Assembly (NCBI GenBank): GCA_964586355.1
Contig: CAZPGO010000005.1
Coordinates: forward strand, 23,640 to 55,639
Direction of reading: 5' to 3'
Source: an uncultured archaeon
GTDB taxonomy: Archaea > Iainarchaeota > Iainarchaeia > Iainarchaeales > CSSED10-239
DNA: 32,000 nucleotides
In this document: positions 1-32,000 of the stretch, in pieces
How the letters are laid out: each line of letters begins with the position of its first letter
How positions within the stretch are numbered: the first letter of the stretch is position 1
Position numbers and translations under genes: made by a program
The notes under the pieces: model-generated
The model's input: the letters and a program-made list of their open reading frames with translations, nothing else
The model's database searches: none
Told to the model about the DNA's origin: nothing

Positions 1-839
1 TTAAGTCTCTGAATTTAGAGGTAGTAATTGAGTTAAATTCTAGAAAACTATTAACAGATATTCTTAATTATTGTAATATTGATAAAGATCAAGCAAAGCA
101 AGTAATAATTTCAATAGATAAGTTAAAAAAGATTGGAATTAATGAAGTAAAAAAAGAACTATTAGGCAAAGAGATTTCAAAAGAAGCAATTGATAAGTTA
201 ATGTTTTTATTAAAAGATCTAGAAAAAGGAAGTAATAAAGAGAAGATAAAATATTTAGAGGAAAGGATAGGTAATAGTGAAGGCTTACAAGAGATAAAAG
301 AATTGTTTAAATATTTATCTTTATTTAAGGTAGAGTTTATCTTTTCTCCAACACTTGCAAGAGGGTTAGGATATTATACAGGTCCTATTTTTGAAATATT
401 TTTAAAAGACCCCTCAATAATCTCAGGATCTATTGCTGGTGGCGGTAGATGGGATAACCTGATTGGTAAGTATATTGGTAATGAAAATTTAAAACAATCT
501 GCAACAGGAATATCTTTTGGTATTGAACCAATTATGGATATTATTTTAAAAAAAGAAAATATAACTAGACAAAGTGTTTGTGATCTATTAATAATTCCAA
601 TTAATACCTTAGAAAAATCTATAGAAATTACTCAATATTTAAGAGATAAAGGAATAAAGACCATAGTGGATCTACAATCAAAATCAATTTCCAAAAATCT
701 AGAGTATGCTAGTAAGTTAGGTATACCTTTTGTTGGTTTTATTGGAGAAGATGAGTTAAAGCAAAAAAAAATAAAAATAAGAGATCTACAAACTGGTAAA
801 GAAGAATTAATTAATATAGATGAAATTAATCTTTTATAA
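1..839 (+). CDS. hisS: Histidyl-tRNA synthetase, C-terminal part (5' end lies outside the window)
   Basis: The frame of the 201..839 ORF stays open back to nt 3 (KSLNLEVVIELNSRKLL...). It has the class II motif-3-like GGGRWDNLIGKY and a C-terminal anticodon-binding-domain pattern (LLIIPINT...GIPFVGFIGEDELKQKKIKIRDL). Confidence 0.88.
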   Translation, partial: KSLNLEVVIELNSRKLLTDILNYCNIDKDQAKQVIISIDKLKKIGINEVKKELLGKEISKEAIDKLMFLLKDLEKGSNKEKIKYLEERIGNSEGLQEIKELFKYLSLFKVEFIFSPTLARGLGYYTGPIFEIFLKDPSIISGSIAGGGRWDNLIGKYIGNENLKQSATGISFGIEPIMDIILKKENITRQSVCDLLIIPINTLEKSIEITQYLRDKGIKTIVDLQSKSISKNLEYASKLGIPFVGFIGEDELKQKKIKIRDLQTGKEELINIDEINLL

Positions 840-905
840 TAAATCAATTTGTTAATAAGTACTTTTTATCACAAAACATGTGTAGAAGACATAAAAGGGG
901 AATTT

Positions 906-1064
906 ATGATAAATGCAAGAGTGCAATTAGATCATGAAGCAAACAGAATTATTAATATGTTTAAAGCAAAATATGATTTAAAAGATTAAAGTGAAGCTAT
1001 AAACAAATTTGTATTAGTACATAGTAAATTTGATGATGCGTATTATGAAATTTATAAAAAATAG
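906..1064 (+). pseudogene. Small antitoxin-like (ribbon-helix-helix / DUF2683-like) gene interrupted by an in-frame TAA at 987..989
   Basis: ATG 906 gives MINARVQLDHEANRIINMFKAKYDLKD, then TAA, then SEAINKFVLVHSKFDDAYYEIYKK and TAG at 1062..1064. It aligns residue for residue with the antitoxin-like ORF at 24949..25197 (MKALIDLPIEINQTLNIIKAQHNLKNKAEAITLVV). The stop falls where the paralogue has Lys, consistent with AAA to TAA. There is no partner toxin ORF downstream. Confidence 0.55.
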
Positions 1065-1131
1065 ATCAAACCATCTTTTTTTAAATTTGTTTCTAATTTA
1101 TATATATTATAAATGTTAAATTAGACCAATT

Positions 1132-2883
1132 ATGATAACAACAATAGAACTAAAAAAAAAATATTTAGATTTTTTTAAAAGTAAAGAACATAAGGTAATA
1201 GATCAAGCCTCATTAATACCAGAAAATGATAATACCGTTCTTTTCACAACAGCAGGAATGCATCCATTAGTGCCTTTCTTGTTAGGGCAACCTCATCCCT
1301 TAGGTAAAAGATTAACAAATTATCAACTCTGCTTAAGAACAACAGATATAGACTCTGTTGGAGATTCTACACATTTTTCTCTTTTTGAAATGCTTGGTAA
1401 CTGGTCTCTTGGGGATTATTTTAAAAAAGAATCAATCTCTTTTTCTTCTGAATTTTTAACTAGTAAAGAATGGTTAGGTCTTGATAAGAATAGAATAGCA
1501 GTAACAGTTTTTTCAGGAAATAAAGATCTCCCAAAAGATCAAGAAGCTATTGATTGTTGGTTGAGAGAAGGTGTGCCAATAGAAAGAATAGTGGCAATAG
1601 AAGATAATTGGTGGGGTCCTGCAGGATCTAGTGGACCATGTGGACCTGATACAGAAATATTTTATTGGAAAGAGAATACTAAAGAACCACCAAAAGTTTT
1701 TGATCCAGATAATGAAAATTGGGTAGAGATCTGGAATAATGTTTTTATGGAGTATGATAAAACAAAAGAAGGAGATTTTAAAACATTATCACAAAAAAAT
1801 ATAGATACTGGTCTTGGTACAGAAAGAGTGGTAATGGTCTTAAATGGATTAGAAGATGCTTTTTCTGTTGGAAAAATTAAAGAGATCTATGATTTTGTGT
1901 TTTTTATTTCTAAAGATAAAGAAAATATAAAAGCTATAAAAATAATAACAGATCATCTAAGAACCGCAACTTTTATTTTAGGCGATTCTAGATCTGTAAT
2001 CCCAAGCAATACAGATCAAGGATATGTTTTAAGAAGATTTATTAGAAGGGCTATAAGATATGGTAAACTAATTGGTATAGATACTTTCTTTTGTAAAAGT
2101 GTTGGAAATAAAATAATCAATCTTTATAAAGATGAATATCCTAATCTAGAAGAAAAAAAAGAAAACATTCTAAGAGAACTAGAAAACGAAGAAAACAAGT
2201 TTTTAAAAACTTTAGAAAATGGTCTAAAAGAGTTTAATAAGTTTGTAGAAAAACAAAACAAGCTTTCTGGAAAAGAAGCATTCTTGTTATACCAAAGTTA
2301 TGGTTTTCCTATAGAGATGATTGAAGAACTAGCAAAAGAAAAGAACCTCTCTATAGATTTTAACAGCTTTAGAGAAGAAGAAAAAAAACATCAAGAACTT
2401 TCAAGAATAGGTGCTGAAAAAAAGTTTAAGGGAGGTCTTGCTGAGCACACAGATGTTACTAAAAAATATCACACAGCAACTCATCTTCTAAACGAAGCAC
2501 TAAGAAGAGTACTTTCAAAAGATATTAAACAAAAAGGAAGTAACATAACCTCAGAAAGACTAAGATTTGATTTTAATTTTGATAGAAAATTAACTGATGA
2601 GGAGATCTCTTTGTTAGAAAATGAAGTAAACAATGTAATTTCTAAAGAATTACCTATAAAAAAAGAATCAATGACCTTAGAAGAAGCAATAAGCTTGGGA
2701 GCACAAGCAGAATTTGGAACCAAATATCCAGATGTTGTATTTGTTTATTTCGTAGGAGATTATTCTAAAGAGATCTGTATGGGACCACATGTTGAGAACA
2801 CAAAAGAACTGGGGTATTTTAAAATTATAAAAGAACAATCTATTTCAGCAGGGGTTAGAAGAATTAAAGCTATTTTAGAGTAA
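1132..2883 (+). CDS. alaS: Alanyl-tRNA synthetase, short form (catalytic, tRNA-recognition and editing domains, no C-Ala domain)
   Basis: Catalytic core motifs FTTAGMHPLVPFLLG, FEMLGNWSLGDYFK and WWGPAGSSGPCGPDTEIFY. Editing-domain HxxxH (HTATHLLNEAL) and CxxxH (CMGPHVENT). The 583-aa product ends shortly after the editing domain. Confidence 0.9.
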   Translation: MITTIELKKKYLDFFKSKEHKVIDQASLIPENDNTVLFTTAGMHPLVPFLLGQPHPLGKRLTNYQLCLRTTDIDSVGDSTHFSLFEMLGNWSLGDYFKKESISFSSEFLTSKEWLGLDKNRIAVTVFSGNKDLPKDQEAIDCWLREGVPIERIVAIEDNWWGPAGSSGPCGPDTEIFYWKENTKEPPKVFDPDNENWVEIWNNVFMEYDKTKEGDFKTLSQKNIDTGLGTERVVMVLNGLEDAFSVGKIKEIYDFVFFISKDKENIKAIKIITDHLRTATFILGDSRSVIPSNTDQGYVLRRFIRRAIRYGKLIGIDTFFCKSVGNKIINLYKDEYPNLEEKKENILRELENEENKFLKTLENGLKEFNKFVEKQNKLSGKEAFLLYQSYGFPIEMIEELAKEKNLSIDFNSFREEEKKHQELSRIGAEKKFKGGLAEHTDVTKKYHTATHLLNEALRRVLSKDIKQKGSNITSERLRFDFNFDRKLTDEEISLLENEVNNVISKELPIKKESMTLEEAISLGAQAEFGTKYPDVVFVYFVGDYSKEICMGPHVENTKELGYFKIIKEQSISAGVRRIKAILE

Positions 2884-2887
2884 TTAT

Positions 2888-3970
2888 ATGAGCACAAAAA
2901 TAACAATCCTATTTTTATTTTTTTTATTAATTTTAGGGGTCTTTTGTTTAAATTTTGATTATTTTACAAAAATAAATAATACCGATTCTTCAAATCTTAA
3001 TACCAGTAACTTTTATAGTGCAGATCTTAATAACCAGAATTTTGAAAAAGTAAATTTGTCTGTGTTTTTTTGTCCGGAGGATAATTGTAAAGAAAAGATC
3101 ATATCTTTAATAGATGATTCTAAAAACTCTATAGAATGTGCGCTCTATTCTATTACAGATGACGATGTTGCTCAAGCATTTATTTTAAAATCAAAAGATA
3201 TAGATATAAAACTAGTAACAGATCTAACAAACACAAACAGATCAACCTCAAAAGTTGGTCTCTTAAAAGCTAATGGTGTTTTAGTTATTACAAATTCTGA
3301 GAAAGACAAATATATGCATAACAAATATTGTGTGTTTGATAAAAATATTTTATTAATTGGCTCTGCAAATTTTACTTTTAATTCTTTAGAAGAAAGTAAC
3401 AATGATATTTTGGTTATACCTGATACTAATTTAGCAAAAGAATACTCAAAAAAAATAAACTCCTATTTTACAGATAATTTTTCTAAAAATTATTTTTTAA
3501 AAAAAAAGATTATAAAAAACACAGAGATCAATTTTTGTCCAAATGATAACTGTTTTGAGAGTGTTGTTAAGTATCTAAGGGCTAGTAAAGAATCTATTTA
3601 TTGTATGCTATATAGTTACACATTAAATGATTTTACTTATGAGCTAAAAAGATTAAAAGCACTACACCCAAATTTAGATATAAAAATAATTATTGAAGAA
3701 GATATATGTAATTATCCTTATTGTGAGTATACTTCTTTATTAAAAGATGATATAGAAATAATATTTGATAAAAATAAAAAAAACATGCATCATAAATTTT
3801 GTGTTTTTGATAATTCTGTGGTTATGACTGGTTCTATGAACATGTCTTTAAATGGCATTTCCAATAACGAAGAGTCTTTAATTTTTATATCAGACGAGAA
3901 TTTAGCAAGCAAATATTTAAATTATTTTAATAAATATTGGGCTTACTGGAATAATGAAAATACTAGTTAA
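2888..3970 (+). CDS. Membrane-anchored or secreted tandem-domain phospholipase D superfamily protein, Nuc-type endonuclease-like (two HKD motifs)
   Basis: N-terminal hydrophobic anchor (ITILFLFFLLILGVFCL). Two internal repeats each start F(F/N)CP(E/N)DNC and carry HxKxxxxD plus GSxN: MHNKYCVFDKNILLIGSANF and MHHKFCVFDNSVVMTGSMNM. Confidence 0.8.
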   Translation: MSTKITILFLFFLLILGVFCLNFDYFTKINNTDSSNLNTSNFYSADLNNQNFEKVNLSVFFCPEDNCKEKIISLIDDSKNSIECALYSITDDDVAQAFILKSKDIDIKLVTDLTNTNRSTSKVGLLKANGVLVITNSEKDKYMHNKYCVFDKNILLIGSANFTFNSLEESNNDILVIPDTNLAKEYSKKINSYFTDNFSKNYFLKKKIIKNTEINFCPNDNCFESVVKYLRASKESIYCMLYSYTLNDFTYELKRLKALHPNLDIKIIIEEDICNYPYCEYTSLLKDDIEIIFDKNKKNMHHKFCVFDNSVVMTGSMNMSLNGISNNEESLIFISDENLASKYLNYFNKYWAYWNNENTS

Positions 3971-3998
3971 AAAAATATCATTTATAAATATTATGTAT

Positions 3999-4020
3999 TC
4001 TATATATTATATATATTAAA
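3999..4020 (+). promoter_or_regulatory. TATA-like run positioned for the tRNA-Pro promoter
   Basis: ctatatattatatatattaaaa lies about 10-30 nt upstream of tRNA nt 1 (4030), the expected archaeal TATA distance. AT-richness makes this weak evidence. Confidence 0.35.
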
Positions 4021-4029
4021 ATAATTTAA

Positions 4030-4103
4030 GGGGCTGTAGTGTAGTCTGGTCATCACGAGAGCTTTGGGAGCTTTTAACCCCAGTTCAAATCTGGGCAGCC
4101 TCA
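4030..4103 (+). tRNA. tRNA-Pro (anticodon UGG), no encoded CCA, no intron
   Basis: Hand-folded cloverleaf. Acceptor GGGGCUG/CAGCCUC (one G-U), anticodon stem AGAGC/GCUUU with loop UUUGGGA (UGG at 34-36), T arm CCCAG-UUCAAAU-CUGGG, discriminator A. It is followed by CTTTTT. Confidence 0.9.
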
Positions 4104-4130
4104 CTTTTTGTATATGGGTGATTTTTTGCA

Positions 4131-4739
4131 ATGTTTAGAAAAGTATCAAAAATAACGGGATTAAAATCAAAACAAAGAATTCCAAAAAAAAAAGTGGGTT
4201 TTTTTGAGAAAAAAGATGAACAGTTAGAAATTGATTTTGATGATGCTTTTAAAAAGATAAAACCAAAACCTAGACCAAAACTAATTATAAAAAAATTAAG
4301 TCCACAAGAAAACCTTTCTAAAACCATTTCTAATTTTTTAAGAGCTAATAACATAGAGATTTTAAGTGAATTTTTAAAATCCGAAATAAGTTCAGCAACC
4401 AAAGAAAGAAAATTTGGTAAAAGATCTAATCTTGAAAAAATTTTAGCACATATCGAAGTTATTAAAAAAAAAGAAGAAGAAATTGATTGGGCTCAAAAAC
4501 AGCAAAAAAGACATTATCAAGATAGAGATCTAAATAGAGAGCTTAATGACGATATTTTCAGATATAAAAGTGATATTGGCATTTTAGAAAAACAAATTAT
4601 AAATTCAATGTCATCTTTATTTAGAGCAAGTTATCCTAAAAACTTTGCTGCTAATAATGTTGAATCCGTAATACTAAGAGAATATTTCTTATCTAAAAAT
4701 AAGATGGGCTATCAAAAATATACTGTCCTTAAAGAATAG
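4131..4739 (+). CDS. Hypothetical Lys/Glu-rich, probably coiled-coil basic protein
   Basis: 202-aa ORF with GGGTGAT (SD-like) 8 nt upstream of the ATG. It sits only 27 nt after the tRNA. I recognise no family. Confidence 0.5.
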   Translation: MFRKVSKITGLKSKQRIPKKKVGFFEKKDEQLEIDFDDAFKKIKPKPRPKLIIKKLSPQENLSKTISNFLRANNIEILSEFLKSEISSATKERKFGKRSNLEKILAHIEVIKKKEEEIDWAQKQQKRHYQDRDLNRELNDDIFRYKSDIGILEKQIINSMSSLFRASYPKNFAANNVESVILREYFLSKNKMGYQKYTVLKE

Positions 4740-4844
4740 ATTTATTCTAAAAAGATAACCTCTCCTTAATGTTTTTCTTAAATTAAAAGAGTTTATAAAG
4801 TATTTCAATAATATATATTTATACAAAATAAAAAGGAAAAAAAT

Positions 4845-6308
4845 ATGGTATCAAGTCAAGAACTAAAAATAGAAGAATTTAATGAATGGTTTAATGATAT
4901 TATATCTAGAGCAGAACTTGCAGACTTAAGATATAATATCAAAGGAATGGTTGTTTATAGACCTTGGTCAACATACACTATAAACAAAATATTTAGATTA
5001 TATGAAGATATTTTTGATGATACTGGTCATCAACAAGTAATTATGCCGTTATTGATACCAGAAGAAAACTTTTTTAAAGAAAAAGAGCATGTAGAAGGAT
5101 TTACTCCAGAAGTGTTTTGGGTAACAGAGCATGGAGAAGAAAAATTTGAAACAAAATATGCTTTAAGACCAACAAGTGAGACAGCTTTTTATTATATGTA
5201 TAGTTTATGGGTTGATAGTCATAGAGATTTGCCATACAAAAACTATCAAAGAGCAAATATCTTTAGATATGATACCAAGGCAACAAAACCTTTTTTTAGA
5301 GGAAGAGAATTTTATTTTTTTGAAAGTCATAATCTTTTTGAAAGTTATGAAGAATCTTATCAACAGGTATTAGAAGATATGCAAATTACTGAAGATATTA
5401 TACATGTAGATCTTGCAATACCATTTATTTTCTTTAACAGACCACAATGGGATAAATTTCCTGGAGCAATTAATACTTATGGTGCTGATGCTTTAATGCC
5501 AAATGGTAAAACCACCCAAATAGTTACCACCCACACACTAGGTCAAAATTTTACAAAGCCTTTTGATGTTAAAATAAAAAATATTGATGAAGAAGTAGTG
5601 TATCCATATGGTACTTGTCATGGACCAGGAATAACTAGAATATATGGTGCATTAATTAGTATTCATGGAGATAAGATTGGTCTAAGACTTCCTTTTAATC
5701 TAGCACCAACACAAATAATAATCACCCCATTATATTTTACTGGTTGTAATCTAGAAAAAATAGAAAAAGTTTGTTTAGATTTTGCAACAGATTTAGATAA
5801 GCTTGGATATAAAGTAAAAATAGATGATTCAAAAGAAAAAAGACCAAAAGAAAGATTTGAGTACTATGAGATGAAAGGAGTACCTATAAGAATAGAAGTT
5901 GGTCCAAAAGATATAGATGATGGATCTGTTTTAATATTTAGAAGAGACACAAATGAAAAAACAAGAGTCTGCTTTGCAGATGTTTTTGAAGAAATTAAAA
6001 ATATTTCTGAAAGTTTTACAAATAATTTAAGAGATCAAGCAGATCAAGAGTTTGATGAAAGATTAGTAAGTGTGGATTCTTATAAAGATCTTAAAGAAGA
6101 ACTAGAAAAAGGAAAATTAATTAGAATACCTTTCTGTTCTATAGATTTTGATGGAAAAACCTGTGCCGATAAACTAAAAGCAGAAACAAATGGTGGAGAG
6201 ATTAGAGGAACAAGAATGGATATTACTGAAGTTCCTGAGGACTCCCAAAAATGTTTGATCTGTAATAAAAAAGCAAATGTTTTTGTTTATGTTGCAAAAA
6301 GTTATTAA
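4845..6308 (+). CDS. proS: Prolyl-tRNA synthetase, archaeal/eukaryote-like type
   Basis: Class II core (LRPTSETAFY, FRYDTKATKPFFRGREFYFFESH, GTCHGPGITRIYGALI), anticodon-binding domain, and the Cys-containing C-terminal domain ending in Tyr (CLICNKKANVFVYVAKSY) typical of the archaeal type. Confidence 0.92.
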   Translation: MVSSQELKIEEFNEWFNDIISRAELADLRYNIKGMVVYRPWSTYTINKIFRLYEDIFDDTGHQQVIMPLLIPEENFFKEKEHVEGFTPEVFWVTEHGEEKFETKYALRPTSETAFYYMYSLWVDSHRDLPYKNYQRANIFRYDTKATKPFFRGREFYFFESHNLFESYEESYQQVLEDMQITEDIIHVDLAIPFIFFNRPQWDKFPGAINTYGADALMPNGKTTQIVTTHTLGQNFTKPFDVKIKNIDEEVVYPYGTCHGPGITRIYGALISIHGDKIGLRLPFNLAPTQIIITPLYFTGCNLEKIEKVCLDFATDLDKLGYKVKIDDSKEKRPKERFEYYEMKGVPIRIEVGPKDIDDGSVLIFRRDTNEKTRVCFADVFEEIKNISESFTNNLRDQADQEFDERLVSVDSYKDLKEELEKGKLIRIPFCSIDFDGKTCADKLKAETNGGEIRGTRMDITEVPEDSQKCLICNKKANVFVYVAKSY

Positions 6309-6320
6309 TGTGAAATAAAT

Positions 6321-8042
6321 TTGGTAAAGTTTAGTGTTTTATCTAAATACTTTGAAAAAATAGATAATACTTCAAGCAGACTAGAAATAACAAATATTTT
6401 GTTTGACTTATTTTCTATAACTGATAAAACAGAAATACAGTCCTTAATCTATTTTTGTCAAGGAAATATTGGCCCAAATTATTTATCAAAAGATATTAGT
6501 ATAGGTCAATCTACTTTAATATCTCTTATTTCTCAATACACAGCAATTCCAGAAAAAGAGATAAAAGAAGATTTTTTAGATAAAGGTGATTTAGGTCTAG
6601 TTATTGAAAAATCAGAATTAAAAAAAAAACAATCTACTTTATTTACCAGAGATCTTGATTTTTTAGAAGTTTTTGATATTTTTAAAAAAATAAGTGAAAT
6701 AGAGGGTAAAGGGGCTATTGATGAAAAACAGAAACTACTAAAATCAGTTTTATTTAATCTAGATTCTACTTCTGCAAAATATATTATAAGATTTCCTATA
6801 GGTTTTAGATTAGGTTTTTCTGATTCCACAATAATTGATGCTCTTGCTTGTTTTGGTAAAGAAAATATTAAAGAATATAAACAATTAATTACAGAAAAAT
6901 ATCAATTAGTCTCAGATCTAGGATTACTTGCAAAAATAATTTTTGAAAAAGGAATAGAGAAAATAAAAAATTTAAAGATCACTCCCTTTATTCCAATAAA
7001 ATCACAACTCTGTGAAAGATCTAAAAGTCTAGACGAAATTAAAGAAAGATTAGGAACTTTTGCAATTGATACTAAAGTTGATGGTTTTAGGCAACAGATT
7101 CATAAGGTAAAAAATAAAATAAAAATTTATTCTAGACAAGAAGAAGATATTACAGACATGTTTCCTGATGTTGTAGAAAATGTTAAAAAAATAGATCATG
7201 ATTTTATTATTGATTGTGAAGCTATTGCATATGATTCTGAAAACCAAAAATATCATTCTTTTCAAATAACTATTACTAGAAAAAGAAAATATGATATCTT
7301 AGAAAAATCTAAAGAACTACCACTTCATCTAAAGGTCTTTGATTGTCTTTATTTAGATGAAAAAGAGATCTATAGCCTACCATTTATTGAAAGAAGAAGA
7401 ATAGTTGAAGAATATTTTAATATTAATGATTTTGTAAAAGCAACAGAGATAAAAATAACAGACGATGTTAATATCTTAGAAGATATATTTTTAGATAGAT
7501 TAGCTTTAGGGTTTGAAGGAGTTATTTGTAAAGATCTTAATCAACCCTATAAGGCAGGATCTAGAGGGTATTCGTGGATAAAGTTTAAAAAATCATATAA
7601 AGGTAATTTAGACACTATAGACGCCGTGATTTTAGGGTATGACTCTGGGCAAGGTAAAAGAACAGAGCTAGGCATAGGCGCTTTGCTTGTTGGAATCTAT
7701 GATGGCGATACTGACAAATATTATACCATAGCAAAAGTAGGAACTGGCCTATCAGATGATGTCATAAGAGAGCTTTATGAAAGATTAGAAAAGAAAAAAC
7801 TAATTAAAAAACCAGAATATATAGTTTCAAATATAGTTGTGGATAATTTTGTGGTTCCAGAAATTGTTGTTGAGATTAATTTTGATGAAATTACAAAAAG
7901 TCCAATACATACTCTAAAACTAGAATCTGATTCTTTGCAAGGTATTGCTTTAAGGTTTCCAAGGTTAGTAAAAATAAGAATGGACCGATCTAATAAGGAA
8001 ACAACAAATAAAAAAGAAATAGAAAAAATTAGTACTGTTTAA
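6321..8042 (+). CDS. lig: ATP-dependent DNA ligase
   Basis: Adenylation motif I (AIDTKVDGFR), EGVICK (motif IV), WIKFKKSY (motif V), and a C-terminal OB-fold region (LRFPRLVKIR). TTG start with GTGA 7 nt upstream. Confidence 0.9.
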   Translation: MVKFSVLSKYFEKIDNTSSRLEITNILFDLFSITDKTEIQSLIYFCQGNIGPNYLSKDISIGQSTLISLISQYTAIPEKEIKEDFLDKGDLGLVIEKSELKKKQSTLFTRDLDFLEVFDIFKKISEIEGKGAIDEKQKLLKSVLFNLDSTSAKYIIRFPIGFRLGFSDSTIIDALACFGKENIKEYKQLITEKYQLVSDLGLLAKIIFEKGIEKIKNLKITPFIPIKSQLCERSKSLDEIKERLGTFAIDTKVDGFRQQIHKVKNKIKIYSRQEEDITDMFPDVVENVKKIDHDFIIDCEAIAYDSENQKYHSFQITITRKRKYDILEKSKELPLHLKVFDCLYLDEKEIYSLPFIERRRIVEEYFNINDFVKATEIKITDDVNILEDIFLDRLALGFEGVICKDLNQPYKAGSRGYSWIKFKKSYKGNLDTIDAVILGYDSGQGKRTELGIGALLVGIYDGDTDKYYTIAKVGTGLSDDVIRELYERLEKKKLIKKPEYIVSNIVVDNFVVPEIVVEINFDEITKSPIHTLKLESDSLQGIALRFPRLVKIRMDRSNKETTNKKEIEKISTV

Positions 8043-8751
8043 TTGCACTCCACATAACCTCATCCTTAGGATTAACAACTAAACCATTTGGAGTAATTTC
8101 ACAAGGGTGTGCTGCTTGAGAGTGTTTTGTACCTCTTAATTTTCTTATAAATATTGATCTGTGTGGAGGAATAAAGTACATAGCAAAAATACCATCAACA
8201 ACAAACTCTTCAACACCATAAGCAGAAAAGTCTCTAGGTCCTCCAGCAGTCTCAGAGGTCATCATTGTTGTACAATTAAGGTCTTTTAGATAATCTCCAA
8301 ATCTAAACAAAAGATTTCTTAATTTCCCAGGATCAGTAATCCATCCACCAAAAGCAGTTGTGGAGTCAATAGTTAGTCTTGTTGCTCCTATGTCTTTTAC
8401 CATAGAAGAGACTATATCTAACTCTTTATCTATCTGTGCTTCAACATCTTTACGAGGATCTATATGCATTCTATAAATCTTCATAAGGTTCTTTTGCTCA
8501 AGAGATTTTATATCCCAGCTAAAACTTTCCATGTTCCAAACAATATTTTTAAGATTATCTTCAACAGTTACAAATAATCCTGGATCTCCAAACTTTCTAG
8601 CACCTTCATAAATAAAGGTTGTTGCAAAAATTGTTTTTCCAGAACCAGCACCACCAGAAACCATTGTAGTTGCTCCTTGTGGCATTCCTCCTTGAATCAG
8701 TTCATCAAAACCTGTTACTCCTGTTGGTACTCTCTTCATTTTTATAATCAA
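8029..8751 (-). CDS. KaiC-like / RecA-superfamily single-domain ATPase
   Basis: VPTGVTGFDELIQGGMPQGATTMVSGGAGSGKT (KaiC/RadA-type N-terminus plus Walker A) and Walker B-like RLTIDS. The annotated start is TTG at 8751; ATG at 8739 (MKRVPTG...) is more likely. The 3' end overlaps the ligase 3' end by 14 nt. Confidence 0.8.
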   Translation of the reverse strand: MIIKMKRVPTGVTGFDELIQGGMPQGATTMVSGGAGSGKTIFATTFIYEGARKFGDPGLFVTVEDNLKNIVWNMESFSWDIKSLEQKNLMKIYRMHIDPRKDVEAQIDKELDIVSSMVKDIGATRLTIDSTTAFGGWITDPGKLRNLLFRFGDYLKDLNCTTMMTSETAGGPRDFSAYGVEEFVVDGIFAMYFIPPHRSIFIRKLRGTKHSQAAHPCEITPNGLVVNPKDEVMWSAIKQY

Positions 8752-8961
8752 CTCTTTTTTGTTTTAAATATTTAAGTATATTATATTAAGGTAATTACAT
8801 TTATATATATTGTGGTCTTATTTCTTAGTAGAGGTTTTTTTGTTTTTTTAATAGATCTTAGTGCTTTTTTGTAGTTAAATATATTTATATACATTTTTAC
8901 TTAAATATTATTATAAATTAAAAAATAATACCTTTACAAAAAGATCATTTGGTGACAAGAA

Positions 8962-9633
8962 ATGGATAAATTAGTAAATCTAATAGAACAACCTAATTGG
9001 AAAATAATTCTATATGATCTTGTAAAGTCTAATGAGATAGATATTTGGAATGTTAATTTAATATCATTAACTGATCTTTATCTAGACAAAATAAAAAATC
9101 TACAACAAAATAATCTTTTAATTCCTGCAAATGCTTTACTTGCTGCTGCAATCTTATTAAAATTAAAAGCTTTTTCTTTAAAATTAACAACCATTTCAGA
9201 TGAAGAAGATGATTTTAAACTATTAAGTGAAGAAGACTTTATGCAGATTAGTGGATCTATAGATCTAAATACTCCAACAAGACTAAAAGAAGGGCAAGTA
9301 AGTTTAGATGAATTAATTGATATTATTGATGTTATGATAAACAAGCCCACAAAAAAAAACTTAGAAAAAAAGGTAAAAAAAATAGAAGAATTTAAATTTT
9401 TTTTACCAAAAAAAACTCAAGAGATTACAGATCGTATTAATAACTTTTTAGATATAATAAATAGTAATAAAGATTCAGAAAATTTAGTTTTGTTTTCTAA
9501 TATGGTAAAAGGGAAAGATCCAGTAAAACTAGTAGACGATTGTTTTATTCCAATGTTATTTTTAGTTCAAGATCAAAAAATAGATGCTTGGCAAGAAGAG
9601 TTTTTTAAAGAAATTTTTATAAAAACTTTATAA
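8962..9633 (+). CDS. scpA: Segregation and condensation protein A (kleisin)
   Basis: N-terminal ScpA pattern (IDIWNVNLISLTDLYLDKI...IPANALLAAAILLKLKA) and a C-terminal winged-helix-like tail. GGTGA lies 6 nt upstream of the ATG. Confidence 0.8.
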   Translation: MDKLVNLIEQPNWKIILYDLVKSNEIDIWNVNLISLTDLYLDKIKNLQQNNLLIPANALLAAAILLKLKAFSLKLTTISDEEDDFKLLSEEDFMQISGSIDLNTPTRLKEGQVSLDELIDIIDVMINKPTKKNLEKKVKKIEEFKFFLPKKTQEITDRINNFLDIINSNKDSENLVLFSNMVKGKDPVKLVDDCFIPMLFLVQDQKIDAWQEEFFKEIFIKTL

Positions 9634-9651
9634 TATTAATGTGAAATTAAA

Positions 9652-10119
9652 ATGGCTACTGACACCACAGACATAAAATGCATAGTAGAAGCAATTATTT
9701 TTATGAGCCCTAGGGGAGTATCTTTAAAAAAGATAGAAAAGCAATTACCTGGAGTTGATAAAGATTTAATACTTTGTGCAATTTATGATCTTATTGATGA
9801 TTATGATAAGAGAAACACAGCAATAAAAATTCTTTTTGAAGATGACTATATAGAAATGATAACAAAAAAAGAATATTTTAAATATAACTCTTTTGCAGTA
9901 GGTAAGCAACTAAGTAAAGGAGAACTAAAAACCTTAGCATTAATTGCAATAAATAAACCCTCTGTTGAGCAAAGTAAAATTGTCTCAAAAAGACCTTATG
10001 ATCATCTTTCAACATTAAAAGAAATAGGTTTGATTTCTGTTACTAAAAAAGGAAGAAAAAATATGTTATCAGTAACTAAAAAGTTTGATCTTTTGTTTAA
10101 TAAAAAAATTAAAAAATGA
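9652..10119 (+). CDS. scpB: Segregation and condensation protein B, short form
   Basis: IVEAIIFMSPRGVSLKKIEKQL start typical of ScpB, immediately downstream of scpA. 155 aa. Confidence 0.72.
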   Translation: MATDTTDIKCIVEAIIFMSPRGVSLKKIEKQLPGVDKDLILCAIYDLIDDYDKRNTAIKILFEDDYIEMITKKEYFKYNSFAVGKQLSKGELKTLALIAINKPSVEQSKIVSKRPYDHLSTLKEIGLISVTKKGRKNMLSVTKKFDLLFNKKIKK

Positions 10120-12359
10120 TAATTATGAAAAAAAATATAATAAATGGATTTTTTGTCTTTGTATTCTTAATAACCTTTTTAGGTTTGATTAATGCAAATT
10201 ACATCCCAGAAGCAAATATGAAAATATTTGCAGTAACTTCTAATAACACAGCAATGGAAGCCACATTACATGCTGAGATCAAACCAGGAACTGGAAGAAT
10301 ATTTTCATCCATTCATACTATAGTTGGATCACAAACACAAGAATCAGAAAAAAATGCAGTAATTGCTGCAACTACTGCTGTTGGTGATGACACTAGAAAT
10401 AAATATGACTTTTATTTTGATATACAATCTTCTGCAAGTAGTATAGATGGACCATCTGCAGGTGGCGCAATTTCTCTTTTATTAATAAGTATGCTTACTG
10501 GTAATGATCTTAATGAAAAAGTAAGTATTACAGGATCCATTACCTCTGATGGGTATGTTGGAGACGTTGGAGGAGTTTATGCAAAAGCAAAGAAAGCAAG
10601 TGAAGTTGGTATAAAGCTTTTTATGATACCTTTTGGTAATAGACAACAAGTTATTACTAAAGAAGACGGATCCACAGATCTAGTTGATTTAATTGATTTT
10701 TCTTATAAGAACTGGGGTATGAAAATAGTAGAGGTTCAAACTATTGATGATGTCTTAGAATATGCAAGTATGGATCTAGAAACAATTGATATTAATAAAC
10801 CAATAATTCAAGACGAAAAACAATTTACTCCAGAAAAAATAAAAATTTCTGAAGCCATAAAACCAATGAGAGCGATTGTAGATAAGTATTTGATTGATGC
10901 TAATGAATCTATTTTAAACTCAGAAAAAAGCATAAATGATAGTATTATAAAAGACAGCTCAATTACTCAAGGGTTAATTTCTCTTTTAGCCTACTCTAAA
11001 GAAGCACTAGAGAATGCAGAAGTTTATTCAAAATATAATTACATGTATACTTCAGCAAACGAAGCCTTTTTAACTAAATTATATGGACAGGTTATCTTAG
11101 AGGTTATGGATAATCCTTCTATTTTGTCAGTAAATTCAACAATATATAATCTAAAAATTAAAGAATTAGAGCAAAAATTAGAACTAACAGAAGAAAGATC
11201 AAGATATTGTTCTTTAGAAAAAATAGAGTGGTGTATTGGTGCAAGACAAAGAATAACTTGGGCTAAAAATAAAATAGATGATTTAAAATTAGCAAATAGA
11301 TCTTCTCTACAAAATCAAAATTTAGATAAGATTTTGGATCTGGCTTATGCTAGTGGATGGATAGAAATTGCTAATGATTTTTTGGATATTGGTATTGTAA
11401 GTCAAGGAAATAATTTTAAAGAAAGTTCTTATTTTAAAGAAGTTGCTGAAAAATATATTGTTGATATTGAAAATGATTTAACAATTTCTGATGAATCAAT
11501 AGTACTAAATGAAGATCTGCAAAGAAGACTAACAGCAGCAAAAACAAACTTAACAAATGGATGGTATGTTTCTTCTTTGTTTGATGCAGCAACTGCAAAA
11601 GCAGTAATGGTTTCATCAAAAGAAAACATATCTGATATTTTTGATGAATCAGTTTTTTTAAAAAAATATGATGCCCTAACTCCACTATTAAGATCTACTG
11701 AAGGATTAAGTAAAACAAATAATGTTTGGTCTAAACAGTTTTTTGATCATTCTTTATATTACTATAAAAAATATTTAAGCTATGAAAATAAACAAGACAC
11801 AAGAGCAATTTCAGATCTAAAAACAGCAAACTCCATAATTAATTTTGCAGTTTTACTTTATGATGTTGAAAAAAATGTGTTATCTTATTATAATAATGCA
11901 AATGCAGATATAATTACAGAAATTATAGATATAGAATCCTCTGTTAAACAAGATCAAGAAGAAAGTAAAGATAGCAATTCTGAGAAATCTGTTTATTATG
12001 TTTATACTAAAGAAGATGATTCTAAAGATAAATTAAATTTTACCTATCTTTATATCTATATTTTAGCTTTATTTGCAATGATTATTTCTCTTGTAATTTA
12101 TGTTGAGAGAAACTCAAATAAAAAAATAAAAGTTCAGAAAAAACTAGCTGAATTAGATGAGAAATTAATCGAAGGTAAGATAAGTGCTTTTACTTACAAA
12201 GAACTAAGAGCTGAATATATTAGAGAACTAAAGCATCTAAAAGACTTTGGATCTAAAAAAAAATATATAGAATCAAAAGTTGATCTTAAAAAAGGGTTAG
12301 TAGATAAAATGACTACTGTTAAAGATTTATTAAAGATTAAAAAAAACAATAAAAAATAA
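10116..12359 (+). CDS. Exported, C-terminally membrane-anchored Lon-type (S16-like, COG1750-like) serine protease with a large helical ectodomain
   Basis: Signal/anchor (FFVFVFLITFLGLINA). Lon proteolytic-domain Ser-Lys signature SIDGPSAGGAISLLLISMLTG...GDVGGVYAKAKKASEVGIKLFMIP. A TM segment near residue 650 (YIYILALFAMIISLVIYV) is followed by a short tail resembling a SHOCT motif (LAELDEKLIEGKISAFTYKELRAEYI). The start overlaps the scpB stop (ATGA). Confidence 0.75.
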   Translation: MIIMKKNIINGFFVFVFLITFLGLINANYIPEANMKIFAVTSNNTAMEATLHAEIKPGTGRIFSSIHTIVGSQTQESEKNAVIAATTAVGDDTRNKYDFYFDIQSSASSIDGPSAGGAISLLLISMLTGNDLNEKVSITGSITSDGYVGDVGGVYAKAKKASEVGIKLFMIPFGNRQQVITKEDGSTDLVDLIDFSYKNWGMKIVEVQTIDDVLEYASMDLETIDINKPIIQDEKQFTPEKIKISEAIKPMRAIVDKYLIDANESILNSEKSINDSIIKDSSITQGLISLLAYSKEALENAEVYSKYNYMYTSANEAFLTKLYGQVILEVMDNPSILSVNSTIYNLKIKELEQKLELTEERSRYCSLEKIEWCIGARQRITWAKNKIDDLKLANRSSLQNQNLDKILDLAYASGWIEIANDFLDIGIVSQGNNFKESSYFKEVAEKYIVDIENDLTISDESIVLNEDLQRRLTAAKTNLTNGWYVSSLFDAATAKAVMVSSKENISDIFDESVFLKKYDALTPLLRSTEGLSKTNNVWSKQFFDHSLYYYKKYLSYENKQDTRAISDLKTANSIINFAVLLYDVEKNVLSYYNNANADIITEIIDIESSVKQDQEESKDSNSEKSVYYVYTKEDDSKDKLNFTYLYIYILALFAMIISLVIYVERNSNKKIKVQKKLAELDEKLIEGKISAFTYKELRAEYIRELKHLKDFGSKKKYIESKVDLKKGLVDKMTTVKDLLKIKKNNKK

Positions 12360-12783
12360 ATAGGAATACAAATAGAGATTATTTAAAAAAATTTAGAAGG
12401 GCAATAATTTCTGTATTTGTAATTATAATATTAGGTGTTTTCTTATTTAAATATTTTGAAAATTGGAGTTTTGTTGATTCCTTTTATTTTACAGTTATTA
12501 CTTTAACAACTATTGGCTATGGAGATATAACACCAATTACTAATCCTGGAAAAATTTTTGCATCAATATTTGTATTAGTGGGTGTTGGTGTTTTTTATTT
12601 TGTATTGGCATAATTGCAGAGCATTATTTTATTGAGATACTTGCATATCAAAATAAAATTGCAGAAAAAGGGATAAATAGAAAGATTAACTAAAAAATAG
12701 CTGGTGAAGTAAAAAGACAAGTAAAATTAATTAAATCTGTTGCTGGATTAAATAATGACGCAAAAGAAAATAAAGAAAACTAA
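12353..12783 (+). pseudogene. Decayed two-TM potassium channel gene (no start codon, frameshift, premature stop)
   Basis: Frame 2 reads ...RDYLKKFRRAIISVFVIIILGVFLFKYFENWSFVDSFYFTVITLTTIGYGDITPITNPGKIFASIFVLVGVGVFYFVLA then stops at 12611. TTIGYGD is the K+ selectivity filter. There is no ATG/GTG/TTG between the upstream in-frame TAA (12350) and the pore. After the T-run at 12590..12600 the sequence continues in another frame as IGIIAEHYFIEILAYQNKIAEKGINRKIN, TAA at 12691, then KIAGEVKRQV... to 12783. Confidence 0.75.
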
Positions 12784-12829
12784 TTTTAGTTAGGTTTTTG
12801 AATTGTTTGTTATTTAATTATAATATTTA

Positions 12830-12861
12830 GTTAGAAATAATTAACTAATTGTTAGAAATAA
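12830..12861 (+). promoter_or_regulatory. Direct 11-nt repeat GTTAGAAATAA x2 (21-nt period) upstream of the DUF2178-like/XRE operon; candidate operator
   Basis: Identical 11-mers at 12830..12840 and 12851..12861, just upstream of GGTGAT (12865..12870) and ATG 12876. The low-complexity AT-rich context weakens significance. Confidence 0.35.
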
Positions 12862-12875
12862 ATTGGTGATATTTT

Positions 12876-13289
12876 ATGAAAAAAACAAAAAATATTAAAG
12901 CTAAAAAAATTTTATATTATAAAAGAATAATTATTTTAGGGGTTATAATCTTATTAATTGGTTTGATTTTACAAGCTTTTTTTAATTTAGATTCATCCAT
13001 TGGATCTATTTTTACTAGTATTGGTGTTGCTATGCTAGTAATTGGTATAGTTAGATCAATAAGAAGAAATCAATTTCCTGAAAAAGATGAAAGAACAAGA
13101 AAGATTGGATCTTATGCTTTAAGTTATTCTTGGTTATTTACTCTTGTTTTATTAACAATTCTTTTTTGGTTAGATCATTTAAAATTAGTTGTTTTTAGTA
13201 CGAGCGCTTTATTTTCATTAATCTTTTTTGGAATGCTTGTTTCTGCAAATATTTTTAGATGTTTTTTAGATAAGAAAGGAGATATTTAA
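12876..13289 (+). CDS. Multi-pass membrane protein, DUF2178-like
   Basis: Predicted TM helices flank a [11 protein letters not shown] segment. The gene pairs with a downstream small XRE regulator, which matches my memory of DUF2178 neighbourhoods. Confidence 0.6.
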
Positions 13290-13293
13290 AAAT

Positions 13294-13497
13294 ATGAAAA
13301 CGAAAATAAAAGAATTAAGAGCAAGATATGATTTAACACAAGAAGATCTTGCAAAAAAAGTGGGTGTTAGAAGAGAAACTATATTGTTTTTAGAAAAAGG
13401 CAAATATAATCCTTCTTTAAAACTAGCAATGAAAATTAGTTTGATCTTAAAAACACCAGTAGAAGAGATCTTTTCTTTTTCTAAAAAAGAGTTATAA
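13294..13497 (+). CDS. XRE-family helix-turn-helix transcriptional regulator (67 aa)
   Basis: [39 protein letters not shown] is a canonical HTH_3 / Cro-C1 motif. GGAG lies upstream inside the preceding gene's end. Confidence 0.85.
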
Positions 13498-13576
13498 GAT
13501 CAATAATAAAAATATTAAAAAGTCTTATATATTAGAAAAGACCTATAATTAATATATATAAAAGAGGTTTATAATT

Positions 13577-13792
13577 ATGGAAAAAAAAGAAAAGATTGAA
13601 GACCCAAAAGTAGCTCTTGCAGGAACTATTGGAGCATTTACAGTTGGTTTAGCAGCATTAATTGTAATTTTTGCAAGAAATTATGCTTGGATAATTATTT
13701 TTACAACACTTACAATGTGTTTTTTTGGTATCGCTCTTTCTAGAAACTCTGAGTATTGTGATATTAAAAAAGAGAAAAAAATTAAAAAATAA
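13577..13792 (+). CDS. Small two-TM membrane protein, unknown function
   Basis: 71-aa ORF with two hydrophobic helices and AGAGG 9 nt upstream. No recognised family. Confidence 0.45.
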   Translation: MEKKEKIEDPKVALAGTIGAFTVGLAALIVIFARNYAWIIIFTTLTMCFFGIALSRNSEYCDIKKEKKIKK

Positions 13793-13802
13793 TTTTTTTA
13801 TT

Positions 13803-15065
13803 TTATTCATATCTTAAAGCATCAACTGGTTTTAGTTTTGCTGCTCTGTACGCTGGTATAAATCCAGATAACACACTAATTCCAACAGCTATTACTATGC
13901 CGTAAATGGCTAATGCAAAAGAAAACGAACCTTCACCACCAATTCTCATAACCATTCCAATTCCAATGCTATTTCCTAAATATCCAGACAATACAGATCC
14001 AATTAATACTCCTAAAAATCCGCCAACTAGTCCATATAGTGAAGAAACTAATATAAATAAAAATAATATATCAAAACTACTTGCTCCAATAGATTTCATA
14101 ATACCAATCTCTTTAGTCTTTTCAAGAACTGATGTAAACATTGTGTTTGCTATTCCAATTGCACCTACAATTAAAGAAATTGCTGCAATTATTGTAAGAA
14201 ACATTATCATAGAGTTAGTCATTTCATTAATAGATTCAATATTATCTTTTATTGCAGAAACTGAAAAATCCTTTTGTCTTTCTGAAATTATTCTTCTTGA
14301 AAACATAAGTTTTGTATTTATTATTTCAACAATTTCATCAACTTTATTTATTTCATCAACTTTTATTGTAATTTTATCGTATTCATTAATTGTTTTTTCC
14401 TCTAAGGTAACAAAAGTAACATCTAAAGGGGCAATTACTTCGGCACTATTTTTTATAATTCCAACTACTCTAAAAGATTTATTATTAATAGTAATAATAG
14501 TATTTAATGGTATTTTTTTAGAAAAACTATCTTTAGCTAATCTTTCTCCAATTAAAACACTGTATTTGTCTGATGGCCCTAATAATCTGCCATTAGTTAA
14601 TTCAATGTTAGTTATTTTTAACCAATTAATAACATCTACACCAGTTATAGATCTTTTAATAGATTCGCCAGTAAAATATATTTCTGTTTGTCCAGATATT
14701 TCTTTATTTATTGCATTTATTCCTGGTATTGTTTTTAGAGTTGAAATATCTTTTTCAGTTAAAACAACAGAAGAAGATGTGCTTTCAGGAATTCTAGTTA
14801 TACCGCCAGGCATACCACCTCCCCTTCCGCCCCCACCAATACCTATTACTTCTGTGGCTCTACTAAATCCAGGGGTTATATTTATTACATCCAGTTGCAT
14901 TGTTGCGGTTCTACTTTGAATACTATCTTCCATTCCTTGACCTAGTGCTAATATAGCAACAAAAGAGCTCACTCCTACAATTATTCCTAAAATAGTAAGC
15001 CAACTTCTGATTTTGCTATGAAATACTGAGTTTAGTGCTAATGAAAGAATTGTAATTAATTTCAT
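13803..15065 (-). CDS. ABC transporter permease, MacB/FtsX type
   Basis: TM1, about 240 aa of extracytoplasmic domain, then three C-terminal TMs. Has the FtsX-like KEIGIMKSIGASSFDILFLF and the canonical C-terminus PAYRAAKLKPVDALRYE. Contains a Gly-rich insert, IGIGGGGRGGGMPGGI. Confidence 0.85.
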   Translation of the reverse strand: MKLITILSLALNSVFHSKIRSWLTILGIIVGVSSFVAILALGQGMEDSIQSRTATMQLDVINITPGFSRATEVIGIGGGGRGGGMPGGITRIPESTSSSVVLTEKDISTLKTIPGINAINKEISGQTEIYFTGESIKRSITGVDVINWLKITNIELTNGRLLGPSDKYSVLIGERLAKDSFSKKIPLNTIITINNKSFRVVGIIKNSAEVIAPLDVTFVTLEEKTINEYDKITIKVDEINKVDEIVEIINTKLMFSRRIISERQKDFSVSAIKDNIESINEMTNSMIMFLTIIAAISLIVGAIGIANTMFTSVLEKTKEIGIMKSIGASSFDILFLFILVSSLYGLVGGFLGVLIGSVLSGYLGNSIGIGMVMRIGGEGSFSFALAIYGIVIAVGISVLSGFIPAYRAAKLKPVDALRYE

Positions 15066-15068
15066 ATT

Positions 15069-16409
15069 TTATTTACTCTTTTGATTTTTTAATTTGTTTT
15101 TTTTATATTTATTATATCCAAATAATAGAACTATAATTATTGTAATCCCAATTAGAACATATGTTGTGGTATAATTTTTAGTTGTTTTTGTACCCACCCT
15201 TCCAGTAAAATCAGCTGTTGTTCCTAAGTTTGTTGTTATTAATTGTGTTTCAATTTCTTTTTCTACTGTATTTCTATTTCCTAATGAGTCTGTATATTCT
15301 ATAACTATTTTTAGTTTTCCTTGATTTGTTCTATTTAATATTCTGTCTGTATTGCTATCAAAAGTTTGTGTTTCTTTTGCGATATTTTGATCTCCTATTG
15401 TTCTTGATTGATTTAATGTAAAAGATGCTATGGTGTAATCTCCTTTATCTAAATTACCTAAAATGGTGGAATTTTGTCCAGATACTGTGTAGTTAGTTTG
15501 ATTAGGTATTATTACATTTACCGAGTATGCTGGATTATTGCCAATATTTGCGATAGATAAGGAAACATTGCTTAGATCTCCTTGAGACAAAGTTACATCA
15601 AAATCTGTTTTTCCTCCTACAAAAATTCCAGCAGTTGTGTTTATTTGTGTTTTTGTGTATTCTTCGTTTTCAAATTCTAATAATAAATTTAATTTATATA
15701 ATCCGGGTATAGAATTTGTGTTTGCCATAACATTATATGAAACAGTAATAGATTCCTCAATATCTAAATATTTAATATATTTTGTGTTATCAGAATTAAC
15801 TGGAAGAATGGTTTCTGTTTGATCACTCCATGAAAAAACTATGTTTCTTATTGGAGAATATCCTGTGTTTATTATTACAAAATCTAGTTTTTCAATAGTT
15901 CCAAAGTCAACATTTGCTTTATTTATTGTTATTATTTGAGCATATTCTTTACTTGTTACTTTTACTTCAAAATTATAGATGCTTGTAATTTCTGTTGTAC
16001 TTCTTTTTATTCTTAAAGACACATTATATATACCACTAGGTGCATCTTTATCAACTAACAATTTATATTTTAATATTTGTGAATTATCTTGATCTTGAAA
16101 AGGAAATATTTTGTTAATATTTTTTTGATAATCTTCTCCTGGTATTATAGAAAAAGGATAATCAAAATCTAAGGTGGCTGTAAGGTCTGTTACTCCAATA
16201 GAACCCATGTTTGTTATTCCAAATTTCAAATCTACAATTCCACCTGCTCTTATTGGATCTGGTGTTTGATTTAATAAGTTTATATTTAGATTTAATGCAT
16301 CCACATATGTGCCTTGATTTGAAGCCGCAAATATTAGTTTACTAGATAATAATATTACTAAAATTATCATTATTACTAAAAAAATTGTATTTGTTTTTTT
16401 TATTTTCAT
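15069..16409 (-). CDS. Exported, C-terminally anchored cell-surface protein with three CARDB/COG1361-like beta-sandwich modules
   Basis: Signal peptide (LLSSKLIFAAS). Three repeats of the pattern ...G..v.l.f.i.N.G...: AGGIVDLKFGITNMGSIGVTDL, EKLDFVIINTGYSPIRNI and SNVSLSIANIGNNPAYSV. TM plus Lys-rich tail at the C-terminus. The gene sits between the ABC ATPase and the permease. Confidence 0.6.
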   Translation of the reverse strand: MKIKKTNTIFLVIMIILVILLSSKLIFAASNQGTYVDALNLNINLLNQTPDPIRAGGIVDLKFGITNMGSIGVTDLTATLDFDYPFSIIPGEDYQKNINKIFPFQDQDNSQILKYKLLVDKDAPSGIYNVSLRIKRSTTEITSIYNFEVKVTSKEYAQIITINKANVDFGTIEKLDFVIINTGYSPIRNIVFSWSDQTETILPVNSDNTKYIKYLDIEESITVSYNVMANTNSIPGLYKLNLLLEFENEEYTKTQINTTAGIFVGGKTDFDVTLSQGDLSNVSLSIANIGNNPAYSVNVIIPNQTNYTVSGQNSTILGNLDKGDYTIASFTLNQSRTIGDQNIAKETQTFDSNTDRILNRTNQGKLKIVIEYTDSLGNRNTVEKEIETQLITTNLGTTADFTGRVGTKTTKNYTTTYVLIGITIIIVLLFGYNKYKKNKLKNQKSK

Positions 16410-17107
16410 TTTTTCACCTTTTTTTCTTCTATTTGATTTATTTTTCCATCAATTATGTGTATTATTTTGGTTCCATATTTAATTATATTTTGATCATGAG
16501 TTACAAGTATTATTGTTTTTCCTAATTTATTTAAATCTTTTAAAAAATCCAGAATATATATTCCTGTTTTTGAATCTAGATTTCCTGTGGGTTCATCTGC
16601 AAGAATTATTTCTGGATTTGTAATTAATGCTCGTGAAATTGCGACTCTTTGTTGTTGCCCTCCAGAAAGTTCTGTTGGAAGATGATGTGTCCTATTTGCT
16701 AAATCCATTTTTGTTAATATGTTGTTTGTATCTATTTTTGCTTTAGTGGTATTAACATTTAAAAATTCTAAAGGTAACATAACGTTTTTTTGAGCAGACA
16801 AAGATGGTATTAAATTAAACTGTTGAAAAATAAAACCAATTGTTTTTCCTCTTAATTTTGCTAATTTATTTTCAGATAATTTAGATATGTCTGTTCCTGA
16901 TAAATATACTTTACCACTGGTAGGTATATCTAAGCAACCAACAATATTCATAAGGGTGCTTTTACCTGATCCACTAGGCCCAAGGATAATTACAAATTCG
17001 CCTTTATTTATTGTCAGATTTATATCTTTTAATACTTGTAATTCTATTTTGCCCATTTTGTAGGCTTTAGTTACATTGATTATTTCTATTATTTTTTCTT
17101 TAGACAT
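16406..17107 (-). CDS. ABC transporter ATP-binding protein (MacB/LolD-like)
   Basis: Walker [10 protein letters not shown], signature [15 protein letters not shown], Walker [13 protein letters not shown]-loop VTHD. The stop overlaps the start of the next gene by 4 nt. Confidence 0.92.
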
Positions 17108-17172
17108 TTTAATACTTTTTTTTAATTATAAGTAAATTAAGTTTGAAACTATATATATGTTTTTTTGAAACT

Positions 17173-17252
17173 GTTTTTTTCAATTTCATTTTGAAGAAAT
17201 TGTTATTTTTTCGTTTTTTTCAATTTCATTTTAAAGAAACTATTATTTTTTA
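17173..17252. repeat. Tandem 40-bp direct repeat (2 copies, 36/40 identical) in a divergent promoter region
   Basis: 17173..17212 is gtttttttcaatttcattttgaagaaattgttattttttc. 17213..17252 is gtttttttcaatttcattttaaagaaactattattttttaa. TTTGAAACT also occurs at 17142..17150 and 17164..17172. Confidence 0.85.
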
Positions 17253-17275
17253 AATTTGTTTGTTCTTATTTATTT

Positions 17276-17905
17276 ATGAAAATAAAAAAAAACACTTTTT
17301 TAGGTGTGATAATTTTAATTGCTTTTTTATTATTGTTGTTATCTGTTTATTTTTTTATAGCAGCTCAAGAGAATTTAGGAAAAGATCGGTTTTTAAGTCA
17401 AAATCAAAGTCCTAGATCGGGAAAATATTTTGCTTTTTGTGATGATAACTCCGATCTTTCTACTTGTGTTATACAAAGAACAAAAGAAGAGTTTAATGAT
17501 GAATTTATAAGAACCAGAAAACCATTTATTTTTGAATATCATAAATATTTAATTCCATTAGCTGCATTTATTGGATTGTTATTTGGCTTAATTGTTTTTT
17601 GGGCTATGTCTGAAAAAGAAGTTAAAACAAAAAAAAATTTAATTAGTAATACAGAATTAATATTAAATATTTTGCCAGAAACACACCGTAAAATAATTCA
17701 GAAGCTTTTAGAGAATAATGGGAAAGTAAGACAATATGAGTTAGTGCATATTACCAATTTAAATAAACTAAAAATACATAGAATTTTAAGAGATCTTGAA
17801 AATAATGATATAATTACTAAAGAAAAAATTGGAAAAGTAAATACTATAATTTTAAATAAAGATATTTATAATATACTAAAAGAAGAATCAGATCTTAAAA
17901 AATAA
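17276..17905 (+). CDS. Membrane-bound winged-helix transcriptional regulator (TM, Cys-containing outer loop, TM, cytoplasmic wHTH)
   Basis: Two TM helices flank a loop of about 60 aa containing two Cys. C-terminal MarR/TrmB-like wHTH: HRKIIQKLLENNGKVRQYELVHITNLNKLKIHRILRDLENNDIITKEKIGKVNTIIL. Confidence 0.65.
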   Translation: MKIKKNTFLGVIILIAFLLLLLSVYFFIAAQENLGKDRFLSQNQSPRSGKYFAFCDDNSDLSTCVIQRTKEEFNDEFIRTRKPFIFEYHKYLIPLAAFIGLLFGLIVFWAMSEKEVKTKKNLISNTELILNILPETHRKIIQKLLENNGKVRQYELVHITNLNKLKIHRILRDLENNDIITKEKIGKVNTIILNKDIYNILKEESDLKK

Positions 17906-17918
17906 AAAAAGATGAAAA

Positions 17919-18503
17919 ATGAATAAACCGATTATAATTGCAATTTGTGGAAGAAGTTGTAGTGGTAAATCTACAATAGCTAAAAAATTGGTTTCTGATT
18001 TTTCGAATCTTTTTGAATATGTTCCAGCAGATAAATTTATTATTTCTTATAATGATCAAAATAGATCTTTAATAGAATGGGAAAGACCAGAAAGTCTTAG
18101 AATTGATAAATTAATTGAATGTTTAAAAAATATAAAACAAGGTAAATCGATAAAAATACCTTCAAAAAGATGTACCGAAATTTTTGATAAAGAAATTTTG
18201 CCAAAAAAATTTATACTTGTTGATGGTTTCTTGCTTTTTACTAATTTTGATTTATTAAAACTTTTTGATTATAAAATTTTTATTGATATTTCTGATGGTG
18301 AAATATTAGATAGAAGATTAAAAAGAAAAGAAAATGATTCTTTTTTAGATACTCTTAATTATATTAAAGAAAAAATAATACCTATAAGTAAAGAATATGA
18401 AGATCAACAAAAGCAAAATGCAGACCTTATTATTTCTTCAGAACATTCTTTTGATGCTATTTATGAATTAATAAAAAATAAAATATTTAGTGATTTTATC
18501 TGA
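17919..18503 (+). CDS. P-loop nucleoside kinase, uridine kinase/PRK-family-like
   Basis: IIAICGRSCSGKSTIAKKL (P-loop), ILVDGFLLF, and IFIDISDGEILDRRLKR, which resembles the udk pattern ifvd.d.d.rl.RR. Substrate not determinable. Confidence 0.6.
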   Translation: MNKPIIIAICGRSCSGKSTIAKKLVSDFSNLFEYVPADKFIISYNDQNRSLIEWERPESLRIDKLIECLKNIKQGKSIKIPSKRCTEIFDKEILPKKFILVDGFLLFTNFDLLKLFDYKIFIDISDGEILDRRLKRKENDSFLDTLNYIKEKIIPISKEYEDQQKQNADLIISSEHSFDAIYELIKNKIFSDFI

Positions 18504-18595
18504 TTTTTTATTGTTTTTTTAAGAATTTGTTTTTTAAAATATTTTTGAGATTTTTTTAAAAAAGATTTTAAGGATCTGTTTATAAACATTTTGTT

Positions 18596-18615
18596 ACTTG
18601 TATATATATACAAGT
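18596..18615. promoter_or_regulatory. Perfect 20-bp palindrome ACTTGTATATATATACAAGT containing a TATA box; candidate ArsR operator/promoter
   Basis: The reverse complement of the first 10 nt equals the last 10 nt. The centre lies about 25 nt upstream of ATG 18630, consistent with a leaderless or short-leader transcript. Confidence 0.6.
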
Positions 18616-18629
18616 GATTTGTGATAAAA

Positions 18630-18899
18630 ATGAATCAATATTTACTATTTAAGGCTCTTGGAGATAAAACCAGGTTTTTAATTGTTGAAAAACTTTTAGA
18701 AAACAAGAAAAATTGCTGTACAGATCTTGCAAATATAACTAATAGAGATCTTTCAACAATTTCAAGGCAACTAGAGATTCTAAAAAAAGCAAATATTATA
18801 GAAATAAAAAAAATAAAAAAAAACAAGTGTATAAGTCTAACAAATAAAACAGCAATAAAAAAAATAATAAAAGATATTAATAAAATAAAAGAGGAGTAA
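18630..18899 (+). CDS. ArsR/SmtB-family transcriptional regulator
   Basis: LFKALGDKTRFLIVEKLLENKKNCCTDLANITNRDLSTISRQLEILKKANII is the ArsR wHTH, with a vicinal Cys pair where ELCVCDL sits in ArsR. The ORF track starts at GTG 18621; ATG 18630 is preferred. Confidence 0.85.
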   Translation: MNQYLLFKALGDKTRFLIVEKLLENKKNCCTDLANITNRDLSTISRQLEILKKANIIEIKKIKKNKCISLTNKTAIKKIIKDINKIKEE

Positions 18900-18902
18900 A
18901 AT

Positions 18903-19133
18903 ATGACAAATGTTATTGTATATTCTACAAAAATGTGTCCTTATTGTGTACTTGCTAAAAAATATTTAGAATCTAAAAATGTTGATTTTACAGATGTGGA
19001 TGTAAGTAGCGATTATAGTAAGGCATTAGAAATGGTTAAAAAATCAGGTCAACAAGGAGTTCCAGTAATAGATATTGATGGACAAATTATTGTTGGTTTT
19101 GATAGACAAAAAATAGATCAAATACTTAAATAA
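18903..19133 (+). CDS. Glutaredoxin-like small redox protein (CPYC)
   Basis: VIVYSTKMCPYCVLAKKYL...GVPVIDIDGQIIVGFD is the classic Grx/NrdH fold pattern. GAGGAG is upstream. Confidence 0.85.
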   Translation: MTNVIVYSTKMCPYCVLAKKYLESKNVDFTDVDVSSDYSKALEMVKKSGQQGVPVIDIDGQIIVGFDRQKIDQILK

Positions 19134-19154
19134 AATTTTTGGAGGTAGAAAATA

Positions 19155-19808
19155 ATGGATACACAAAACACATTTCCGTTAATCGGAGATAAATTACCAG
19201 AAATGGTTGTACAAACAACAAAAGGGGTTATAAATTTACCAGAAGCTTATAATGGCAAATGGTTAGTTTTATTTAGTCATCCAGGAGACTTTACTCCAGT
19301 ATGTACTACAGAGTTTGTAAGTTTTGCAAAGAAAAAAGAAGAATTTGATAAACTTAACACAGAATTATTAGGCTTATCAATGGATCAAGTACAATCACAT
19401 ATTGTTTGGGAAAATTGGATTAAAGAAAACCTAAATCAAGAAATTAATTTTCCAATAATTGCTGATTCAGGAAAAGTTGCAACAAAATTAGGTATGCTTC
19501 ATCCAAACAAAGGATCTAACACAGTAAGAGCTGTTTTTATTATAGATCCTAATGGTATAATAAGACTAATCATGTACTACCCACAAGAGATTGGTAGAAA
19601 TGTTGATGAAGTTATTAGAAGTATAAAAGCACTACAAGTAACAGATAAACATAATGTGGCAACACCAGAAAACTGGCCAAATAATCCAATAATAAAAGAT
19701 AATGTGATTATTCCACCAGCAAAAGACACGAAAACAGCAAAGCAAAGATTAATTGACTATAAAGATAGTTGCTTTGATTGGTGGATGTGTTATAAGAAAC
19801 TTGAATAA
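19155..19808 (+). CDS. Peroxiredoxin (Prx6-like / archaeal thioredoxin-peroxidase type)
   Basis: [18 protein letters not shown] peroxidatic Cys motif and a C-terminal CFDWWMC Cys pair, as I recall for archaeal Prx. GGAGGT is upstream. Confidence 0.92.
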
Positions 19809-19810
19809 AG

Positions 19811-19827
19811 TTTCTTTTCTTTTTTTT
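19811..19827 (+). terminator. Oligo-T tract after the peroxiredoxin gene
   Basis: tttcttttctttttttt sits immediately after the stop codon. Archaeal terminators are T-runs. Confidence 0.45.
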
Positions 19828-19874
19828 AAAATATTCAAAAACATATATAAACTTATTTTCTATTTAATATATAT

Positions 19875-21011
19875 GTGAATAAAAAACAAAAGATCTACCT
19901 AAGAGTAATAATAATATTAGTTTTACTAATTTTTTTAATATCTGTAGTACTTTTAAATAATAATTATCAACTACTTTTAAATGATTATAAAGATCTAAAT
20001 AATAAACATAATGATCTTATTACACAAAACAATCTACTTCTAACCATAAATCAAAACACTCAAAAAGATCTAGAAGAATTAGGTCTTCTCTATAGTGATT
20101 TATTAGCAAATTATGAATCTCAATTAGAAATAAACAAAGATCTAGAAAATAGTTTTGAAAAGTTAGATCAAGAACATACAATTGTTTTAGAAGACTATAA
20201 TACACTTATGTTAGAAATAGGCATATTCAAAAAAAATATTGAAGAATCCATGAACTGGTTTAGAGTAAACTCTACAATTGATGATCTGAAAAATGTAAGA
20301 AGAATTAAAAATTATCTAAAAGATTGTGTAATTTGTAATGATAATTATTGTAATATAAAAACAGCTTGTATATATCTAATAAATAAAAATGAATTATATT
20401 TAGAATATCAACTAGATGATATAACTTCAGAAACAGAAGATAAACTACAATCACTTGAATCTTTTATTACTAATAAAAAAGGAGATTGTGAAGATTTTTC
20501 TTTATTGTTTACTGCCGAGATTAGATATTTAATTGATTATGTTAGATCTTTAAATAAAACACCAATAATTGAAGGAATTACAGAATCTAACACCACAAAA
20601 AATTATTGGATTATAGAAAATAAATGGTATTATTCTGGTGGTATAGACGAAAAAATATTAAGTGAAGAATATATCTATCCATCTGTAGTTTGTGGAAATC
20701 TTTTTGATCCAAATACAGAAGAATATAATGGTCATTGTGCGGTTGGTTTTTTTAATAGAGAGATTAATAATAATATAGATCTACAACTAATAGAGAATAT
20801 TGAAATAATAGAACCACAAAATGGGTTATATATAGGATCTGCAGAAAATAATGGTTTGTTTAATATTAATGATCAAGATTATATTTATAGTGTTATTACG
20901 GAGAAAGATTATTATTTAAATGGATATAGACTATTTAAAAAAGATGATCTTTCTTGGTATAGTTATGGACATTATTTGAATAAAATAAAAGATTTAGAAT
21001 TTAAAAAATAA
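19875..21011 (+). CDS. N-terminally anchored coiled-coil protein with a transglutaminase-like cysteine-protease-fold domain
   Basis: TM (VIIILVLLIFLISVVLL), about 90 aa of heptad-like Leu/Asn-rich sequence, then KKGDCEDFSLLFTAEIRY (catalytic Cys motif), NGHCAVGFF (His) and IEIIEPQNG (acidic). GTG start about 25 nt after a TATA-like catatataaac. Confidence 0.55.
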   Translation: MNKKQKIYLRVIIILVLLIFLISVVLLNNNYQLLLNDYKDLNNKHNDLITQNNLLLTINQNTQKDLEELGLLYSDLLANYESQLEINKDLENSFEKLDQEHTIVLEDYNTLMLEIGIFKKNIEESMNWFRVNSTIDDLKNVRRIKNYLKDCVICNDNYCNIKTACIYLINKNELYLEYQLDDITSETEDKLQSLESFITNKKGDCEDFSLLFTAEIRYLIDYVRSLNKTPIIEGITESNTTKNYWIIENKWYYSGGIDEKILSEEYIYPSVVCGNLFDPNTEEYNGHCAVGFFNREINNNIDLQLIENIEIIEPQNGLYIGSAENNGLFNINDQDYIYSVITEKDYYLNGYRLFKKDDLSWYSYGHYLNKIKDLEFKK

Positions 21012-21036
21012 AATTATTAAAAAAATAAATTAGGAT

Positions 21037-22389
21037 ATGGTAAAAATGATAGATTTTGTGTTTGGTTCTCAATGGGGAGATGAAGGAAAGGGTAAAATAA
21101 TTGATTATCTTACTCAAAAGTCAGATGTTGTTTTAAAACATCATGGCGGTGCAAATGCAGGGCACACAATATATGTAAATGATGAAAAATTTGTTTTTCA
21201 TTTAATACCTGGGGGAATATTACATAATGATAAACTTTGTGTTATTGGTAATGATACTGTTTTAGATTTGTTAACATTAAAAGACGAAATTTCTTTTTTA
21301 AAAAGTAAAAATATTTCTTATAAAAATAGATTGTTTATTGGTCAAAAAGCACATATTACTTTTCCATATCATAGATTATTGGATGTTGCATTAGAAATAA
21401 AAAAAGGAAAAGGTGCTGTTGGTACAACCGCAAGAGGAATAGGTCCTACCTATGCTGATAAAATAAACAGAATTGGAATTACTGCTTATGATTTATTAAA
21501 TAAAAAAAAATTGAGAGAAAAGTTAATTGTGGCAAGTAATTCTGCAATAGATGTTGTGAAAAAAGTTTATGGAGTTAATAATAATAAAATTAAAGAGATC
21601 TTATCTAATTTTAATTATTTAGATTTTAATGCAGATGTGTTTTATGATTCTAAGAAAATATTAAATATAGATAAGATGGTTGATACATATTATGCTATTG
21701 GTCAGGAACTTAAAAAAAATGTTGTTGATGTAACATTATTTATGAATACTAAATTAGAAATAAATAAAAAAATACTAGCAGAAGGATCTCATGGTATACA
21801 GTTAGACATTAATTATGGCACTTATCCTTTTGTAACAACCTCTGTATGTACTGTTGGAAATGTTTTTTCTTCTGTTGGTGTTTCTTCTAGATATTTAAAT
21901 AAATCTATAGGTATTGTTAAAGCATATACTACCAGGGTTGGTGCAGGTCCATTTCCTACCGAATTAAATGATTGTGTTGGCAAATATTTACAAGAAAATG
22001 GAAAAGAATTTGGTGCCACAACAGGAAGAAAAAGAAGATGTGGTTGGTTAGATTTATCGCTTATTAGGCATGCTAAGATGTTAAATGGTATGACTGAAAT
22101 TGCATTAACAAAAATTGATGTTCTTACAAGTTTAAAAAAAATTAAAGTTTCTGTTGGTTATAAGTTAAAGAATGGCTCTATAATTAAGCATGTGCCTTAT
22201 GATCTTTATGATGTTAAACCAGTCTATAAAGAATTATCTGGTTGGAATGAAAATATCAGTAATATAAAAAAATATACTGATCTTCCATCAAATCTAAAGA
22301 AATATATTGAATTTATAGAAAAAGAAATTGGTGTGAAAGTAAAATATATATCTGTTGGACCAAATAGAGATCAAACAATAATAAGATAA
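21037..22389 (+). CDS. purA: Adenylosuccinate synthetase
   Basis: GSQWGDEGKGKIIDYL, GGANAGHTI, TTARGIGPTYADK and GATTGRKRRCGWLDL. The alternative start at 21046 (MIDF...) cannot be excluded. Confidence 0.92.
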   Translation: MVKMIDFVFGSQWGDEGKGKIIDYLTQKSDVVLKHHGGANAGHTIYVNDEKFVFHLIPGGILHNDKLCVIGNDTVLDLLTLKDEISFLKSKNISYKNRLFIGQKAHITFPYHRLLDVALEIKKGKGAVGTTARGIGPTYADKINRIGITAYDLLNKKKLREKLIVASNSAIDVVKKVYGVNNNKIKEILSNFNYLDFNADVFYDSKKILNIDKMVDTYYAIGQELKKNVVDVTLFMNTKLEINKKILAEGSHGIQLDINYGTYPFVTTSVCTVGNVFSSVGVSSRYLNKSIGIVKAYTTRVGAGPFPTELNDCVGKYLQENGKEFGATTGRKRRCGWLDLSLIRHAKMLNGMTEIALTKIDVLTSLKKIKVSVGYKLKNGSIIKHVPYDLYDVKPVYKELSGWNENISNIKKYTDLPSNLKKYIEFIEKEIGVKVKYISVGPNRDQTIIR

Positions 22390-22399
22390 ATGATTTTTA

Positions 22400-23107
22400 A
22401 TGAGATTTAAATTAGTAAAGAAAAAAGCAGTTAGCTCAAAAAAACCAGTAAAACCAATAAATTCTAAAAGCAAAAATAAAAGTGGTATAATTTTAAGATC
22501 TTTTAGAGCATTTGTAAAAAAAAAGATTTTACCAAAAATAAAAATAGTTGGTGAAAACTTAATTTCTCAAGAATTAAATAAAGGGCCAGTTGTTATTTTA
22601 AGTAGTCATAATTTTAAGAACGATTATTTTCTAATAGAAGCAATTTCCCCTAAGCATGTTTTTGCTATTGGAGATCCAGGTGTTGCAATTAAACAAGGAA
22701 CATATATAAGGGGTTTTAATATTCCTGGGGTAAGAGAATTAATGCATCAATTAGGAATAATAGAAATAAATAGAAAAAAACCAGCTGCTGGATTAAGATC
22801 TGCAATTGAAAATAGTGTTAGTTTATTAGAAAAAGGAGAAGCAATTTGTATTTTTCCAAAAGGCTATGGAGGAAAAGCAGGAACTGCAAGAGATCAAAGT
22901 TTAGGCGAAAGTACTAGTAGAAGTAGTGCTTTATTTATTTTACAAGAAGCAGAAAAAAGATTAGGCAAAAAAATTCCAATTGTTTTTGTGAGATCTGTAG
23001 ATTCTAAAGAAGGAGTTCTTATGAAAATGGAAAAAGGCTTTTTGCCAGAAAAGTTTGATCGTAAAAAATTAGCTTTAGATTATATTGATAAAATAGAAAA
23101 CCTATAA
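22400..23107 (+). CDS. PlsC-like (lysophospholipid) acyltransferase-family protein with a Lys-rich N-terminus
   Basis: VVILSSHNFKNDYF contains the HX4D motif, and ICIFPKGYGG resembles the FPEG block. Family-level call only. Confidence 0.5.
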   Translation: MRFKLVKKKAVSSKKPVKPINSKSKNKSGIILRSFRAFVKKKILPKIKIVGENLISQELNKGPVVILSSHNFKNDYFLIEAISPKHVFAIGDPGVAIKQGTYIRGFNIPGVRELMHQLGIIEINRKKPAAGLRSAIENSVSLLEKGEAICIFPKGYGGKAGTARDQSLGESTSRSSALFILQEAEKRLGKKIPIVFVRSVDSKEGVLMKMEKGFLPEKFDRKKLALDYIDKIENL

Positions 23108-24688
23108 CTTTTTTCTATTTCTTATTTGTCTATTATAAGTTATGGCAAATCTATGAGCCTCATCCCTTATTCTTTGAAGAAGTTGTAAAGATTGATCTTT
23201 TTTAGACAATTTAATTGGAAAAAGATTATCAACTTTAAATATTTCTTCATCCCTTTTTGCAAGAGAAATTAGATCTATCTTATCTAAGACATCTAGTTCT
23301 TTTAAAATCTCTTTAGCACAAGATAATTGGCCCTTACCACCATCAATAACAATTAGGTTTGGAAGATCTTTTTTTTCTTTAACTAGTCTAGAATATCTTC
23401 TTTTAACAACCTCTTTAATAGAAGAAAAATCATCAATCTTATCTTTAGGTAAAGATCTTATCTTAAATTTTCTATAATTTTTTTTATCTGGTAGGCCATT
23501 TTTAAAATAAACCATAGAACCAACAGTGTCTTTTCCAGAAAAATGAGATATATCAAAGCATTCTATAACTTTTGGCAAATATTTAAGATTAAGTTTTTTT
23601 TTAAGATCTTCTAATATTAGTTCATTTTTAAAGAAATTAAGTTCAATATTTTTTTTACAAAGATCAAGAAGTTCTTTTTTTTCTCCTTTTTTCGGAATTG
23701 TTATTTTTAGATTAGATATTTTTATGTGCTCTAAATACTTAATTGTATTTGAATCTATTTTTTTAGACAATATGATCTCTTTAGGTATTACATTATTAGA
23801 ATAATAATTAATTAAAAAATCATCCATTATAGATATATCAATTAAATTAATATCTATTTTTTTATCTATTTTATTTACTAATGTTCCTTTATCTATATTA
23901 AATAATAATACATATGCAATATTTTCTTTAATAATGAAATCAACAACATCCTGATCATAGGTTTTTTTTGTTTCAACATTTTGTTTTTCTGTTAAATATT
24001 TTATGGCTGTTATTTGATCTCTTAATATTAGAGATCTTTCAAAGTTTTTTTTATTTGTATATTCTTTCATTTTTTTATTAAGCTCTTCTATTAACTCAGC
24101 ACTTTTACCAGAAAGTATTTTTTTTATGTGTTCAATAATTTCTTGATATTCTTTTTCAGTGATTTTTTTAATACATGGTGCAGAGCAATAACCAATATGA
24201 TATCTTATACAGGGAGTTTTTGGTAATCTTTTACAAGTTCTTAATTTAAAGGTTTTATTTAGATATTTAATAAGATTAGATCTATTTTGTCCAGAAACAA
24301 AAGGCCCAAAAACATTTTCATCTTTTAAATCTGGTTTTTCTCTTTGTGTTAATAATCTTGGAAATTTTTCTGGACTTATTTTTATGTAAGCATACCTTTC
24401 TGAGTTTTTTAGATCTATGTTGTATTTAGGTAAATGTTTTTTTATTAAAGTGTTTTCTAGAATTAATGCTTCAAGCTCATTATTAGTAACAATAAAATCA
24501 ATATTAGAAATATTTGAAATTAAGCTTTGTGTTTTTGGTGTTTGATCTTTATTTAAAAAATAAGAAGACACTCTTTTTTTCAGATTTTTGGCTTTTCCAA
24601 CATAAATAATTGAATTTTCTTTATCTTTATAGATATAACATCCAGGGTTATTTGGTATTTTACTTAGATCAATCATACTTTTTACCAT
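23102..24688 (-). CDS. uvrC: Excinuclease ABC subunit C, short form without a C-terminal (HhH)2 domain
   Basis: GIY-YIG (PGCYIYKDKENSIIYVGKAKNLKKRVSSYF), Cys cluster (RTCKRLPKTPCIRYHIGYCSAPC), UVR domain (FERSLILRDQITAIKYL), and the endonuclease-V-like domain ending DEAHRFAITYNRQIRNRKKL. Confidence 0.9.
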   Translation of the reverse strand: MVKSMIDLSKIPNNPGCYIYKDKENSIIYVGKAKNLKKRVSSYFLNKDQTPKTQSLISNISNIDFIVTNNELEALILENTLIKKHLPKYNIDLKNSERYAYIKISPEKFPRLLTQREKPDLKDENVFGPFVSGQNRSNLIKYLNKTFKLRTCKRLPKTPCIRYHIGYCSAPCIKKITEKEYQEIIEHIKKILSGKSAELIEELNKKMKEYTNKKNFERSLILRDQITAIKYLTEKQNVETKKTYDQDVVDFIIKENIAYVLLFNIDKGTLVNKIDKKIDINLIDISIMDDFLINYYSNNVIPKEIILSKKIDSNTIKYLEHIKISNLKITIPKKGEKKELLDLCKKNIELNFFKNELILEDLKKKLNLKYLPKVIECFDISHFSGKDTVGSMVYFKNGLPDKKNYRKFKIRSLPKDKIDDFSSIKEVVKRRYSRLVKEKKDLPNLIVIDGGKGQLSCAKEILKELDVLDKIDLISLAKRDEEIFKVDNLFPIKLSKKDQSLQLLQRIRDEAHRFAITYNRQIRNRKKL

Positions 24689-24947
24689 AAATCTTATCTC
24701 TATGTTCTAGATATCTAAATATTATTCTGTTATTTTTTTTATCCACAAAAAATATTAAAATAAATTGTTCAGTAATATGAATTCTTTTATATTTTTGTAA
24801 AGGTTTTTTATGATTTTTATAATGATCTAAAAATTTGTTTTTTTTAATTTCGTCTATTTTTGTGAACAAGTAAATAGCTAATGATTTATTCTTTAAAGAT
24901 AATTTTTTAATTATTTTATCTAATTCCGGATGGATCTCATATTCCAT
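24669..24947 (-). CDS. RelE/ParE-superfamily-like toxin (92 aa)
   Basis: Size and pattern resemble archaeal RelE: ...KKLSLKNKSLAIYLFTKIDEIKKN...LQKYKRIHITEQFILIFFVDKKNNRIIFRYLEHRDKIY. It starts 1 nt after the upstream antitoxin-like ORF, and its 3' end overlaps the uvrC start. Confidence 0.62.
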   Translation of the reverse strand: MEYEIHPELDKIIKKLSLKNKSLAIYLFTKIDEIKKNKFLDHYKNHKKPLQKYKRIHITEQFILIFFVDKKNNRIIFRYLEHRDKIYGKKYD

Positions 24948-24948
24948 A

Positions 24949-25197
24949 TTAGTAATCTATTTTATATCTTTTTTTAAGTTCGTCGACAGATTTGAATTTT
25001 ATTCCTGATTTATATTTTTTATCGCCATCTAATATTTTCTTAACAAATTCTGGTCTTAATTCAGGTTCAAGATTTGTTTCAGAATATTTTGTTACAACTA
25101 AAGTTATTGCTTCGGCTTTGTTTTTTAGATTATGTTGTGCTTTTATGATATTTAAGGTTTGATTAATTTCAATGGGTAGATCGATTAATGCTTTCAT
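24949..25197 (-). CDS. Antitoxin-like small DNA-binding protein (RHH / DUF2683-like)
   Basis: MKALIDLPIEINQTLNIIKAQHNLKNKAEAITLVV... GGAGG lies 8 nt upstream of ATG 25197. The ORF track extends to 25248, but that extension is hydrophobic and AT-rich. A paralogous remnant sits at 906..1064. Confidence 0.6.
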   Translation of the reverse strand: MKALIDLPIEINQTLNIIKAQHNLKNKAEAITLVVTKYSETNLEPELRPEFVKKILDGDKKYKSGIKFKSVDELKKRYKIDY

Positions 25198-25261
25198 GTA
25201 CTTTGCCTCCATTAATATTCGTATATATATATTAATAGTTGTTAACATTTATTAACTTTCC

Positions 25262-28078
25262 TTATTTAATAATTTTCTTTAAAAAATCTCCAGTATAACT
25301 TTTTTTATTTTTAATAATTTCTTCTGGTGTGCCTTTACAAATAACCTCTCCCCCATATTTTCCACCATCTGGGCCAAGATCTATTATATAATCACAAGAT
25401 TTTATTACATCTAGATTGTGTTCAATAACAACAACAGTATTTCCTTTCTTAACTAACCGATCAAGAACCTCAATTAGTTTTTTAACATCATGAAAATGCA
25501 AACCAGTTGTTGGTTCATCTAAAAGATAAATGGTATTACCTGTATCTCTTTTAGATAGCTCTTTAGTTAACTTTATTCTTTGAGCTTCACCACCAGATAA
25601 AGTTACAGAATTTTGACCAAGTTTAATATAGGATAAACCAACATCCATTAATGTTTTTAGTTTTCTTTTTAAAGAAGGAATATTTTCAAAAAAGTAATAA
25701 GCTTCTTCTACTGACATATCAAGAACCTCAGCAATATTTTTATCTTTATATTTTATTTCTAAGGTTTTAGAATTAAATCTTTTACCCTTACACTCCTCAC
25801 AATCAACATAAATGTCAGGCAAAAAGTTCATCTCAATTTTTATTTGTCCATCACCTTGACAAGCTTCACATCTCCCACCTTTAACATTAAATGAAAATCT
25901 TCCAGAATTATATCCTCTAATCTTAGAATCTTCTAATTTACTAAATAAATCTCTAATATCATCAAGAACTTTGGTGTAAGTTGCTGGGTTTGATTTAGGT
26001 GTTCGTCCAATAGGAGATTGATCTATAGATATTACCTTGTCTATTTTTTCAGGGACATCTATATTTTTTACTTTGCCAATATTCATTTTTGATCTATAAA
26101 ATTTATTCATTAAAAAAGGATATAAGGTTTCATAAATTAAAGAAGATTTTCCAGATCCAGAAACACCAGTTACACAACTAAATACCCCAATTGGAATATC
26201 TATGTTAATATTTTTTAAATTATTTTCTTCGGCTCCAATTATTTTTATAAACTCTTTAGTTTTTCTTCTGTCTTTTGGAATTTCAATAAATTGAGTCCCG
26301 CAAAGATATTGACCTGTTAGTGATTCTTTATTAGCCATTATCTCCTTAGGTGTGCCAATAGCTATAATCTTTCCACCATGTATTCCTGCACCAGGACCAA
26401 TATCAATAACATAATCTGCTTGTTTTATTGTATCTTCATCATGTTCAACAACAATTACAGAATTACCAATATCTCTTAACTTACACAAAGTATCAATTAG
26501 TTTTTGATTATCTTTTTGATGCAAACCAATAGATGGCTCATCAAGAACATATAAGACACCAGTTAGATTAGTTCCAAGATTTGTTGCAAGTCTTATTCTT
26601 TGTGCTTCTCCACCAGATAATGTCCCTGTATTTCTGGATAATGTTAGATATCCTAAACCCACTTTTTCTAAAAACTCTAATCTAGAATTAATTTCTTTTA
26701 GAATATGTTTTGCGATTTCTTCTTCTTTTTTAGATAATTTTAATTTTTTAAAAAAATCTACTAATTCTAAGATAGAGAGATCTGTTAAATCAACAATTGA
26801 TTTATTAGCAATTTTTACATATAAGATTTTCTTTTTTAATCTTTTTCCATTACAAACCGTACAAGGAGAACTGTTCATGAATTTTTCCATTTCTGTTCTT
26901 CTGTATTCAGATTCTGTTTGTTTATATAGTCTTTGTGTTTGTGGAAGTAGTCCTTCCCAATTACCTGTGTAGTTAAAACTAGAAGTTCCATTTTTTCCAT
27001 TTAAATTAAAATTAATATTATCCTCTGAGCCGTACATTAATATTTTATATTGCTTTTCAGTTAGATCTTTTATTGGAGTTAAAGCAGAAAAACCATATTT
27101 CTTTGCAATTGTTGCAAGATGTTGTCCTCTCCAACCATCAATTGCATTTCTGTATATTGCTATTGCTCCATCAGCAATAGATTTATTTTTATCAGGAATT
27201 ATTAGATTTTCATCAAAATCCATCTTTATTCCAAGACCAGAACACTCTTCACAAGCCCCAAAAGGAGAATTAAAAGAAAACATTCTTGGTTGTAGTTCTT
27301 CAAAGGATAAACCACAGATTGGACAAGACATTTTAGAAGAATAGATCTTTTCTTTATTATCTATTAATATCTTAACTATTCCATCAGTGGATCTTTTTAT
27401 AGCAAGTTCAACATTTTCGACAATTCTAGATTTGTTTTCTTGATCTACTTTTATTTTATCAATTATAATATCAATATCATGCATTTTATATCTGTCAAGA
27501 ATTATTTTTTCATCAGTTCTTTTATTTTCATTGTTAACCCTTACTCTGGTGTATCCTTCTTTATTTAGATCTAAAAATAATTTTTCATAAGTTCCTTTTT
27601 TCTTTTGAATTATTGGGCAAAGAATAGTTATTTCTTTATTTAAGAATTCATTAAAGACATTTTCTGAAATTTTTTGAGGACTCATGGCTTGTATTTTTAT
27701 GTTGTGTTCTGGGCAATAAGCAGTTCCAACTCTTGCATACAATAATCTTAGATAATCATAAATTTCAGTAACCGTTCCAACTGTAGATCTTGGGTTTTTT
27801 GAAGTTGTTTTCTGTTCTATTGATATTGCTGGAGATAATCCTTCAATAGAATCAACATCTGGTTTTTTCATCATACCTAGAAACTGTCTAGCATAGCTTG
27901 ATAATGATTCAATATATCTTCTTTGGCCATCTGCATAGATAGTGTCAAATGCCAACGTTGATTTGCCAGATCCTGATAATCCAGTGATTATAACTAATTT
28001 TTCCTTAGGGATCTCTAGATCTATGTTTTTAAGGTTGTGCTCTCTTGCACCTTTAATAATTATTGATTTTGAAGTCAT
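25262..28078 (-). CDS. uvrA: Excinuclease ABC subunit A
   Basis: 938 aa with two ABC modules ([33 protein letters not shown]; LSGGEAQRIRLA, LSGGEAQRIKLT) and CxxC zinc modules (CPICG...CEEC, CTVCNG, CEACQGDG...CEECKG). Confidence 0.95.
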   Translation of the reverse strand: MTSKSIIIKGAREHNLKNIDLEIPKEKLVIITGLSGSGKSTLAFDTIYADGQRRYIESLSSYARQFLGMMKKPDVDSIEGLSPAISIEQKTTSKNPRSTVGTVTEIYDYLRLLYARVGTAYCPEHNIKIQAMSPQKISENVFNEFLNKEITILCPIIQKKKGTYEKLFLDLNKEGYTRVRVNNENKRTDEKIILDRYKMHDIDIIIDKIKVDQENKSRIVENVELAIKRSTDGIVKILIDNKEKIYSSKMSCPICGLSFEELQPRMFSFNSPFGACEECSGLGIKMDFDENLIIPDKNKSIADGAIAIYRNAIDGWRGQHLATIAKKYGFSALTPIKDLTEKQYKILMYGSEDNINFNLNGKNGTSSFNYTGNWEGLLPQTQRLYKQTESEYRRTEMEKFMNSSPCTVCNGKRLKKKILYVKIANKSIVDLTDLSILELVDFFKKLKLSKKEEEIAKHILKEINSRLEFLEKVGLGYLTLSRNTGTLSGGEAQRIRLATNLGTNLTGVLYVLDEPSIGLHQKDNQKLIDTLCKLRDIGNSVIVVEHDEDTIKQADYVIDIGPGAGIHGGKIIAIGTPKEIMANKESLTGQYLCGTQFIEIPKDRRKTKEFIKIIGAEENNLKNINIDIPIGVFSCVTGVSGSGKSSLIYETLYPFLMNKFYRSKMNIGKVKNIDVPEKIDKVISIDQSPIGRTPKSNPATYTKVLDDIRDLFSKLEDSKIRGYNSGRFSFNVKGGRCEACQGDGQIKIEMNFLPDIYVDCEECKGKRFNSKTLEIKYKDKNIAEVLDMSVEEAYYFFENIPSLKRKLKTLMDVGLSYIKLGQNSVTLSGGEAQRIKLTKELSKRDTGNTIYLLDEPTTGLHFHDVKKLIEVLDRLVKKGNTVVVIEHNLDVIKSCDYIIDLGPDGGKYGGEVICKGTPEEIIKNKKSYTGDFLKKIIK

Positions 28079-28168
28079 TTTTTTCGTATTTTCTTTTTTT
28101 CTATTTAAAGTTATAAAAATTAGATGTTATATATAATATATGATAAAAACATTATATATTCTTTTCTA

Positions 28169-28289
28169 GGGGGGTCTTGTCCACTGGAGCCTTTCTTAAA
28201 AAGAAAGCCTCGGGAAAGAACAAAAATGGTTACGCTTTTGTTGACACGCAATATAACCGGTTACGCTCGGTTAACGCGCAATTATAAGT
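28169..28289. other. GC-rich non-coding island: G6 run, imperfect hairpin and a tandem 31-bp repeat; candidate small RNA or regulator-binding array
   Basis: G6 at 28169..28174. Hairpin at 28187..28211 (GAGCCTTTCTT-AAA-AAGAAAGCCTC, 10 bp plus one C-C mismatch). Repeats at 28228..28258 (ggttacgcttttgttgacacgcaatataacc) and 28259..28289 (ggttacgctcggttaacgcgcaattataagt). Palindrome TAACCGGTTA at 28254..28263 spans the repeat junction. G+C is far above the neighbourhood. Confidence 0.6.
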
Positions 28290-28325
28290 TTATGCAAAAA
28301 CGAGATCAGAAAAAGTTTAATCAAA

Positions 28326-28348
28326 GAACCTTTTTCAAAAAAAGGTTC
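28326..28348 (-). terminator. Stem-loop (GAACCTTTTT / AAAAAGGTTC) followed on the minus strand by a T-rich stretch; likely terminator of the 28395..29087 gene
   Basis: 9-10 bp perfect stem with a 3-nt loop, 47 nt downstream of the minus-strand stop. On the minus strand it continues TTTGATTAAACTTTTTC. Confidence 0.45.
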
Positions 28349-28394
28349 ATCAAAAATGAAATAAAAAAATTAAGTGAAAATGAAATTAAAACAA

Positions 28395-29087
28395 TTATTT
28401 GTAAAACAAATGTGGGTTTTTATCTACAAATTTATTAATTAAACCATTTAAAAGAAACTGATCACCTTTTTTGAGATAAATGTATCCTAAAATAGATGCA
28501 AATAAAGCACCAATTGTGTCAAGTATAAAATCAATCATGGTGTCAATTACTCCAAGCCTAGTATTACAATATCCTTCGTTTGGACATAGATCTCTTGATT
28601 TTTGCATATTCATACCAAACATAGAATCCATTCCAAATTCAAACATTTCCCAAATAGCTCCAAAAGATAAAGTTATTAAAAAAATAATTAGACAAATAAA
28701 AAACGGGCTAGTTTTTATTTTTTCAGTTTTATATAAAACAGACATTATTCCAAAAACAATTAAACCAAGAGCAAAACCAGAAAATAAATGTAATAATGAA
28801 TCCCACCACCAAAATTTAAAATAAAAATTTCGCACCTCTCCTAAAAATACACCAGCATAAATAAAAAGTATTATTGTTATTTGTATTTCTGATGGTAGAA
28901 AAATACGATATCTTTTTTGAAAAAAATAAGGAATAAATATTAAAATAGTTGCAAGAATTGTTACAAAGAAAAAGTCCCAACGTTTGTTGAAGAATTCCAA
29001 AATTAATGCAATTATTAGTGTAAGTACTATAAAATAAGTTATATATTTCTGAATTCTATCAAAACCAACAACACTTTTTTTAACCAT
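28395..29087 (-). CDS. Multi-pass membrane protein of unknown function (possibly YjdF/DUF2238-like)
   Basis: About six hydrophobic helices, with conserved-looking polar motifs WWWDSLLHLFSGF and WEMFEFGMD...DTMIDFILDTIG. The family assignment is from memory and weak. Confidence 0.55.
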   Translation of the reverse strand: MVKKSVVGFDRIQKYITYFIVLTLIIALILEFFNKRWDFFFVTILATILIFIPYFFQKRYRIFLPSEIQITIILFIYAGVFLGEVRNFYFKFWWWDSLLHLFSGFALGLIVFGIMSVLYKTEKIKTSPFFICLIIFLITLSFGAIWEMFEFGMDSMFGMNMQKSRDLCPNEGYCNTRLGVIDTMIDFILDTIGALFASILGYIYLKKGDQFLLNGLINKFVDKNPHLFYK

Positions 29088-29220
29088 ATTTTTTATTCTT
29101 TTTAAATATTATAGATCTCTATAAATATATATATTACAAAGAGTTTAATAATTATACCTGTTTACTATATTTTAAAAGTTAGAATCTATTTAAAAACTCT
29201 TTTTTACTCTAAATATATTT

Positions 29221-30252
29221 ATGTTTTCAAATGCTAAATTTGTTTTTTCAAGATCTAAAATTATAGAAGAATATAATAAGATTTCAGAGATTAGTGATCT
29301 TTTAGCCTATAGTGTAAAAACAAATCCTTATATCGTTTCAACATTAGAAGAAAAAAAAGAATGTAGATTCTTAATACATCATATAAACGAAATAAAATAT
29401 ATAAAAAATAAAGAAAATATTCTTTATATGCTGCACTCTCCAGAAAAAGAAGAACTAGATCTAATCTTTCAAAATAATATTTCTTTTTTTATTGTGGATA
29501 ATAAAAAAGATCTAGAATATTTTTTAGAATACCTGAAAAAAAATAATAAGAAAGTAAATCTTTTATTAAGAATGAGATTAAAAGAATATACAGTTAATAC
29601 AGGAAAATATTTTGTGTATGGAATGTATTCTAATCAAATAAATGAACTAATTTTAAAACTAAAAGAAAATAAAAATATTGAAAAAATAGGGGTTCATTTT
29701 CATAGAAAAACACAAAACCTATCAGAGTGGAATCTAGTAAAAGAGCTTGAAGAAACTCTCTCTTATGAAACTTTTGAAATTATTGATTATATGGATATTG
29801 GTGGAGGAATTCCAATAGATTATAAAAATATAAAAGCAGAAACAATTTTAGATGTTTATAATAAAATTAAAAAACTAAAAGAATTCCTAAATAAAAAAAA
29901 CATAAAAATGATAATTGAACCAGGAAGGGCAATTGCTGGACCAAGTGGGAAACTAATTTGTAATATTAAAAATATTATTGATAACACAATTTTTATTGAT
30001 GCCTCTGTGTTTAATAGTCAAATGGACATTATTGTATCAAACATTAAACTATTAGTAAAAGGAGAAAAAGATTCAGGATCTTACTATGTAATAAAAGGAT
30101 TAACCCCAGCCTCAGAAGATATTTTTAGATATAGAGTATATTTAGAGAATCCAAAAATAGGAGATCAAATAATTTTTTTAAATGCTGGTGCTTATATTTA
30201 TCATACAGACCTTTTTTCTTTAGATAAATTAAAAGTTGAATTTGTTGATTAA
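29221..30252 (+). CDS. PLP-dependent fold-III (Orn/DAP/Arg) decarboxylase-family protein, short (343 aa)
   Basis: YSVKTNP (PLP Lys), GVHFHRKTQ, DIGGGIPIDY, IIEPGRAIAG, NAGAYIY. Substrate unknown; the agmatinase neighbour suggests arginine. Confidence 0.78.
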   Translation: MFSNAKFVFSRSKIIEEYNKISEISDLLAYSVKTNPYIVSTLEEKKECRFLIHHINEIKYIKNKENILYMLHSPEKEELDLIFQNNISFFIVDNKKDLEYFLEYLKKNNKKVNLLLRMRLKEYTVNTGKYFVYGMYSNQINELILKLKENKNIEKIGVHFHRKTQNLSEWNLVKELEETLSYETFEIIDYMDIGGGIPIDYKNIKAETILDVYNKIKKLKEFLNKKNIKMIIEPGRAIAGPSGKLICNIKNIIDNTIFIDASVFNSQMDIIVSNIKLLVKGEKDSGSYYVIKGLTPASEDIFRYRVYLENPKIGDQIIFLNAGAYIYHTDLFSLDKLKVEFVD

Positions 30253-30272
30253 TTTTTATTAGGTGAGTTTTA

Positions 30273-30980
30273 GTGTCAGAAATTGTAATTAATATTAGAA
30301 AAGATTTAAAGAAAAATTCAAATAAAAAAACAAAAGAAAGCTCAAAAAGATTTTTTAAAGAAGAAGTTATACTCTATGGTGTAAAAAGTGCAATTGTTTC
30401 AAAAATTGCAAAAAAATATTTTCAAGAAATAAAAGAATTAAATAAAAAAGAACTATTTTTAATTTGTGAAGAACTTTTAAAATCCGATTATTGTGAAGAA
30501 GCATACATTGTTTCTAATTGGTTGCCTAAAAAAATTGAGCTTTTTGAAGAAAAAGATATTAAGATTTTTAGAAAATGGATTGATCTATATATTAATAATT
30601 GGGCAAAATGTGATGGTTTTTGTAATCATACAATAGGAGATCTTTTAGAGACATTTCCAGAAATTATGCCAGAAATAAAATCTTGGTCAAAATCTAAAAA
30701 TAAATGGTTAAAGAGAGCATCAGCAGTTTCCTTAATCTTACCAGCAAGACAAGGCAAATATCTTAAAGATGCTTTTGAGATATCAGATGTTTTATTATTA
30801 GATCCTGAAGACATGGTTTTGAAAGGTTATGGTTGGTTATTAAAGGAAGCAAGTAGAAAACATCAAAAAGAAGTTTTATCTTATGTAATAAAAAATAAAA
30901 AAATAATGCCAAGAACCTCTCTTAGATATGCAATTGAGTTGATGCCAGAGAATCTAAGACAAAAAGCCATGAAAAAATAA
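30273..30980 (+). CDS. DNA alkylation repair protein, AlkD/AlkC-like HEAT-repeat family
   Basis: KESSKRFFKEEVILYGVKSAIVSKIAKKYF..., WAKCDGFC, KRASAVSL, KGYGWLLKEASRKH and MPRTSLRYAIELMP match my memory of the PF08713-type family. GTG start with AGGTGA 6 nt upstream. Confidence 0.72.
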   Translation: MSEIVINIRKDLKKNSNKKTKESSKRFFKEEVILYGVKSAIVSKIAKKYFQEIKELNKKELFLICEELLKSDYCEEAYIVSNWLPKKIELFEEKDIKIFRKWIDLYINNWAKCDGFCNHTIGDLLETFPEIMPEIKSWSKSKNKWLKRASAVSLILPARQGKYLKDAFEISDVLLLDPEDMVLKGYGWLLKEASRKHQKEVLSYVIKNKKIMPRTSLRYAIELMPENLRQKAMKK

Positions 30981-30993
30981 TTTGTGAAGATAT

Positions 30994-31872
30994 ATGAAAT
31001 TTATGAATTTACCAAAAGAGTTTAGAGATAAGAAAAGATCAAAGACAATAATTTTACCAATCTCTTTTAAAACAAAAACAACTAGAGAGAATAATTCGTG
31101 TAATGGTCCAAAAGAAATAATAAAAGCATCAAAAGAAATCGAATATTATGATTGTGATCTAAATTTTGAAGCTTATGAAAAAGGCATTTATCAAGAAGAT
31201 CTTCTAGAGATTAAAGAAAAAGATTTTAATAAGATTTCACACAAAATCTTGGACAAAATAAATAAAATTTATGACCCTAATAAATTTTTAATTACCTTAG
31301 GTTCAGACCATTCCACAACTATTCCAATAATTGAAGGAATATCTAAACACGAAAAAGAATTTGGGATAATTGTTTTTGATGCACATGCAGATCTTAGAGA
31401 GCCTTGGGGAAAAGAGACTTGGTGGCACGCTTGTACTTCTAGGTTGATCTCTAAAGATCACAAATCTTTGTTAGTTGGAATAAGATCTATGGATTATTAT
31501 GAAAAAGAATATTTAGATAATAATAAAAATATAGATTCAATACTTGCAAAAGATCTACTGTGCTCAAAAAACTCTTTTGATCTTTTAGAATGTAAGGAAT
31601 TTGATCAAAAATTAAAGAGATTACCAAAAAAGATATATCTTTCAATAGATGTTGATGTTTTTGATCCTTCTATTATTAGATCAACAGATACTCCTGAGCC
31701 AAATGGTCTAAACTGGATGCAGATAAATAATCTTTTAAAAAAGATCTTTAAAGAAAAAGATATTATAGGCGTAGATTTAACAGAATTTTCTCCAAAAAGA
31801 AAAGAGGCTTTTGCAGAAAGTTATGCATTAGCAAAGTTAGTTTATAGATTGATTGGTTACAAAAATAAATGA
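30994..31872 (+). CDS. Arginase-family ureohydrolase, agmatinase-like
   Basis: Mn-binding signatures GSDHSTTIPIIEG, VFDAHADLR and SIDVDVFDPS, plus DLTEFSP. GTGA lies 6 nt upstream of the ATG. The stop is followed by a T9 run. Confidence 0.85.
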   Translation: MKFMNLPKEFRDKKRSKTIILPISFKTKTTRENNSCNGPKEIIKASKEIEYYDCDLNFEAYEKGIYQEDLLEIKEKDFNKISHKILDKINKIYDPNKFLITLGSDHSTTIPIIEGISKHEKEFGIIVFDAHADLREPWGKETWWHACTSRLISKDHKSLLVGIRSMDYYEKEYLDNNKNIDSILAKDLLCSKNSFDLLECKEFDQKLKRLPKKIYLSIDVDVFDPSIIRSTDTPEPNGLNWMQINNLLKKIFKEKDIIGVDLTEFSPKRKEAFAESYALAKLVYRLIGYKNK

Positions 31873-31899
31873 TTTTTTTTTATATAGTAATCTTTATAT

Positions 31900-31920
31900 A
31901 TTATTATTATTATTATTATT
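31900..31920. repeat. (ATT)7 trinucleotide microsatellite directly abutting an ATG start codon
   Basis: Seven perfect ATT units run from 31900 to 31920, followed by ATG at 31921. TATA-like tttatata sits at 31893..31900 and ttttatata at 31878..31886. Confidence 0.9.
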
Positions 31921-32000
31921 ATGTTATTAAAAAAATACAGATCAGTTTCCCCTTTAATTGCTACAATTTTATTAATAGTTGTTAGCGTTATTTTAGTTAT
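31921..32000 (+). CDS. Archaeal type IV pilin-like protein, N-terminal fragment (continues beyond the window)
   Basis: MLLKKYRSVSPLIATILLIVVSVILV... has a short basic leader, then (S/G)VSPLIATILL and a hydrophobic helix. That is the class III signal / archaeal pilin N-terminal domain pattern. Only 26 codons are visible. Confidence 0.6.
   Translation, partial: MLLKKYRSVSPLIATILLIVVSVILV

Follow-up and report, generated by a model that had tools for sequence, protein, structure and literature searches.

The locus analyzed here is likely a hitch-hiking type II toxin–antitoxin (TA) cassette that directly follows the 3' end of uvrA in one Iainarchaeota (DPANN) lineage. Two small co-directional genes, 1 nt apart and with the antitoxin first, as is usual for type II TA modules, encode a DUF2683 antitoxin and a YafQ-like toxin of the RelE/ParE fold; both are under purifying selection. 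The pair is kept between uvrA and uvrC in two close relatives, is reduced to a remnant in a third, and has homologues at unrelated sites in other genomes. Judged from these sequences, the cassette is apparently a mobile passenger that can decay without harm to the repair genes, a tidy but ordinary case.

Organization of the locus

The window (the whole stretch of DNA analyzed, 32,000 nt) belongs to a genome with a G+C content of ~25%, and its contig is found again in several JGI and SRA data sets. A sequence-only reading of it had described uvrA, antitoxin, toxin, and uvrC as four consecutive minus-strand genes, and the ORF list and the sequence bear out this layout and its coordinates (Table 1). 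The flanking UvrA and UvrC are full length and both domain sets are present, with Pfam GIY-YIG, UvrC_M, and UvrC_RNaseH plus a faint UVR match recorded for the 528-aa uvrC product; UvrA is 59–61% identical to UvrA of Bathyarchaeia. The uvrA stop codon (TAA) occupies 25264..25262, a single base (24948) separates the end of the antitoxin gene at 24949 from the toxin ATG at 24947, and the cassette fills the 585 nt between uvrA and uvrC. An Rfam search of the window returned tRNA-Pro only. No terminator-like sites were found between uvrA and uvrC in an intrinsic-terminator scan, which uses bacterial models unsuited to an archaeon; a bacterial sigma-70 promoter scan, likewise a model inappropriate for an archaeon, gave 8 sites against 8.7 expected, that is, no enrichment, and 0 terminators.

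Table 1 Features of the uvrA–TA–uvrC locus. Positions are those of the window; SEQ tokens stand for the sequences concerned.
Feature	Position	Strand	Description
uvrA	25262..28078	-	938 aa; upstream of cassette; Pfam UvrA_inter and UvrA_DNA-bind recorded for identical product
Cassette upstream region	25198..25261	-	64 nt, uvrA stop to antitoxin ATG
Conserved 27-nt motif	25255..25229	-	TTAATAAATGTTAACAACTATTAATAT; contains GTTAAC palindrome
Perfect 8-bp inverted repeat	25236..25229 and 25218..25211	-	ATTAATAT/ATATTAAT; flanks TATA-like run
AT-rich TATA-like run	25236..25221	-	ATTAATATATATATAC
GGAGG	25210..25206	-	8 nt before antitoxin ATG 25197
Antitoxin	24949..25197	-	82 aa; DUF2683 family, Pfam PF10884
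Toxin	24669..24947	-	92 aa; RelE/ParE fold, YafQ-like
Toxin/uvrC overlap	24669..24676	-	8 nt; ATGATTGA
uvrC	23102..24676	-	524 aa from ATG 24676; 528 aa if ATG 24688

The GGAGG and the TATA-like run that had been assigned to the cassette as its own are both present, in a conserved upstream region that also carries palindromes. The 27-nt motif is unique within the window (0 matches in 100 shuffles) and recurs exactly in every uvrA-linked cassette (L001, L089, and L096–L098), even though the toxins of L096–L098 are only 55–62% identical to the window toxin; repeats of the TATTAAT/GTTAAC type are also found upstream of unlinked cassettes. From this pattern we infer that the region combines a promoter with the operator of the antitoxin.

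Two start codons had been left open for each of the antitoxin and uvrC, and in both cases the downstream one is retained. For the antitoxin, ATG 25197 is the most likely start, because its homologues begin at the same Met and the GGAGG precedes this codon; ATG 25248, which would give a 99-aa form, was rejected, since it falls within the conserved non-coding motif and is not in frame in the relative L097. Likewise, uvrC most likely starts at ATG 24676 (MIDLSK...), as do most of the listed homologues, and the 528-aa form was discarded on the strength of these N-termini and of L090, a relative in which the upstream ATG is missing. The overlap of toxin and uvrC, previously put at 8–20 nt, is thus 8 nt and not 20.

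The uvrC ATG lies inside the last codons of the toxin gene, and the toxin stop TGA is formed from uvrC codons 2–3. The overlap is explained by microhomology: the native toxin 3' end of relatives, tATGATTAAttt, and the start of uvrC, ATGATTGATTT, are identical at 10 of 11 nt, and since the toxin end TATGATTAA is nearly the same as the uvrC start ATGATTGAT, the fusion costs neither protein a residue. Given the overlap and the lack of terminator-like sites from uvrA to uvrC, toxin and uvrC are most likely on one transcript, and the cassette may plausibly supply a promoter for uvrC and be coupled to it in translation.

The toxin

In the AF2 model of the toxin (pLDDT 88; elements E2-5, H7-19, H21-36, E54-57, E62-69, E74-82), two N-terminal helices are packed on an antiparallel beta-sheet, as in the RelE/ParE fold, and the best 50 structural matches in the PDB are all toxins of this fold (YoeB, YafQ, RelE, ParE, HigB, or close relatives by fold; TM 0.56–0.77). 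NCBIfam TIGR00053 (YafQ family) matches the toxin over its full length (profile positions 4–91 of 92, E 1.4e-12) with 48 bits, below the curated cut-off of 87.25. A single-sequence search against PDB sequences returned nothing; the family profile, which was required for matches, recovered HP0892 (2otr, E 5.9e-6) and YafQ (9lew, E 0.021; 4ml0, E 0.039). In Pfam, nothing matches the window toxin at E <= 0.01, neither YafQ_toxin (PF15738) nor ParE_toxin (PF05016), and Toxin_YhaV reaches no better than E 0.035; of its 70 relatives, 39 match ParE_toxin (best E 1.5e-11) and 22 match YafQ_toxin. As the window toxin lacks a Pfam match of its own, its RelE/ParE membership rests on fold and transitive homology.

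The catalytic residues of Escherichia coli YafQ are His50, His63, Asp67, His87, and Phe91. According to a profile alignment to 4ml0_B and the family alignment, His63 corresponds to His57 of the window toxin, Phe91 to Tyr87, His87 to Arg83 (RelE-like), and Asp67 to Gln61, while His50 falls in an insertion absent from the family. Arg at the position equivalent to Arg83 is catalytic in RelE-type toxins. The near-invariant residues of the family (His57, His82, Asp84, and Tyr87) are all present in the window toxin; His46 occupies a position that is Leu in >90% of relatives, and the toxin relative of L095 has Tyr at the near-invariant His82. The toxin is presumed to be a ribosome-dependent mRNA endonuclease; in view of the changes at the YafQ site (Arg83, Gln61) and the unusual His46, its activity is an assumption. 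With dN/dS values of 0.18–0.31 in three lineages, the gene is under purifying selection.

PADLOC gave no match for the cassette and PHROGs one non-significant toxin match (E 0.24), so these searches yield no evidence of a catalogued defence system or of phage origin; a scan of viral contigs recovered no toxin relative.

The antitoxin

The antitoxin matches DUF2683 at profile positions 4–66 of 66 (E 2.6e-9; 37.6 bits against a gathering threshold of 27), and 73 homologues were found. Its AF2 model (pLDDT 81) shows an extended N-terminal segment and two helices, followed by C-terminal helices; the N-terminal part is predicted to be an RHH-like DNA-binding domain, and the C-terminal helices presumably bind the toxin. 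A Foldseek search with the model returned no significant match (best E 0.55), the non-significant hits including RHH antitoxins, CopG, and NikR, and the antitoxin profile gave only chance-level matches to PDB sequences (e.g., ribosomal protein S17, E 0.24). The dN/dS values of 0.05–0.06 in three lineages indicate purifying selection. The earlier proposal of a RelE-like toxin with its antitoxin, to be checked by profile searches, is thereby upheld: the antitoxin passes the DUF2683 threshold, the toxin matches TIGR00053 at full length and below its cut-off, and the relatives' Pfam matches and the structural matches place the toxin in the RelE superfamily.

The cassette in relatives and at other sites

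Among 59 other archaeal uvrC loci, 39 have uvrA 44–53 nt upstream with nothing between; a few loci contain other inserts at this junction, a truncated PIN ORF (L036) or an ASCH gene (L031). Since a spacing of ~50 nt is found in 39/59 loci, the cassette is probably an insertion between uvrA and uvrC. The sequence-only reading had regarded it as such and had proposed a survey of these junctions, in which direct adjacency now proves common and the cassette is absent from the adjacent pairs, making that view a reasonable one. Alternatively, uvrA-TA could have been joined to uvrC by a later deletion; the ancestral arrangement may have been either uvrA-TA, with later deletion fusion to uvrC, or uvrA-TA-uvrC, with later separation.

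The order uvrA-TA-uvrC is kept in two close relatives. The uvrC of L001 shows frameshifts that may be sequencing errors. In the third close relative (L090; UvrC 87% and UvrA 91% identical to those of the window), uvrA (940 aa) and uvrC (519 aa) are intact and only a decayed remnant of the cassette is left, consisting of two blocks with ~330 nt deleted between them: a 5' block of 73 nt, in which the start ATG is mutated to ATA, and a 3' block of ~120 nt from the 3' half of the toxin gene, with frame-breaking deletions and a mutated His57 codon. The remnant keeps a TATA-like ATATTTAGA ~20–30 nt before the uvrC ATG, and part of the decayed cassette may now serve uvrC expression.

In the more distant relatives L096–L098, the TA pair comes after uvrA, and the 27-nt motif lies in identical form 6 nt past the uvrA stop codon. 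What follows the pair there is not uvrC but either an HD-domain gene or a gene in convergent orientation; the linkage of the cassette is therefore to uvrA and not to uvrC. The pair persists 3' of uvrA across lineages whose UvrA proteins are only 77–81% identical. The first 35 residues of the antitoxin and the upstream motif are invariant across the uvrA-linked lineages, and from clade to clade the toxin and the C-terminus of the antitoxin change in concert, the toxin evolving faster than the antitoxin. As a counterpoint, many TA modules stay at a given site for a shorter time, and the long retention 3' of uvrA might point to some benefit.

Both families occur as a pair in many genomes and in varied contexts. 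A metagenome scan with 10 close sequences as query yielded 80 toxin loci; in 65 of them the ORF immediately before the toxin homologue is DUF2683-like, and in 74 a small ORF lies upstream. In L095, a related cassette, whose toxin is 58% identical and shares the KKYD end, stands 2 nt before a Glu/Gln-tRNA synthetase gene, and others are found in TA islands (L008, L176) and further contexts. By a rough estimate, adjacency of the TA family to uvrA is not significant beyond chance: L096–L098 share the uvrA-TA junction of the window and were counted with it as one event, and L142 is the sole independent case among ~75 other loci.

Discussion

Under the favored reading, a hitch-hiking cassette, a dimer of the antitoxin would bind the palindromic upstream motif and repress the pair, and the toxin would be neutralized through the antitoxin C-terminal helices; upon loss of the labile antitoxin, the toxin would cleave translated mRNAs and arrest growth. 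uvrC would be co-transcribed with the toxin, unless a promoter sits inside the toxin gene, and this co-transcription would be a by-product of the cassette's position, given how compact the genome is, and no designed link of repair to growth arrest. The cassette, selfish as we infer it to be, would persist by addiction, and also through the damage to uvrA or uvrC that imprecise deletions would cause. The sequence-only reading had offered two alternatives, a hitch-hiking addiction cassette or a connection of DNA repair with growth arrest, and the decay in L090 and the occurrence of the family at sites elsewhere favor the former.

The 8-nt overlap and the absence of terminator-like sites between uvrA and uvrC would also be in keeping with a cassette co-opted to serve uvrC, both as an internal promoter that responds to stress and as a translational coupler. 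Degradation of the antitoxin under stress would in that case derepress the promoter and raise uvrC expression while the toxin slows growth. The strict conservation of the promoter/operator motif, the long-lived linkage to uvrA, and the remnant sequence retained just upstream of uvrC in L090 agree with such co-option, and bacteria provide a precedent in yafNO, induced together with dinB upon DNA damage, and in dinJ-yafQ, listed among SOS-induced mRNA interferases (PMC2814082). We nevertheless consider such wiring of excision repair through a TA module, as the sequence-only reading had suggested it, unlikely: the intact module is dispensable, having decayed in L090 beside intact uvrA and uvrC; unrelated genes follow uvrA-TA in L096–L098; uvrC relatives at 67–69% identity stand alone with AT-rich upstream regions of their own; and elsewhere the cassette borders a tRNA synthetase gene, which is what chance landing in compact genomes would produce. 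Also improbable is that the strictly conserved promoter/operator, kept 3' of uvrA throughout an Iainarchaeota lineage, was co-opted as a stress-sensing internal promoter for the downstream gene, here uvrC.

It is more doubtful still that the pair was domesticated, with nuclease activity lost and the two proteins kept as a regulator complex for the region downstream of uvrA. The replacement of YafQ His87 by Arg83 and of Asp67 by Gln61, the missing equivalent of His50, His46 in place of the common Leu, Tyr at His82 in the L095 relative, and the faster evolution of the toxin all point that way; yet Arg at the Arg83 position is catalytic in RelE-type toxins, the near-invariant His57, His82, Asp84, and Tyr87 are all kept, the toxin is still constrained (dN/dS 0.18–0.31), and the antitoxin C-terminus co-diverges with the toxin between clades, as expected for a neutralizing pair. 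Chance ORFs in an AT-rich intergenic spacer can be set aside almost entirely: the sole observation in their favor is that the window toxin itself matches no Pfam family, and they are refuted by significant family matches, dozens of homologues paired elsewhere, confident structure models of both proteins, and low dN/dS, quite apart from the fact that, at ~25% G+C, chance would hardly be expected to leave long stretches free of stop codons.

Read as a hitch-hiking cassette, the locus and its relatives form a natural series that traces an addiction cassette through its life cycle within reduced DPANN genomes, from insertion or fusion into an operon spacer to decay in one lineage. Intermediate stages are maintenance by purifying selection and the co-divergence of toxin and antitoxin tail while operator and DNA-binding domain stay frozen. 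Pfam DUF2683 gains a role, that of the antitoxin paired with YafQ-like toxins in archaea, and microhomology can evidently give rise to an 8-nt gene overlap with neither protein altered. The current understanding of nucleotide excision repair is unchanged by the cassette. If its promoter did control uvrC, this would bear on repair regulation in archaea without LexA. Once the antitoxin was proteolyzed, the gene downstream would be expressed more strongly and the toxin would put translation on hold, so that an SOS-less archaeon would have turned an addiction module into a repair switch inducible by damage or stress.

Comparison with known systems

The toxin resembles those of DinJ-YafQ (E. coli, Vibrio cholerae) and Helicobacter pylori HP0892/HP0894 in being a RelE/ParE-fold protein of ~90 aa, in its full-length TIGR00053 match and profile matches to HP0892 and YafQ, and in structure (TM 0.6–0.72); the antitoxin is encoded first and seemingly has an RHH-type N-terminus like DinJ, and YafQ His63 and Phe91 have equivalents in His57 and Tyr87. 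It differs from YafQ in its score (48 bits against a cut-off of 87), in lacking a Pfam YafQ_toxin match, and in having Arg83 for His87, Gln61 for Asp67, and no His50 equivalent; the antitoxin, a DUF2683 protein, matches neither DinJ nor any solved structure in sequence, and the host is archaeal. The archaeal RelBE systems of Pyrococcus horikoshii (aRelE-aRelB, 1wmi) and Methanocaldococcus jannaschii (3bpq) share the two-gene cassette and ~90-aa toxins of the same fold (TM 0.66 for 1wmi; TM 0.64 and 22% identity for 3bpq). Neither was recovered by the toxin sequence-profile search, and they differ in antitoxin families and in genomic contexts unrelated to uvr genes.

Among described TA modules inside a repair operon, the closest precedent is yafNO, which lies in the dinB (DNA polymerase IV) operon of E. 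coli and for which the upstream dinB promoter drives transcription once DNA is damaged (PMC2814082). Like the window cassette, it is a RelE-related pair with its own proximal promoter inside an operon of DNA-damage-response genes; unlike it, it is part of a bacterial, LexA-regulated operon, whereas uvrA and uvrC belong to archaeal nucleotide excision repair and the locus is known from sequence, with a toxin that overlaps the downstream repair gene by 8 nt. The sequence-only reading had known of no described precedent, which does not hold for TA modules in DNA-damage operons, given yafNO/dinB (PMC2814082), and stands for uvr genes, among which the titles and abstract openings retrieved in a literature search revealed no obvious TA module. 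Uninterrupted uvrA–uvrC pairs in MAGs of Bathyarchaeia and Aenigmatarchaeota have the same gene order and strand as the window (UvrA 57–61%, UvrC 40–44% identity) and differ in the spacer, which measures 44–53 nt in 39/59 loci against 585 nt, filled by the TA cassette, in the window.

Organization of the locus

The two small ORFs between uvrA and uvrC form a type II toxin-antitoxin (TA) module, with a RelE/ParE-type (YafQ-like) toxin and a DUF2683 antitoxin; uvrA, antitoxin, toxin and uvrC follow head to tail on the minus strand.

Features of the uvrA-uvrC locus (window coordinates)
Feature	Position	Strand	Description
uvrA	25262..28078	minus	938 aa ORF
Antitoxin ORF	24949..25197	minus	82 aa
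Toxin ORF	24669..24947	minus	92 aa; one base after antitoxin ORF
uvrC	23102..24676	minus	ORF, start ATG 24676 (MIDLSK...)

Two starts had been proposed for each of two genes in the sequence-only reading. For the antitoxin, ATG 25197 is the Met at which homologues also begin; ATG 25248 was rejected, as it falls out of frame in L097 (one of the distant relatives L096-L098, see below) and lies within a motif that is conserved but non-coding. For uvrC, ATG 24676 is preferred to 24688, since the MIDLSK N-terminus is common to most listed homologues and the counterpart of 24676 is the sole start available in the related locus L090. The toxin/uvrC overlap is therefore 8 nt (ATGATTGA), not 20 nt.

Within the 64 nt from the uvrA stop to the antitoxin ATG lie the motif TTAATAAATGTTAACAACTATTAATAT, an 8-bp perfect inverted repeat around a TATA-like run, and GGAGG. 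Both elements named in the sequence-only reading are present: GGAGG at 25210..25206, 8 nt ahead of ATG 25197, and the AT-rich run at 25236..25221. The motif TTAATAAATGTTAACAACTATTAATAT occurs once in the window (0 in 100 shuffles) and is exact in every uvrA-linked cassette despite toxins down to 55-62% identity; TATTAAT/GTTAAC repeats of similar kind precede cassettes without uvrA linkage. We infer that this region is a putative promoter and operator of the cassette.

Toxin and antitoxin proteins

A Pfam scan of the toxin gave no family at E <= 0.01; NCBIfam TIGR00053 (YafQ family) was matched over the full length (E 1.4e-12, below the curated cut-off). An exhaustive search gave 111 relatives; a family profile built from 70 of these matches H. 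pylori HP0892 (E 5.9e-6) and YafQ structures, and among the 70, ParE_toxin (39) and YafQ_toxin (22) are matched in Pfam. The best 50 PDB matches of the structure model (pLDDT 88) are all RelE/ParE-fold toxins (TM 0.56-0.77), so that the proposed RelE/ParE-like identity is borne out. Family-invariant His57, His82, Asp84 and Tyr87 are retained. Against the residues which we take to be catalytic in E. coli YafQ (His50, His63, Asp67, His87, Phe91), His63 and Phe91 correspond to His57 and Tyr87, whereas His87 and Asp67 are replaced by Arg83 and Gln61, and His50 is without counterpart. Codon 46 (24810..24812) encodes His, where >90% of the 70 relatives, the closest two included, have Leu; the resulting YKNH resembles YKDH of YafQ, in a different register relative to the PLQ motif.

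The antitoxin exceeds the Pfam threshold for DUF2683 (37.6 bits vs 27), in agreement with the antitoxin-like nature first assigned to the ORF. Homologues number 73 at E <= 0.001, several in Nanoarchaeota or Woesearchaeota records; in a literature search, DUF2683 was found only in a survey of domains of unknown function. In the AlphaFold model of the antitoxin (pLDDT 81), an extended N-terminal segment leads into two helices, and two more helices form the C-terminus. Foldseek gave no statistically significant match with this model; the non-significant list includes ribbon-helix-helix (RHH) antitoxins (VapB, DinJ, AtaR, ParD), CopG and NikR; these superpose at 1-2 Å over the N-terminal ~40 residues. 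An RHH DNA-binding domain is likely, as far as the model can be read.

In the window and two relatives, the antitoxin has dN/dS ratios of 0.05-0.06 and the toxin ratios of 0.18-0.31; judged by these, both are functional, selected genes. Antitoxin residues 1-35 are identical between the window and L096-L098; the C-terminal third has been replaced (KKYKSGIKFKSVDELKKRYKIDY against NKITYKFKDMDEFDKIVKKHGKR; modular evolution) and has changed together with the toxin (55-62% identical). A fixed motif and antitoxin N-terminus with such co-change is what an autoregulated TA operon would be expected to show: operator and DNA-binding domain would stay fixed, the neutralisation interface would co-evolve.

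The uvrA-uvrC junction in relatives

Among 59 archaeal uvrC loci, mostly Bathyarchaeia, uvrA lies directly upstream in 39 (estimated spacer 44-53 nt, no cassette), and 12 have larger spacers. The order uvrA-DUF2683-toxin-uvrC is kept in the related loci L001 (UvrC ~92% identical over the intact N-terminal half) and L089 (UvrC 88%). In L092 and L093 (UvrC 67-69%), uvrC stands alone, its downstream neighbours syntenic with the window and its upstream neighbours different. In L096-L098, three of 80 metagenomic toxin-family loci, the cassette comes after uvrA (UvrA 77-81%, antitoxin 74-77% identical); the 27-nt motif lies 6 nt past the uvrA stop, as in the window, and the cassette is followed not by uvrC but by either an HD-domain gene or a gene in convergent orientation.

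In L090 (UvrC 87%, UvrA 91%), uvrA and uvrC are both intact and only 239 nt apart (L090:2999-3237, corresponding to window 24677..25261). Two cassette blocks remain, with ~330 nt gone between them: 73 nt that align with the putative promoter and the beginning of the antitoxin gene (ATG changed to ATA), and ~120 nt matching toxin codons ~40-85 (~88% identity), with frame-breaking deletions and an altered His57 codon.

In L001, several single-base indels, mostly beside A-runs, break up the uvrC (L001:2696-4267) that follows the intact cassette, leaving three ORFs, and a counterpart of window ~21013..22764 (most of purA, part of an acyltransferase gene) is missing; the breaks are either sequencing error or real pseudogenisation.

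Other inserts occur in distant archaea (Bathyarchaeia and Aenigmatarchaeota MAGs): a truncated PIN-domain (VapC-like) ORF (L036:4852-5175) and an ASCH-domain gene abutting both neighbours (L031:5669-6004). The spacer seems to accept inserts repeatedly.

Cassettes of the same type are found elsewhere. In another DPANN genome (L095:6001-6536), 2 nt separate the end of one from a Glu/Gln-tRNA synthetase gene downstream; its toxin shares 58% identity and the KKYD end with that of the window, and has Tyr in place of near-invariant His82. Others lie within TA islands (L008, L176) and at further unrelated sites. A distant family member (L142:610-1376; antitoxin 43%, toxin 42% identical) lies ~110 nt upstream of a uvrA start on the same strand, and may be a second, independent uvrA association on a short contig.

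Passenger or link to repair

The sequence-only reading had offered a hitch-hiking addiction cassette or a link between DNA-damage repair and growth arrest. We favour the former, because the cassette is mobile, has decayed in L090 with uvrA and uvrC untouched, is linked to uvrA and not to uvrC, and, in the compact genomes of DPANN archaea, also closely adjoins other housekeeping genes. The L090 decay and the absence of uvrC after the cassette in L096-L098 speak against a designed link to excision repair. As the toxin and uvrC overlap and a bacterial-type scan of this archaeal sequence gave no terminator-like element between them, uvrC is probably co-transcribed with the cassette. That the cassette promoter contributes to uvrC expression is improbable; some weight is lent to it by the long retention beside uvrA and by the L090 remnant just upstream of uvrC, with TATA-like ATATTTAGA ~20-30 nt ahead of the ATG.

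The overlap needs no selective explanation, since an event across a microhomology would suffice for the junction. Toxins of L097 and L095 end in ...tATGATTAAttt and uvrC starts with ATGATTGATTT (10/11 bases identical); recombination or deletion across this stretch would give the observed ...TATGATTGATTT. Like the L095 toxin, the window toxin is still 92 aa long and ends in ...KKYD, and the uvrC product still begins with MIDL. Two histories would fit: insertion of the cassette into an existing uvrA-uvrC pair, followed by departure of uvrC in lineages of the L097 type, or a later deletion that joined uvrC to a uvrA-TA unit.

Host and surrounding genes

A 108-kb JGI contig contains the window sequence without a difference, and the sequence turns up again in further data sets. 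Among species-representative genomes, a 'Candidatus ainarchaeum' MAG comes closest (UvrC 88% identical), which places the host in Iainarchaeota, within DPANN/Nanobdellati. The remainder of the window holds ordinary housekeeping genes; it encodes DNA ligase, a KaiC-like ATPase, ScpAB, a Lon-like protease, an ABC transporter, peroxiredoxin, PurA and four aminoacyl-tRNA-synthetase-type ORFs (His-like fragment, Ala, Pro, plus others nearby). G+C is ~25%, and composition does not shift at the cassette. A tRNA-Pro(TGG) gene (4030..4104) lies ~740 nt upstream of the prolyl-tRNA synthetase gene (4845..6308), and the two share a strand; the ORF between them (202 aa) matches no known family. A 104-aa ORF without family match in the gap upstream of uvrA (28124..28438, plus strand) and a 337-aa ORF antisense inside an FtsX/MacB permease gene (13906..14919, plus strand) may both be spurious.

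Comparison with known systems

In a full-text literature search, as far as titles and the opening lines of abstracts show, no paper obviously deals with a TA module placed between uvr genes; to that extent the view that no such case is described holds, and it is qualified by a contextual precedent. This nearest precedent for a cassette in repair genes is yafNO, a part of the dinB operon of E. coli; DNA damage leads to its transcription from the dinB promoter (PMC2814082). By fold and sequence profile, the nearest characterised systems are DinJ-YafQ and HP0892/HP0894, and by fold archaeal RelBE. The cassette is a known TA kind in a new genomic context.

Follow-up and report, generated by a model that had tools for sequence, protein, structure and literature searches.

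A noncoding island upstream of uvrA in an uncultured archaeon belongs to a hairpin repeat family linked to tRNA introns of DPANN archaea

RESULTS

The noncoding island that precedes uvrA in the window, by which we mean the whole 32-kb stretch of DNA analyzed, is probably (we estimate roughly 0.6) one copy of a mosaic repeat found at multiple loci in DPANN archaea, made of selfish or recombinogenic, intron-related hairpins that mark an insertion hotspot and are not specific to uvrA. The hairpin unit that it contains belongs to a new family of a known kind, one without an Rfam counterpart, and the sequence of the unit is conserved across two DPANN phyla. Read along the plus strand, the mosaic leads from a G-run resembling a tRNA 5′ end, with a TATA-like box upstream, through a hairpin with 11-nt arms and a degenerate and an intact repeat unit to a T-rich hairpin, and plus-strand transcription may start at the G-run from this box. 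The mosaic behaves as selfish or recombinogenic DNA: it gains and loses units between close relatives, and the end of the G-run is the point at which relatives carry differing accessory genes ahead of uvrA. By resemblance, the G-run may derive from a tRNA 5′ fragment; the units may have spread as mobile intron-like or MITE-like elements.

Architecture of the island

The copies in the window lie between a DUF2238-like gene on one side and uvrA on the other (25262-28078, minus strand; ATG at 28078). The TATA box of uvrA, TTTAAATA (28102..28109, minus strand), stands outside the mosaic and 23 nt 5′ of the ATG; by the general rule for promoter distances in archaea, this spacing would imply a leaderless uvrA mRNA. 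All of the features listed in the initial annotation (the G6 run, the hairpin, the two 31-nt repeats and the TAACCGGTTA junction) were recovered in place. The G6 run (28169-28174) provides the first letters of the plus-strand G-run module GGGGGGTCTTGTCCACTGG (28169..28187; minus strand CCAGTGGACAAGACCCCCC), which marks the conserved mosaic end and, in relatives, the cargo junction. An AT-only, TATA-like stretch on the plus strand (28129..28141), 28-40 nt 5′ of the G-run, is a candidate archaeal promoter at a distance plausible for a plus-strand start, and the arrangement is repeated in relatives of the G-run class, where a TATA-like stretch lies ∼24-35 nt 5′ of the G-run. A second TATA-like box, TTATATAT (28153..28160), is 9 nt from the G-run. 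Seen on the minus strand, this box falls ∼10 nt past the C-run, and since a purine-rich stretch precedes it there, it could fire towards uvrA. The order of C-run, ∼10 nt and TATA is kept in six related loci (L083, L215, L140, L180, L105, and L127).

Beyond the G-run, the hairpin module GAGCCTTTCTT AAA AAGAAAGCCTC, followed by GGGAAAGAA (28187..28220, plus strand), was found as inverted repeat I16, whose 11-nt arms (28187-28211) are 91% complementary with one C.C mismatch. It is followed by a tandem repeat (28228-28287) of period 31, with 1.9 copies, 80% matches and a TRF score of 76. The intact copy of the hairpin repeat, TAACCG GTTACGCT CGGTTA ACGCGCA (28254..28280, plus strand), matches the covariance model of the family, R1, with 50.6 bits (E = 3e-14, span 28249-28283). 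The degenerate copy (28222..28250, plus strand) retains the loop GTTACGCT (28229-28236) and the tail ACACGCA, its stem is now AACAAAA/TTTTGTT, and R1 matches its loop only, with 6.3 bits. The palindrome TAACCGGTTA occupies 28254-28263 at the junction of the tandem repeats. The mosaic ends in a perfect T/A-rich hairpin, GAACCTTTTT CAA AAAAAGGTTC (28326-28348, I17, 10-nt arms), with conserved flanks (28310..28360). This hairpin had been assigned to the upstream gene as a terminator; it is instead part of a repeated composite together with the island, and with its flanks it recurs in L140 and L158 at nonsyntenic loci. It could terminate transcripts arriving from either side.

The G+C content of the island (0.39-0.41) exceeds that of the adjoining spacer (0.14-0.25), and nearby coding sequence reaches 0.33-0.40. 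Therefore, the island is distinct from intergenic DNA and not from genes. The 24-nt repeat pattern was matched in 0 of 100 shuffles and so is not expected by chance, and scans with the pattern and with R1 revealed no second locus elsewhere in the 32-kb window. Folding of the whole island was no better than that of shuffled sequence (z = +0.11 for the plus strand and −1.7 for the minus strand). The only open reading frame (ORF) across it (28124-28438) has no Pfam match and is spurious, as first suspected, because its translation is that of repeat DNA also present at unrelated loci; gene callers make a spurious 104-amino-acid ORF out of the mosaic. A degraded gene of higher G+C content, which the initial annotation had considered, was ruled out: the ORF belongs to no family, and its apparent homology to an ORF in L140 is repeat DNA in frame. 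CRISPR, C/D-box and H/ACA identities were dropped on inspection of the sequence, which shows neither spacers nor C/D boxes nor a pocket-plus-ACA layout.

A covarying hairpin unit shared by two phyla

In its plus-strand form, the unit YAACNGGTTWCGCTCNGTTRACRCGCA is a hairpin with a 6-bp stem and an 8-nt loop, and its 27-nt core consensus is YAACNG-GTTWCGCT-CNGTTR-ACRCGCA. A motif pattern scan of metagenome contigs returned at least 120 stretches, and ∼85 of the matches listed were AT-rich archaeal contigs, demonstrating that the motif is widespread. The lineage of the window goes under the name Candidatus Iainarchaeum; the carriers are Iainarchaeum-like and Woesearchaeota contigs, the latter including L122, L111, L143, and L097 (Candidatus Woesearchaeota). 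Among the matches listed, 82 distinct copies had 491 of 492 stem cells paired (99.8%), with counts at pair 6-25 of CG 55, UA 24, and UG 3 and at pair 10-21 of UG 33, UA 26, CG 19, and GC 2. Neither the observed pairing nor the covariation score was reached in any of 500 shuffles, and control alignments that had been slid gave 0.6-45% pairing. Compensatory changes thus keep the stem, and the unit therefore acts as a hairpin (RNA, or extruded or single-stranded DNA) and not as a duplex operator. The initial annotation had offered a structured RNA or a protein-binding array; the base-paired unit is supported, and the regulator array for a repair operon is not. A G.U asymmetry favors the plus strand, and because it stems mostly from intron copies, in which the unit pairs with the intron 3′ arm, it does not fix the plus strand as the acting one in mosaic copies.

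No Rfam 15 family matched at gathering score in the whole window or in 20 related loci, in keeping with the earlier failure to place the island as tRNA, SRP RNA or RNase P RNA, and at E ≤ 10 only chance-level matches appeared over 28050-28450. A literature search for the motif string found chance primer matches only and no described counterpart. Viral contigs yielded a single chance match, in GC-rich DNA, and phage and plasmid collections yielded no match to the island. Some 14 extra motif copies were present in 476 kb of related loci that were selected for the motif. With one locus in the 32-kb window and extra copies this rare, the family is probably not a high-copy REP-like repeat.

Copies in and at tRNA genes

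More than half of the ∼90 copies among the matches listed touch tRNA genes: they form the 5′ end of bulge-helix-bulge (BHB) introns in the T-loop, anticodon loop or D-loop, or they lie right after tRNA 3′ ends or after short 5′ fragments. In ARAGORN predictions, the motif falls inside introns (L138/L150, L141, and L144) or 0-10 nt from tRNA ends (L100, L110, L155, L172, L134 [twice], L109, L113, and L156). Homologous copies interrupt tRNA genes in L097, L119, L135, L138, L144, L186, L202, L206, and L211, and in silico removal of the segment starting at the motif restored a tRNA for 25 of 90 copies, with junctions in the T-loop, D-loop and anticodon loop. In Woesearchaeota, the unit is the 5′ end of BHB tRNA introns of ∼75-130 nt, and its first bases are predicted to pair with the intron 3′ end as the outer helix of the splice motif. 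The minimum-free-energy folds of L122 and L121 consist of the T-stem, a 3-nt bulge, UUCG:CGAA, a 4-nt bulge and an 8-bp helix. In AT-rich Iainarchaeum-like genomes, the unit either abuts tRNA genes or belongs to an intergenic mosaic.

The copy in the window stands apart from any tRNA gene. ARAGORN located only a tRNA-Pro (at 4030) in its tRNA/tmRNA search of the window, the island contains no tRNA by ARAGORN or by Rfam even at E ≤ 10, deletion trials gave no tRNA, and the folds of the island lack the splice layout of helix, 3-nt bulge, 4-bp helix, 3-nt bulge and helix. By comparison with the D-loop intron junctions of L099 and L135, the G-run module appears to resemble the stretch of a tRNA from its 5′ end to the D-loop (∼20 nt); the Rfam tRNA model (E ≤ 10, 28050-28450) gave no partial match to it. 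If the G-run derives from a tRNA 5′ end, the parent tRNA would begin GGGGGG(G)UAGGUGUCCAG.

The Rfam tRNA model overlooks tRNA genes with these introns, and ARAGORN overlooks part of them, a point of relevance to the incomplete tRNA sets that have been reported for DPANN genomes. DPANN lineages have broad-specificity splicing endonucleases, disrupted tRNA genes are frequent in them, and unidentified disrupted tRNAs are reported to be hidden there (PMC5829648).

The composite recurs at nonsyntenic loci and varies at the uvrA locus

The G-run, hairpin, repeats and T-rich hairpin recur nearly identically in L140 (two copies), L158, and L180, and neither uvrA nor DUF2238 was found near the composite in these loci. 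The G-run module is also present in L083, L215, and L214, and a sister form, GGGGGGGTAGGTGTCCAGT, occurs in L089, L133, L159, L169, L176, L179, and L199. L140, L180, and L158 share the hairpin module; in L083, L215, and L214 a repeat unit replaces one of its arms. A uvrA-based scan of GTDB genomes found no close genome, the closest relative being 58% identical (Iainarchaeum), and therefore gave no synteny information.

Module maps of the window, L083, L213 to L215, L140, L158, and L180 revealed motif mosaics that differ between relatives. In minus-strand order, with M for the repeat unit, H for the hairpin module, C for the C-run and T for the T-rich hairpin, the window reads T-M-M-H-C-uvrA, L083 M-M-H-M-M-C-uvrA, L215 M-M-H-M-C-uvrA, L214 M-M-H-M-C-small ORFs, L089 C-YhcG-remnant-uvrA, and L199 M'-M-C-BroN-70 aa-uvrA. 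Thus, the number of repeat units changes between close relatives at the uvrA locus, and insertions ahead of uvrA, consisting of a YhcG nuclease, Bro-N or small ORFs, fall precisely on the G-run end. Elsewhere, the C-run end adjoins YhcG (five times), ParE (twice), RhuM, Bro-N, and HD, and in L095 and L140 the C-run lies on both flanks of YhcG. The duplications flanking inserted units vary from ∼7 to 38 nt, a variability that fits no standard transposition mechanism, and no transposase or integrase consistently linked to the motif was seen near copies.

Alternative explanations

Possible, though on balance unlikely, is that the island is a recombination or attachment site of a gene-cassette or integrative element. 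Crossovers at the DNA level would then take place in the hairpin units and in the G-run/C-run core (…GGACA.CTACCCCCCGAAAA), which may be a tRNA 5′ end, and the spacer in the window would be an empty slot. Integrons with attC sites and arrays of cassettes have been described in archaea (Ghaly et al. 2022; PMC9668308). Consistent with such a site, accessory genes differ exactly at the C-run end of one locus (YhcG in L089, Bro-N in L199, and small ORFs in L214), the C-run brackets YhcG as noted above, and the cargo (ParE, RhuM, Bro-N, HD, and PD-(D/E)XK) is typical of mobile cassettes. Moreover, the inverted arms and 8-nt asymmetric spacer have the layout of recombinase core sites, and the unit ends in AAC…GTT, as integron attC does. 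Like attC, the unit would be a single-strand hairpin site between accessory genes of the same orientation (e.g., ParE toxins), with variable cargo at a fixed junction. However, it is a 27-nt single stem, whereas attC sites usually span 55-140 nt with R''-L'' … L'-R' boxes. No IntI was found near copies, the 25 Pfam families most often seen in 149 neighboring ORFs include no integrase, most copies lie in or at tRNA genes without cargo, and the intron copies are clearly RNA-level elements.

We consider it improbable that the island is a stand-alone small RNA gene, with a ∼165-nt plus-strand transcript from the G-run to the T5 run (28330-28334) that would be the 5′ piece of a split (trans-spliced) tRNA with a hairpin-repeat trailer, or another functional RNA. 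In its favor, the distance between the TATA-like box and the G-run is suitable both here and in relatives, and unidentified disrupted tRNAs are reported to be hidden in DPANN genomes (PMC5829648). The G-run also looks like tRNA positions 1-20 with the intron-start motif attached, an order shared with the D-loop introns of L099 and L135. Motif copies in opposite orientation directly 5′ of tRNA genes could in principle pair with the trailer; however, the tRNAs that follow them are complete by ARAGORN, and a 3′ partner with the acceptor strand CCCCCC(C) was not found in the loci examined. In addition, the number of units and the hairpin arm vary among close relatives, unlike a constrained RNA gene, and neither the Rfam and tRNA models nor the folding energy gave a signal.

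A REP/PATE-type element of the IS200/IS605 world, in which the unit would be a subterminal hairpin that a Y1 (HUH) transposase recognizes and mobilizes in single-stranded form, is very unlikely. The conserved loop, the covarying stem and the one-strand behavior of the hairpin would suit such an element. Near the motif, Y1_Tnp ranks with the commonest Pfam families, at 3 of 149 ORFs, and in L116 an IS200-like TnpA ends 85 nt before a motif copy at an apparent element end. This is the sole convincing adjacency found, though, and it is one-sided, compared with RAYT genes flanked by repeats; the other transposases are 12 kb (L163) and 560 nt (L106) away. Copy density is low, and such elements make no target duplications, in contrast to the flank duplications seen here.

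The initial annotation suggested a regulator-binding array; that the island is a set of operators through which a transcription factor controls uvrA and the repair cluster we now hold to be highly improbable. In its favor are the position 60-180 nt 5′ of the uvrA TATA box, the 31-nt spacing of about three helical turns, the palindromic repeat junction, and the retention of the mosaic 5′ of uvrA in L083 and L215. However, the motif and composite occur mostly at tRNA genes and beside unrelated accessory genes (YhcG, ParE, RhuM, Bro-N, and HD), at many loci unrelated to uvrA; they are not restricted to regulon promoters, and 80 uvrA loci from other taxa lack the pattern. The number of units differs in near-identical relatives, cargo intervenes between motif and uvrA in two relatives (L089 and L199), uvrA has its own TATA box, and stem covariation is seen within a single array, as expected of base pairing and not of recognition of a fixed duplex sequence. 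We conclude that the island is no evidence for a repair regulon. The mosaic is kept upstream of uvrA in several relatives, and it may still have a local side effect on uvrA expression.

An origin recognition box (ORB) of a replication origin, suggested because GCTCCAGTGGACAAGA-CCCCCC agrees with the ORB consensus GTTCCAGTGGAAAC at 11 of 14 positions and has a homopolymer run close by (PMC1868953) and because the Pyrococcus mini-ORB TTCCAGTGGAACT resembles CTCCAGTAGAACT of L176-type relatives, is hardly credible, as the polarity is wrong, with a C-run in place of the same-strand G-string of ORB, the window has a single dyad without inverted copies around an unwinding element, no Orc1/Cdc6 is among its large ORFs, and the module recurs many times beside accessory genes.

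DISCUSSION

We favor the multilocus mosaic of intron-related hairpins, and it has partial counterparts in several known systems. Among them are transposed BHB tRNA introns: intron transposition is documented in other archaea, with large-scale transposition in Thermoproteales (Fujishima et al. 2010, as summarized in PMC4033280). As in that case, similar introns occupy different tRNA species and positions (T-loop, D-loop, and 37/38), and the intron copies of the family are predicted to be excised through a BHB motif at the exon-intron borders. In contrast, the copy in the window lies outside tRNA genes and lacks a BHB, what is shared is a defined 27-nt hairpin conserved across two DPANN phyla, and further copies of the unit sit at tRNA borders, antisense to tRNA 5′ ends, in tandem arrays or within intergenic mosaics.

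tRNA fragments left by mobile elements are also documented in other archaea, as in the Caldiarchaeum tRNA-Thr fragment left by an integrative element (Sugahara et al. 2012; PMC3293823). There, as apparently here, a short tRNA 5′ fragment and its promoter are cut off by inserted DNA, with accessory or mobile genes adjoining. In our case, however, the inserted DNA is often only ∼70 nt and has no recombinase, and the G-run is tRNA-like by resemblance only, with no matching complete tRNA found. A split-tRNA 5′ piece offers a similar comparison, with a promoter-like box present, tRNA likeness by resemblance, and no 3′ partner in the loci examined.

Bacterial REP, BIME and REPIN sequences are repetitive extragenic palindromes mobilized by RAYT Y1 transposases. 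Like them, our unit is a short imperfect hairpin palindrome between genes, with a covarying stem, that forms mosaics with other short motifs, occurs in tandem or inverted pairs, varies between relatives and has a Y1 transposase occasionally nearby; the intron form, a rod of two inverted copies, recalls a REPIN. Unlike REP sequences, which are species specific, the unit is archaeal, conserved in sequence across phyla, low in copy density (one locus in 32 kb) and strongly tied to tRNA genes and splicing. The intron forms have inverted arms, as MITEs do, but their flank duplications are not of fixed length, and the copies in the window are direct tandem units without flank duplication.

We also entertain, as a quite unlikely extension, that Iainarchaeum-like DPANN archaea have an undescribed gene-cassette system, derived from an intron-type hairpin and the 5′ end of a tRNA, which recombines at the G-run/C-run core and at the hairpin units, the same hairpin unit having invaded tRNA genes and survived there as a BHB intron. 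If this were true, the sites would be comparable in function to attC, with YhcG, ParE, RhuM, Bro-N and HD genes shuttled into fixed slots such as that upstream of uvrA, and cassette mobility and tRNA-intron gain would be joined in one element family.

Evidence for the gain and spread of archaeal tRNA introns has so far consisted mainly of intron similarity within one order. The family of intron-related hairpins to which the island belongs brings together, through a 27-nt hairpin in two DPANN phyla, introns at three tRNA positions, tRNA 5′ fragments, tRNA borders, and mosaics beside mobile-type genes. Model R1 thereby provides a concrete family in which to find insertion polymorphisms, source copies, and linked enzymes.

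A GC-rich island beside the uvrA promoter

The island (28169-28289) is flanked by two minus-strand genes, uvrA (25262-28078) and a gene for a DUF2238-like membrane protein (28395-29087). Its parts were located as the initial annotation had described them: a G6 run (28169-28174) near TATA-like, AT-only stretches (28129-28141 and 28153-28160); a hairpin (28187-28211; inverted-repeat search) whose 11-nt arms contain a single mismatch; a tandem repeat with a period of 31 nt (28228-28287; 1.9 copies, 80% matches; tandem-repeat search); the palindrome TAACCGGTTA across the repeat junction; and a perfect, terminator-like hairpin with 10-nt arms (28326-28348; inverted-repeat search). The reported G+C richness was also confirmed, with values of up to 0.39 to 0.41 in the island versus 0.14 to 0.25 in the neighboring spacer. 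The island had no match in Rfam or ARAGORN searches.

The consensus archaeal TATA box of uvrA, TTTAAATA, lies 23 nt upstream of the ATG (28078-28109, minus strand). By archaeal promoter geometry, this spacing suggests that the uvrA mRNA is probably leaderless and transcribed independently of the island. uvrA belongs to a minus-strand cluster of bacterial-type excision repair genes (23102-28078), followed by genes for a DUF2683 protein (24949-25248), a 92-amino-acid open reading frame (ORF) (24669-24947), and uvrC (23102-24688), an order also found in the related locus L083; a gene for DNA alkylation repair is located at 30273-30980. The strongest tandem repeat of the window, a 40-nt repeat at 17173-17251 (2.0 copies, 92% matches, TRF score 137) between ORFs at 16406-17107 and 17276-17905, is unrelated to the hairpin motif. 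That motif is also absent from the region at 3992-4104, where tRNA-Pro(UGG) (4030-4104) sits just downstream of a threefold TATATATTA repeat (3992-4018).

One alternative reading of the island is a degraded higher-GC gene. The plus-strand ORF across it (28124-28438) is publicly called as a 104-amino-acid protein and is also called on JGI contigs. It has no family, and the sole "homologue," at the unrelated locus L140, is an in-frame reading of the same repeat DNA. We rejected the degraded gene and agree that the ORF is spurious. Viral, phage, and plasmid collections gave no matches that would indicate a virus or plasmid origin.

A covarying hairpin unit in DPANN archaea

The closest relatives of a neighboring protein carry the names "Candidatus Iainarchaeum" or Diapherotrites in the sources, and among GTDB species genomes the best uvrA reaches only 58% identity. 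The island is identical on contigs with identical proteins, and L083, whose neighbor proteins are 87% identical, has four repeat copies in the equivalent spacer. A degenerate pattern built from these copies was scanned against metagenome contigs. The scan returned at least 120 matching stretches; about 85 of the matches listed are AT-rich archaeal contigs, and the GC-rich matches are due to chance. Because four motif-bearing contigs encode proteins named "Candidatus Woesearchaeota," the motif spans at least two DPANN phyla. A covariance model of the 27-nt unit found only the island in the 32-kb window (50.6 bits at 28249-28283) and about one copy per locus in 476 kb of related loci; the degenerate copy in the island has kept just the loop.

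On the plus strand of the window, the unit reads YAACNG-GTTWCGCT-CNGTTR-ACRCGCA. Across the 82 distinct copies among the matches listed, pairing holds in 491 of the 492 cells of the 6-bp stem, with compensatory changes at two stem pairs (CG 55, UA 24, UG 3; UG 33, UA 26, CG 19, GC 2). None of 500 shuffles reached the observed pairing or covariation, and slid controls collapsed. The 39 G·U pairs in the stem become A·C mismatches if read on the opposite strand; intron copies contribute the majority, and their transcribed strand is known anyway. The proposal of a structured element is partly right: the repeat unit is a covarying hairpin. All three variable alignment positions (columns 10, 21, and 28) are CpG/TpG/CpA sites. 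The non-stem one, in ACRCGCA, is strongly linked to a stem position though unable to pair with it, which suggests subfamily structure or deamination history, not a third pairing.

The unit occurs in and at tRNA genes

ARAGORN with intron search placed the motif inside predicted tRNA introns and put the hairpin foot 0 to 10 nt from tRNA 3' ends (same-strand copies) or tRNA 5' ends (copies in opposite orientation). For 90 distinct copies among the matches listed, the sequence on the 5' side was classed by eye, with approximate counts: about 13 directly follow a T-loop (GGTTCRAAW), at least 5 follow anticodon-loop position 37, about 13 a D-arm 5' fragment, about 10 a tRNA 3' end, and 11 a G-run; 5 lie antisense against a tRNA 5' end, and the remainder are tandem or outside the other flank classes. 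A complete tRNA repeating the fragment lies 40 to 60 nt downstream of most D-arm 5' fragments.

When a segment starting at the motif was excised, a detectable tRNA resulted for 25 of these 90 copies, with junctions in the T-loop (L097, L119, L186, L202, and L206), D-loop (L135), or anticodon loop (L138, L144, and L211). Precursors at L122 and L121 fold as T-stem, 3-nt bulge, UUCG:CGAA, 4-nt bulge, and AACUGGUU:AAUCAGUU, a predicted bulge-helix-bulge (BHB) motif; the whole intron of this type folds as a rod, with a diverged, inverted unit copy forming its 3' arm. Given tRNA restoration at three loops and these folds, genuine BHB introns, at three positions in tRNA, belong to the family. DPANN lineages are known for disrupted tRNAs that go undetected and for splicing endonucleases of broad specificity (PMC5829648), and similar introns have been transposed among tRNAs in Thermoproteales (PMC4033280).

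T-loop-intron tRNA genes at seven loci (L121, L122, L096, L173, L194, L210, and L124) escape the Rfam tRNA model and ARAGORN even minus one intron and probably contain further introns; the tRNA sets of genomes with such introns will appear incomplete. At nine loci (L112, L107, L178, L182, L098, L120, L161, L094, and L104), inserted units of about 65 to 90 nt are bounded by direct target duplications of variable length, about 7 to 38 nt. Where the target is a tRNA gene, the duplicated stretch never begins later than position 1, so a complete tRNA is regenerated downstream. To our knowledge, such variable duplications fit no standard insertion mechanism.

The composite probably marks a variable slot upstream of uvrA

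The G-run, hairpin module, units, and T-rich hairpin recur as near-identical sequence in L140 (twice), L158, and L180, loci that lack the uvrA and DUF2238 protein genes. A sister G-run form (GGGGGGGTAGGTGTCCAGT plus unit), with a TATA-like stretch about 24 to 35 nt upstream, occurs in L089, L133, L159, L169, L176, L179, and L199. Since the G-run module aligns with D-loop intron junctions (L099, GCCTCTGTGGTGTAGTCCGG|TAACTGG; L176, GGGGGGGTAGGTGTCCAG|TCAACCGG), it may be a tRNA-5'-end-like leader; the tRNA model gave it no support in the Rfam search, and no partner tRNA piece was found in the loci searched.

With T for the T-rich hairpin, M for the unit, H for the hairpin module, and C for the C-run (the G-run seen from the minus strand), the minus-strand order is T-M-M-H-C-TATA-uvrA in the window, M-M-H-M-M-C-uvrA in L083, M-M-H-M-C-uvrA in L215, and M-M-H-M-C followed by two small ORFs (within 1990-2800) in L214. 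The accessory genes between the C-run end and uvrA thus differ among relatives: the two small ORFs in L214, a YhcG/DUF1016 nuclease gene in L089 (uvrA 78%; C-YhcG-unit remnant-uvrA, 4700-5960), and a Bro-N gene plus a 70-amino-acid ORF in L199 (uvrA 75%; M'-M-C-BroN-70-amino-acid ORF-uvrA, 2600-4065). An orthologous uvrA-proximal hairpin (…CCCTCGAATTCG…) common to L089 and L199 bounds the other side of the slot. Elsewhere the C-run end is followed by genes for YhcG (five loci), ParE toxin (two), RhuM, Bro-N, or an HD protein, and in L095 and L140 a C-run lies on both sides of YhcG. A short form, ATTGCGACCAGTTA / ATTGCGACCATTTA, downstream of YhcG (L089, 5809-5850; L095, about 700-720, minus strand) resembles a unit that lacks exactly the 5' arm and the loop.

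Among the matches listed, a Pfam census of the 149 ORFs found up to 2 kb from a motif copy revealed no dominant partner family (YhcG, 4; radical SAM, 4; AAA_14/DUF4143, 3; Y1_Tnp, 3). L116 is the only one of those matches in which a copy directly adjoins an IS200-like transposase: in the region 480-1420, the Y1 transposase gene stops 85 nt short of a motif copy at the apparent element end, and hairpins sharing the GC-YTYAT-GC loop type lie on both sides of the gene.

Alternative readings and interpretation

The island had been proposed as a regulator-binding array for the repair operon, given its position upstream of the uvrA promoter. Occurrence of the composite at non-uvrA loci and the variable spacer content among relatives argue against this. 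An origin recognition box (ORB) was rejected: the dyad is similar, but the homopolymer run is opposite in polarity to the consensus GTTCCAGTGGAAAC-AAA----GGGGG (PMC1868953); there is a single dyad copy and no Orc1/Cdc6 among the window ORFs. An integron attC site was rejected because the unit is too short and integrase is absent from the Pfam census of neighboring ORFs.

The evidence best fits a mosaic of intron-related hairpin repeats behaving as selfish or recombinogenic DNA and marking a slot of accessory-gene gain and loss. The mosaic copies may work either as RNA, made from their own promoter on the plus strand, or as DNA hairpins in recombination. The element forms a family new to both Rfam and the literature searched, where no paper prints its motif. 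In type it falls within what is known, namely mosaics of interspersed palindromes and BHB introns that have been transposed. Its unusual double life makes the spread of tRNA introns testable.
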